A stretch of DNA of 64,000 bases, from assembly GCA_030704615.1 (NCBI GenBank), contig CM060733.1, positions 62,186,001 through 62,250,000 on the forward strand, read 5' to 3'. Source of the DNA: Takakia lepidozioides. Lineage: Eukaryota > Plantae > Bryophyta. The translations under genes and the position numbers were made by a program. Under the pieces are notes generated by a model. The model did not search any database and had not been told where the DNA came from. It saw only the letters and a program-made list of their open reading frames with translations. Every line of letters begins with the position of its first letter. Position 1 is the first letter of the stretch. This document shows, one piece after another, positions 1-64,000 of the stretch.

Positions 1-1051
1 CTGCCCACATTAAAGCACCTGAGGGACAAAGCGGGTGGTTAGTAGCATGCGGCATGCAATTGCAATCGGGCCAGGGGACAAAATGTGCACGTGTGCCACA
101 GCATTCTCTGTGGTCTTCCCTCTTGTGGCAAGGACCACCATACATCCACCGTCATCCAGGAGCATCCCCGCCAGCCCAAACCCGGCTCTCCAATAGTCCT
201 CCGTAAACCTGTTCCAGGTGGGCACACCATCCAGGCCTCCAGCAGGTCCCCATCTGGAATATTGAGGAGAACCATATCGCAGGCTCTCTCCACCTCAACC
301 CCCCCCCTCCTCGTGCTCTTGCAATTCGTGCTCATAGCCGTGAAGAATTCCATCATGGCTTCCAAACCAGGGATGTCTTTAGGCTCTGTAGCAGCAGCCC
401 TCTTCTTGGCTTTCCCCTTCAGCTCTTCCAGAGACTTGCTGTGTGCCACCTTCTTCGCCCTGGCAGCCAGAGCGTCAAGGAAGCTCTCATTGACGCATTG
501 GATGATAGTTGGGGATTCTAGCTTCGGCCTCTGAGGAAACGTCACCGCCGAATACCGCCGTGTAGGCTCGCCCCCAAATGCCAACTTCTTGGCAGAGCCA
601 GTCCCAGTCCAAACTGACTTGGGAACCCGGACGAACGGTGACTTGGTAGCAGCAGCAGCAGTCGCAGGACCTTGCATAAAGTCGTCGTCGGAGTCACTCC
701 CTTGGGGCCCCTCCTGCGCCTCCTCTGGTGCCCCAGTGGTTTTCTGTTTTTTGGGGGTTACTTTACTCCCCTGTTTCCGTGTCCTTTTCATTTGTCATTT
801 ATTCTTCTCATTCAATTTCTCCTAAATACTCTGCCGCTTTCGTGGACTTGGCAAGCACTTTCGCCTCCTTTGGACCCAGCGGAGGCAGCGGAGCCCGGTT
901 TCGTCGGGCCTCCGCATCCAGCTTCAATTGGAACTCGGATGAGTCGAGCGAGCCGGGCGGAAGGTCCACATACCAAGGGCAGTCGCGCAAATGCTCTAGA
1001 TGCCACTCCTTCACGATAACGTCAGTGTACATGGAGTCAGCTCAGGGTTCC
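1..1051 (+). mobile_element. Fragment of a subfamily B MULE-like element, interrupted by the Gypsy LTR at 1052
   Basis: Co-linear and highly similar to 33829-35473 of the B copy at 32855-39198, with an internal deletion near 93 that removes the region equivalent to ~33922-34370. Confidence 0.85.
1..1051 (-). pseudogene. Disrupted part of the ParB/MTase-like cargo gene
   Basis: ORFs 808..1032, 39..791 and 10..225 join by frameshifts into CPWYVD...CVNESFLDAL...CDMVLLNIPDG...WNRFTEDYWRAGFGLAGMLLDDGG, homologous to 56939..58228. Confidence 0.8.
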
Positions 1052-1923
1052 TGTTAGAGGGTTGCTTGGGACTTAGACGCTTTTATGGGTTCTGTGGGGT
1101 ACCCTTAATTTTTGCGCAGACTGAGACCAACAGGAGCCTTAGGGGTGGCAGGAGCAGGCTTTAGGGGGGTTACACAGCCCGACACAACTTCGCACAGCCA
1201 GTCACAGCCCGACACAACTTCACACATCCAGTCACAGCCCGACACAGCTTTACACAGCTAGTCACAGCTCGGCACAGCTTGACACAGCCTGTCACAGTAC
1301 ATGGGGAATAGTTATCATTGACAGGGAACGATTGTGAGGGAACGACATCTGCAGAGGGAACGTGTTACTTCAGGGGTGACGGTTAGTTAGTTAGGTGGTT
1401 AGAATAGCTTGCGGGTAGATTAGGAGAGCGGCAACGGGAAGGGGATCACTTCTGGAGGAGGGCGACTTGTTGAAGGGAGGAAAAGACGCAACGGAGAGCG
1501 GGAAACAGTGAAGAGGAGATGATGACTTGAATGAGGCTTAGTTCATGCAAGCTGTAGAATTATACAGTAGGATAGAATAGAGACACCATGGCATAGGCAT
1601 GATACAAGATTAATCTTAATCCGATACTGAATCGATACAAACAGACTGTGTAGAGAGACACGAGAGAAGCTATGGAATGAATGCATGATTAACTGGAACT
1701 TAGTAGATACTGAAGCAATCTGATGCTTCAGTATACACGGTAAGGTAAATTGATAACATGAAGGCAGGAAGGAATACAAATAGGAAGCACAACCATGATT
1801 CACTAGCTGCAAGTCATGACTCATTGTTCTGAGCGGGCTGAGTGCTTAGAGATATCCAACTCTACTATCTTGGAGTTTCCACCTCGGATAGCGAAGGGAT
1901 GGGTGAGTAAAAGCCGCTCGACA
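1052..1923 (+). repeat. 5' LTR of a Ty3/Gypsy element
   Basis: Begins TGTTAGAGGG, ends GCTCGACA, is a direct repeat of 9100-10149 and is followed by a PBS. Confidence 0.9.
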
Positions 1924-2511
1924 TTTGGCGACCATACTGGGGAACTGGGTCATGAACAACCAGATGTGACAGGCATCTGGTGGGATCATGGTGGTTGGAG
2001 AATTAAAGAATTTGATGTAAATCAAATTCCCTGTGAAACTGAGAAGGAAAGATTGTCCAAACGATTCTTTCAGAGGTTCTTGGAATTGCCAGACGGTTGT
2101 AAAGAAAACATTCTTAAAAGAGTGCATGATGTTGACCCTGAGTGGGGTCTGGAGAAAGGAGTAATAAAGATTTATCAGGTGGCCTGTAGAGGAAGAGCAC
2201 GTTGGTTACCAACACTGGTTTATGTGATAGCATTGCTATCCATTAAGCGAGTAGAGTTTGAAGGCTGGGAGGAAAGGAAGGTGAATGTTTATACTCATAT
2301 GCATGAAGAGTTTGTACTGGTAAAGAATTGGATTCCAAAGGATATTCTGTGGATCAAACTCACACCAAGAACAGCTTTCCAGACTTGTTTGCCATATGGT
2401 TATATGGTAACGGAGACTTCTAGTATAGCCAAGGGTGCATTGAAGCTTGAAAGAAACCCAAGCATATATGAGAGATACTACAGAAGAGAGTTTTGGTTAC
2501 TGCCACATTAA
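1816..2511 (+). CDS. Extra ORF upstream of gag, unknown function
   Basis: 231-codon open frame spanning the LTR end and the leader, ending 20 nt before the gag ATG. No recognisable motif. Confidence 0.45.
   Translation: MTHCSERAECLEISNSTILEFPPRIAKGWVSKSRSTFGDHTGELGHEQPDVTGIWWDHGGWRIKEFDVNQIPCETEKERLSKRFFQRFLELPDGCKENILKRVHDVDPEWGLEKGVIKIYQVACRGRARWLPTLVYVIALLSIKRVEFEGWEERKVNVYTHMHEEFVLVKNWIPKDILWIKLTPRTAFQTCLPYGYMVTETSSIAKGALKLERNPSIYERYYRREFWLLPH
1926..1943 (+). promoter_or_regulatory. Primer-binding site TGGCGACCATACTGGGGA (resembles the tRNA-Arg type PBS of OTA-clade elements)
   Basis: TGG-initiated 18-mer 2 nt after the LTR CA. The tRNA identity rests on recalled resemblance only. Confidence 0.7.
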
Positions 2512-2531
2512 AGAAATGAAAGACATGGGAC

Positions 2532-3855
2532 ATGAGTGATGAAAAAGAAGCTAGACTCCAGAGATATTCAGCAAAAAGAGAAAGTTATCTGAAAGCTAAT
2601 TATCCATATCTTTGGGAGAGAGGAATAGACATAGGGGAATCATCTGGACCTCTCACACCATTAAGATCAGAGAGTACATCACCCATACCGGAAGAACTAG
2701 AGTTGGATGCCACTCCTTCTTTTTCTTTGCAAGAAAAATTAAGGGAATTGGTACGGGAAAAAGATCAACCATGAGGTGAAAGATCTGAGGTACATCCTTG
2801 GATAAAAGATTTGACAGAAATCTTTGATAAGAGTTGGCATGGAACACCAAAAGCAGGAACTCCAGTTTCTGAAATGGAAGACGAAGAAGGAGGAGAGGAT
2901 GTGGCAGAACCAACGGAGAGTTCAGACTCTCCAACACCATTGCAATTGAGTTACATGAGTGAAGAAGAAGAAACCCAAGGGCAGAACTTGAAAGACGAAA
3001 GCAGAGAGAAGAAATTGGAAGAGGAAGAGTATGAAGAAGTAGACCCAACAGCTGAGGTTGAGACTACAACCAGGACATCCCAACCCGTTGGACCTGGATC
3101 AAGTGGAGCACTTGGATCACAGGCCAACGAAGGTGTCGGCTCAGGGGGATCAGGCGGGCAGCTTGGATCTGGCTCTGGGGGGACAGGGGGTGTGGGAAGT
3201 AATGCAACTGGAGCTGGGAATACTGTGAATATAGTGGGGCCAGTAGCAGGGAGTGCTCAGGGGCCACCACTTGGTGGAAGCTCCAACACAACTACAACAG
3301 GTCCTCAAGGACCAGCACCAGCAAGGGGGCCAGCATCTGTCAGTGGGCAGAAGGTAGGGCCACAGATGACGTTACAACCAACACGGGCAAAACCACATTT
3401 TCCAATATATTCAGGAAAAGGGGATCTTGATGTACACATTAGCCAATTTGAGCACATGTGTATTGTGAACAATGAGAATGGCGATGATGCCAAGATGAGA
3501 CTGTTTCCTTGTTCACTTATCAAGAAAGCAAGTGAATGGTATGCAAGATTCCCTGATAATCATTTCCTAACCTGGAATGGCTTGAATACATCATTCCAAA
3601 ATAGGTTCAGGACAAGTAAAACTGAGGCTGACGTGTATGGAAGTTTACAACAGTTAAAGCAAAAGAAGCATGAAATTGTTGAGGAGTATATGGAAAAGAT
3701 GGAATTGATGATGAAAAAGCTGGCTGCTGTACCAGCACCAGGTTTACAGAAGACTTGGTTTGTGAGTGGACTAAGACCAGAGTTGCAAAAGAAAGTGGAT
3801 ATGTTACCCCATAATACAGTGGAGGAGGCATTTGAAACAGCGAACAGAATTAACG
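2532..3855 (+). pseudogene. gag: Gypsy gag (one in-frame stop, truncated by deletion)
   Basis: Retrotransposon-gag core HISQFEHMC...AKMRLFPCSL...ASEWY...TWNGLNTSFQNRF. TGA at 2772. The sequence jumps to the RNase H tail at ~3855. Confidence 0.85.
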
Positions 3856-5914
3856 AGTTTGAGTTCGAGTTGTTTACAAGCCTGGCCGTTTGCATCTTGT
3901 GGCAGATCATTTGTCATGCCTAACAACAGGAGAGCCCGCCACAGGAGTAGACGATCAATTACCTGATGCGAGTTTATTTGCAATGGAGGTGCAAGGAAGT
4001 GCAGATGAATGGTTAGATTGGTAGTGGCCAATCAGATACTACCTTACTCATGGTCAGTGCCCACCTAGTTATGGTAAGGAGCAGAGGAAGAGAATCGCTA
4101 TCAAGGCTTTACCTTATACTATGGTAGGGGGCAGAATGTATAAGCTAGGACCTGATAGAGTACTTAAACGATGCTTGTACCACCATGAAGTAAATAAAGT
4201 TTTGGAGGAAGTTCATAAAAGAATGGCTGGAGGACATTTTGGAGAAGAGACTACCAGTAGGAAGATACTACGTGCAGGTTACTGGTGGCCTACTTTGTTC
4301 AAAGATGTACACAAGTATTGTGAGAGTTGTGATGAATGTCAGAGGCTAGGACCTTTGCAGAGATCTGGGAAGATGGCTTTGCATCCTACAATGCCTACTG
4401 AACCATTTCAGAAATGGGGACTAGACTTTGTTGAACCAATTAACCCACCAGCCAAGAATACACAGAACAAGTATATAATCACAGCCACTGATTATACTAC
4501 GAAGTGGGTGGATGCTAAAGCTCTGAGGGACAACACAGCCAAGTCCATAGCAAGGTTCCTGTATGAGAACATACTTACACGATTTGGCTGTCCCTTGGAA
4601 TTTATCAGTGACCAGGGAAGTCACTTCATTAATGAGACCATTGAACTATTGAGTAAAGAGTTCATGATTGTGCATAGGAAGAGTACAACGTATTACCCAC
4701 AGGGTAATGGGCAGGCAGAGGCTACCAACAAAATACTATGTATTATCTTGGCTAAGATAGTCAATGCAAACAGAACGGATTGGGATACAAAGCTGCTGAC
4801 AGCTTTGTGGTCATACAGGACTTCATATAAAGTCACCACTAAGTATACACCATTCCAATTAGTTTATGGTATGGAAGCTTTACTTCCAGTGGAATTCTTG
4901 TTACCTACCATGAGAACGGAATGGGGAAAGAGAATGGAATTGGAAGATTCAATTAAGGTCAGGAAACATGAATTATACCATGTGGAAGAAGTACGTGCTG
5001 ATGTAGCTGATAACATGACCAGAATTCAAATGAAGAGGAAGGAACAGCTTGATGAAGGCAAATTAAAGACTTTTAAGACGGGAGATTTGGTTCTCTGGTT
5101 GCAGAAGAAGGGGAAGATTAAAGCTTCTACGCGTAAATCACCATGGAAAGGACCTTATGTCATACAGAAGATGTATGATAACAACACAGCCATGTTACAA
5201 ACCATTAACAAAGAGATGTTGGGAAGAGTCAATGCCAATAAGTTGAAAGGGTACAGTGGTATCCATGACAAACCATTGAAGCACGATTTGCATGTCCAAA
5301 CGCAAAAGCAGTCAAGGGGTGCGCCAGTGATACCAACGGAGTATGGAGCACTTGTCGCTAAGCCGAACGTATATGATCAGGGCGGGCAGTACAAGTGTGA
5401 CACAGCCTATCACAGCCCATCACGGTGCCACACAGCCTATCACAGCCTACCACAACATGACCCAGCCTATCACAACCCACAGTGTCACACAACCTATCAC
5501 AGCCTACCACAACATGTCACAGCCTATCACAGCTTACCACAGTGCCACACAGCCTATCACAGCGTACCACAGTATGACACAGCCTGTCACAGCTCAACAC
5601 AGCCTATCGGGGTTACACAGTCCATAGGATCAGTGACAGGTGGACGTGGGTTAACATCCGGAGAGTGGCCGGCGGAAAAGTGGACGGAGGCAGGTTTAGA
5701 ATTGGACACGTGGACGCCAGGGCGAGACACACAGCCGGGCATGAATGGCAACCACGGGTGTCATCAAGATAGAAGACAAATTCAGCCGTCAAAGTACCTA
5801 CCCGGCACATCAGTCCAAACGAATTGTGGGCCCATTAATGCATACAGGGAACGGGTAACGGAACCCTTTACAAGTACCGAAAAAGCGAAATCCTTGGCCC
5901 ATGTGCTATCCTAG
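3856..5914 (+). pseudogene. pol: Gypsy pol 3' part: RNase H tail and integrase (integrase ORF 4121..5914 open)
   Basis: H..GGHFG...C..C zinc finger, KWGLDFV, FISDQGSHF, YYPQGNGQAEATN core and the WKGPY (GPY/F) module. Confidence 0.92.
5395..5620 (+). repeat. ~30-bp CACAGC-rich tandem repeat in frame with the integrase C-terminus
   Basis: Repeated CACAGCCTATCACAGC..., translating as (C/H)xTAYHSLPQ. Confidence 0.85.
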
Positions 5915-6344
5915 TGGACAGTCTAGGGGGGGAAATCCACGGAAGGGAATTAAATTACAAAATCAATCACAGAGCCAACAGCCAATCATAAGCCAGAAAT
6001 ACCTGCAGAGGGTATTTTCCAAGAAGCAAGATCAAGAATTTAGAGGGATTCTGAGCGCAAGAGTCGGAATCGTTCCAAGTAACGGGCGTCTCGACGGGAG
6101 AGACAATCAAAGCTATAGCTTTGAAGCTATGGCGGAAATAACAGACTATACACTCGCATTACTACTTACGCAGTGGCACAAGGACGAACGAACGGAGAGT
6201 ACCTTTTCTCTAAATCGATACTTGCAAGCCCCACAGGCTTACAAGCACTTATCCATTTCATTCTGCACCAACCATACTTTTATGCTTTGTGCCCTATAGG
6301 CGTTTCTTCAGTTGTTGCAACCAAAACCTTTCTGTTTGTCCAGA

Positions 6345-9060
6345 ATGAAGAGAGTGAGAGGAATGGAGGATATCAGGGTGAAGAGCACCACAATCTTACA
6401 GAAGCAAATGATTGCTACACCACAGGCGGTGCAGCTAGTGAAGGAGCTACGATTGGAGGGATTGCTACGCAAGGACTGGTCCTTGCATCATCGGCAGTTC
6501 ATGATACAATTTCTTCAGAACTTTGAGCCTCGGACAGGAGTTACTCAGGTGAGGGGAGTAGATATAGAAATTACTCCCCAGTACCTGCATCAATTGTTTG
6601 ATTTGCCATCAGGACATGTGGATGTGGATGAGCACAGGACAAGATTGCAGATAGGGAATTTATTCCAAGAAGGGAGTTTCTTTAAAACTCAAGGCTACGC
6701 TTGTACCAAGGCCGAGTACCCAGGGCTTAGAGAAGTTGGCCAAATCTTGAACGTTCTGTTTGCCATGAAATAGAACCAACAGTATTTGAGCAGGTCATTC
6801 ACAGAGGAGATCCTGAAAGCTTTTAGGGGAGAGGATGTCGCTTGGGCGGAGTTAATGTACAACGGATTGGTGGACGAGATGAAGAGGTTACAGGGCACTG
6901 CTGCAAAGTCTCCGATCATTGTGTCTAGACCAATCATTGCTCAAATAATTCTTGATTCTTGCATACTTGATACTCGGGATAGAAAGGAGATGGGAGTGTT
7001 TGAGGCAAAAACCACTGCAATTGAAGAGCAAGGCTCTTCACACAGTGAGGGTGGACTGGCAGGGCAACATCAAACTAAGAGACAGAGGCGGGGTATGACT
7101 GTAGTGGCGGATCCACTAGCTTCACGGAAACCGCACGATAATGTTTCCCAAGCTCTTGTGCAGGATGGGGCACAACAGCACATAGAGCTACTATTATTGG
7201 AAGCAGGGCCTTCAGAGAGGGAAGTGGAAGTCACATCGATACCACAGCCACCACAACCAATTGACTCTGTTGTTTTAGAGGTTCCACAGTTAGTATATGC
7301 TGTGGCATCACACCCAATTGCTCTGGAAGGAGAAAGGTTGGACATTCCCACTACAGAGCAGGTCGTGGCCGAAATTGAGAAGGGTGACCTTCTCTATGAA
7401 AATTCTGGCTTGGTAAGGGAAACAGTGATTCCAGAGGTGCAGCGGTTGTCCAGGAGAAACCCTGCTGTGCATGTAATACCCACACCTGTGACGGAGGTAC
7501 CAGGGGTAGAATATCAAGACACTACAGCACCTGTGGCGGATGAGGTGGTTCAGGAAGAAAATTTGGTGGGGCAATGGCCTGAATGGTTCGTGAGGCATCA
7601 CACCTTATGCAGGTCTGTTTAGCACAAGGGCTGGTGGAAGGCAAAGCACCACGGAAGCTCACCCAAGGCGAGATGAATGAGCTCAGACTGCAGGTGCAAA
7701 ACATTGCCACAACTACTATAAACAATGTCTATAGTAGGATAACTGAGCTTCAGGAGGATGTAGAAGGCCTGCAGACTCAGGTGGATGATCTAAGTTCAAA
7801 TATTGACAAGAGAGTCTTTGTACCTGAGGAGCAGCTGATGGCTACTTATTTACAAGCCAGAACTTAAATTTTCAGTCTTCTTCGCAAGGGGTGCAGGAGA
7901 TGCCAGTGGTAGAAGGGCCAGTGCTACTGATACCACAACAAGTGACTGTGCAGGTAGCTGAACCTGTTGTTACTACAGCCACACCACAGCCTGAGGTATG
8001 GGGGGATGCTGCTTTTAACCCACCTAAGTCTCTTGCTGCACGGGAGTATAGTCGAGCTATGATTATGCCCTTCAACCAAATTCCCATTGTGTTGGATTTG
8101 GCTTGGAAGAAATTTAGTCCTCCGCGGTTGTTGGCACATTACTACCAGATCATGCGCATTTGGCTGCCAGTGGCAACTAGGACTAAGGTTCTTCCGAACA
8201 ATCAACCCATTGAGGATCATCACTTTGCGAGGTACTGGTCTGAAGCAAGGACCATGTTGAAGGAATTAATTGCCTTCCAAGTTGTACATGGGTACATTTA
8301 TACCAAGACCAAGGAGGTATCAAGTATTGTCATGGGCTCTGGATTATACTATGCTGCTTGTTTTCTGGCACGTTATCACATTGAGCAGCAGAAGATGCAA
8401 TCCTAATTTCTGAGTTATTCCAGTGGGGATCATTGGGTTTTACCTTCAGTGCCACCTCAAATGTATCTATATGAAGCAAAAGTTATGATGCAAAAGGATT
8501 ACCAACTTCGTTCATGGTTTCATTCAGCATGGAACAATTTGTCAACACAGAAATTCGGCCCTGACGATATTTTCTTTAAGGGACATGAGGCATGGAAATA
8601 CTTGCACTGTTCTCAAGTCATTGGCACACCTTTCACCTGTACAGACAAAGAGTTCAGGGTGTTCACCAATTTTGCCATTAAGTGCTTACAGCAAGTTCTG
8701 CAATTTAAACTTCCAGACATGGTGGGACCACATTGTATGCCCCAGAGGATTCCAGATAGAGTTCGACCGTTAAAACACCTCAGGGGGGACGACGATTCTG
8801 ATACTACTGTTTCTTCAGCGGACTCTTTTGACATGGCAGAAGACTATGCACTTCAGATGGCAGAAAAGAAACGACGGGGATCTCATATGCCTGAGAGGTT
8901 ACCTCGATATCAGCCAAAGGAGGGTCTGACATTTCCGGGTAGTGCTCAATCATCTCCGTCAACCAGTGACAAGACTCGGGCTCGCACACGGAGTCCTTCA
9001 CGAGACTCTCACCGTCAGAAGGGTGTTCGATCACAAAGGTTTGCTAATCCCAAACAGTAA
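6345..9060 (+). pseudogene. Decayed long 3' extra ORF (env-like position) of the Gypsy element
   Basis: ORFs 6312..6773, 6786..7622, 7583..7867, 7891..8406 and 8449..9060 are separated by single stops or one frameshift. The N-terminal QFLQNF...VRGVDIEITPQYLHQLFDLP resembles plant retroelement 3' ORFs. Confidence 0.7.
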
Positions 9061-9081
9061 ACCGTGAGGACACGGCTTTTT

Positions 9082-9095
9082 GAGAGGGGGAGGGG
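9082..9095 (+). promoter_or_regulatory. Polypurine tract
   Basis: GAGAGGGGGAGGGG lies 4 nt upstream of the LTR TG at 9100. Confidence 0.85.
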
Positions 9096-9099
9096 TAAA

Positions 9100-10149
9100 T
9101 GTTAGAGGGCTGCTTGGGACTTAGATGCTTTTACGGGTTCTGTGGGGTACCCTTAATTTTTGCACAGACTGAGACCAACAGGAGCCTTAGGGGTGGCAGC
9201 AGCAGGCTTTAGGGGGGGGGGGGGGTGACACAGCCCGACACAGCCACATAGCCAGTCACAGTCGACACAGCCAGACACAGCCTGCCACAGCTTCGCACAG
9301 CCATTCACAGCCAACACAGTCCGCCAAAGCTTCGCACAGCCGACACAGCCGACACAGCCGACACGGCCAGTCACAGCCCGCCACAGCTTCGCGCAGCCCG
9401 ACACAGCCGACACAGCCAGATACAGTTCGCCACAGCTTCGCACAGCCGACACAGCCCGCCACAGCTTCGCACAGCCCGACACAGCCGACAGAGCCAGTCA
9501 CAGCCCGACACAGCCTTACACAGCCAGTCACAGCTCGGCACAGCTTGACACAGCCTGTCACAGTACATAGGGAACAGTTATCATTGGCAGGGAACGACTG
9601 TGAGGGATGACGGTTAATTAGTTAGGTGGTTAGAACAGCTTGCAGGCAGATAAGGAGAGCGACAACGAAAAGAAAGACACTACACGGGGGGGGCGCTTCT
9701 GGGTCACGGAGGAGAGGAGATCAAGAACGAGAGCACGGAGAAGGAGGAGAGATGAACAGTAGATGCTTATTTCATGCAGAGCTGTAGTGATATTGTAGGG
9801 CGGATTAGAGTCACTTTGACATTGGCCTAGTACCTGATAAATCGTAATCTGATACTTATTCGATACAAGCACACTGTGTAGAGAGACATGAGTGAAGCTA
9901 TGAAATGAATGCATGATTAACTGGAACTAAAAAGATACTGAAGCAATCTGATGCTTCAGTATCAGATAAGGTAAATTGATAACATGAAGGCAAGAAGGAA
10001 TACGAATGGGAAGCACAACCATGATTCACTAGCTGCAAGTCATGACTGATTATACTGAGCGGGCTGAGTGTTTAGAGATATCCAACTCTTCTATCTTGGA
10101 GTTTCCACCTCGGATAGCGAAGGGATGGGTGAGTAAAAGCCGCTCGACA
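9100..10149 (+). repeat. 3' LTR with expanded CACAGC tandem array (9228-9565)
   Basis: TG...CA termini, homologous to 1052-1923, preceded by a PPT and not followed by a PBS. Confidence 0.9.
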
Positions 10150-11383
10150 CAGACCAAGGGCGAGGACCTAACGGGGAAGAACTGTGTTACTATTGTAATC
10201 AGGCAGGCCATCGCAAGGCAGCCTGTCCATTCTGGATCAGACACCAGAATGAGATGAGAGCTCCTGTGAATGAGGGGCCAGTGGTGGCAGCTCACATGGT
10301 TAGGCCATGTGTTGTACCAGAAGTAAGTACAATGATAGTAACCAGAAGCAAAGCCAAACTAATACCTCCAGTAGATGAGGAAGATGATGATAATGAAGAT
10401 GGCAGTGATGTGCCTGAAGATGATGAGGCTTGGAGAGATGAGAAGGAACTGCACAAGGAAGTGGCAGATACCATAAGGGAAATGCAGAAGAGTACTGATA
10501 TTCCTATGGCAGATTCCTCTGATTCTGAAAGAGAAGAGGAAGTGAGTGAGGATGAAGGGAAGAAAGAAGTTGCAGAAATATAGAGTAATGAAGGGACTTT
10601 GGCTGAAGTAATATGCCAGTCCAAAGCGGAGATTACCATTGGACAGCTATTGGCTGTGGCACCTTATTGTAGACACAGGCTGTATCAAGCAATCAATCGA
10701 ATTGCCCATGTGACAGGGAACACAGACCTGAACAGCAAGGTGACCAGTTATAATGTGAAGCCGGAAGGGCGAGAAACAGTCATGGACTTTGATGATTCTA
10801 TGCCAGTAATCGAATTGAGAATTGGAAGCACAGAAGTAACTGATGTACTGATAGATGGAGGCTCTGGAGTGAATATCATGACAGACCAATTAAGGCAGAA
10901 GCTTGGTCTAAGTAACATGAAACCAGCCCCATTTACAATAACAATGGCAGATCAAAGAAGTGTACAGCCATTGGGATTGATAAGAGGAGTTAAGATACAG
11001 ATTCAAAAGATGCTCTTTATGATCACAGTAACTGTGTTGAAAATGGATGAAGTCATGGAAGCTTACTCCTTATTGTTGGGACGTCCGTGGCTGAAACAGG
11101 CCAAGGTATTCCATGACTGGAATTCCCAGTTACTAACTGTGCATGATGGGATGCACAAGATACAAATTACCACTAAGAAATCTAGTAGATTACCTGCTAC
11201 GAGAAGACCTCGAGGGGTCAAGGAGTATGACTGGAGGGGAGGACATGAGGAGCAGGAAGCTACCATGTTCGCTGCACACCCAGAGTGGGAGCAGCTTGCA
11301 GAGATGCAGCTGGAAGGCCTAAGTTGTTTAAAAGGTATCTGCTGTGGTGTAGTGACAGCAACACCAATTGAAGGTGAAACAAG
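10150..11383 (+). pseudogene. gag-pol: Gypsy gag zinc knuckle and aspartic protease
   Basis: CYYCNQAGHRKAAC (CCHC) at ~10183-10227, protease VLIDGGSGVNIM and LLGRPWL. Cut by element A. Confidence 0.88.
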
Positions 11384-11846
11384 GGGGGCTGCTATTTCAT
11401 GAGCCATGAGCCATGAGCGGCATGAGCCATGAGCAGAGTCGTAAGTGTGGAAAAAAACATGAGCAACACTATTTTTCGGAAATGAGTGTCCGCGGGAATA
11501 GGGTTTAGGGTGCCACGGTCATAGGGGGAGAAGGACCTCCCGATGAAGGAGGTTCGGCAATGTTATTTAGAATTATATATTGAAAGGCAATGTTTCGCAA
11601 ATGGTAGGGTGGTACTGCTCTGTACAATGGGGGCCCATTTCAGCCTACCAGCCACTTGCAAAATCCACCCACACTCCCAATCCCAAACGAAATGAGCAAT
11701 GACGCATTCTCGGAACGATGGACATAGAATAGAATAAAAAGAGGGCACAATGAGGTTTTTATTGATCCACATGAATTGCATTTGAAGCACGTCTATTGTG
11801 CTGATTGTGCAATCAAATCTTTAGCCCTGTGCCTACTGAATACAAG

Positions 11847-12683
11847 TCACGTTGTCAATGGGACTTCGACTGCTCTCAGAACTAGCTCATGAGTCATGGG
11901 GCTCCTCCAGGTAAAGTCGATTGCAGCCGTTGTACTGCCCCTAGTGATGTTCACCACAATGTCCTGCCCTTCAATCATACCACCATCGAATATGGAAATC
12001 TTCACGTTTTCGTCGTCCACACCAATGCGAATGTCCCCATACAATGGAGAAGAGGAGCGCACTCCTTCAGGAGAATAGGTCTCTCCGATGGAGTCCACCC
12101 ACGTCCAGTGGCAGCAGTTCCACCGCAACAGCATAGCAGTGCGCTTTCTTCTGCATAGGTGACCGTCGTAGCTAGGAAAATCGGAATCGAGGATGCGCAG
12201 GAGCCACGGACTCCTCAGACCAAGATCGTCACCCCGCTCGAAGGCGTAGTGGCCTAGGATATACTCAAAAGCCACCAATGTTTCCACAATCGAACCAGTA
12301 TCTTCTCTGTAATCTGTGTACCAGATAACAATGTCTCCCGATGTGGCCGAATACATTGCATAATCGATGCCTCCAAATGGGTAGTCATCCCGGTTCCGGA
12401 AGCACGGCATCCTTGCAAAGGAGGACCTGAGGACGACTTGGATGCCGATGACCTTGCGGACAGCTACGAAGCCCTTAGATTTTGGAAATGATGCGAAGCG
12501 GAAGAGCAGTCTGGCCTCCAATAATGGAGCATCTGGGTCCCACGTACCCACCGACGGAGGTGGAACGTGTTCATCACGCCAGCGGTGGATGAACCCATAC
12601 ATCTTTCTCATCAACAAGTTATAGTTTGAGATCTGCCACCGAAGTCCATCCCCCCGGATGGAAATTCGGCGCCGCATTAACAT
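11847..12683 (-). CDS. Unknown cargo protein, paralog 1 (true start probably near 12410-12470 or spliced)
   Basis: Open ORF, also open in the copy at 61344..62054. Aligns with paralog 2 (DYAM..SGDI..W, PW.L.I.D.D.PS, RWNCC.WT, YGDIR, DGG.I.G.DIVV, ELVLR..EVP). Confidence 0.75.
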   Translation of the reverse strand: MLMRRRISIRGDGLRWQISNYNLLMRKMYGFIHRWRDEHVPPPSVGTWDPDAPLLEARLLFRFASFPKSKGFVAVRKVIGIQVVLRSSFARMPCFRNRDDYPFGGIDYAMYSATSGDIVIWYTDYREDTGSIVETLVAFEYILGHYAFERGDDLGLRSPWLLRILDSDFPSYDGHLCRRKRTAMLLRWNCCHWTWVDSIGETYSPEGVRSSSPLYGDIRIGVDDENVKISIFDGGMIEGQDIVVNITRGSTTAAIDFTWRSPMTHELVLRAVEVPLTT

Positions 12684-12834
12684 CGAAGAGGGGATCTTCG
12701 TCGTGTCCAGTGGCTATCGGCCCACCTGGCAGTGACTGCCCATAGTTTGCATGGCAGTGTAGGAAACTGAAACGGCTACATTCATGCAGCAGCCAATCTT
12801 CATCGGTCCAGGATCCTGTAGGGGGGAAATTTAA

Positions 12835-13536
12835 ATGTGCCCTGGAGTGTTTGTGAGGAATTGCAGCGTTAGCTTGAACTTTTTCCAGCCACCGCGCTGC
12901 TCCTCCTCCATCCGGGAGCTGCTGTCATTGAGCGTACTCCGCTACTCTTTTTCAAGGATGCCGTGCCGCCGAAATCTAGCCGACTGCCCTTATCATGGCC
13001 ACGATTATGCTATGTTCAAACCAGAATCAGGAGACATCATTGTCTGGCTCTCTGTTTTCACAGACGCTGCTGGAATCAAGCAAGAGTCTTTGCGCGCAAT
13101 GGAGTATCTGGAGGGCTATTACCGCTTTGAGCGAGGTGAGGGTGAGGGTCAATGCGGTCCGTGGGTCCTGAAAATTGTTGACCTCGATATACCAAGCTGG
13201 AGAGGGATGCCGGACAGATCACGCACGGCCTCGCTTTGGCGCTAGAACTGCTGCCAGTGGACCAGGGAGGACGGCACCGGGGAAAACTATATACGTGCAG
13301 ATCACTCCGCTCTTCCAGTGTATGGAGACATTCGGCTGAGTTGCGAAGACGAATCGCACGGGCACATGAGGCCCACAGTGACCTTGTCAATGTATGATGG
13401 TGGTATCATTGATGGACATGACATTGTCGTCGGCTCCAGCAAGGGCAGCAGAACGACCAAATTGCAGTTTACCTCGAGGTGCCGCAGCAGTGATGAGCTT
13501 GTTTTGAGGGGTATCGAAGTTCCGTCGACTTGGTGA
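12835..13536 (+). pseudogene. Unknown cargo protein, paralog 2 (TGG>TAG stop at 13243 in this copy)
   Basis: ORFs 12835..13245 and 13318..13536 are one frame. Intact in 60381..61082. Confidence 0.75.
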
Positions 13537-13792
13537 AGTCCATGTAGAAGGAGGAAGGGCTTAGTTTTGTCTGCAGTTGGTAAATGTGAGACATCGTGTC
13601 CGATCAATAAACCCATCGTACCTCACTTCTGTATGATTGTGTTTCATTCTGTTGAATAACTGTCGGAATTGGCCTACTGTTTACAATTTGATGTCTCATT
13701 TCTACAATTTGTCTGTCCGGATGAATATACCAGAGTAACCGGTATGAGAGTCATGTGTCAAGAATATACCAGAGTAACGCCATGTCGGACAA

Positions 13793-14530
13793 GGAAATGC
13801 GGTGCCGCATTTCCGTGCCGACATGGAAATGTATGAACCGCATTTCAGTGTCGGACAATGGAATGCGGTGCATCATTTCCGTCCAGGTACACGAAATACC
13901 AACACGGGTCTATAAATTGGACAGACAACGAGGTTGGCATTGCAAATGCGGCGACGCATTTCCAGCTTGGCAATGGAAACTTCTTTTTAGACAAGGGAAT
14001 GCGGTGCCGCATTTCCGTCCAACACTTCGAAAAGTGCACCCATTTCCGACCAGCTCGATGGAATGCGTTACCGCATTTCCGTGAGAGGGTCTGCAAATGG
14101 ACAAATTGCGATGTCCGTTCTGGAAATGCGGCGCCGCATTTCCATGTCCGTCATCGACTTTTTTTTGACAATGGAATGCGGTGCCAATTTTTGCTGATGG
14201 GCCTGCAGTTCAAACAAAGACCATCCCCAATATGGAAATGCGGTACCGCATTTCCAATTCCGCCATCTCGACCTCCTTGTTCGACCTCCTTGTTCGACCT
14301 CTGTAAGCGTGGTGGCATCCATGCAATGAGCGGGAGAAGCCAAAACTGGCGTGTGGACAAAGGAAATTTTGGAAATGCGGCACCGCATTTCCAATCGGCC
14401 GATTACTTTTTACTATGCCAACATTGAAATGGAAAATTTAGTCCCACCCCTGTTTTGGAAATGCGGTGCCGCATTTCCAAAAGAGGTTCTTAGAGTTGCC
14501 AAAATTTTGGAAATGCGGTGCCCCATTTCT
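13793..14530. repeat. Loose array of A-type palindromes GGAAATGCGG-NN-CCGCATTTCC
   Basis: About a dozen copies between the 3' ends of two convergent genes. Confidence 0.85.
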
Positions 14531-14666
14531 GATTTTGGGAGCGTCGTGGTTTGGGCGATTTTGTGGCTGGAATGCACACTGGAGAGGGGTCACGAATGTC
14601 GGGGAGATTTTCCTTTATATACTCTGGAAGAGAATTTACATTTACAGAGACTTCATTAAAATTCTA

Positions 14667-17600
14667 TTAATCTTGAAAATCATCCGAATCCTCATCCTGT
14701 TCTAGACTGTCCTGCTCCGCCTCCACCCCCTCAGTGCCTTTCTCATCTCCAGCGGACTGCTCGTTGGCCAGGCTTTCGAAAATCCCATCTTCCCCTTGCG
14801 GAACTGTCCATCTCACCTCCGTTGGGTCGTCTTCCTCCCTGTCTGCGTCGCTCTCATCCGTTGAATCACATATGTACTTTCGTACCCGTCTACCTGTCTG
14901 AGCTGCTGCCAACTCTTTCCTTATCCTTCTGTCCTCCCTAGCCCTCTCCAAAATCTGCTCTACTTTACTGGGATTCTCACTTCTTCTAATCAGTGTATTT
15001 GCGAGTTTAGCTGCATAACTAGGAAGGGAGTAGTCCCTCACCGGGCTCGTCATGAAGTCGGCCCTCGCAAAGAACGGGACATTCTTCCTGGCAGGAAGTG
15101 TAGGCCCTACATGTTTCGACCCGGACCCTGCAATCCTGCACATGACAATCATCAACGAGACTAATGAGAACCACAGTCGGGAAATTCGTTTGACAAAAAT
15201 GACCCAAAAGGCTTTGCAAACTTACAATGTTTGCACTCACTCGTATTCCGGGTTCTCCTCCGCATCAATGTCCACTGTGTCTTCCTCGGACTCCGACGAA
15301 TCCGAGGAGACTTCCGCTCTGTTGGGAGCCTTAACATTCCGTTGCAGCCCTTCCAGATGGGATCCCCACACGGATGAATCCTCCTCGTAGGCAAAGAGGT
15401 GCCGGTCGGAAAACCGCCCAGCCCACATTGAGGCACCTGTTACAATGCCATCCACACATTACCACATGGCGCTTCAGATGTTGCGAACTACATCCTAACG
15501 AGAATTTGCAGAACAGCATAGATCAAGATTCTGCATACCTGTCCCACAGATGAGGTCGAGCACTGTGCCCTCCACGTCTGTGCATGTCTCCATAATTGTC
15601 TGAATGAAGGCAGGGCTCCGAGTCCGTGAGTATCGCAGGGGTTCCGTTGAAGTGAGGCTATGAGGGAGAAGTTCCTTGGGAACGTTGTTGAACAGAACGT
15701 CGTAATCGAGGGGGTCGCAGTTCGGGTCAACCTTTCCTCCCTCCTTCCGGAAAGCAAAGGTGGAGTTCTCCTTCACAAAGCAGTATGCATCGAACTGCTT
15801 CGTCTGCATACACAGGGGGAACGATTAGAAACCGAATGCGGCACCGCATTTGAAAACACCCAAGCAAATGAATGGACGAGTGCCAGTGTCGTAATCACCT
15901 TCTTCCCTTCCGACCGAAGGCCCAGCGTGTTGATGCACGTCCACTTCTTTTTCAGAATCGGGACGGCGCTCTTGCGGGTCCACTTCGCAATTCCTGTCTG
16001 AGTGTTTTTTCCTCTGCTCGCCAGGACAACCACATAGCCTCTGTCGTCCAACACCATGCGGGCAAGCCCGAATCCTTTCTTCCAAAAGTCCTCCGAGTAC
16101 CTGTTCCAAGATGGCAAAGCTTGCAGTCCTTCCACAGGCTCTCCGTCCGGAATATCCAAGATGATCATATCGCAAGACCACTCGGTGGCATTTCCGCCCC
16201 TCCTACAATCCTTGTCTGCACACACCCTCTCAAAGAACGAGACCATATTCTGAAATCCTGGGGTGTCGGAAGGCTCTTCGGCAGTCGCCTTCTTCAGTGC
16301 TCTGCCCTTCAGACCCTCCATGGTCTTCATGTATGCCAACTTGGCTGCCCGTCCATCCAAAGCCGCCAAGAAACTCTCATTTACACACTGGACTACTGTT
16401 TCGGGAGCCACTTTCGGCCTCTTCATTTCCACCGGCTCGAAAGGGTGCCCCCTGGGGGGTTGAAGAGTGCCTTCTTTGCCGAGCTAGTTCTCGTGCCTCT
16501 CGTGACAACGGTGGGCACAGGGGAGGCAGCCTGCGTTTGGGGGGGTGGGCTGGTTGCAAAGTCTCCATCGGAGTCCTCTTCCTCACCCTCTTCCTGAACA
16601 GGCTGTTTCTGCTTCTTCGTTTTGGCGGGTGTCACAACAGCTGCTCCTTGCTGGCGAGTCCTCTTCTTCGACCCCTTCTGTTGGGCTTGCACAGCTGCAT
16701 CCACCGTCTTTTGTGCCATCTCAGCTGCCTTTCTGGATTCTTCCAGAGCAGCAGATTCCTTTGCCGACTTTGGCCCAGCAGGGACACGTCTTTCCTTTCT
16801 CTTCTCTTCTGCCAAGGCGTGCAGATCTTTTCAGACTCGTCAACAATACCGCCAGACATATCCAGGTACCAGGGGCATCCAACGAGATGCGCGGGATGCC
16901 ATTGTTTCTGCATCTCGGGTGTGTAGACACAGCTTGGGCCCGCCACGGTCCAAGCCATGAAGAACGGGGGCTCTTGAGCCAGGGCCCCTGTCTGAAGGAG
17001 CACGTATTTCATATACTTGCAAGGCAGTCAGCATGCGTGAGCATAAGATTGGACGAACCTACTGGCAGAGTGCCACCGAAAACATAAAATGCGAATGCGG
17101 TGCCGCATTTCCGAGACAAACCTCGTAACCAGGCTTCGCATACAAGGGCAGCTGTGCTTAACTGTAAACAATTCGCATTGCAGCTTTCCCCGCTCCCTCC
17201 TGATGTGTAAACTCCACGCTCCTTCTTGCTGTCTGTAGCTCTCTGGCGAAAATGTTGTCCTTGTACGCACATCTGAAACGTGTCACGTAGTCTTCCAATG
17301 TCTGTGTTCCATCCCATTTGACGTACAAGCCGAACGAATTTGTGTGCATTACGACTTGCTCCTTCGCATTCGACATTACCTGCGATTCCCACATGCATTG
17401 TCACGTAGCAGTTCAGGGAATTCATTTCAGAAAAGCAAATCTGGGGAAGTACCTTGAATTACCTGGAACCACCAAGTCATGCGGTTGAGCCACACATCCA
17501 CTGCAGGGTCGGAAACTTCCAGTGGAAAAGACCACATTGTCCTTATGCTCTCGGATGCATTCCAGATCGACAGCCACCGTGTCTGCCATTTCCGATCCAA

Positions 17601-19785
17601 TGTCAGGAGCTGGAAGAGAGTGGCTATTGCTAGGAAGGAACTTCAGTGCATTGAAACCTCACCTTCTCTTTCGCCTCAACACATGCCGTTGAGAGGTGAT
17701 GCAGTTTCTCCAATTGCATGGTCGGCTGCATGGCCCGAGAATAGTGTTTTGCAATCTCGGGGATGAAGTCCTTTCCAAGTGCCGGATCTGCAATTGCCAC
17801 CAGCTTCACAAGCTTTGACTTGTATTTGGTTCTGGACTTGACACCGGCTTCCTTCAAGTGCTCAGTCAATGACTGCAACGTTTTCACCTGCCCCTCACTT
17901 TCCATGAAGAAGCGTTTGGCATGGGCCAAATCCAGCTTGATGTTTGACTGCCAACAAAAACATGCAGAAGCGTTACATTCGATTCATGTGGAAAGATTAC
18001 TGGAAATTTCAATCTGAAGGATGAGCAGAGGGAAATCGGAGGACGACTTACTTCGTATATCACCTCCACCATTCCATCCATAGTGAGACGATACCATGTC
18101 CGGTCAGTTTTTGCCACGGCTTTCTGAATGAGCTCGGGCTCCAGCATTTCCGCAAACATGTGCGGATCAGTGAGACCAGTTTTCCTCACCCTGTACAGCA
18201 TATGTGCCATGTGGGTATGCACGTACGCATTTCAGTGACCCTGCAAGGCACACTCTCCAGTTCAGTACACGAAGCACGGAAACAAAACAGATTGGAAACC
18301 GAAATGCGGCACCGCATTTCGAACGTGCTTGGGAGGGTATGAGTATCTTACGAGTTGAGGTCCGCCATGGCATTCTTGAGCAAGGAGGAGTCTGCCGCCT
18401 TCACCTTGAGGATGACACACTCCACCATGTAATGCCAGCCAATGTGCTTGGCATGGTTCTGCTTGATGTACTCCCACCAGGCGAGAAGTCGGTGATTCCC
18501 GTCCCACACAAAGAACATTTTACCCGACATATGGCCGAAGTCTGGATCACCCTTCAGCGTCGCCTCGAATTCGTTGTTGCGAGTGTGCCAGTGGGTATCC
18601 CACGTTGACAATTCATCGGCAGTGGGTCCACGAGTTTCGCCGTCCTCATTCTCAATGGAAACGTAAAACGCTGCCGATCCCAGACGGTACCCTTTTCGAA
18701 ATGCGAACTTGAGCTTATCCACATCTCCGGGAAGGGCCTGCCTGACGATGGGAAGGGAGACCATGCGACAGAGTGGGATTCGAAGAGTCCGCTGGAATAC
18801 CCTGCTGCCCAGAACTCTGCCAATGCTACTGTGTGTCTCCTCCAACATTTTATCAGCTGCACTTTTGAAATCCTCCGGAGACATGTCTGTAGGTGCCGGT
18901 AGTGGCTGAGCAGCTGGAGCATCCTCAACTGGAGCTGCACTCTGGGGCCTGTCTGCGGGCAATTCTGCCATTGCAGAGGCCTCCTCCGGGCCTGCTTGCT
19001 CATCGGTGGTGAGGTCTTGCTGCGAACGTTGAGCGGCAGCACCCTCCTCCGGTACCAAATCGACAGAAACGGTCGATCCCATTGCCTTCGCTGCAGCAGA
19101 GTCGGCCCCAACATCTGCAGGCGGGAAATCCTCCAGGAACTGAGCTTCAGCTCGTGGAAGCGGTTTTGCGGGAGATTGTTCGGCCGTCGCCCTGATTGCC
19201 TTCTGCTTCCTCATCCTTGCAGGTGAAGGTGTCTGCTGCAATTGAATCTGTCTTTTACCTGCTGCTTCATTCGCGTTGGTGGGGGTGAAGCGGCCTGAGC
19301 CGGTTCAGAAACCAGTAGAGGGACGGGCTGCTTCTTCTTCGACTTTGCTGGAGAAGGGCCCGACCCTGCTGGCGATCTCCATGACCGAAGAACGCGAGTC
19401 GATCTCTGGGGCTTTGAACTTGCCCTTCGAAGCCGCGTCTTTGAAACGCACAGGGCTAGGCCCGGCAGGAATACCCGCGCTCGGGGATCGGGTGGGTGTA
19501 CGTGCTGCAGCTAGCTCCTCGGACTCTTCCTGCGGCTCTTCGGATTCCTGCGATCCCTCCAGCACGTCCACCTTTCCTGTTAGGCATGCAAACATGTTCT
19601 GCATTCAAGTCTCCTAGCATTCAGTCTAAGAATTACAGAAGCAAAATGGGGGGTTCGGTGCTCGATCAGCTGCGCGCAGCCCGATCGCATGGAGCTCTCA
19701 CTGGTGGCTGGGTTGCCTGAGTGGCCTGCTGCTCGGAGATGGCAATCTCCTCCTGTAGACGCATCTGCTTCCTCCCCTTCGGCAT
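14667..19785 (-). CDS. Multi-exon ParB/Srx-like + beta-class amino-methyltransferase-like fusion protein (a few frameshifts in this copy)
   Basis: VWDGNHRLLAW at ~18480-18510, CDMIILDIPDG at ~16140-16175, RSPAFIQTIMETCTDVEGTVLDLICGTG followed after an intron by ASMWAGRFSDRHLFAYEED. GT-AG introns link the ORF pieces. The 5' end is approximate. Confidence 0.75.
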
Positions 19786-20285
19786 TGGCCTACGTCCGAA
19801 GTATAATTTTCGGAGCTTGCGACGAGGTCTCCTGTATGGTGCACGAACTCCCCCCCTCTCAGGTTCGAGCATAAGAAGAACAGAGACAGGGAAAAGGGGC
19901 AAAGAGTGCAGATGGAAAGGGCGCGAGAGGGGTGACTGAGGAGACACGACAAAAGTAGATGAAACGGCGGTGATGCACCACTTGGGTTCGAAAGGGTTGG
20001 ACGAAAGTGTCTCCTCGTGGACTTTGCGTCATTACGAAATTCGAATCGTTCAGGGTACGCCTGCCGTCCGAAAAACAAACATCATTATCCAACGGTCAGG
20101 CCGCGCCGCCTCATGCCACTTCAGTCAGATAGAGTGCAGACATGTGCCGCAATTCCGTTGCTCCACGTGTTCACATTTCAAGGCATTTCCGTCCCAGCGT
20201 CTGATGAGTTGGAGTGAAAATGCGAATGTGGCGCCGCATTTCCGTTAAGTACCATCACGAAGCTACACATCCGTACTTGTTGGAA

Positions 20286-21745
20286 GAAAATGCGGCACCG
20301 CATTTCAGTTCCACCTTCACATACCTTAGTTGTTGAACGGAAATACGGTGCCGCATTTCCGTCCCACAGCTCCATGTATGAGATACAAAAGGGAAATGCG
20401 GCGCCGCATTTCCGTTCAGGAATGTCGAAAGGTGCGATTCGGACGGAAATGCGGCACAACATTTCAGTTCCCGTGGTTCATGATTTTCAATCTGAATCGA
20501 AATATGGTACCGCATTTCCGTTCCCCCTTCACATACCGCAGTTGATGAACGGAAATGCCGTTCCACATTTCCGTTCGGGAAAGTATAGAGGTCTCACCTG
20601 AACAGAAATGGGGTGCCGCATTTCCTGTCTGGAAAGTTTGAAGGTCTCACATGGATGGAAATGCGGCACCACATTTCCGTCCCACAGCTCCAGGCCTCGT
20701 ATACAAAACGGAAATGCGGCGCCGCATTTCCGTTCGAGAATGTCGGAAGGTCCGACTCGGACGGAAATGCGGAGCCGAATTTCTGTTCCCGTTGTTCACG
20801 ATTTTCAGTCAGAACGGAAATGCGGTACCGCATTTCCGTTCTATAGAGTATTAAGGTCTGACCCTGGCGGAAATGCGGTGCCGCATTTTTGTTCCACAGC
20901 TCCATGCCTCACATACAAAACGGTAATGCGGCGCCGCATTTCCGTTTTGGAATGTTGGAAGGTGCGACTCCGACGGAAATGCGGTACCGCATTTCAGTTC
21001 CGATGTTTCACGATTTTTCATCAGAACGGAAATGCGGTGCCGCATTTGCGTTCTGGAATGTTGGGAGGTGCGACTCGGATGGAAATGCGCTGCCGCATTT
21101 CAGTTCCGATGGTTCACGATTTTCAGTCAGAACGGAAATGCGGCACCGCATTTCCGTTCTGGATAGTATGAATGTCTCAACCGGTCGGATTTGCGCTGTC
21201 TCAAGCGGTCGGAATTGCACTCGGCTCCATGCATCAGATACAAAATGGAAATGCGGCGCCGCATTTCCGTTCTAGAATGTCGGAAAGTGCGACTCGGACG
21301 GAAATGCGGTGCCGCATTTCTGTTCCCGTTGTTCATAATTCTCAATCAGAACGGAAATGTGGTACCGCATTTCCGTTCCACCTTCACATACCGTGCTTTT
21401 TGGATGGAAATACGTTACCGCATTTCCGTTCTGGAGAGTGTTAAGGTCTCACCCGGGCGGATATGCGGTGCCGCATTTCCGTTCTGGAATGTCGGAAAGT
21501 GCCACTCGGACGGAAATGCGGTGCCGCATTTCTGTTCCCTTTGTTCATGATTCTCAATCAGAACGGAAATGCGGTACCACATTTCCATTCCACCTTCACA
21601 TACCGTGCTTGCTGGATGGAAATGCGTTACCGCATTTCCGTTCTGGAGAGTATAAAGGTTTCCCCCGGACGGAAACTCGGTGCCGCATTTCCGTCGCTCT
21701 GGTGCATGACCAAGATGCAATACGGAAATGCGGCGCTGTATTTCC
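20286..21745. repeat. Regularly interspaced palindrome array, 53-bp period, ~27 units
   Basis: Palindrome starts at 20286, 20339, 20392 ... 21134, then 21247, 21300 ... 21724. The 31-bp spacers fall into about five recurring types. Confidence 0.95.
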
Positions 21746-22162
21746 GTCCACCAGCAATCGAAAGAATCACTCGGGACGGGAAATCTGGAACCTGAATGGG
21801 TTGCATTGTTCCGAAACAACACAATTGCGGCCAGTCTTGATGAGCACAACTTGGTTGTCTGACCGTTTTAACTAACAGTACTGGCACTTGTCAGTGCGAA
21901 CGTTCTTGTCTGCACCGAGAATACTGCTGGATCCACCCTCAGGAGAAACTGTCAGGAGATGTTATTTCGTCGCCGAATCGGCCATTATTGTCTTACTTAC
22001 TGGCTATGGAATCACACCTCCCACCTTCATGCATGTAGCTTGAAACAATACTTTCCACTTCAATGTGCGACTTCCAATCGTCGATGGACTCCGCATGGTG
22101 CCTGTGAGCCTTGGTCTGTCGCTATACTGAACCTCGCACTTGCCAACTTCGTGCGGTCTTCG

Positions 22163-25100
22163 ATGGCTCCGAATTCCTACGCTATAGTTTGCTGTCCTCC
22201 GCAACTTGGGAGAGCCTGGATCCCAAACGAGGGAGGACTTTGCAGAGTGACTGAAACTTACCTTTGTTCCAAATTCAAGCTCATACCGGGCACAGTTTAT
22301 TTGGAAGAAGAAAGGAAGGATGTTCCTGGACAGGTTGACGAGACCATTGTCGTGCTAGGTAACGACGGAGGTTGCGGAATCGAATGGCACGTACCCCCAT
22401 CAGACACCATCCTGTACCGAGCTGTGGGAATGCCCATTCCCTTTCCGAATCAGTCGCTGCCCACACCATCCAGAAACCGACAGGCGGCCACTGCCAACAG
22501 AGAGGTATGCAACGATAATCATTCCCGACCTGGACCGTCAAGACCCTCCATAGCTTCTCGTGTGGACGTATTCGACATTTCCGACGAGGAAGATGATTGC
22601 ATTGAGGTACCCATGTCCTCCACACGGCCGTTCAAATCCGGCATGGACGTCTCTATAGGTGCTACGCATGTGCCCTCGAGCATAACTCCAACTCGGTCCA
22701 TTGTGCAGCTCCTACGACAACATCACCTCAATGGTTCTCGCTCCGAGCTGGCTGCTCTCGACTATGCCAAATTCCTAGTCAGAAAGGTAACGTTTCTGCC
22801 TCCCGAAGTCGATGGCAATGTCATCTTCGAGTTTCCACCTGTTTCTTCGTCAAACAAAGCCTCCGGGATGTTAACAAACATGGATCGAAAGCATGACGGA
22901 CACCCCTGGTGTGTGACGAAGACCAGTAGCACAAAAATTGCTGATGGTGTTCGTGTACGATATGTCCTCTGTGCGGGGAAGCTGAGGTGCCTCAATCCCA
23001 CCTGCTTCCACTTTCTCTCCAAAGGAGGGCGGAGAAACGAGACGGATTGGATTGGCACAACGCATCATCCATTCATTGTCTCCAGCCAAGCTCCTGCGGG
23101 TTCTTTCAAGTGTGCACATTGCAAAGAACCATCGACGTGCATGTCCATGTGCAGAGCCAAGCAATATTACGTAATCCATTTGCTCCCGGACTTGACTAGA
23201 GCTTGCATACACGTTGGGGTCCACTGCCACCCCTTGGCGAGAGGCAACATGCGGGAGGCTGTGCAGGAAGCACACGACATCATAAAAGAGGAGGTGAAAT
23301 TGAGCCCCGGAGCCAGACCAAAGCAGATTCAGCTGAAGGCAGCCCACAAGATTGCTCTTGGCAAAATCATGTCTGAAGATGGTTCCGACCGAGAGCCCTT
23401 GACCGAGACGAGATGCGTGACCTCTTGGAGTCCGTCTCGCACGTTTGTAGTCCGAATGTGCGGAATCACATGTATCTTGCAAGCAGGAGTTCGGCAGGGG
23501 GTCGGACATGTACTCAATCCTGGAGGTGAAACGAATGACTGGATATGACTACATCCAAGGTAGCAGGTTTCCAGGGCAAGGCAGCGAATCCGATCGTTGT
23601 TACATTTTCAAAATGTCGACGTGTGGGCCTGGGAGTGGAGTCGACTTGGTCACTCGCATGACAACTAGAAACTTGTCGAATGCTTGGGTGATGTTTGATC
23701 ACATCAAGCGAATTACAAACCATCAGTGGGTGACTATGGGTGCGCATGTTTATGACTATCACTCCAAGAGGCTCATGACGATTGCAATCTCCGAGATGAA
23801 AGGGGAGGACACACAGTCCGAGATGCATCTGTGGGAGGGCATAAACGAGCAGATGGCAAGGGCGGGATTGCCAGAGCCCAATTTCAGGGGATTCATGGCA
23901 GACAACGCTCAGGCCAACTGGGCAGCGGTGCGGCGTGTGTACGGTGAGGACCCCAATATTCCAATGGAGGGGAAAGAGAGATCCTGTGGATTCCATTGGA
24001 TGCAGAGTCTATCCCACTACACTACCAAATTTGTTGCTAGCTCATTCCAGGCTGAACACCGTGTCCTTTGTACGGCGTGGAAGGATGCACCCACATTTGA
24101 TGACGCGGAGGTTAAGTTTGCTATCATCGAGGCTTGGTGGAACACGTCAGGTGCAGTGGAGACAACCAATCTGGGAGCATTGCACAGCTGGTTGGGGTGG
24201 TGGCATTTTCGGTATCGACAGTTCGGACAGTACATGCGGGAGGTAGGCTGCTGTCATTTTCGTTCATTTGTCTTTCTGTTACGCACATTTCGATTGGTCC
24301 CGCACCATTGTTTGTGTCCTTCTAGGAGCGGTGCTTGGATTCCGACACGGACATGCCGAACACGAATATGGCAGAATCGGTCCACTCCTCCTGCGAGCGT
24401 CTTCTGCCGCACATCTGGTGGACGTAGTGACGGCCACAACGGAGGACATCGACAGAGCAATCATGCAGCAAGCCACGTACTACAAGTTCCTGAGTGGCAA
24501 ACAATGGGGCTTTGGGCCGGACAGGGAGGAATTGTTGGTACGAATAGCTTCGAGGTCCAAGAATCCACTGAAATGGGCGACAGCATTGCGAGAGAAGATC
24601 AAAGGGACGCCTCTGCACCGCAGAGGTGAACACCTAGAGGGGGACGTCCGGACTCGCCCTGTCAGGCGGAGGATTGAAGAGGAACCCGGGTGCGAAGAGG
24701 ATTCCTGGAGATCCGACAGGAACATTCGGACAGCACCTCGAGGTCCCGTCATGTTGCCGCACAATGTGTCTTCCAGCAGTGGAAGCCCAAGAAATTCCAG
24801 ATCGCCGTCGCCTTCAACCGGGGATTTTGTGCGAGAAATTCCCACCGCTCCCTTGCCCCAGATTCCGCCCGCTGTTATGCAGTATGGCCAAGCCATTGTG
24901 GAGACGACTATGTCTGCATCACAGTGGAGAATTGCTCGCACAAAGCCGTCGTTTCGAGGAAGGTGTTCCGCAATTCGTGTGGATACACGGCAACGTTGTT
25001 TAGAGATGATAAGGAGGAATCCAGATGGGGCTGTCCCTGCTCCTACTTTTACAGGAAGATTTGTCCATGCAAAGTTTGCGGAGGCGACAACCACCCAGTT

Positions 25101-25755
25101 CTGGTTCTGCAGGCACGACATTATGACTTGCGTGTATGGAAAGCCCAAGTACGGCATACAAACAATGCCAGAGGCTCCCCCGGTGTGGCCGGTGGAACCA
25201 GGCTGCGATCTGAGTCAGGTTGAGGCCGACGCCCTTACCGCCGCAGGATTTCGGATGGTGCAGCGCACTGACGTCCCCAGACAACCATTTCCGCTTCCAC
25301 AGCCTCCACCACCGACCCCTATGAGAGCAAGCACAATGGGACATGACAGCTCTAAGCATCCTACACACCGTTGGGGGAAATCGAAGAGGCGGCGACCTCC
25401 CTCAAAAGTAAACGAGACAAGGATGGGGAATGCACTTCGGATGAACTGTACAATCCAGAGCTCGACTGAAGTGCCCCCACCAGGATTCGGGCGTGTGTAT
25501 CAGATGGCCACGGCGGGCTCAGCTGTTCGCAATGAGGTGTACACCATCACCATTTCAGAATTACCCACCTGCAATTGCACCGACTTCCAGATCATGGCGA
25601 ACAAGGGGGCATCATACTGCCCTTGCAAGCATTTGTACTACGTGTACCTAAAGAGACTCCGTTGTAATTCCACAACTCATCACTTCATACATGCACCAGG
25701 GTTGAGCCCCCAGGAGGTTCACACTCTTCTGAATATGGATCCAGGGGACCAATGA
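22163..25755 (+). CDS. Mutator-like transposase: GCM/WRKY-like Zn domain, DDE core, SWIM finger. Intron 24243-24325. Three 1-nt deletions relative to copy A2
   Basis: DGHPW...CAGKLRCLNPTC...C..C...HCHP, WVMFD, FMAD, CGFH (CxxH), TNMAESVH and CNC...CKH. Confidence 0.88.
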
Positions 25756-26606
25756 GCTTGGCTTGCGGTCCCAATACAATGGTACGCCCATCCTTTTCGG
25801 ATAGTAGAACTGTACTGCTGCCAGTACCTCAGACTCTGGCCACAGAAAGGTCCGACATATGTCTTGCCTACCAGTAACCTGTTTTGCTCGAACTAAGATA
25901 TTACTATATCGTTCACTTGTTTCCACGTGCATGTATTTTTGTATGTTGGAGGGTTCATGTTTTTCTGCTTTCCGAAAACTTGATTTCCTCATTCGACCTC
26001 CGACAAGGAAATGCGGCGCCGCATTTCCAAGTATCGTCGTAGGTACTGGTAGAGGCGGCCTTCGCCAACACCAAACCGCTCCGAAATTTCGCACGTGCGA
26101 ACCCTAATGCGGCACCTTATTTCCCAGTTCAGTTGCAAACCTTTCCCGCCGAATACCCGAAGAAGACAGAATTGTGAAGTACTGCAGACTGTATTGGTGC
26201 AGACTCCATTGGTTCAATCGCGGCAAAAGGGTCAGCTTCATTCCAATGTTAAGGCATGTAAAACCGCGGAATACTCTATACAGGCCAGTATGCGACGTCC
26301 TTTTGCAGTGGTATACTGGATTTCCCGTTGCACGGTCACTTATTTCCATGAGCGGATCTAAAAACCATGAGCGGACTTGTTACTGACGACATATCTTCGC
26401 CGCATTACATGATCTGGAACGTCCAAAAACGGCAAGGTCAAATAAAAAAACTATTATTTTAATACTTGTTTAATCTACCGCATTTCCAAATTTGGAGGAG
26501 TCCGCTCATGAAATCCGCGTATCTTAGACTTCGGCTCACCGCTCATGCGGCTCATGCGGCTCATGGCTCATGGCTCATGGTTTCTGCTCATGAAATAGTA
26601 AACCTC

Positions 26607-27182
26607 AAACTGTTCCTTCCTCTTCGTTTGAATTCTGGTCATGTTATCAGCTGCATCAGCACGTACTTCTTCCACATGGTATAATTCATGTTTCCTGACC
26701 TTAATTGAATCTTCCAATTCCATTCTCTTTCCCCATTCAGTTCACATGGTAGGTAAAAAGAATTCCACTGGAAGTAAAGCTTCCATACCATAAACTAATT
26801 GGAATGGTGTATACTTAGTGGTGACTTTATATGAAGTCCTGTATGACCACAAAGCTGTCAGCAGCTTTGTATCCCAATCCGTTCTGTTTGCATTGACTAT
26901 CTTAGCCAAGATAGTACATAGTATTTTGTTGGTAGCCTTTGCCTGCCCATTACCCTCTGGGTAATATGTTGTACTCTTCCTATGCACAATCATAAACTCT
27001 TTAGTCAATAGTTCAATGGTCTCATTAATGAAGTGACTCCCTTGGTCATTGATAAATTCCAGGGGACAGCCAAAATCGTGTAAGTATGTTCTCATACATG
27101 AACCTTGCTGTGGACTTGGCTGTGTTGTCCCTCAGAGCTTTAGCATCCACCCACTTCGTAGTATAATCAGTGGCTGTAATTA
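26607..27182 (-). pseudogene. pol: Gypsy integrase fragment
   Basis: Reverse complement of ~4480-5050 (DQGSHF...YTPFQLVYG). Confidence 0.92.
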
Positions 27183-27599
27183 GAGGTTTGCTATTTCATG
27201 AGCATGAGCGGCATGAGCGGAGTAGTAAGACAATCGGTTTTCATGAGCAGAAGTACAAATTTCGAAAATAAAAAACAATAAAAAACAATAATTTAATGCA
27301 ATGTGTCAGGAAAAACAAATATATTATTCGGCCCCTTGAAGGGAAAATTGCAGTTTTGACAGTTGTGCTCATGATATTTCGTCTTCCGCTCATGCCAATT
27401 CCCAGCGACATGTGCAAATATGGCGCTGAATTTCGCGGTAATAGGGTCCGTAACCTGGAAAACGGCGACGTATTTCGCGGTAATAGGTCTCTCTGGCGAA
27501 AAATGCTGCCGAATTCCGCGGCTATAAGTCCCCTCATGACAGGTAATTCGGCGCCATTTTTCCAGTGCATGTTCGGACTTAGCATGTTCGGACGTGCAA

Positions 27600-28630
27600 C
27601 TCACCTCCCGCATATAGTCGCCGAACTGGAGGAAACGATAATGCCACCATGCTAGCCAACTGACCATTGCTCCCTCGTCTGATTTCCTTACAGCACCTGA
27701 CGATGTCCACCAAGCCCGTATGCATGCAAACTGTGTCTCTGCATCATCCAAGGTTGGAGCGCGCTTCCACGCAAGGCACATGGAACGGTGCTCCTCTCTG
27801 AAATCTGGCGCCACGAGCCTGGTTGTGTACTGCGAAAGGCTCTGCAGAAAATGGAACCCACAAGATCTCTCCTTGCCTTCCATGGGAACATTGGGGTCTT
27901 GCCCGTACACCCTTCGGATGGCAGCCCAATTTGCTTGTGCGTTGTCCGCCATGAAACCACGGAAATTCGGAGGGGGCAATCCCGCCTTGGCCATCTGTTC
28001 GTTTATTCCTTGCCAAAGAAGCATCTCCGATTGTGTGTCCTCTCCTTTCATCTCACAAATAGCAATTGTCATTAGCATCCTGCAGTGGGTGTCGTAGACA
28101 TGTGCACCCATTGTCACCCACTGGTGATTTGTAATTCGCTTGATATGGTCGAACATGACCCAACTGTTTGACAAGTTCCTACTCGTCATCCTGTCGACCA
28201 GTTCGACGCCGCTGCCAGGTCCACACGTGGACATTTTGAATACGAAACAACGATCTGCCTCAGTCTCTTGTCCTGGAAACCTACTTCCATGAATGTAGTC
28301 ATATCCACATCGTCGCTTCACCTCCAGAATGGAGTGCATATCCGAGCCACGCCCAATTTTCTGTTTGCATGAGACAATGTGGTTTCGGACATTCGGTGAA
28401 CATACGTGGGACACCGACTCCAGCAATGCCTCCATTTCCTTCTCGTCGAGAGGAACTCTATCGGAGCCGTCTTCCGACATAATTCTGGCCAATGCCATCT
28501 TATGGGCGGCTTGGAGCTGTATCTGTTTGGGTTTGGCACCCGGTCTCAACTTAACCTCCTCCTGAACGAGCTGCTCTGCTTCGTGGGCAGCCTCCCGCGA
28601 GTTCCCCCTCGCCAATTTGTGACAATGGGA
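27600..28630 (-). pseudogene. Internal fragment of subfamily B transposase (first two catalytic Asp and CxxH)
   Basis: WVMFDHIKR...FMADNAQANW...CGFH within ORF 27293..28882. Both ends are deleted. Confidence 0.88.
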
Positions 28631-28699
28631 ACCAACAGGGGAAGCCCGGATGAAGTCGCCTCGGGCGCAGAGGCCGGCGCGTGTGCGACAGAGAACATC

Positions 28700-31660
28700 C
28701 TCTGGATGGAGATTCGGCGCCGAATTTCCATCCGGGCCCCCCAAAGGAAGTCGTGTCGGGGGGTCAGGCCGAAAACTGGCCGGCATAAAAACATCCCCAG
28801 ATGGAAAAACGGCGCCGAATTTCCATCCGGGGTGGTTCGGATGCAGTCGGGGAGGGGGGAGAGGCCGGCACTTGGCCGTCACATTTCAACCCCCGGACGG
28901 AAATTCGGCACCGAATATCGAACAGGGGACGCCCGGATGAAGTCGCCTCGGGCGTAGAGGTCGGCACGTGTTCGACAGAGAGCATCCCTTGGATGGAGAT
29001 TCGGCGCCGAATTTCCATCCGGGCCCCCCCAATGAAGTCTTGTCGGGGTGTCAGACTGAAAACTGGCCGACATAAAAACCTCCCCAGATGGGAAAACGGC
29101 GCCGAATTTCAATCCGGGGCCATTCCAATGCGGTTGGGGAGGGGGGAGAGGTCGGCACCTGGCCGTCATATTTCAACCGCCGGACGGAAATACGGCACCG
29201 AATATCCAACAGAGCGGCGGAGAGGCCGGCACCTCTCCGACAGAGACCAGCCCCCGGATGGAAATTCGGCGCCGAATTTCCACCCAGCAGGTAAGTGCAA
29301 TCCCGGATGGATGCAAATCCGGCGCCAAATTTCCATCCAGCAGGTAAGTGAAATCCCGGATCGATCGAAATCCGGCGCCGCAAATCTATCCTGCAGGTAA
29401 TTCGAATCCCGGATGGATGGAAATCCGGCACCGAATTTCCATCCAGCAGGTAAGTCGGATCGCTGGCGTATGGATATTCGGCGCCGAATTTCCATTCGCC
29501 AGGTATTTCATCGCTGAGAATTACCTTCCTGCAGGTAATTCTTATCGACGAAGGTAGGAAGGTAATTCCTCGCTCAGAATTACCTGCAGGAAGGTAATTC
29601 ATCGATCAGAATTACCTGCAGGAAGGTAATTCTCAGCGATGAAATACCTGGCGAATGGAAATTCGGCGCCGGATTTCGATCCATCCGGGATTCCAGTAAC
29701 CTGCTGGACGGAAATGCGGCGCCGAATTTCCATCCATCCGGGATTCGAATTACCTGCTGGACGTAAATTCGGCGCCGAATTTCCATCCATCCGGGATTCC
29801 ACTTACCTGCTGGATGGAAATCCGGCCCCGAATTTCCATCCATCCGGGATTCGAATTACCTGCAGGATGGAAATTCGGCGCCGAATTTCCATCCATCCGG
29901 GATTCCACTTACCTGCTGGATGGAAATCCGGCGCCGAATTTCCATCCATCCGGGATTCGAATTACCTGCAGGATGGAAATTCGGCGCGGAATTTCCATCC
30001 ATCCGGGATTCCACTTACCTGCTGGATGGAAATCCGGCGCCGAATTTCCATCTATCTGGGATTCGAATTACCTGCAGGATGGAAATTCGGCGCCGGATTT
30101 CCATCCATCCGGGATTCCACTTACCTGCAGGATGGAAATCCGGCGCCGAATCTCCATCCATCCGCTCTCCGACCAACCTTGCGGATGGAAATCCGGTGCC
30201 GGATTTCCATCCATCCGCTCTTCGAATTACCTGCATGACGGAAATTTTGCGCGCCGACCTAGCTGGCGGATGGAAATCCGGCGCCGGATTTCCATCCATC
30301 CGCTCTTCGAATTACCTGCATGACTGGAAAAATGGCGCCGAATTTCCGATTTTGGTGCAAGTCAGATCTGGGACTTAGCCATTTTCGGCCCCGAAATGGA
30401 AAAATGGCGCCATAAACATAAAAATAATAAAAAAAAAATAATTAAAAAAAAAAAACGCCATTTTTCTTGTTCGGGGCCGAAAACGGCTAAGTCCCAGATC
30501 TGACTGGCACCCAAAATCGGAAATTCGGCGCCATTTTTCCAGTCATGCAGGTAATTCGAAGAGCGGATGGATGGAAATCCGGCGCCGGATTTTCATCCAT
30601 CCGCTCTTCGAATTACCTGCATGACGGAAATTTTGCGCGCCGACTTACCTGGTGGATGGAAATCCGGCGCCGGATTTCCATCCATCCGCTCTTCGAATTA
30701 CCTGCATGACTGGAAAAATGGCGCCGAATTTCCGATTTTGGTGCCAGTCAGATCTGGGACTTAGCCATTTTCGGCAACGAAATGGAAAAATGTCGCCGAA
30801 AAAAATAAAAAAATAAAAACAATCGCCTTTTTTTAAAGTTCAGGGCCGAAAACGGCTAAGTCCCAGATCTGACTGGCACCCAAAATCGGAAATTCGGCGC
30901 CATTTTTCCAATCATGCAGGTAATTCGAAGAGCGGATGGATGGAAATCCAGCGCCGAATTTTCATCCATCCGCTCTTCGAATTACCTTCATGACGGAAAT
31001 TTTGCGCGCCGACTTACCTGGTGGATGGAAATCCGGCGCCGGATTTCCATCCATCCGCTCTTCGAATTACCTGCATGACTGGAAAAATGGCGCCGAATTT
31101 CCGATTTTGGTGCCAGTCATATCAAGGACTTAGCCATTTTCGGCCCCAAAATGGAAAAATGGCGCCGAAAAAAAAAAAAAAAAAAAAAAAAAAACGCCAT
31201 TTTTCCATTTTGGGGCTGAAAACGGCTAAGTCTCAGATCTAACTGGCACCCAAAATCGGAAATTCGGCGCCATTTTTCCATTTTTGGGCCCAGTCAGATC
31301 TGGGACTTAGCCATTTTCGGCCCCGAACTGGATAAATGGCGCCGAAAAAAAAAAAAAAAAAAAAAAAAAAACGATATTTTTCCAGTTCGGGGCCGAAAAC
31401 GGCTAAGTCCCAGATCTGACTGGCACCCAAAATCGGAAATTTGGCGCCATTTTTCCAGTTCGGGGCCCAGTCAGATATGGGACTTAGCCATTTTCGGCCC
31501 CGAAATGGAAAAATGGCGCCATTTTTCCAGTTTCGGGCCCTGAAAATAGCTAAGTCCCTACGATGGCTGGAACCGCAACTGGAAATTCGACACCATTTTT
31601 CCAGTTCCGCGCCCTATCAGATCTGGAACTTAGCCATTTTCGGCCCCGAACTGGAAAAAT
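28700..31660. repeat. B-type palindrome arrays GGAAATTCGGCGCCGAATTTCC, with 53-bp period blocks and foldback units containing A-tract loops
   Basis: Starts at 29260...29472 and 29657...30187 every 53 bp. Further units at 30325-31660 and 32165-32460. Confidence 0.92.
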
Positions 31661-32301
31661 GGAAGTTGAAGACTCCCACAAGCTGAAACCATACTCCACA
31701 CATGCACCACTTGCTTCCTTAACACCCGAGCTCTTCTTGAACTCCTCAAACCCTGCAACACTTGCAGAACAAGAGCTTCTTCACAAGCTCTCAAACTTTC
31801 AATGATGCTCTTCTTGAAGACCTCCTCTTGTACATAAACACCACAAGACTTTCTTCTTGCAAACCCTGCAACACGTTGTAACTTAAGAGCTATCTATCAA
31901 GCTCTTTTCCACACACAAGTGTTAACTATGCTAAGACCTTGCACTTATAGATGTAAGCAGGTCTTCTTCTAGTGATACGGAAATGGTGAAAAGAGGAGAA
32001 ACCATTCTATCACGTTATATAAGTCAAGCCAATGGCACCTTTGCTAAAAGACTCCACCATACAGACCTCACCCACTCTCCATCTCAAGTACTAGAGCGAC
32101 TTCAATTGGCTCAACTTTTGTTTGACCACATGTTTTTTGAAAGCAGAGGCATAGCCAGTGGGTACTTTCAGGGCCGAAAATGGCTAAGTCCCTAGGGTGG
32201 CTGGCACCAAAATCGGAAATTCGGCGCCATTTTTCCAGTTCCGGGCCTCGTCAGATCTGGGACTTAGCCATTTTAGGCCCCGAACTGGTAAAATGGCACC
32301 G

Positions 32302-32333
<32 letters not shown>

Positions 32334-32626
32334 GCCATTGTTTTAGTTCGGGGCCTAAAATGGCTAAGTCCCAGATCTGACTGGCACCAAAATCGGAAAT
32401 TCGGCGCCATTTTTCCAGTTCCCGGCCTAGTCAGATCTGGGACTTAGCCATTTTCGGCAAGTAAATGCAATAAAATGTTGCATTTCAAGTCCACTGGTGC
32501 CACATTCCAACTTCACATGACCCTATTTCCGTGCCTCCTAACCCTATTTCCGTGGACTTACAATGGTCTGCTCATGCTTTTTTTTTTTCCGCTCATGCTC
32601 ATGCCGCTCATGAAATAGCAGCCCCC

Positions 32627-32854
32627 GCTGTAATTATATATTTGTTTTGTGTATTCTTGGCTGGTGGGTTAATTGGTCAACAAAGTCTAGTCCCCATTTC
32701 TGAAATGGTTAAGTAGGCATCGTAGGATGCAAAGCCATCTTCCCAGATCTCTGCAAAGGTCCTAGCCTCTGACATTCATCACAACTCTGACAATACTTGT
32801 GTACATATTTGAACAAAGTAGGCCACCAGTAACCTGCAAGTAGTATCTTCCTAC
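32627..32854 (-). pseudogene. pol: Gypsy integrase fragment between B1 and B2
   Basis: Reverse complement of ~4257-4485. Confidence 0.9.
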
Positions 32855-33058
32855 GGGGGCTGCTATTTCATGAGCGGCATGAGCATGAGCGGAAAAAAAA
32901 AAAAAAAACATGAGCAGACCATTGTGAGTCCACAGAAATAGGGTCATGTGAAGTTGGAATGTGGCACCAGTGGACTTGAAATGCAACATTTTATCGCAAA
33001 TTTTGTGGCAAGCCACGTCTATACAAGTGTGTTCTAACTGTCATAGCCGGAATGGGCA

Positions 33059-36000
33059 CTACTCTCCTGCACCCTCCGAGGAACTTGCCCCACCTTCTTC
33101 CTCATCCCCCTCATCCCCCTCATCCTCCGAGCTCTGTGATGCATCAGTTCCACTATGCCTCTCAAAAATCCCGTCCTCTCCTTGGGGGACTGTCCACCTC
33201 ACCTCCTGGGAATCTTCTGCGTCTTCTCCCCCACTTTCCTCAGCAGAATCCAAGACAAATCTACGAGCCCGACGGGCTCTAATAGCTGCTGCCTCCTCCC
33301 TCATCTTCATTTTCTTGAGGCTTGCCTCGTCTAAAATCTGCTGTACACGACTACGTTCGGAACACCTCCTAATGGACACCGAAGCAAGCCGGGCAGCATA
33401 AGTAGGAAGGATGTACTCCCTTTCTGGACTAGGCATGAAATCCCCCCTGGCAAAAAAAGGCACGTTCCTCCTGCCCATGAACTCCGGTGTAGACGTCCCT
33501 CCAGCAGTATTTGGCATCCTACAGTAAGAACAAATCCACTTCAAGAATGTCAATACCAGCACAACCAGAAAGGGTTTTCAATGAAATAAGAGAGCGGAGG
33601 GAGGTGCCTCACGAAATCTGGAGGCAACTTACAATGCCACCACTCACTCGTAAACCGGGGGCTCCTCGGCCTCGATCCCAACTTCCTCCCCCTGCTCCTT
33701 CTCGGATTTTTCCTCATCCTCCGAGGATGCCTCTTCCTCTTTCGGCAGACGTTCAGCCGCTGCAAGTTCCGAGTTGTGGAGGGCAGTATCTGGCTCGAAG
33801 GCGAACACATGCCTGTCGGACAACGTCCCTGCCCACATTGAAGCACCTGAGAAACAAAGCGGGCGGTTAATAGCTTGCGGCATGCAATTGCAATCGGGCC
33901 AGGGGACAAACTAAGCACGTGAAGGCTTACCCATGCCGCATGTGAGGTCCAGAATCCGCCCTTGGACATCCGAGCACGTCTCCATGAGGGTTTGGATGAA
34001 AGCAGGGCTCGGGGTCCGGCTGTACCGCCACGGTTTGCCTGTCTTTCTGTCCTTCGGCATACTGGAGTGGGGCACATAGTTGTAGAGGACATCGTAGGTT
34101 ACAGGGTCCACAGCGGCATCAACAAGACGACCGTCGTTGCGGAATTTGAACGTAGACCCTCTCTTCACAAAGCAATATGCCTCAAACACCAATGTCTGCA
34201 CATCCAACAAAGAAGGGATCAACTCCAGGGTCTACTTAACATACACCACAATATGAAGTGAATGCAATAGATTGATAACTTACACTTTGGCCCTCTGTTC
34301 GCAACCCCTGTGTACTGATGCAGAACCATTTTCTGAGGAGGACCGGGGTGACACTTTTCGGTGTCCACCTTGCCACCGCATTCTCTGTGGTCTTCCCTCT
34401 CGTGGCAAGGACAACCACACATCCACCGTCATCCAGAAGCATCCCCGCCAGCCCAAACCCGGCTTTCCAGTAGTCCTCAGTAAACCTGTTCTAGGTGGGC
34501 ACACCATCCAGGCCCTCCAGCAGCTCCCCATCTGGAATGTCGAGGAGAATCATGTCGCAAGCTCTCTCCACCTCAACCCCCCCCCCGAGTGCTCTTGCAA
34601 TTCGTGCTCACAGCCGTGAAGAATTCCATCATGGCTTCAAAACCAGGGGTGTCTTTAGGCTCTGTACCGCCAGCCCTCTTCTTGGCTTTCCCCTTCTGCT
34701 CCGCCAGAGACTTGTTGTGTGCCACCTTCTTCGCCCTGGCAGTGAGAGCGTCAAGGAAGCTCTCATTGACGCATTGGATGATGGTTGGAGGTTCTAGCTT
34801 TGGCCTGTGCGTAAACGTCACCGCCGAATACCGTCGTGTAGGCTCGGCCTCAAATGCCAACTTCTTGGCAGAGCCAGTCCCACTCCGAACTGACTTGGGA
34901 ACCCGGACGACCGGTGACTGGGTAGGAGCAACAGCAGTCGCAGGACCTTGAACAAAGTCGTCGTCCGAGTCACTCTCTTGGGTCCCCTCCTGCGCCTCCT
35001 CCGTTGCCCCGATGGTTTTCTTCTTTTTGGGTGTTACTGCACTCACCTGTTTCCTTGTCCTTTTCCTTTGGCCTTTACTCTTCTCATGCAATTTCTCCTG
35101 AATTCCTGCCTAAGCAAGCTCTGCCGCTTTCCTGGAGTTCGCAAGCGCTTTTGCCTCTTTTGCACCCAACGGAGGTAGCGGAGCCCGGTTTCGTCGGAAT
35201 TCAGCATCCAGCTTCAATTGAAACTCGGATGGGTCGAGCGAGTTTGAAGGCAAAAACAGATGTGGTCTCTCTCCTCAACTACCTATTATTCTTTCCATGG
35301 TATGGTATGGCATACCTGCAATGTTGTTTTCTGAGGGTGAAGCCACTCTATATACTATCCAATACATTGAATAACGGGCGGAAGGTCCACATACCAAGGG
35401 CAATCACGCAAATGTTCCAGATGCCACTCCTTCACAATATCGTCAGTGTACATGGAGTCAGCCCCAGGGTTCCTCCATGCCAGGAAGAATGGTGGCTCGA
35501 AAGACAGATGACCTTTCTCCAAAAGGGAGAACTTGCAGTACCTGCATTCATGAAAAACACAATGAGATCCCTGAAATGCATATTCGGCACCATTTTCCCA
35601 GGTTGGGGCGGATGTGAGTGGGCCTAGAAATGGAAAAATGGCGCCGAATTTCGGTTTTCGGTGACTGCCACCCTAGGGACTTAGCCATCTTGAGAGCCCT
35701 GAACTGGAAATTCGGCGCCATTTTTCCCGGTTTGGCCCGAAGATGGCTAAGTCCCATAACGGCAATAGGGCCTAGAACTAGAAAAATGGCGCCGAATTTC
35801 CAGTTCAGGGCCAGCCACCATAGGGACTTAGCCCGAAAATGGCTAAGTCCCTGAACGGCAATAGGGCCTAGAACTGGAAAATGGTGCCGAATTTCCAGTT
35901 CTGGGCCAGCCACCCTAGGGATCTAGCCCGAAAATGGCTAAGTCCCTGAACGGCAATAGGGCCTATAACTGGAAAATGGCGCCAAATTTCCACTTCGGGG

Positions 36001-36730
36001 CCAGCCACCTTAGGGACTTACCCCGAAAATGGCTAAGTCCCTGAACGGCAATAGGGCCTGGAACTGGAAAATGGCGCCGAATTTCCAGTTCAGGGCCAGC
36101 CAGTCTAGTGACTTAGCCCGAAAATGGCTAAGTCCCTGAACGGCAATAGGGCCTACAACTGGAAAATGGCGCCGAATTTCCACTTCGGGGCCAGCCACCC
36201 TAGGGACTTACCCCGAAAATGGCTAAGTCCCTGAACGGCAATAGGGCCTGGAACTGGAAAATGGCGCCGAATTTCCAGTTCAGGGCCAGCCAGTCTAGGG
36301 ACTTAGCCCAAAAATGGCCAAGTCCCTGAACGGCAATAGGGCCTAGAACTGGAAAATGGCGCCGAATTTCCAGTTCAGGGCCAGCCAGTCTAGGGACTTA
36401 GCCATTTTCGGAGCCATGACTGGAAATTCGGCGCCATTTTCCCTAACACCACATGAGGCTTCTAACATCCTGAAATGCAAGGACTTCAAAGAAAGGCAGC
36501 GCTTATGTACCTGTACAGAAGGCGCATTGCTGCTTTGTCCGCGTTCGGCTGGTCGGTGAACTCGTGGCTCCGGCGAGCATCTGCTATCTCCCGAAAGAAT
36601 AGGTTGGTTTTGTAGAGCAGAAAGTACCTCGTCACATAGTCACGTAGGCTCTCTGCTGCAGGAGATATCTCCATCTTGAACTGATGTGCTTGTGTGTCCA
36701 GCTGCTCTTGCGCATTCGTCGTCACCTGTG
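33059..36730 (-). pseudogene. 3' half of subfamily B ParB/MTase-like gene
   Basis: Same exon series as A, including LLDIPDG, PSPAFIQTLMETCSDVQGRILDLTCGMG / ASMWAGTLSDRHVFAFEPD and the acidic last exon. Carries stops and frameshifts. Confidence 0.8.
35580..36445. repeat. Intronic ~95-bp tandem array with B-type palindrome and GGGACTTAGCC/GGCTAAGTCCC hairpin
   Basis: Unit starts at 36066, 36161, 36256 and 36351, inside predicted intron 35542-36510. Confidence 0.88.
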
Positions 36731-36737
36731 GAGATTC

Positions 36738-38419
36738 TCCATGTGCCTTGCGTGGAAGCACGCTCCCACCTTGGATGATGCAGAGACACAGTTTGCATGC
36801 ATACGGGCTTGGTGGACATCGTCAGGTGCTGTAAGGAAATCAGACGAGGGAGCAATGGTCAGTTGGCTAGCATGGTGGCATTATCGTTTCCTCCAGTTCG
36901 GCGACTATATGCGGGAGGTGAGTTGCACGAATTCGGGTCCCGTTGAATATTATTCTTGGCCATATTTGTAACTTGCTTGTAACCTCAACATGTGCTTGTG
37001 CAGGAAATGTGTCTCGACTCCGACACCGACATGCCCACGACAAACATGGCCGAATCAGTGCACTCTTCCTGGCGTGCCTCCTCTGCGGCACATCTGGTGG
37101 ACATCCTCACTGCCACAACGGAGGACATTGTGAGGTCAATTATGCAGCAATGCAGGTACAACGAGTTCTTGAAAGGGAAACAGTGGGGCTTGGGGCCGGA
37201 CAGGCAGGAAATGCTGATGCGGACTGCCTCTAGATCAAAGAATCCTCGGAAGTGGGCAGCGGCCTTGCGAGAGGGCCTTCGGGACACGCCATTGCTGCGA
37301 AGAGGCCAACATTTGGAAGGAGATGTTCATACCCGTCCAGTGAGACGAAGACTTGACGAGGCACCTGGCGGAGAAGAGGATTCATGGCGAGCTGACAAGA
37401 ATATTCGCACGCTCCCTCGTGGTCCGGTGATGTTGCCCGAGGAGGTCTCGTCGAGCACCGCAAGTCCTGCACGTTCAAGATCGCCATCTCCTTCGAGCAC
37501 AGGGCGCGTGCCCCGGCAACATAACGAGCCATCTGTAGTAAAGCAGTACAACATTCCCATTGAGACAAGAGTGTCGGAGTCACAGTGGAGAATTGCGAGG
37601 ACATTGCCGGCATTTCGAGGGAAGTGCTGCGCCATCCGGGTGGATACGAGAGCACGATGTGGTGAGATGATTCGGAGGAACCCACACGGTGCTGTACCTG
37701 CACCTTGTTTCAACGGCAGATTTTTGACTCCCACATTTGCTCACGCCACAACGCAGACATTTTGGTTCTGTAGGCACGACATAATGACCTGTGTATTTGG
37801 CAAGCCCAAGTACGGGATTCAGGGAATGCCGGAGCCTCCGGGCGTCTGGCCTGTTGCACCGGGTTGCAGCCTCTCTCAGAATGAGGCGGATGCTCTATCT
37901 GCAGCAGGATTTCGAATGGTGCAACGCACAGACATCCCGGCCCACGCATTTCCGGTTCCTCAGACCCAGCCATTGCAGACTGCTCGGTCCAGTAGAGACG
38001 GATTGGACAATTCTGCACATCCCACAATGCGATTTGGAAGAGTGAAGAGACGACACCCTCCCAACAAGTTGAATGAGACTCGGATTGCCAATGCTCTTGG
38101 GATGGCTTGCACTATTCAGAGCTCCGTGGACGTACCCCCACCCGGCCTTGGGCGTGTGTATCGGATGGCAACGGCCGGCTCGGCTGTACGCGACGATGTA
38201 TACACAATTACGATTGGAGTGGAGCCGACTTGCAATTGTACGGACTTCTCGTTGATGGAAGCAAAGAAGGGTTTGAAGTATTATCCGTGCAAGCATCTGT
38301 ATTACATTTACCTGAAGAGGTTGAGGATGAACGTGACTATTGATGACTTTATTCATGCACCGGCGTTGAGCATGAACGAGCTGCACAAACTCCTCCTTAG
38401 GGATTCCAGAAATCATTGA
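36738..38419 (+). pseudogene. C-terminal part of subfamily B transposase (catalytic Glu, SWIM)
   Basis: TTNMAESVHSSW and CNCTDF...CKHLYY in ORF 36992..38419. Intron position as in A. The N-terminus is deleted. Confidence 0.88.
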
Positions 38420-38572
38420 TGGGGCAAAGGGAATCCTCCATATGGATATTTTCAATTGCATTTTGCTGTATCAGACTTTTTTTTGCAGTGTAATGAAATG
38501 CACCCCAAAACTCCTGGAATGAGGCAATATTCCATTCAAACTGAGATCCAACAGAAGCAGTTGTGGGGCCAT

Positions 38573-38820
38573 TTCTGGAAAAATGGCGCCGAATTTCTCT
38601 TTTTGGGCCGAAAACTGGCTAAGTCCTAACATGCACTGGTACCTATGTCTGGGAAAATGGCGCCGAATTTCTCTTTTTTGGGCCGAAAATTGGCTAAGTC
38701 CCAACATGCACTGGTACCGTGTCTGGAAAAATGGCGCCGAATTTCTCTTTTTTGGGCCGAAAACTGGCTAAGTCCCAACATGCACTGGTACAGTGTCTGG
38801 AAAAATGGCGCCGAATTACC
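38573..38820. repeat. 74-bp tandem repeat carrying the B-type palindrome
   Basis: Units at ~38577, 38651, 38725 and 38799. Confidence 0.88.
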
Positions 38821-39198
38821 TGTCATGAGGGGACCTATAGCCGCGGAATTCGGCACCATTTTTCGCTAGAGAGACCTATTACCGCGAAATACGTCGCCGT
38901 TTTTTCAGGTTACGGACCCTATTACCGTGAAATTCGGCGCCATATTTGCACATGTCGCTGGGAATTGGCATGAGCGGAAGACGAAATATCATGAGCACAA
39001 CTGTCAAAACTGCAAGTTTCCCTTCAAGGGGCCGAATAATATATTTTTTTTTCCTGACACATTGCATTAAAGTATTGTTTTTTATTGTTTTTTATTTTCG
39101 AAATTTGTACTTCTGCTCATGAAAACCGATTGTCTTACTACTCCGCTCATGCCGCTCATGCCGCTCATGCTGCTCATGCTCATGAAATAGCAAACCTC

Positions 39199-40058
39199 TC
39201 TTCCTACTGGTAGTCTCTTCTCCAAAATGACCTCCAGCTACTCCTTTATGAACTTCCTCCAAAACTTTTACTTCATGGTGGTACAAGCATCGTTTAAGTA
39301 CTCCATCAGGTCCTAGCTTATACATTCTTCCCCCTACCATAGTATAAGGTAAAGCCTTGATAGCGATTCTCTTCCTCTGCTCCTTACCATAACTAGGTGG
39401 GCACTGACCATGAGTAAGGTAGTATCTGATTGGCCACTGCCAATCTAACCATTCATCCGCACTTCCCTGCACCTCCATTGCAAATAAACTCGCATCAGGT
39501 AATTGGTCGTCTACTCCTGTGGCGGGCTCTCCTGTTGTTATGTGTGACAAATGATCTGCCACAAGATGCAAATGGCCAGGCTTGTAAACAACTTCGAACT
39601 CAAACTCGTGCAAGATTATTAACCACCTTGCTATCCTTCCACTTATCAAAGGTTTGTTCACCAGACATATCAGAGCCTGGTGATCCACATAAAACATAAA
39701 CTTTCTTCCCAATAGGTAATGCCTGAATTTCTTGACTGCATAAATCATTGCTAGTGCTTCTCTTTCAGTTGTGCTATAGTTCCTTTCAGCACTGTTCATC
39801 AACCTGCTAGCATAGTACACAGGTGACTCTATATTTCCTGTAACATTTTGGGCTATCACCGCTCCCAACGCCTCCCCTACCTTCACCATCCTCGGTTCCT
39901 CTTCAGTTCCCACATTCACTTCTCTCACCTGCTCATCAGCTGTGATTGTCCAACCAGTCACCACTTCATCCTGTAAACTCACAGTGGCTGGTTCCTCTAG
40001 GATTTCCATTTCTCCCTCTTTTTTTTCATAGAAATGTGGTGGGTAACTGCTTGTTTCA
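39199..40058 (-). pseudogene. pol: Gypsy pol fragment: post-protease linker fused to RNase H and integrase start (RT deleted)
   Basis: EPRMVKVG|EALGAVIAQ junction, then NYSTTEREALA, VDHQAL, ADHLS and GGHFG. Confidence 0.9.
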
Positions 40059-40909
40059 GAGGTTTACTATTTCATGAGCAGAAACCATGAGCCATGAGCC
40101 ATGAGCCGCATGAGCCGCATGAGCGGTGAGCCGAAGTCTAAGATACGCGGATTTCATGAGCGGACTCCTCCAAATTTGGAAATGCGGTAGATTAAACAAG
40201 TATTAAAATAATAGTTTTTTATTTGACCTTGCCGTTTTTGGACGTTCCAGATCATGTAATGCGGCGAAGATATGTCGTCAGTAACAAGTCCGCTCATGGT
40301 TTTTTAGATCCGCTCATGGAAATAAGTGACCGTGCAACGGGAAATCCAGTATACCACTGCAAAAGAACGTCGCATACTGGCCTGTATAGAGTATTCTGCG
40401 GTTTTACATGCCTTAACATTGGAATGAAGCTGACCCTTTTGCCGCGATTGAACCAATGGAGTCTGCACCAATACAGTCTGCAGTACTTCACAATTCTGTC
40501 TTCTTCGGGTATTCGGCGGGAAAGGTTTGCAACTGAACTGGGAAATAAGGTGCCGCATTAGGGTTCGCACGTGCGAAATTTCGGAGCGGTTTGGTGTTGG
40601 CGAAGGCCGCCTCTACCAGTACCTACGACGATACTTGGAAATGCGGCGCCGCATTTCCTTGTCGGAGGTCGAATGAGGAAATCAAGTTTTCGGAAAGCAG
40701 AAAAACATGAACCCTCCAACATACAAAAATACATGCACGTGGAAACAAGTGAACGATATAGTAATATCTTAGTTCGAGCAAAACAGGTTACTGGTAGGCA
40801 AGACATATGTCGGACCTTTCTGTGGCCAGAGTTTGAGGTACTGGCAGCAGTACAGTTCTACTATCCGAAAAGGATGGGCGTACCATTGTATTGGGACCGC
40901 AAGCCAAGC

Positions 40910-43900
40910 TCACTGGTCCCCTGGATCCATATTCAGAAGAGTGTGAACCTCCTGGGGGCTCAACCCTGGTGCATGTATGAAGTGATGAGTTGTGGAATTA
41001 CAACGGAGTCTCTTTAGGTACACGTAGTACAAATGCTTGCAAGGGCAGTATGATGCCCCCTTGTTCGCCATGATCTGGAAGTCGGTGCAATTGCAGGTGG
41101 GTAATTCTGAAATGGTGATGGTGTACACCTCATTGCGAACAGCTGAGCCCGCCGTGGCCATCTGATACACACGCCCAATCCTGGTGGGGGCACTTCAGTC
41201 GAGCTCTGGATTGTACAGTTCATCCGAAGTGCATTCCCCATCCTTGTCTCGTTCACTTTTGAGGGAGGTTGCCGCCTCTTCGGTTTCCCCAACGGTGTGT
41301 AGGATGCTTAGAGCTGTCGTGTCCCATTGTGCTTGCTCTCACAGGGGTCGGTGGTGGAGGCTGTGGAAGCGGAAATGGTTGTCTGGGGACGTCAGTGCGC
41401 TGCACCATCCGAAATCCTGCGGCGGTAAGGGCGTCGGCCTCAACCTGACTCAGATCGCAGCCTGGTTCCACCGGCCACACCGGGGGAGCCTCTGGCATTG
41501 TTTGTATGCCGTACTTGGGCTTTCCATACACGCAAGTCATAATGTCGTGCCTGCAGAACCAGAACTGGGTGGTTGTCGCCTCCGCAAACTTTGCATGGAC
41601 AAATCTTCCTGTAAAAGTAGGAGCAGGGACAGCCCCATCTGGATTCCTCCTTATCATCTCTAAACAACGTTGTCGTGTATCCACACGAATTGCGGAACAC
41701 CTTCCTCGAAACGACGGCTTTGTGCGAGCAATTCTCCACTGTGATGCAGACACAGTCGTCTCCACAATGGCTTGGCCATACTGCATAGCAGCGGGCGGAA
41801 TCTGGGGCAAGGGAGCGGTGGGAATTTCTCGCACGAAATCCCCGGTTGAAGGCGACGGCGATCTGGAATTTCTTGGGCTTCCATTGCTGGAAGACACATT
41901 GTGCGGCAACATGACGGGACCTCGAGGTGCTGTCCGAATGTTCCTGTCGGATCTCCAGGAATCCTCTTCGCACCCAGGTTCCTCTTCAATCCTCCGCCTG
42001 ACAGGGCGAGTCCGGACGTCCCCCTCTAGGTGTTCACCTCTGCGGTGCAGAGGCGTCCCTTTGATCTTCTCTCGCAATGATGTCGCCCATTTCAGTGGAT
42101 TCTTGGACCTCGAAGCTGTTCGTACCAACAATTCCTCCCTGTCCGGCCCAAAGCCCCATTGTTTGCCGCTCAGGAACTTGTAGTACGTGGCTTGCTGCAT
42201 GATTGCTCTGTCGATGTCCTTCGTTGTGGCCGTCACTACGTCCACCAGATGTGCGGCAGAAGACGCTCGCCAGGACGAGTGGACCGATTCTGCCATATTC
42301 GTGTTCGGCATGTCCGTGTCGGAATCCAAGCACCGCTCCTAGAAGGACACAAACAATGGTGAGGGACCAATCAAAATGTGCGTAACAGAAAGACAAATGA
42401 ACGAAAATGACAGCAGCCTACCTCCCGCATGTACTGTCCGAACTGTCGATACCGAAAATGCCACCACCCCAACCAGCTGTGCAATGCTCCCAGATTGGTT
42501 GTCTCCACTGCACCTGACGTGTTCCACCAAGCCTCGATGATAGCAAACTTAACCTCCGCGTCATCAAATGTGGGTGCATCCTTCCACGCCGTACAAAGGA
42601 CACGGTGTTCAGCCTGGAATGAGCTAGCAACAAATTTGGTAGTGTAGTGGGATAGACTCTGCATCCAATGGAATCCACAAGATCTCTCTTTCCCTTCCAT
42701 TGGAACATTGGGGTCCTCACCGTACACACGCCGCACCGCTGCCCAGTTGGCCTGAGCGTTGTCTGCCATGAATCCCCTGAAATTGGGCTCTGGCAATCCC
42801 GCCCTTGCCATCTGCTCGTTTATGCCCTCCCACAGATGCATCTCGGACTGTGTGTCCTCCCCTTTCATCTCGCAGATTGCAATCGTCATGAGCCTCTTGG
42901 AGTGATAGTCATAAACATGCGCACCCATAGTCACCCACTGATGGTTTGTAATTCGCTTGATGTGATCAAACATCACCCAAGCATTCGACAAGTTTCCAGT
43001 TGTCATGCGAGTGACCAAGTCGACTCCACTCCCAGGCCCACACGTCGACATTTTGAAAATGTAACAACGATCGGATTCGCTGCCTTGCCCTAGAAACCTG
43101 CTACCTTGGATGTAGTCATATCCAGTCATTCGTTTCACCTCCAGGATTGAGTACATGTCCGACCCCCTGCCGAACTCCTGCTTGCAAGATACAATGTGAT
43201 TCCGCACATTCGGACTACAAACGTGCGAGACGGACTCCAAGAGGTCACGCATCTCGTCTTCGGTCAAGGGCTCTCGGTCGGAACCATCTTCAGACATGAT
43301 TTTGCCAAGAGCAATCTTGTGGGCTGCCTTCAGCTGAATCTGCTTTGGTCTGGCTCCGGGGCTCAATTTCACCTCCTCTTTTATGATGTCGTGTGCTTCC
43401 TGCACAGCCTCCCGCATGTTGCCTCTCGCCAAGGGGTGGCAGTGGACCCCAACGTGTATGCAAGCTCTAGTCAAGTCCGGGAGCAAATGGATTACGTAAT
43501 ATTGCTTGGCTCTGCACATGGACATGCACGTCGGTGGTTCTTTGCAATGTGCACACTTGAAAGAACCCGCAGGAGCTTGGCTGGAGACAATGAGTGGATG
43601 ATGCGTTGTGCCAGTCCAATCCGTCTCGTTTCTCCGCCCTCCTTTGGAGAGAAAGTGGAAGCAGGTGGGATTGAGGCACCTCAGCTTCCCCGCACAGAGG
43701 ACATATCGTACACGAACACCATCAGCAATTTTCGTGCTACTGGTCTTTGTCACACACCAGGGGTGTCCGTCATGCTTTCGATCCATGTTTGTTAACATCC
43801 CGGAGGCTTTGTTTGACGAAGAAACAGGTGGAAACTCGAAGATGACATTGCCATCGACTTTGGGAGGCAGAAACGTTACCTTTCTGACTGGGAATTTGGC

Positions 43901-44503
43901 ATAGTCGAGAGCAGCCAGCTCGGAGCGAGAACCATTGAGGTGATGTTGTCGTAGGAGCTGCACAATGGACCGGGTTGGAGTTATGCTCGAGGGCACATGC
44001 GTAGCACCTACAGAGACATCCATGCCGGATTTGAACGACCGTGTGGAGGACATGGGTACCTCAATGCAATGATCTTCCTTGTCGGAAATGTCGAATACGT
44101 CCACACGAGAAGCTATGGAGGGTCTTGACGGTCCAGGTCGGGAATGATTATCGTTGCATACCTCTCTGTTGGCAGTGGCCGCCTGTCGGTTTCTGGATGG
44201 TGTGGGCAGCGACTGATTCGGAAAGGGAATGGGCATTCCCACAGCTCGGTACAGGATGGTGTCTGATGGGGGTACGTGCCATTCGATTCCGCAACCTCCG
44301 TCGTTACCTAGCACGACAATGGTCTCGTCAACCTGTCCAGGAACATCCTTCCTTTCTTCTTCCAAATAAACTGTGCCCGGTTTGAGCTTGAATTTGGAAC
44401 AAAGGTAAGTTTCAGTCACTCTGCAAAGTCCTCCCTCGTTTGGGATCCAGGCTCTCCCAAGTTGCGGAGGACAGCAAACTATAGCGTAGGAATTCGGAGC
44501 CAT
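40910..44503 (-). CDS. Mutator-like transposase of A2 (exon 1 intact, two frameshifts late in exon 2)
   Basis: ORFs 42371..44707, 41253..42329 and 40910..41170, with the same motifs as A. Confidence 0.88.
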
Positions 44504-44919
44504 CGAAGACCGCACGAAGTTGGCAAGTGCGAGGTTCAGTATAGCGACAGACCAAGGCTCACAGGCACCATGCGGAGTCCATCGACGATTGGAAGTCGCA
44601 CATTGAAGTGGAAAGTATTGTTTCAAGCTACATGCATGAAGGTGGGAGGTGTGATTCCATAGCCAGTAAGTTAGACAATGATGCCCGATTCGGCGATGAA
44701 ATAACATCTCCTGACAGTTTCTCCTGAGGGTGGATCCAGCAGTATTCTCGGTGCAGACATGAACGTTCGCACTGACAAGTGCCAGTACTGTTAGTTAAAA
44801 CGGTCAGACAACCAAGTTGTGCTCATCAAGACTGGCCGCAATTGTGTTGTTTCGGAACAATGCAACCCATTCAGGTTCCAGATTTCCCGTCCCGAGTGAT
44901 TCTTTCGATTGCTGGTGGA

Positions 44920-46435
44920 CGGAAATACGGCGCCGCATTTCCGTATTGCATCTTGGTCATGCACCAGAGCGACGGAAATGCGGCACCGAGTTTCCGTCCG
45001 GGGGAAACCTTTATACTCTCCAGAACGGAAATGCTGTAACGCATTTCCATCCAGCAAGCACGGTATGTGAAGGTGGTACGGAAATGCGGTAACGCATTTC
45101 CATCCAGCAAGCACGGTATGTGAAGGTGGAACGGAAATGCGGTACCGCATTTCCGTTCTGATTGAGAATCATGAACAAATGGAACAGAAATGCGGCACCG
45201 CATTTCCGTCCGAGTGGCACTTTCCGACATTCCAGAACGGAAATGCGGCACCGCATATCCGCCCGGGTGAGACCTTAACACTCTCCAGAACGGAAATGCG
45301 GTAACGTATTTCCATCCAAAAAGCACGGTATGTGAAGGTGGAATGGAAATGCGGTACCGCATTTCCGTTCTGATTGAGAATTATGAACAACGGGAACAGA
45401 AATGCGGCACCGCATTTCCGTCCGAGTCGCACTTTCCGACATTCCAGAACGAAAATGCGGCGCCGCATTTCCATTTTGTATCTGATGCATGGAGCCGAGT
45501 GCAATTCCAAACGCTTGAGACAGCGCAATTCCGACCGGTTGAGACATTCATACTATCCAGAACGGAAATGCGGTGACGCATTTCCGTTCTGACTGAAAAT
45601 CGTGAACCATCGGAACTGAAATGCGGCAGCGCATTTCCATCCGAGTCGCACCTCCCAACATTCCAGAACGCAAATGCGGCACCGCATTTCCGTTCTGATG
45701 AAAAATCGTGAAACATCGGAACTGAAATGCGGTACCGCATTTCCGTCGGAGTCGCACCTTCCGACATTCCAAAACGGAAATGCGGCGCCGCATTACTGTT
45801 TTGTATGTGAGGCATGGAGCTGTGGAACGAAAATGCGGCACCGCATTTCCGCCAGGGTCAGACCTTAATACTCTACAGAACGGAAATGCGGTACCGCATT
45901 TCCGTTCTGACTGAAAATCGTGAACAACGGGAACAGAAATTCGGCTCCGCATTTCCGTCCGAGTCGCACCTTCCGACATTCTAGAACGGAAATGCGGCGC
46001 CGCATTTCCGTTTTGTATACGAGGCCTGGAGCTGTGGGACGGAAATGTGGTGCCGCATTTCCATCCATGTGAGACCTTCAAACTTTCCAGACAGGAAATG
46101 CGGCACCGCATTTCTGTTCAGGTGAGACCTCTATACTTTCCCGAACGGAAATGTGGAACGGCATTTCGGTTCATCAACTGCGGTATGTGAAGGGGGAACG
46201 GAAATGCGGTACCATATTTTGATTCAGATTGAAAATCATGAACCACGGGAACTGAAATGTTGTGCCGCATTTCCGTCCGAATCGCACCTTTCGACATTCC
46301 TGAACGGAAATGCGGCGCCGCATTTCCCTTTTGTATCGCATACATGGAGCTGTGGGACGGAAATGCGGCACCGTATTTCCGTTCAACAACTAAGGTATGT
46401 GAAGGTGGAACTGAAATGCGGTGCCGCATTTTCTT
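44920..46435. repeat. 53-bp palindrome array of A2 (one extra unit near 45030-45110)
   Basis: Reverse complement of 20286-21745. Confidence 0.92.
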
Positions 46436-46789
46436 CCAACAAGTATGTGATTCAGCGGATGAGAGCGACGCAGACAGGGAGGAAGACGACCCAACGGAGG
46501 TGAGATGGACAGTTCCGCAAGGGGAAGATGGGATTTTTCGAAAGCCTGGCCAACGAGCAGTCCGCTGGAGATGAGAAAGGCACTGAGGGGGTGGAGGCGG
46601 AGCAGGACAGTCTAGAACAGGATGAGGATTCGGATGATTTTCAAGATTAATAGAATTTTAATGAAGTCTCTGTAAATGTAGATTCTCTTCCAGAGTATAT
46701 AAAGGAAAATCTCCCCGACATTCGTCACCCCTCTCCAGTGTGCATTCCAGCCACAAAATCGCCCAAACCACGACGCTCCCAAAATCAGA

Positions 46790-47560
46790 AATGGGGCACC
46801 GCATTTCCAAAATTTTGGCAACTCTAAAAACCTCTTTTGGAAATGCAGCACCGCATTTCCAAAACAGGGGAGGGACTAAATTTTCCATTTCAATGTTGGC
46901 ATAGTAAAAAGTAATCGGCCGATTGGAAATGCGGTGCCGCATTTCCAAAATTTCCTTTGTCCACACGCCAGTTTTGGCTTCTCCCGCTCATTGCATGGAT
47001 GCCACCACGCTTACAGAGGTCGAACAAGGAGGTCGAACAAGGAGGTCGAGATGGCGGAATTGGAAATGCGGTACCGCATTTCCATATTGGGGATGGTCGT
47101 TGTTTGAACTGCAGGCCCATCAGCAAAAATTGGCACCGCATTCCATTGTCAAAAAAAAGTCGATGACGGACATGGAAATGCGGCGCCGCATTTCCAGAAC
47201 GGACATCGCAATTTGTCCATTTGCAGACCCTCTCACGGAAATGCGGTAACGCATTCCATCGAGCTGGTCGGAAATGGGTGCACTTTTCGAAGTGTTGGAC
47301 GGAAATGCGGCACCGCATTCCCTTGTCTAAAAAGAAGTTTCCATTGCCAAGCTGGAAATGCGTCGCCGCATTTGCAATGCCAACCTCGTTGTCTGTCCAA
47401 TTTATAGACCCGTGTTGGTATTTCGTGTACCTGGACGGAAATGATGCACCGCATTCCATTGTCCGACACTGAAATGCGGTTCATACATTTCCATGTCGGC
47501 ACGGAAATGCGGCACCGCATTTCCAATGTCCGACACGGAAATGCGGTGCCGCATTTCGAT
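46790..47560. repeat. Loose A-type palindrome array of A2
   Basis: Reverse complement of 13793-14530. Confidence 0.85.
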
Positions 47561-47813
47561 GCCGACATGGCGTTACTCTGGTATATTCTTGACACATGAC
47601 TCTCATACTGGTTACTCTGGTATATTCATCCGGACAGACAAATTGTAGAAATGAGACATCAAATTGTAAACAGTGGGCCAATTCCGACAGTTATTCAACA
47701 GAATGAAACACAATCATACAGAAGTGAGGTACGATGGGTTTATTGATCGGACACGATGTCTCACATTTACCAACTGCAGACAAAACTAAGCCCTTCCTCC
47801 TTCTACATGGGCT

Positions 47814-48468
47814 TCACCAAGTGGACGGAACTTCGATACCCCTCAAAACAAGCTCATCACTGCTGCGGCACCTCGAGGTAAACTGCAATTCGGTCGTTCT
47901 GCTGCCCTTGCTGGAGCCGACGACAATGTCATGTCCATCAATGATACCACCATCATACATTGACAAGGTCACTGTGGGCCTCATGTGCCCGTGCGATTCG
48001 TCTTTGCAACTCAGCCGAATGTCTCCATACACTGGAAGAGCGGAGTGATCTGCACGTATATAGTTTTCCCCGGTGCCGTCCTCCCTGGTCCACTGGCAGC
48101 AGTTCCAGCGCCAAAGCGAGGCCGTGCGTGATCTGTCCGGCATCCCTTTCCAGCTTGGTATATCGAGGTCAACAATTTTCAGGACCCACGGACCGCATTG
48201 ACCCTCGCCCTCACCTCGCTCAAAGCGGTAATAGCCCTCCAGATACTCCATTGCGCGCAAAGACTCTTGCTTGATTCCAGCAGCGTCTGTGAAAACAGAG
48301 AGCCAGACAATGATGTCTCCTGATTCTGGTTTGAACATAGCATAATCGTGGCCATGATAAGGGCAGTCGGCTGGATTTCGGCGGCACGGCATCCTTGAAA
48401 AAGAGTAGCGGAGTACGCTCAATGACAGCAGCTCCCGGATGGAGGAGGAGCAGCGCGGTGGCTGGAAA
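47814..48468 (-). CDS. Cargo paralog 2 of A2 (open, upstream region lost)
   Basis: MPCRRNPADCPYHGHDYAMF...EVPSTW with no stop. Confidence 0.7.
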
Positions 48469-50937
48469 GATCGGTTTGCGGTGGACATTGCAAGTGCCTG
48501 AATACTTCTTGCCCTCGCCAGAGAAACAGCTCTAAAACCAAACAAAAGTGAGTGGGAAGGGGTGCCCCTGAATCCTTTCACACCAGGGCTTGCCCCTCCC
48601 AAGACAAATACTTTTGTGTGCAGGTTCTGCAAACTTGCCCCGTCCTGTGTTTATGTGTGCCACACTCGTATGTACCAGGTGGCACACCGCTGCAAAACAA
48701 TGACTCGTGCTTGCATTCATATGGGTACACACGACCATCCTGTGTCGAAGGGAAGTTGCAGGGATAGCGTGGACATCGCTTGAAATCTTCTGAGGCAGGA
48801 GTTCTACAATGCCCCTTGTGCAACAGCTATAGTACTTGCCGCTAGCAAGGCATTCCTGGAAAAACACATACTGGGTGAAGGGGATGCGACACAACCAATG
48901 CTGGATGCAGATTCGCTTGATGCAGTTATGGACCATTTCTCCGTGTTGAGCTCTCCCAATATTCGAAACCAGGTGAATGCACTCAGAATGGGCACAGGCA
49001 GTGCTGGATTCATAGACAACATTATGGACCTCAAACGGAGGAGTCGCTATGAATTCATTTAAAACAGTATCTTCCCTGGCCAGGGCTTGTCCAAGGTGTA
49101 TTTGTTCAAGATGTCCACAGTGGGCGAAGGCAGGGGTGTGAGCATTGTCCGCCGAATGCAACCTGGAGGAGATTTGGCAAAATGTTGGTTAATGTTTGAT
49201 CACTGCAAACGGGTGAAGGGTTGGACAACCATGGCGTGCCATGTGTACGATCCAGCGTACCGGCATGTGCTCTCCATAGCAATTTGTGATATGCAGTTGG
49301 AGGACACTGAATCCCAAATGCTCATGTGGAATTCTCTCCTAGCCGTCATGCAGCGCAATGGAATGCAGAAGACAAATTTTGCGGGGTTCATGGCTGATAG
49401 TGCACAGGCAAATTTCAATGCAGTGCGGCGCGTCTTTGGTTCAGGGGATCCTAAGGTCCCAATGGAAAATATGGAGTGCACATGCCTCTTCCATTGGAGT
49501 CAATCTCTGGCACGTCATACAAAGCGCTGCATTCACCCTGACCTTCAGTTGGAGCACAGAAGGCTCTGCCTCAAGTACAAAAATGCCACCTCAATGGGAG
49601 AAGCTGAGAGCACTTACCAAGCAATCCGGGCTTGGTGGTTCTCCTCTGGTGCTGCTACTGGGATCCACCTGAAGGAGTTGGAGGACTGGTTGGTTTTCTG
49701 GCACTTCAAGTACAGACAGTGGGGAGCTTTCATGACGACGGTAAGCCTCTTCAATCCCAGAAACACAAATTTTACTTTGCATCGTGCCTGTTCCTTTGGG
49801 GTTGTTGGATTGTCATTTGCAGAACCTCGTCCATTTCCTTTCGTTCCTCACAAGGGACCTCTTCCATTTCATTTTGTTCCTGTCAAGGGAACAGTTCATC
49901 CTTCGGTGATAATGAAGCCCCCTCCGCTCGCAATTTGGCCTGTGAAACTTGGGACGTCGCTGTCATCAAACGAGATAAGCATGTTGGAGGAGGGGGGGTT
50001 CTGTCTTGCACGGTCCCGGGTGGTGCCCTCATGCACTATGGGCACAGATGTGCCACATGCTCCGGCAATGCCTCCACCCGGTGCCGACTCCCACCCAACA
50101 AAAAGAGATGGAAAAACAGTGTGCCGTGTCGCTTCGGGTGCAGATCACGACTGCAAGATGGAATCGGATAGAATTTTGCAGGCTCGGGTGACTCGTATCA
50201 CCAAAGTCCCGGCCCCGGGGTATGGGCGGATTTACACAGTGTTGTCTACTGGCTCAGTTCTTCATGGCAAAGAATATCAGGTTACCGTGGGGAATTTCCC
50301 TGCGTGCACTTGTCCGGATTTTGTAACGATTCGTGAGGGCGCTCTCGGCATGAGAGGGAAGTGGGTCCCCTGCAAGCATCAATATTACACATATCTTATA
50401 ATTATGTGCTGCGACAGTAAGAGAGACCAATTCATTCACCAGGCCACACTAGGCTATGGAGAAGTCATCACTCTTCTGTAGTGAGACACCTGCCGTGGGG
50501 CTCCGCCAGATTCTCAGTGAACAAAAATGAGCCATGCCCACTCCCCGTGCTGGTTTCCAGCTTATCGTGTGGAGTCTTTGCATGTAGGACAGACACATAC
50601 ATTTTATTCGCGGAACCAGGGCAATTGCACATGCCATTCATTGTAGGCGTCTTACTCTGAATTGAAATAAAGTGTGACGATCATTCTGAGCTCAAATCTG
50701 CCATATGTTCATATTCCTTTTTTTGTGCAAACATTGCAGACATGGTGCATGGTGGCCCCTTTGTTTTGTCCACGGTAATAGGCCCTCTTCCTGCAATCCT
50801 CGCCTATAGGACCTGCTTCTCCAGCACGTTTGTGCCGCTCACGCTTCCCTGATGCGTGAGCTCAGCTCACGCCTTGCAGCTACAACGTGAGCTCAGCTCC
50901 CAGGCTCACGGGGCTGGGCTCACGCTGTAGCTACGCT
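48469..50937 (+). mobile_element. Element C: degenerate, more distant member of the same MULE clade (transposase remnant 48469-50481, putative end near 50937)
   Basis: C..C...RACIHMGTHDHP, FKMSTVG, WLMFDH, FMADSAQANF, CLFHW and CTC...CKH, with stops. GCTCAC subterminal repeats at 50835-50925. The exact end is uncertain. Confidence 0.75.
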
Positions 50938-50939
50938 GG

Positions 50940-52356
50940 TCGAGCATCTCTTGTGTGTTCGCGTCTTGCTCGATTCTCCTCAAGGCGGAGTTGATCTTGA
51001 ATCCACCTGCGCATAAGGACTTGATGTCTTCCGTTTAGTGCCTGCCATTTCCCTTAGTCTTGCTCTTGTCGTGAGGAATTGAATCACCAATTCTTGTAGC
51101 AGCAGCAGTATGAAGCACACTGGAACTTGTGTATACAACAATTTCCAGTTTGCGGAAGAGAAAGTGTAGAAGGTCTTTCGGGGTTTAAGTAGGGGTTATG
51201 TCTTTTGGGTTTTCGTTTCCTCTTCCCGAGAAGTGTCTGTGGAGGTAATTCTGACGAGTTGTCTTTTTGGTTTTAAAGCGTAGTTAGCTTTAATTGCCCG
51301 TCTGGCGCTTACCAAGAAGCACTTAGCTTCTGGTAACGGTTGTGGATGAATTCCATCCATTATTTGGATGATTTTGCCTTTCTTTCTTCGGTGTTTTCTT
51401 CCTGGTTCATCCTGGTCTTGGATGACAGTCGTTGATAATGGTCTGGATGAGCTTGCTTGGGGTTCATCCGTCTTGGATGAACTAGGTAAATGATCGTTTT
51501 TAGATGTGACGCGTGTGTGCAATATTTGCACATTGGCTTAATTGTTTTACCCTTATTGTCAGCCGTCTTTTGACAATCCGTTGGATTGCGCCATCGTTCT
51601 CGCTCCATCTGATGAGTATTAGATTGTGATGTACTGTTGTCATGGTCAGTGAATTCATCTGGTTCGTTCATCTCACGATGAGTGACTCGTTGGCTGCTAC
51701 GTATTCATTCACGGTTCTGTAGGGCATCTGTGATGGCCACGGCTCTCCATACGGTATACGTGGTGGTAGTGCCGACATCCAAATTAGTGGTGGTCTAAAC
51801 GTAGCGGTGCCCTGAACTCGTACTGCCACCTGTCTTAGTACATGCCGATTCATCGTGTCGTGATGAATGTAGTATGCACTTGCGATTTCCCGTTCTTCAT
51901 CTGCGGTTTGGTCTTCCTCGTTGGCGTATAAGTCATGTATGAGGGCTCTGTCATGCATCCCTTTGTAGCCTTTTAACTTGTTGATATTTATTCGTCCCAC
52001 TAACTCTTGTTCCAAGGTCTGCAAATCGATAGTTCCACTGTCATGTATCTTTTTGATTTGAAACGGTCCCATCCATGACATTTTCAATTTGCCTCCCAGT
52101 TTGATCTTTTTGATCTTTGGTAGCCATAAGACAATTTCTCCATCTTGGAAAGTTTTTACTTTCCATTCTGATACTCTCTTTTTCCGCTGCTCTTGAATTC
52201 GTGCCATATTATCTGCAGCATCTGTTCGAACTTCTTCCAAGTGGAACAATTCATGTTCCCTGACTCGTAGTGATTCCTCTAAACCCCATCATTTCATGAG
52301 TCGAGGTTCTTGATGTGGGTACCATACACTCAATCGATAGTAGTGCCTCTGCTCTA
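50940..52356 (-). mobile_element. Fragment of a related Gypsy element (integrase C-terminus and downstream region)
   Basis: ORF 51668..52249 with WMGPF and RININKLKGY, homologous to but diverged from 4975-5290. Confidence 0.75.
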
Positions 52357-52856
52357 NNNNNNNNNNNNNNNNNNNNNNNNNNNNNNNNNNNNNNNNNNNN
52401 NNNNNNNNNNNNNNNNNNNNNNNNNNNNNNNNNNNNNNNNNNNNNNNNNNNNNNNNNNNNNNNNNNNNNNNNNNNNNNNNNNNNNNNNNNNNNNNNNNNN
52501 NNNNNNNNNNNNNNNNNNNNNNNNNNNNNNNNNNNNNNNNNNNNNNNNNNNNNNNNNNNNNNNNNNNNNNNNNNNNNNNNNNNNNNNNNNNNNNNNNNNN
52601 NNNNNNNNNNNNNNNNNNNNNNNNNNNNNNNNNNNNNNNNNNNNNNNNNNNNNNNNNNNNNNNNNNNNNNNNNNNNNNNNNNNNNNNNNNNNNNNNNNNN
52701 NNNNNNNNNNNNNNNNNNNNNNNNNNNNNNNNNNNNNNNNNNNNNNNNNNNNNNNNNNNNNNNNNNNNNNNNNNNNNNNNNNNNNNNNNNNNNNNNNNNN
52801 NNNNNNNNNNNNNNNNNNNNNNNNNNNNNNNNNNNNNNNNNNNNNNNNNNNNNNNN
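52357..52856. other. Assembly gap (500 N)
   Basis: Run of N. Confidence 1.
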
Positions 52857-52898
52857 CACCTCCCAACATTCCAGAACGGAATGTATTAGATTCAAAAG

Positions 52899-53725
52899 GG
52901 AAATGCGGCACCGCATTTCCGTTCTGATGAAATATCCTGAAACATCGGAACTGAAATGCGGTACCGCATTTCCGTCGGAGTCGCACCTTCCGACATTCCA
53001 AAACGGAAATGCGGCGCCGCATTTCCGTTTTGTATGTGAGGCATGGAGCTGTGGAACGAAAATGCGGCACAGCATTTCCGCCAGCGTCAGACGTTAATAC
53101 TCTACAGAACGGAAATGCGGTACTGCATTTCCGTTCTGACTGAAAATCGTGCGCAACGGGAACAGAAATGCGGCACCGCATTTCCGTCCGAGTCGCACCT
53201 TCCGACATTCTAGAACGGAAATGCGGCGCCGCATTTCCGTTTTGTATATGGGGCCTGGAGCTGTGCTACGGAAATGTGTTGCCGCATTTCCATCCATGTG
53301 AGACCTTCAAACTTTCCAGACCGGAAATGCGGCACCGCATTTCTGTCCAGGTGAGACCTCTATACTTTCCCGAACGGAAATGTGGCACGACATTTCCATT
53401 CATCAACTAACGTATGTGAAGGTGGAACGGAAATGCGGTATCGCATTTCCGTTCACATTGAAAATCATGAAGCACGGGAACTGAAATGTTGTGCCTCATT
53501 CCCGTCCGAATCGCACCTTTCGACATTCCAGAACGGAAATGCGGCGCCGCATTTCCCTTTTGAATCTCATACATGGAGCTGTGGGACGGAAATGCGGCAC
53601 CGTATTTCCGTTCAACAACTAAGGTATGTGAAGGTGGAACGGAAATGCGGTGCCGCATTTTCTTCCAACAAGTACGGATGTGTAGCTTCGTGATGGTACT
53701 TAACGGAAATGCGGCGCCGCATTCG
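52899..53725. repeat. 53-bp palindrome array of A3
   Basis: Same units as 20286-21050. Confidence 0.9.
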
Positions 53726-54162
53726 CATTTTCGCTCCAACTCATCAGACGCTGGGACGGAAATGCCTTGAAATGTGAACACGTGGAGCAACGGAATTGCT
53801 GCACATGTCGGCACTCTATCTGACTGAAGGGGCATGAGGCGGCGCGGCCTGACCGTTGGATAATGATGTTTGTTTTTCGGACGGCAGGCGTACCCTGAAC
53901 GATTCGAATTTCGTAATGACGCAAAGTCCACGAGGAGACACTTTCGTCCAACCCTTTCGAACCCAAGTGGTGCATCACCGCCGTTTCATCTACTTTTGTC
54001 GTGTCTCCTCAGTCACCCCTCTCGCGCCCTTTCCATCTGCACTCTTTGCCCCTTTTCCCTCTCTCTGTTCTTCTTATGCTTGAACCTGAGAGGGGGGGAG
54101 TTCGTGCACCATACAGGAGACCTCGTCGCAAGCTCCGGAAATTATACTTCGGACGTAGGCCA

Positions 54163-57100
54163 ATGCCGAAGGGGAGGAAGCAGATGCGTCTACAGGAGGA
54201 GATTGCCATCTCCGAGCAGCAGGCCACTCAGGCAACCCAGCCACCAGTGAGAGCTCCATGCGATCGGGCTGCGCGCAGCTGATCGAGCACCGAACCCCCC
54301 ATTTTGCTTCTGTAATTCTTAGACTGAATCCTAGGAGACTTGAATGCAGAACATGTTTGCATGCCTAACAGGAAAGGTGGACGTGCTGGAGGGATCGCAG
54401 GAATCCGAAGAGCCGCAGGAAGAGTCTCGAGGAGCTAGCTGCAGCACGTACACCCACCCGATCCCCGAGCGCGGGTATTCCTGCTGGGCCTAGCCCTGTG
54501 CGATTCAAAGACGCGTCTTCGAAGGGCAAGTTCAAAGCCCCAGAGATCGACTCGCGTTCTTCGGTCATGGAGAATCGCCAGCAGGGGTCGGGCCCTTCTC
54601 CAGCAAAGTCGAAGAATAAGCAGCCCGTCCCTCTACTGGCTTCTGAACCGGCTCAGGCCGATTCACCCCCCCCAACGCGAATGAAGCAGCAGGGTAGAAG
54701 ACAGATTCAATTGCAGCAGACACCTTCACCTGCAAGGATGAGGAAGCAGAAGGCAATCAGGGCGACGGGCGAACAATCTCCCGCAAAACCGCTTCCACGA
54801 GCTGAAGCTCAGTTCCTGGAGGATTTCCCGCCTGCAGATGTTGGGGCCGACTCTGCTGCAGCGAAGGCAATGGGATCGACCGTTGATCTCGATTTGGTAC
54901 CGGAGGAGGGTGCTGCCGCTCAACGTTCGCAGCAAGACCTCACCACCGATGAGCAAGCAGGCCCGGAGGAGGCCTCTGCAATGGCAGAATTGCCCGCAGA
55001 CAGGCCCCAGAGTGCAGCTCCAGTTGAGGATGCTCCAGCTGCTCAGCCACTACCGGCACCTACAGACATGTCTCCGGAGGATTTCAAAAGTGCAGCCGAT
55101 AAAATGTTGGAGGAGACACACAGTAGCATTGGCAGAGTTCTGGGCAGCAGGGTATTCCAGCGGACTCTTCGAATCCCACTCTGTCGCATGGTCTCCCTTC
55201 CCATCGTCAGGCAGGCCCTTCCCGGAGATGTGGATAAGCTCAAGTTCGCATTTCGAGAAGGGTACCGTCTGGGATCGGCAGCGTTTTACGTTTCCATTGA
55301 GAATGAGGACGGCGAAACTCGTGGACCCACTGCCGATGAATTGTCAACGTGGGATACCCACTGGCACACTCGCAACCACGAATTCGAGGCGACGCTGAAG
55401 GGTGATCCAGACTTCGGCCATATGTTGGGTAAAATGTTCTTTGTGTGGGACGGGAATCACCGACTTCTCGCCTGGTGGGAGTACATCAAGCAGAACCATG
55501 CCAAGCACATTGGCTGGCATTACATGGTGGAGTGTGTCATCCTGAAGGTGAAGGCGGCAGACTCCTCCCTGCTCAAGAATGCCATGGCGGACCTCAACTC
55601 GTAAGATACTCATACCCTCCCTAGCACGTTCGAAATGCGGTGCCGCATTTCGGTTTCCATTCTGGTTTGTTTTCGTGCTTCCGTGTACTGAACTGGAGTG
55701 TGTGCCTTGCAGGGTCACTGAGAATGCGTACGTGCATACCCACATGGCACATATGCTGTACAGGGTGAGGAAAACTGGTCTCACTGATCCGCAGATGTTT
55801 GCGGAAATGCTGGAGCCCGAGCTCATTCAGAAAGCCGTTGCAAAAACAGACCGGACATGGTATCGTCTCACTATGGATGGAATGGTGGAGGTGATATACG
55901 AAGTAAGTCGTCCTCCCATTTCCCTCTGCTCATCCTCCCTCAATTTTCAGTAATGTTTCCACATGAATCGAATGTAACGCTTCTGCATGTTTTTGTTGGC
56001 AGTCAAACATCAAGCTGGATTTGGCCCATGCCAAACGCTTCTTTGTGGAAAGTGAGGGGCAGGTCAAAACGTTGCAGTCATTGACTGAGCACTTGAAAGA
56101 AGCCGGTGTCAAGTCCAGAACCAAATACAAGTCAAAGCTTGTGAAGCTGGTGGCAATTGCAGATCCGGCACTTGGAAAGGACTTCATCCCCGAGATTGCA
56201 AAACACTATTCTCGGGCCATGCAGCCGACCATGCAATTGGAGAAACTGCATCACCTCTCAACGGCATGTGTGGAGGCGAAAGAGAAGGTGAGGTTTCAAT
56301 GCACTGAAGTTCCTTCCTAGCAATAGCCACTCTCTTCCAGCTCCTGACATTGGATCGGAAATGGCAGACACGGTGGCTGTCGATCTGGAATGCATCCGAG
56401 AGCATAAGGACAATGTGGTCTTTTCCACTCAAAGTTTCCGACCCTGCAGTGGATGTGTGGCTCAACCGTATGACTTGGTGGTTCCAGGTAATTCAAGATA
56501 CTTCCCCAGATTTGCTTTTCTGACATGAATTCCCTGAACTGCTACGTGACAATGCATTTGGGAATCGCAGGTAATGTCGAATGCGAAGGAGCAAGTCGTA
56601 ATGCACACAAATTCGTTCGGCTTGTACGTCAAATGGGATGGAACACAGACATTGGAAGACTACGTGACACGTTTCAGATGTGCGTACAAGGACAACCTTT
56701 TCACCAGAGAGCTACAGACAGCAAGAAGGAGCGTGGAGTTTACACATCAGGAGGGAGCGGGGAAAGCTGCAATGCGAATTGTTTACAGGTGAAGCACAGC
56801 TGCCCTTGTATGCGAAGCCTGGTTACGAGGTTTGTCTCGGAAATGCGGCACCGCATTCGCATTTTATGTTTTTGGTGGCACTCTGCGAGTAGGTTGGTCT
56901 CAACTTTTGCTCACGCATGCTGACTGCCTTGCAGGTATATGAAATACGTGCTCCTTCAGACAGGGGCCCTGGCTCAAGAGCCCCCGTTCTTCATGGCTTG
57001 GACCGTGGCGGGCCCAAGCTGTGTCTACACACCCGAGATGCAGAAACAATGGCATCCCGCGCATCTCGTTGGATGCCCGTGGTACCTGGACATGTCTGGC

Positions 57101-59287
57101 GGTATTGTTGACGAGTCTGAGAAAGATCTGCACGCCTTGGCAGAAGAGAAGAGAAAGGAAAGACGTGTCCCTGCTTGGCCAAAGTCGGCAAAGGAATCTG
57201 CTGCTCTGGAAGAATCCAGAAAGGCAGCTGAGATGGCACAAAAGACGGTGGATGCAGCTGTGCAGGCCCAACAGAAGGGGTCGAAGAAGAGGACTCGCCA
57301 GCAAGGAGCAGCTGTTGTGACACCCGCCAAAACGAAGAAGCAGAAACAGCCTGTTCAGGAAGAGGGTGAGGAAGAGGACTCCGATGGAGACTTTGCAACC
57401 AGCCCACCCCCCCAAACGCAGGCTGCCTCCCCTGTGCCCACCGTTGTCACGAGAGGCACGAGAACTGGCTCGGCAAAGAAGGCACTCTTCAACCCCCCAA
57501 GGGGGCACCCTTTCGAGCCGGTGGAAATGAAGAGGCCGAAAGTGGCTCCCGAAACAGTAGTCCAGTGTGTAAATGAGAGTTTCTTGGCGGCTTTGGATGG
57601 ACGGGCAGCCAAGTTGGCATACATGAAGACCATGGAGGGTCTGAAGGGCAGAGCACTGAAGAAGGCGACTGCCGAAGAGCCTTCCGACACCCCAGGATTT
57701 CAGAATATGGTCTCGTTCTTTGAGAGGGTGTGTGCAGACAAGGATTGTAGGAGGGGCGGAAATGCCACCGAGTGGTCTTGCGATATGATCATCTTGGATA
57801 TTCCGGACGGAGAGCCTGTGGAAGGACTCCAAGCTTTGCCATCTTGGAACAGGTACTCGGAGGACTTTTGGAAGAAAGGATTCGGGCTTGCCCGCATGGT
57901 GTTGGACGACAGAGGCTGTGTGGTTGTCCTGGCGAGCAGAGGAAAAAACACTCAGACAGGAATTGCGAAGTGGACCCGCAAGAGCGCCGTCCCGATTCTG
58001 AAAAAGAAGTGGACGTGCATCAACACACTGGGCCTTCGGTCGGAAGGGAAGAAGGTGATTACGACACTGGCACTCGTCCATTCATTTGCTTGGGTGTTTT
58101 CAAATGCGGTGCCGCATTCGGTTTCTAATCGTTTTCCCCCTGTGTATGCAGACGAAGCAGTTCGATGCATACTGCTTTGTGAAGGAGAACTCCACCTTTG
58201 CTTTCCGGAAGGAGGGAGGAAAGGTTGACCCGAACTGCGACCCACTCGATTACGACGTTCTGTTCAACAACATTCCCAAGGAACTTCTCCCTCATAGCCT
58301 CACTTCAACGGAACCCCTGCGGTACTCACGGACTCGGAGCCCTGCCTTCATTCAGACAATTATGGAGACATGCACAGACGTGGAGGGCACAGTGCTCGAC
58401 CTCATCTATGGGACAGGTATGCAGAATCTTGATCTATGCTGTTCTGCAAATTCTCGTTAGGATGTAGTTCGCAACATCTGAAGCGCCATGTGGTAATGTG
58501 TGGATGGCATTGTAACAGGTGCCTCAATGTGGGCTGGGCGGTTTTCCGACCGGCACCTCTTTGCCTACGAGGAGGATTCATCCGTGTGGGGATCCCATCT
58601 GGAAGGGCTGCAACGGAATGTTAAGGCTCCCGACAGAGCGGAAGTCTCCTCGGATTCGTCGGAGTCCGAGGAAGACACAGTGGACATTGATGCGGAGGAA
58701 ACCCGGAATACGAGTGAGTGCAAACATTGTAAGTTTGCAAAGCCTTCTGGGTCATTTATGTCAAACGAATTTCCCGACTGTGGTTCTCATTAGTCTCGTT
58801 GATGATTGTCATGTGCAGGATTGCAGGGTCCGAGTCGAAACATGTAGGGCCTACACTTCCTGCCAGGAAGAATGTCCCGTTCTTTGCGAGGGCCGACTTC
58901 ATGACGAGCCCGGTGAGGGACTACTCCCTTCCTAGTTATGCAGCTAAACTCGCAAATACAGCGATTAGAAGAAGTGAGAATCCCAGTAAAGTAGAGCAGA
59001 TTTTGGAGAGGGCTAGGGAGGACAGAAGGATAAGGAAAGAGTTGGCAGCAGCTCAGATAGGTAGACGGGTACGAAAGTACATATGTGATTCAGCGGATGA
59101 GAGCGACGCAGACAGGGAGGAAGACGACCCAACGGAGGTGAGATGGACAGTTCCGCAAGGGGAAGATGGGATTTTTGAAAGCCTGGCCATCGAGCAGTCC
59201 GCTGGAGATGAGAAAGGCACTGAGGGGGTGGAGGCGGAGCAGGACAGTCTAGAACAGGATGAGGATTCGGATGATTTTCAAGATTAA
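54163..59287 (+). CDS. Multi-exon ParB/Srx-like + beta-class MTase-like gene of A3 (roughly 1,400 aa by estimate)
   Basis: DGNHRLLA at ~55449-55472, DMIILDIPDG at 57782-57811, VLDLIYGTG/ASMWAGRFSDRHLFAYEED across intron 58417-58518. Another intron at 58055-58151. The start is approximate. Confidence 0.78.
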
Positions 59288-59424
59288 TAGAATTTTAATG
59301 AAGTCTCTGTAAATGTAAATTCTCTTCCAGAGTATATAAAGGAAATTTTGCCAGACATTCGTGACCCCTCTCCAGTGTGCATTCCAGCCACACAATCGCC
59401 CAACCACGACGCTCCCAAAATCAG

Positions 59425-60125
59425 AAATGGGGCACCGCATTTCCAAAATTTTGGCAACTCTAAGAACCTCTTTTGGAAATGCGGCACCGCATTTCCAAAA
59501 CAAGGGAGGGACTAAATTTTCCATTTCAATGTTGGCATAGTAAAAAGTAATCGGCCGATTGGAAATGCGGTGCCGCATTTCCAAAATTTCCTTTGTCCAC
59601 GCGCCAGTTTTGGCCTCTCCCGCTCATTGCATGGATGCCACCACGCTTACAGAGGTCGAACAAGGAGGTCGAACAAGGAGGTCGAGATGGCGGAATTGAA
59701 AATGCGGTGCCGCATTTCAGTATTGGGGATGGTCGTTGTTCGAACTGCAGGCCCATCAGCAAAAATTGGCACCGCATTCCATTGTAAAAAAAAGTCGATG
59801 ACGGACATGGAAATGCGGCGCCGCATTTCCAGAACGGACATTGCAATTTGTCCATTTGCAGACCCTCTCACGGAAATGCGGTAACGCATTCCATCGCGCC
59901 GGTCGGAAATGTCACACTTTTCGAAGTGTTGTACGGAAATGCGGCACCGCATTCCCTTGTCCAAAAAGAAGTTTCCATTGCCAAGCTGGAAATGCGTCGC
60001 CGCATTTGCAATGCCAACCTCGTTTTCTGTCCAATTTATAGACCCGTGTTGGTATTTCGTGTACCTGGACGGAAATAATGCACCGCATTTCCTTGTCCCA
60101 CATGGAAATGCGGTGCCGCATTTCG
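59425..60125. repeat. Loose A-type palindrome array of A3
   Basis: Reverse complement of 13793-14530. Confidence 0.85.
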
Positions 60126-60380
60126 ATGCCGACATGGCGTTACTCTGGTATATTCTTGACACATGACTCACATACCGGTTACTCTGCTATATTCATCCGG
60201 ACAGACACATTGTAGAAATGAGACATCAAATTGTAAACAGTGGGCCAATTCCGAGAGTTATTCAACAGAATGAAACACAATCATAAAGAAGTGAGGTACG
60301 ATGGGTTTATTGATCGGACACGATGTCTCACATTTACTAACTGCAGACAAAACTAAGCCCTTCCTCCTTCTACATGGGCT

Positions 60381-61082
60381 TCACCAAGTCGACGGAACTT
60401 CGATACCCCTCAAAACAAGCTCATCACTGCTGCGGCACCTCGAGGTAAACTGCAATTCGGTCGTTCTGCTGCCCTTGCTGGAGCCGACGACAATGTCATG
60501 TCCATCAATGATACCACCATCATACATTGACAATGTCACTGTGGGCCTCATGTGCCCGTGCGATTCGTCTTCGCAACTCAGCCGAATGTCTCCATACACT
60601 GGAAGAGCGGAGTGATCTGCACGTATATAGTTTTCCCCGGTGCCGTCCTCCCTGGTCCACTGGCAGCAGTTCCAGCGCCAAAGCGAGGCCGTGCGTGATC
60701 TGTCCGGCATCCCTTTCCAGCTTGGTATATCGAGGTCAACAATTTTCAGGACCCACGGACCGCATTGACCCTCGCCCTCACCTCGCTCAAAGCGGTAATA
60801 GCCCTCCAGATACTCCATTGCGCGCAAAGACTCTTGCTTGATTCCAGCAGCGTCTGTGAAAACAGAGAGCCAGACAATGATGTCTCCTGATTCTGGTTTG
60901 AACATAGCATAATCGTGGCCATGATAAGGGCAGTCGGCTGGATTTCGGCGGCACGGCATCCTTGAAAAAGAGTAGCGGAGTACGCTCAATGACAGCAGCT
61001 CCCGGATGGAGGAGGTGCAGCGCGGTGGCTGGAAAAAGTTCAAGCTAACGCTGCAATTCCTCACAAACACTCCAGGGCACAT
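60381..61082 (-). CDS. Cargo paralog 2, intact
   Basis: 233-aa open ORF. Confidence 0.75.
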   Translation of the reverse strand: MCPGVFVRNCSVSLNFFQPPRCTSSIRELLSLSVLRYSFSRMPCRRNPADCPYHGHDYAMFKPESGDIIVWLSVFTDAAGIKQESLRAMEYLEGYYRFERGEGEGQCGPWVLKIVDLDIPSWKGMPDRSRTASLWRWNCCQWTREDGTGENYIRADHSALPVYGDIRLSCEDESHGHMRPTVTLSMYDGGIIDGHDIVVGSSKGSRTTELQFTSRCRSSDELVLRGIEVPSTW

Positions 61083-61343
61083 TTAAATTTCCCCCCTACA
61101 AGATCCTGGACCGATGAAGATTGGCTGCTTCATGAATGTAGCCGTTTCAGTTTCCTACCCTGCAATGCAAACTATGGGCACTCACTGCCAGGTGGGCCGA
61201 TAGCCACTGGACACGACGAAGTCCATCCCCTCTTCGATGTAAATGCGGCGCCGAATTTCCATCCGGGGGGATGGACTTCGGTGGCAGATCTCAAACTATA
61301 ACTTCTTGATGAGAAAGATGTATGGGTTCATCCACCTCCGTCG

Positions 61344-62054
61344 GTGGGTACGTGGGACCCAGATGCTCCATTATTGGAGGCCGGACTGCTCTTCCGCTTC
61401 GCATCATTTCCAAAATCTAAGGGCTTCGTAGCTGTCCGCAAGGTCATTGTCATCTGCATCCAAGTCGTCCTCAGGTCCTCCTTTGCAAGGATGCCGTGCT
61501 TCCGGAACCGGGACGACTGCCCATTTGGAGGCATCGATTATGCAATGTATTCGGCCACATCAGGAGACATTGTTATCTGGTACACAGATTACACAGAAGA
61601 TACTGGTTCGATTGTGGAAACATTGGTGGCTTTTGAGTATATCGTAGGCCACTACGCCTTCGAGCGGGGTGACGATCTTGGTCTGAGGAGTCCGTGGCTC
61701 CTGCGCATCCTTGATTCCGATTTTCCCAGCTACGACGGTCACCCATGCAGAAGAAGGCGCACTGCTATGCTGTTGCGGTGGCACTGCTGCCACTGGACGT
61801 GGGTGGACTCCATCGGAGAGACCTATTCTCCTGAAGGAGTGCGCTCCTCTTCTCCATTGTATGGGGACATTCGCATTGGTGTGGACGACGAAAACGTGAA
61901 GATTTCCATATTCGATGGTGGTATGATTGAAGGGCAGGACATTGTGGTGAACATCAGTAGGGGCGGTACAACGGCTGCAATAGACTTTACCTGGAGGAGC
62001 CCCATGACTCATGAGCTAGTTCTGAGAGCAGTCGAAGTCCCATTGACAACGTGA
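61344..62054 (+). CDS. Cargo paralog 1, intact
   Basis: 236-aa open ORF, homologous to 11847..12683. Confidence 0.75.
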   Translation: MGTWDPDAPLLEAGLLFRFASFPKSKGFVAVRKVIVICIQVVLRSSFARMPCFRNRDDCPFGGIDYAMYSATSGDIVIWYTDYTEDTGSIVETLVAFEYIVGHYAFERGDDLGLRSPWLLRILDSDFPSYDGHPCRRRRTAMLLRWHCCHWTWVDSIGETYSPEGVRSSSPLYGDIRIGVDDENVKISIFDGGMIEGQDIVVNISRGGTTAAIDFTWRSPMTHELVLRAVEVPLTT

Positions 62055-62517
62055 CTTGTATTCAGTAGGCACATGGCTCAAGATTTGATGGCACAATCAG
62101 CACAGTAGACGTGCTTCAAATGCAATTCATGTGGATCAATAAAAACCTCATTGTGCCCTCTTTTTATTCTATTCTGTGTCCATCGTTCCGAGAATGCGTC
62201 ATTGCTCATTTCGTTTGGGATTGGGAGTGGGGGTGGATTTCGCAAGTGGCTGGTAGGCTGAAATGGGCCCCCATTGTACAGAGCAGTACCACCCTACCAT
62301 TCGCGAAACATTGCCTTTCAATATATAATTCTAAATAACATTGCCGAACCTCCTTCATCGGGAGGTCCTTCTCCCCCTATGACCGTGGCACCCTAAACCC
62401 TATTCCCGCGGACACTCATTTCCGGAAAATAGTGCTGCTCATGTTTTTTTCCACACTTACGACTCTGCTCATGGCTCATGCCGCTCATGGCTCATGGCTC
62501 ATGAAATAGTAGCCCCC

Positions 62518-64000
62518 GATTCGGGCCCAGACCTCTCATTCTGCATCTGGCCAAACATAACTCCAATTTATGCAAGTCCTCATTCTTAGAGCTGTACACA
62601 CTGAAATCATCCAAGAACACCTGCATGAAATCATCCAGATACTCATGAAAAGATTCACTTATCACTCTCTGAAAGGTTGCTGGTGCATTACAAAGTCCAA
62701 AGGGCATGACTTTGTATGCATAAGCACCCCAGTCTGTGATGAAAGCTGTCTTTCCCTGGTCTTCTTCTGCCACTTGCACTTGATTATAACCACTGAAGCC
62801 ATCCATGAATGAGTACATCTCATGGCCTGCCACAGTGTTCAATACTGCTTCTGTGAATGGTAATCCTTCTTCGTGCAAGCATTCAACTTCTTATAGATCA
62901 CACAAACTCTTAGTTTACTATTCTTCTTGGGAACTATCACAATGGGTGACAACCAAGTTGTATACTCTATTGGGTATATAAACTTAGCCTCAGCCAACTT
63001 CTTGATCTCTTCTCCAACCTTTTGTGCATAGTTGGGATTCATTCTGTACCTAGCCTGCTTGATTGGTACTGACCCTTGTTCCAGTTCAATCTTATGCTGA
63101 CAGATCTCAGGTGGTATCCCTTTTAGATCCTCGTAGCTCCAAGCAAATACATCTCTGTATTTGATGAACAAACTCTTAGCTTCTTCAAAGAATTCTGGCT
63201 CCAAATCAGCTCCTACCTTCACCATCCTCGGTTCCTCTTTAGTTCCCACATTCACTTCCCTCACTTGCTCATCAGCTTTGATTGTCCAACCAGTCACCAC
63301 TTCATCCTTTAAACTCACAGTGGCTGGTTCCTCTAGGATTTCCATTTCTCCTTCTTTTTCTTCATAGAAATGTGATGGGTAACTGCTGGTTTCCTCATCA
63401 ATCGGTGTTGTTGACACTACACCACAGCAGATACCCCTTAAACAACTTAGGCCTTCCAGCCGCATCTCTGCAACCTGCTCCCACTCTGGGTGTGCAACAA
63501 ACAGGGTAGCTTCCTGCTCCTCATCCAGTCCTCCTCTCCAGTCATACTCTCTGACTCCTCGAGGTCTTCTCGTAGCAGGTAATCTACTAGATTTCTTAGT
63601 GGTAATTTGTATCTCGTGTATCCCATCATGCACAGTTAGTAACTGAGAATTCCAGTCATGGAATACCCTGGCCTGTTTCAGCCACGGACGTCCCAACAAT
63701 AAGGAGTAAGCTTCCATGACTTCATCCATTTTTAACACAGTTACTGTGATCATAAAGATCATATTTTGAATCTGTATCTTAACTCCTCTTATCAATCCCA
63801 ATGGCTGTACACTTCTTTGATCTGCCATTGTTACTGTAAATGGGGCTGGCTTCATGTTACTTAGACCAAGCTTCTGCCTTTATTGGTCTGTCATGATGTT
63901 CACTCTAGAGCCTCCATCTATCAGTACATCAGTTAGTTCTGTGCTTCCAATTCTCAATTGGATTACTGGCATAGAATTATCAAAGTCCATGACTGTTTCT
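62518..64000 (-). pseudogene. pol: Gypsy pol: protease and reverse transcriptase, cut by A3
   Basis: LLGRPWL, WLSPIVIVPKK, DGFSGYNQ, MPFGLCNAPATFQR and VFLDDF (Athila-like FxDD). One frameshift near 62860. Confidence 0.92.

Follow-up and report, generated by a model that had tools for sequence, protein, structure and literature searches.

One of the closest described systems is found in Ectocarpus, where the accessory protein of Sola1-1_Ec32 has 1,104 amino acids, contains a ParB-like and a DNA methyltransferase domain, and has been proposed to bind and modify its own element (PMC12477816). Others have been described from red-algal Plavaka transposons, in which the protein PAG3 combines a ParB-like domain with a 2OG-oxygenase and PAG2 combines a PF01555 methylase with SET (bioRxiv 10.1101/2025.02.11.637652). 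For the ParB-like domain of PAG3, the best HHpred match was 7BNR, with an E of 0.29, and cargo of the Plavaka type moves among transposon superfamilies, Mutator included (bioRxiv 10.1101/2025.02.11.637652).

Here, we analyze a 64-kb stretch of the genome of Takakia lepidozioides (the window), which contains an accessory gene predicted to join a ParB-like domain to a methylase-like one. Compared by description, it resembles the gene of Sola1-1_Ec32 in length, in having a ParB-like domain at the N-terminus and one of the N4/N6 methylase type at the C-terminus, and in being carried by a giant DNA transposon on the strand opposite to the transposase. It differs in that the carrier looks Mutator-like, in that the relatives come from land plants (liverwort and ferns), and in that the catalytic tetrad is degenerate. 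As in Plavaka, the ParB-like domain is seen by remote methods only and tandem inverted-repeat arrays adjoin the ParB-bearing gene. In Plavaka, however, the ParB-like domain is paired with an oxygenase and the methylase is encoded by another gene, whereas here the ParB-like and methylase-like parts are united in one predicted protein.

A Multi-Copy Transposon Carries the Accessory Gene

Two copies of the element, A3 and A, are present in the window. They lie in a repeat of more than 10 kb, in which 52901-64000 on the forward strand (A3) matches 21047-10772 on the reverse strand (A) with about 97.5% identity. Element A is flanked by TIRs of about 50 bp (left, 11384-11445; right, 26523-26606). 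The equivalent terminus of A3 lies at ~62440-62517, and the same terminus occurs in a further copy at about 40059. In element A, three overlapping long ORFs (21872-25752, forward strand) are arranged head-to-head with the accessory gene and encode a putative Mutator-like transposase. A Pfam scan of these ORFs returned no match; their Atlas feature neighbors, to be taken as a lead only, are all MULE/SWIM (0.81-0.87), and a related ORF at 36983-38416 has a weak SWIM match (E 0.0037). The same layout is seen in the related contig L001, in which the ORFs beside the ParB exon are 30-44% identical to those of the window. Judged from sequence, the carrier looks like a Mutator-like DNA transposon of roughly 15 kb, bounded by TIRs and present in multiple copies.

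The accessory gene is open in A3, frameshifted in A, and has been lost from a third copy of the element; the gene-less state is represented at 40059-48468. In copy A it occupies 14667-20000 on the reverse strand, with a ParB exon (18351-18869) that is 98% identical to that of A3 in amino acid sequence. When its exons are compared with those of A3, seven deletions and one insertion, each of a single base, are seen; either this gene is defective or the assembly is in error at this place. A preliminary description of this DNA had placed the gene in a transposon, and its location within a TIR-bounded, multi-copy element, adjoining a putative MULE-like transposase, agrees with this. The same description spoke of domestication, which is the wrong term: the gene is still transposon cargo. 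A domesticated host gene is ruled out by the multi-copy state, the position inside the TIRs, and the decayed copies.

A Predicted Nine-Exon Gene Links the Two Domains

In A3, the gene is predicted to extend over 54567-59287 on the forward strand and to comprise nine exons (54567-55600, 55713-55902, 56003-56287, 56341-56487, 56571-56788, 56935-58054, 58152-58416, 58519-58713, and 58827-59287), which together hold 1,304 codons and a stop. The position of the start codon is uncertain, and further exons upstream of 54567 are possible. All eight introns of the model are GT...AG and measure 53-146 nt, and the frame is open throughout, with its sole stop at 59285. The exons are colinear with the Riccia protein P0153 and with the contigs L002 and L004, and exon 6 of the window matches positions 928-1043 of P0153 (E 6e-12). 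Exons 2-5 have little similarity to relatives. Searches were made with the individual exons, and naturally occurring full-length relatives stood in for the spliced product. Annotated proteins that contain both the ParB-like and the methylase-like part occur in the liverwort Riccia (P0153, 1,207 aa) and in the fern Adiantum (P0142 and P0145). The linker between the two domains is probably helical and poorly conserved. An HTH was sought in this region: Pfam had no match in exons 2-5, and comparison of the linker with Atlas features yielded no usable result.

Comparison of A3 with copy A yields a pN/pS of 0.41 (p 0.003), a value based on 48 substitutions only. Within the ParB, linker, and methylase-like parts the ratio is 0.19-0.29, and the lowest value, 0.19, is that of the linker. 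The exons of the two copies have diverged by 1.2% and the introns by 3.2% (p 1.5e-4).

It is conceivable that the ParB-like and methylase-like exons are separate genes or transcripts and that the long frame is a modeling accident, as the low similarity of exons 2-5 to relatives and the uncertain start codon would allow. This is very improbable given that nine pieces with canonical splice sites make up a single open frame of 1,304 codons, that the Riccia and Adiantum annotations unite both domains independently, that L002 and L004 have their exons in the same order, and that the linker has the lowest pN/pS. The GT-AG linkage between the two domains claimed earlier is thus reproduced by the predicted nine-exon frame, and the claimed architecture of a single fused gene finds its counterpart in the liverwort and fern gene models. 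Taken together, we regard the proposed fold (see below), the fusion, and the identity as transposon cargo as highly probable.

The N-Terminal Domain Is Predicted to Adopt a ParB/Srx Fold

The ParB-like domain is encoded at the end of exon 1 (55158-55600, forward strand; model residues ~198-345). Its AF2 model, built from a 45-sequence alignment, has a pLDDT of 89.5 and a pTM of 0.82. When the model was compared with 48,161 chains by VIA-align, only 14 reached a Z of at least 2, and the top 12 belong to the ParB/Srx superfamily. KorB (Z 8.1), SerK (7.4), PadC (7.3), and Srx (7.2) are among them, and other VIA-align matches from this superfamily are Atu1540, SbnI, pNOB8 ParB-N, Spo0J, SspE, Osa, and BrxU. 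The best 50 Foldseek matches in the PDB are likewise all from this superfamily, with a probability of about 1.0 for Noc and ParB. A shape search of the ESM Atlas led to ParB_N/HTH_ParB/KorB clusters and to a phage ParB_N+N6_N4_Mtase cluster, and a search of BFVD also led to the ParB/Srx superfamily, including a mycobacteriophage ‘DNA methylase.’ With all meaningful matches in the four libraries in agreement, the modeled domain is a member of the ParB/Srx structural superfamily, and the ParB-like fold claimed around DGNHR is borne out. The matches score in the middle range (Foldseek E about 1e-2, Z at most 8.1, sequence identity 7-19%), and what the model has in common with the superfamily is its fold; a shared function is not implied by such scores.

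The sequence feature that had first suggested this relationship is a box of the DGxHR/GxxRxxA type, claimed for A3 and for A (~18480-18510). It is real: the motif FFVWDGNHRLLAW is encoded at 55437-55475 on the forward strand in A3, with a second occurrence at 18490-18515 on the reverse strand in A, and the ORF at 54498-55604 (forward strand) includes ...GKMFFVWDGNHRLLAWWEY.... The back-translated motif pattern has two matches in the window (55437-55462, forward; 18490-18515, reverse), compared with none expected from 100 shuffles. The motif forms a beta-strand followed by a helix that opens with a GxxR-type box. In the window copy the box reads DGNHRLLAW, and in the AF2 model residues 94-98 (FFVWD) are the strand and the helix of residues 100-113 begins with NHR. 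At least 90% of the 45 aligned relatives share R18, G99, N100, H101, and R102, and G99-N100-H101-R102 is the most conserved block of the domain. Both the conserved Arg that follows strand 1 (R18) and a G-x-x-R box where a helix begins are present in the model and the alignment. An exhaustive search recovered 479 relatives of the domain at E ≤ 1e-3, of which 153 are at E ≤ 1e-10. A chance motif is ruled out by these relatives and by the conserved residues.

In its N-domain fold, the Arg after strand 1, and the G-x-x-R box, the protein resembles the canonical CTP clamps ParB, KorB, and Noc. Unlike canonical ParB, it has DGNHR in place of the GERRxRA box of CTP-binding ParB, a helical insertion of ~45 residues within the ParB-like domain, and no match to Pfam ParB_N, and neither an HTH_ParB nor a ParA partner was found.

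Weak Profile Hints Toward DndB/DGQHR Proteins

The structural result has no counterpart in the profile that the preliminary description had named as a check: Pfam ParB_N/ParBc (PF02195) found no match in the window protein or in 10 long relatives, nor in any of the 45 domain sequences, even at E ≤ 10. When the ParB exon, 11 further stretches from the region of the accessory gene, and the 10 long relatives were scanned with Pfam, the only matches were far below the cut-offs. A profile of the family itself found no ParB among PDB sequences; its match to eL24 there is spurious. The matches that were obtained are to DndB (PF14072; four of the 45 members, best E 0.026) and to DGQHR (TIGR03187; three of the 45, best E 3.8e-4), all of them sub-threshold, and the window copy was matched by neither. 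These are weak hints, below the curated cut-offs, which may point to the DndB/DGQHR branch of the superfamily, and to this extent they accord with the DndB-type affinity noted previously. The D-G-x-H-R box is a further likeness to DndB/DGQHR and to DUF262 proteins (SspE, BrxU/GmrSD). In contrast to these, the locus has no phosphorothioation or restriction context, and the structural match to SspE and BrxU reaches a Z of no more than about 3.

No match to the domain turned up when phage and plasmid collections were searched by tblastn. The old horizontal acquisition that had been suggested is therefore without sequence-level support, and the ParB-methylases of phages and plasmids are not linked to this family in sequence. 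The resemblance to phage and plasmid ParB_N+N6_N4_Mtase proteins is one of domain order and of shape (the Atlas cluster has a TM of 0.50 and an rmsd of 2.4 over 90 residues). The differences, besides the lack of similarity by tblastn, are the ~550-residue linker, the introns, and the degenerate catalytic motif of the gene described here.

The C-Terminal Domain Resembles a Degenerate Methylase

At the place of catalytic motif IV (DPPY), the alignment with relatives puts DIPD in the window protein (57798-57809, forward strand; codon 913). Relatives have DLPT, DLPS, DLSS, DMSS, DFPI, or DVPF at this position. The (D/N/S)-P-P-(Y/F/W) tetrad is therefore absent from the window and from its relatives, with neither the second proline nor an aromatic residue at the fourth position conserved. 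A motif I-like, putatively SAM-binding stretch (VLDLIYGTG / ASMWAG...) follows at 58392-58545 on the forward strand, at about codon 1079, and is split by the intron at 58417-58518. The order of the motifs in the A3 model, IV and then I, is that of the beta class.

The methylase-like exons of the window had no match in a Pfam scan, and a word search with the motif-IV exon also gave no match. PF01555 matches Riccia paralogs with E values of 5e-5 to 9e-6, scoring 23.7-26.2 bits where the cut-off is 26.7, and a precomputed PF01555 match exists for four of the 26 paralogs. The domain profile has weak matches in the PDB, which are exclusively to beta-class methylases (DpnA-type, CcrM), and similarity to real methylases is limited to the motif I region. 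An AF2 model of the corresponding domain of Riccia P0153 reached a pLDDT of only 45.5 with a 19-row alignment. From these alignments, the C-terminal part is best described as a degenerate beta-class DNA amino-methyltransferase-like domain.

These data bear on whether the protein is an active DNA N6-adenine/N4-cytosine methyltransferase, targeted by its ParB-like domain and marking its own element, as has been proposed for the Ectocarpus Sola1-1 protein (PMC12477816). The architecture is that of the phage ParB_N+N6_N4_Mtase fusions, motif IV precedes a motif I-like GxG stretch, and relatives have similarity to PF01555 and to DpnA/CcrM. Yet the motif IV tetrad is degenerate, with no conserved second proline or base-stacking aromatic residue, and the likeness is confined to the motif I region of a domain whose fold model has low pLDDT (45.5). 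We consider an active enzyme of this type distinctly improbable.

Lineage-Specific Palindromes Surround the Gene

Palindromes of 16-26 bp occur as arrays and as single copies around and inside the gene. Upstream, an array of ACGGAAATGCGG-YR-CCGCATTTCCGT with a 53-bp period extends over 52902-53723. Single palindromes lie in intron 1 (55634-55649; copy A equivalent at 18303), intron 5 (56842-56857; copy A equivalent at 17094), and intron 6 (58103-58118; copy A equivalent at 15835), and a downstream cluster of the same palindrome is located 3' of the stop codon (59426-60122). Across the whole window, 94 matches to the palindrome were counted, compared with none expected. The contigs L001 and L004 (about 45% identity in the domain) have other palindromes in the same relative places, with the same CGG-NN-CCG core. 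Thus, each of three diverged lineages has its own palindrome around the gene, in which the core is constant and the arms differ. In canonical ParB systems, the cognate parS sites are palindromes near the gene, and the arrays described here are candidates for a counterpart.

We propose that the protein is a self-recognition module, which would bind as a dimer to family-specific palindromes consisting of the CGG-NN-CCG core and lineage-specific arms; the putative target in the window is the palindrome GGAAATGCGG-YR-CCGCATTTCC. A nucleotide would be held by the VRP Arg and the G-N-H-R box, as in ParB, KorB, Noc, and Srx, and the methylase-like domain would be mainly a DNA- or SAM-binding module and not a conventional methylase. 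The resulting complex, covering the divergent promoter region and the gene body, may keep the element expressed or may allow a transposition complex to assemble. We put the probability of this overall explanation, identity and mechanism together, at roughly 0.6. The self-recognition mechanism taken separately is tentative, and we infer it at somewhat less than even odds. The stricter formulation, a eukaryotic counterpart of ParB-parS in which a ParB/Srx-pseudo-methylase acts as a nucleotide-gated dimeric clamp on lineage-private palindromes, is rather unlikely.

Alternatively, the element may use the palindromes as transposase-binding or structural repeats, and large DNA transposons commonly have internal repeat arrays. 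The protein would then be a DndB/DGQHR- or DUF262-type NTPase, nuclease, or regulator unrelated to them, a reading to which the sole sequence hints (PF14072 and TIGR03187), the box shared with DndB and Srx, and the presence of SspE and BrxU among the structural matches would lend themselves. However, the palindromes hold their position relative to the gene in three lineages while their arms vary, the model comes closest in structure to KorB, Noc, and ParB, which are DNA-clamp proteins, and the DndB and DGQHR matches are all below thresholds. We therefore judge this second reading improbable.

Implications for Proposed Transposon Self-Recognition

Transposons of brown and red algae had already been predicted to have the design described here, and the liverwort and fern relatives extend the family to land plants, for which we found no description of it in the literature. 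Because no standard profile recognizes either domain, these genes are labeled ‘hypothetical’ or are mislabeled, for example as ‘Trimethylguanosine synthase.’

Set side by side, the three lineages provide a testable model of the putative binding site, with a fixed CGG-NN-CCG core and variable arms. If the clamp reading is true, each lineage would have a private label of ‘self,’ used to escape silencing or to assemble a transposition complex. Proteins that recognize the DNA of their own element are known from very few eukaryotic transposons, and the anti-silencing factor of VANDAL has been cited as the only known case. A ParB/Srx domain joined to a methylase-like one, with private palindromes around the gene, would add a second way of self-recognition, one in the bacterial style.

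A conserved ParB/Srx-like domain

The DGNHR box, flagged in the preliminary description as a ParB/Srx-type signature, is encoded by an ORF at 54498-55604 (+) that reads ...GKMFFVWDGNHRLLAWWEY... in this region. A degenerate DNA pattern of the motif matches exactly twice in the window (chance expectation 0), at 55437-55462 (+) and 18490-18515 (-). Self-comparison of the window places both sites in a long inverted duplicate of ~97.5% identity (52901-64000 (+) versus 21047-10772 (-)); the motif observation is thus confirmed, and both its coordinates and its assignment to element copies A and A3 are correct.

Pfam profiles did not recover the ParB assignment: neither the window protein nor ten long relatives gave a match, and ParB_N was not matched by any of the 45 domain sequences in our alignment, even at E≤10. 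A profile of the domain family likewise found no ParB among PDB sequences. The domain nevertheless belongs to what is, judged by sequence, a real and conserved family: an exhaustive HMMER search retrieved 479 relatives at E≤1e-3, of which 153 reach E≤1e-10 (best identity 45-48%). Conserved positions in the alignment include IPLCRL..VRP, GYR, FYVS, and W..W...N..F, and the strongest is VWDGNHRL.AW. The only sequence hints, all of them sub-threshold, favor the DGQHR/DndB branch (PF14072 matches 4 of the 45 members, TIGR03187 matches 3), in agreement with the D-G-x-H-R form that the box takes in the window family as in that branch.

AlphaFold2 run on the alignment produced a confident model (pLDDT 89.5, pTM 0.82) in which FFVWD forms a strand and a helix begins at NHRLLAW. 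Both alignment and model show a helical insertion of ~45 residues with conserved tryptophans between the FYVS strand and the motif strand. In a Foldseek search of the PDB the top 50 matches all belong to the ParB/Srx superfamily (best E 8e-3, probability ~1.0) and include sulfiredoxin, Noc, ParB, KorB, PadC, Atu1540, SerK, and SbnI. Aligned with VIA-align against 48,161 representative chains, the model scored Z≥2 with just 14, the top 12 being superfamily members (KorB 8.1, SerK 7.4, PadC 7.3, Srx 7.2). An ESM Atlas shape search led to ParB_N, HTH_ParB, and KorB clusters and one phage ParB_N+N6_N4_Mtase cluster, and a BFVD search to phage ParB/sulfiredoxin proteins, two of them annotated as methylases. 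With the model and four structure searches in agreement, the predicted ParB/Srx fold around DGNHR is well supported, as had been proposed. The middling structural scores and 7-19% identity indicate a fold in common, not an activity in common.

A predicted fusion to a methylase-like domain

The accessory gene of A3 was modeled from sequence and then verified by coordinates. Its nine exons, all on the forward strand, lie at 54567-55600, 55713-55902, 56003-56287, 56341-56487, 56571-56788, 56935-58054, 58152-58416, 58519-58713, and 58827-59287. All eight introns (53-146 nt) are of the GT...AG type, and the 1,304 codons are open to a sole stop at 59285. For similarity searches we used single exons, with natural relatives standing in for the whole protein. 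A ParB-like domain and a motif-IV stretch occur together in single annotated proteins of Riccia sorocarpa (KAL3677308, here P0153; 1,207 aa) and Adiantum (P0142 and P0145). Exon 6 of the window matches P0153 residues 928-1043 (E 6e-12), and exon 7 is colinear with its lead-in to motif I. The preliminary suggestion that GT-AG exons link the ParB-like to the methylase-like part therefore holds in the predicted gene model, and the predicted in-frame fusion is well supported. Automatic mislabeling or chimeric gene models probably account for the UniRef names of such transposon proteins in Riccia sorocarpa (P0151, P0153, P0154, and others): several are listed as "Trimethylguanosine synthase", and a single one as "Profilin" or "Plant heme peroxidase".

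At the position of DPPY in beta-class amino-methyltransferases the gene encodes DIPD (57798-57809, +; codon 913), followed at ~codon 1079 by a motif I-like VLDLIYGTG/ASMWAG stretch, which an intron interrupts. In Riccia paralogs the motif I region matches PF01555 slightly below the cut-off, and PF01555 is precomputed in four of 26 paralogs. Searched against the PDB, a profile of the methylase-like domain found beta-class methylases only, all weakly (DpnA-type E 0.009, CcrM E 0.013), and its AF2 model is of low confidence (pLDDT 45.5). Across the family the tetrad varies (DIPD, DLPT, DLPS, DLSS, DMSS, DFPI, DVPF), which argues against conventional methylase catalysis.

Element structure and copy state

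Element A ends in ~50-bp inverted repeats (11384-11445 and 26523-26606), and the terminus recurs at ~40059 and ~62517. Long ORFs at 21872-25752 are arranged head-to-head with the accessory gene; Pfam gave no match for these, and their Atlas neighbors are MULE/SWIM transposases throughout (best 0.87), a lead to a putative MULE/SWIM-type transposase. L001, an unrelated contig from a metagenome, carries the same head-to-head pair, its transposase-like ORFs at 30-44% identity and its ParB exon at 45%, and the exon order of the accessory gene is likewise found in contigs L002 and L004. Named relatives comprise one liverwort and two ferns only.

In a third copy (40059-48468), revealed by window self-comparison, the internal part with the accessory gene is gone. 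What remains are the transposase-like ORFs, the two palindrome arrays, and the 3' end; the entire ParB-methylase-like gene is cleanly missing (equivalent to 14872-20274). A diverged subfamily copy at 33160-36725 (-) covers exon 5 to the last exon at 47-61% amino acid identity and has neither the ParB exon nor exons 2-4; it adjoins a transposase-like ORF with a weak SWIM match (36983-38416). A further exon 6 fragment lies at 84-1032 (-).

Long ORFs at 61302-62051 (+), 11850-12713 (-), and 12835-13242 (+), for which Pfam gave no match, lie in the stretch that separates the element terminus from the downstream palindrome cluster; the last resembles the other two, with a common FSRMPC..N..DCP..G.DYAM stretch. 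Outside the TIR, A/A3 similarity restarts (10772-11383 versus 63386-64000) past an 869-bp A3-only stretch (62518-63385). This common flank, overlapped by a retrotransposon protease ORF (10584-11399), could be the product of segmental duplication or of insertion into one family of retroelements. Ty3/gypsy-type fragments, with integrase H2C2 and rve, RNase H, and an integrase-like piece, flank the elements at 4025-5911 (+), 39095-40000 (-), and 26745-27131 (-). The transposase side of A3 is missing from the assembly because a 500-N gap (52357-52856) directly abuts this copy's upstream palindrome array.

The accessory gene is open in A3. The exons of A carry seven single-base deletions and one insertion, which may be either real frameshifts or assembly errors. 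Divergence between A and A3 is 1.2% in exons and 3.2% in introns (p 1.5e-4), with an overall pN/pS of 0.41 (p 0.003) on small counts (48 substitutions). On these same 48 substitutions, pN/pS is 0.19-0.29 for the ParB and methylase-like parts and the linker between them, and ~1 or more for the low-complexity N- and C-terminal parts.

Palindromes accompanying the accessory gene

The palindrome AATGCGG-YR-CCGCATT occurs at 94 sites in the window with one mismatch allowed (expected 0). Around the A3 gene it forms an upstream array at 52902-53723 (53-bp period; full unit ACGGAAATGCGG-YR-CCGCATTTCCGT) and a cluster at 59426-60122, 3' of the gene. Three of the eight accessory-gene introns hold one site apiece: intron 1 (55634-55649; copy A 18303), intron 5 (56842-56857; copy A 17094), and intron 6 (58103-58118; copy A 15835). 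The same pattern search found no palindromes in the exons. The intron sites are either sites retained within the gene body or marks of introns born from palindromic-unit insertions. In the arrays at 29262-29887 and 30189-31029 there are one-position variants with both arms changed to match, AAATTCGG..CCGAATTT (three perfect) and AAATCCGG..CCGGATTT (five perfect).

The diverged relatives carry palindromes of their own, all perfect. L001 has 7-9 copies of ACCCTCTCGG-CG-CCGAGAGGGT directly upstream of the ParB exon (L001:7326-9199). L004 has eight copies of AATGGTCGG-GT-CCGACCATT (L004:4250-4702 and 8282-8537); four are upstream of the ParB exon, and the remaining four, repeated every 85 bp, stand between that exon and the exon-6 homologue. 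The arms thus differ among L001, L004, and the window, and the CGG-NN-CCG core and the placement relative to the ParB exon are the same. Constant placement and core with arms changing in three lineages is the look expected of a cognate protein-site pair, which makes the palindromes candidate cognate sites of the accessory protein; they could instead serve the transposase.

Relation to known transposon accessory genes

In Ectocarpus, the Sola1-1 transposon encodes a 1,104-aa accessory protein with ParB-like and DNA-methyltransferase parts (PMC12477816). In the Bostrychia genome, the Plavaka accessory gene PAG3 combines a ParB-like domain with a 2OG oxygenase, with inverted-repeat arrays adjacent, and PAG2 combines PF01555 with SET (bioRxiv 10.1101/2025.02.11.637652). 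Full-text literature searches found no paper on land-plant genes of the ParB-like plus methylase-like kind. The Takakia gene adds a land-plant, probably Mutator-borne case to this kind of transposon accessory gene, which was described recently. Self-recognition, in which the accessory protein would recognize the lineage-specific palindromes of its own element, is the mechanism we favor, and we give it roughly one chance in three. The third copy (40059-48468) is a natural derivative without the accessory gene and could serve as a comparison.
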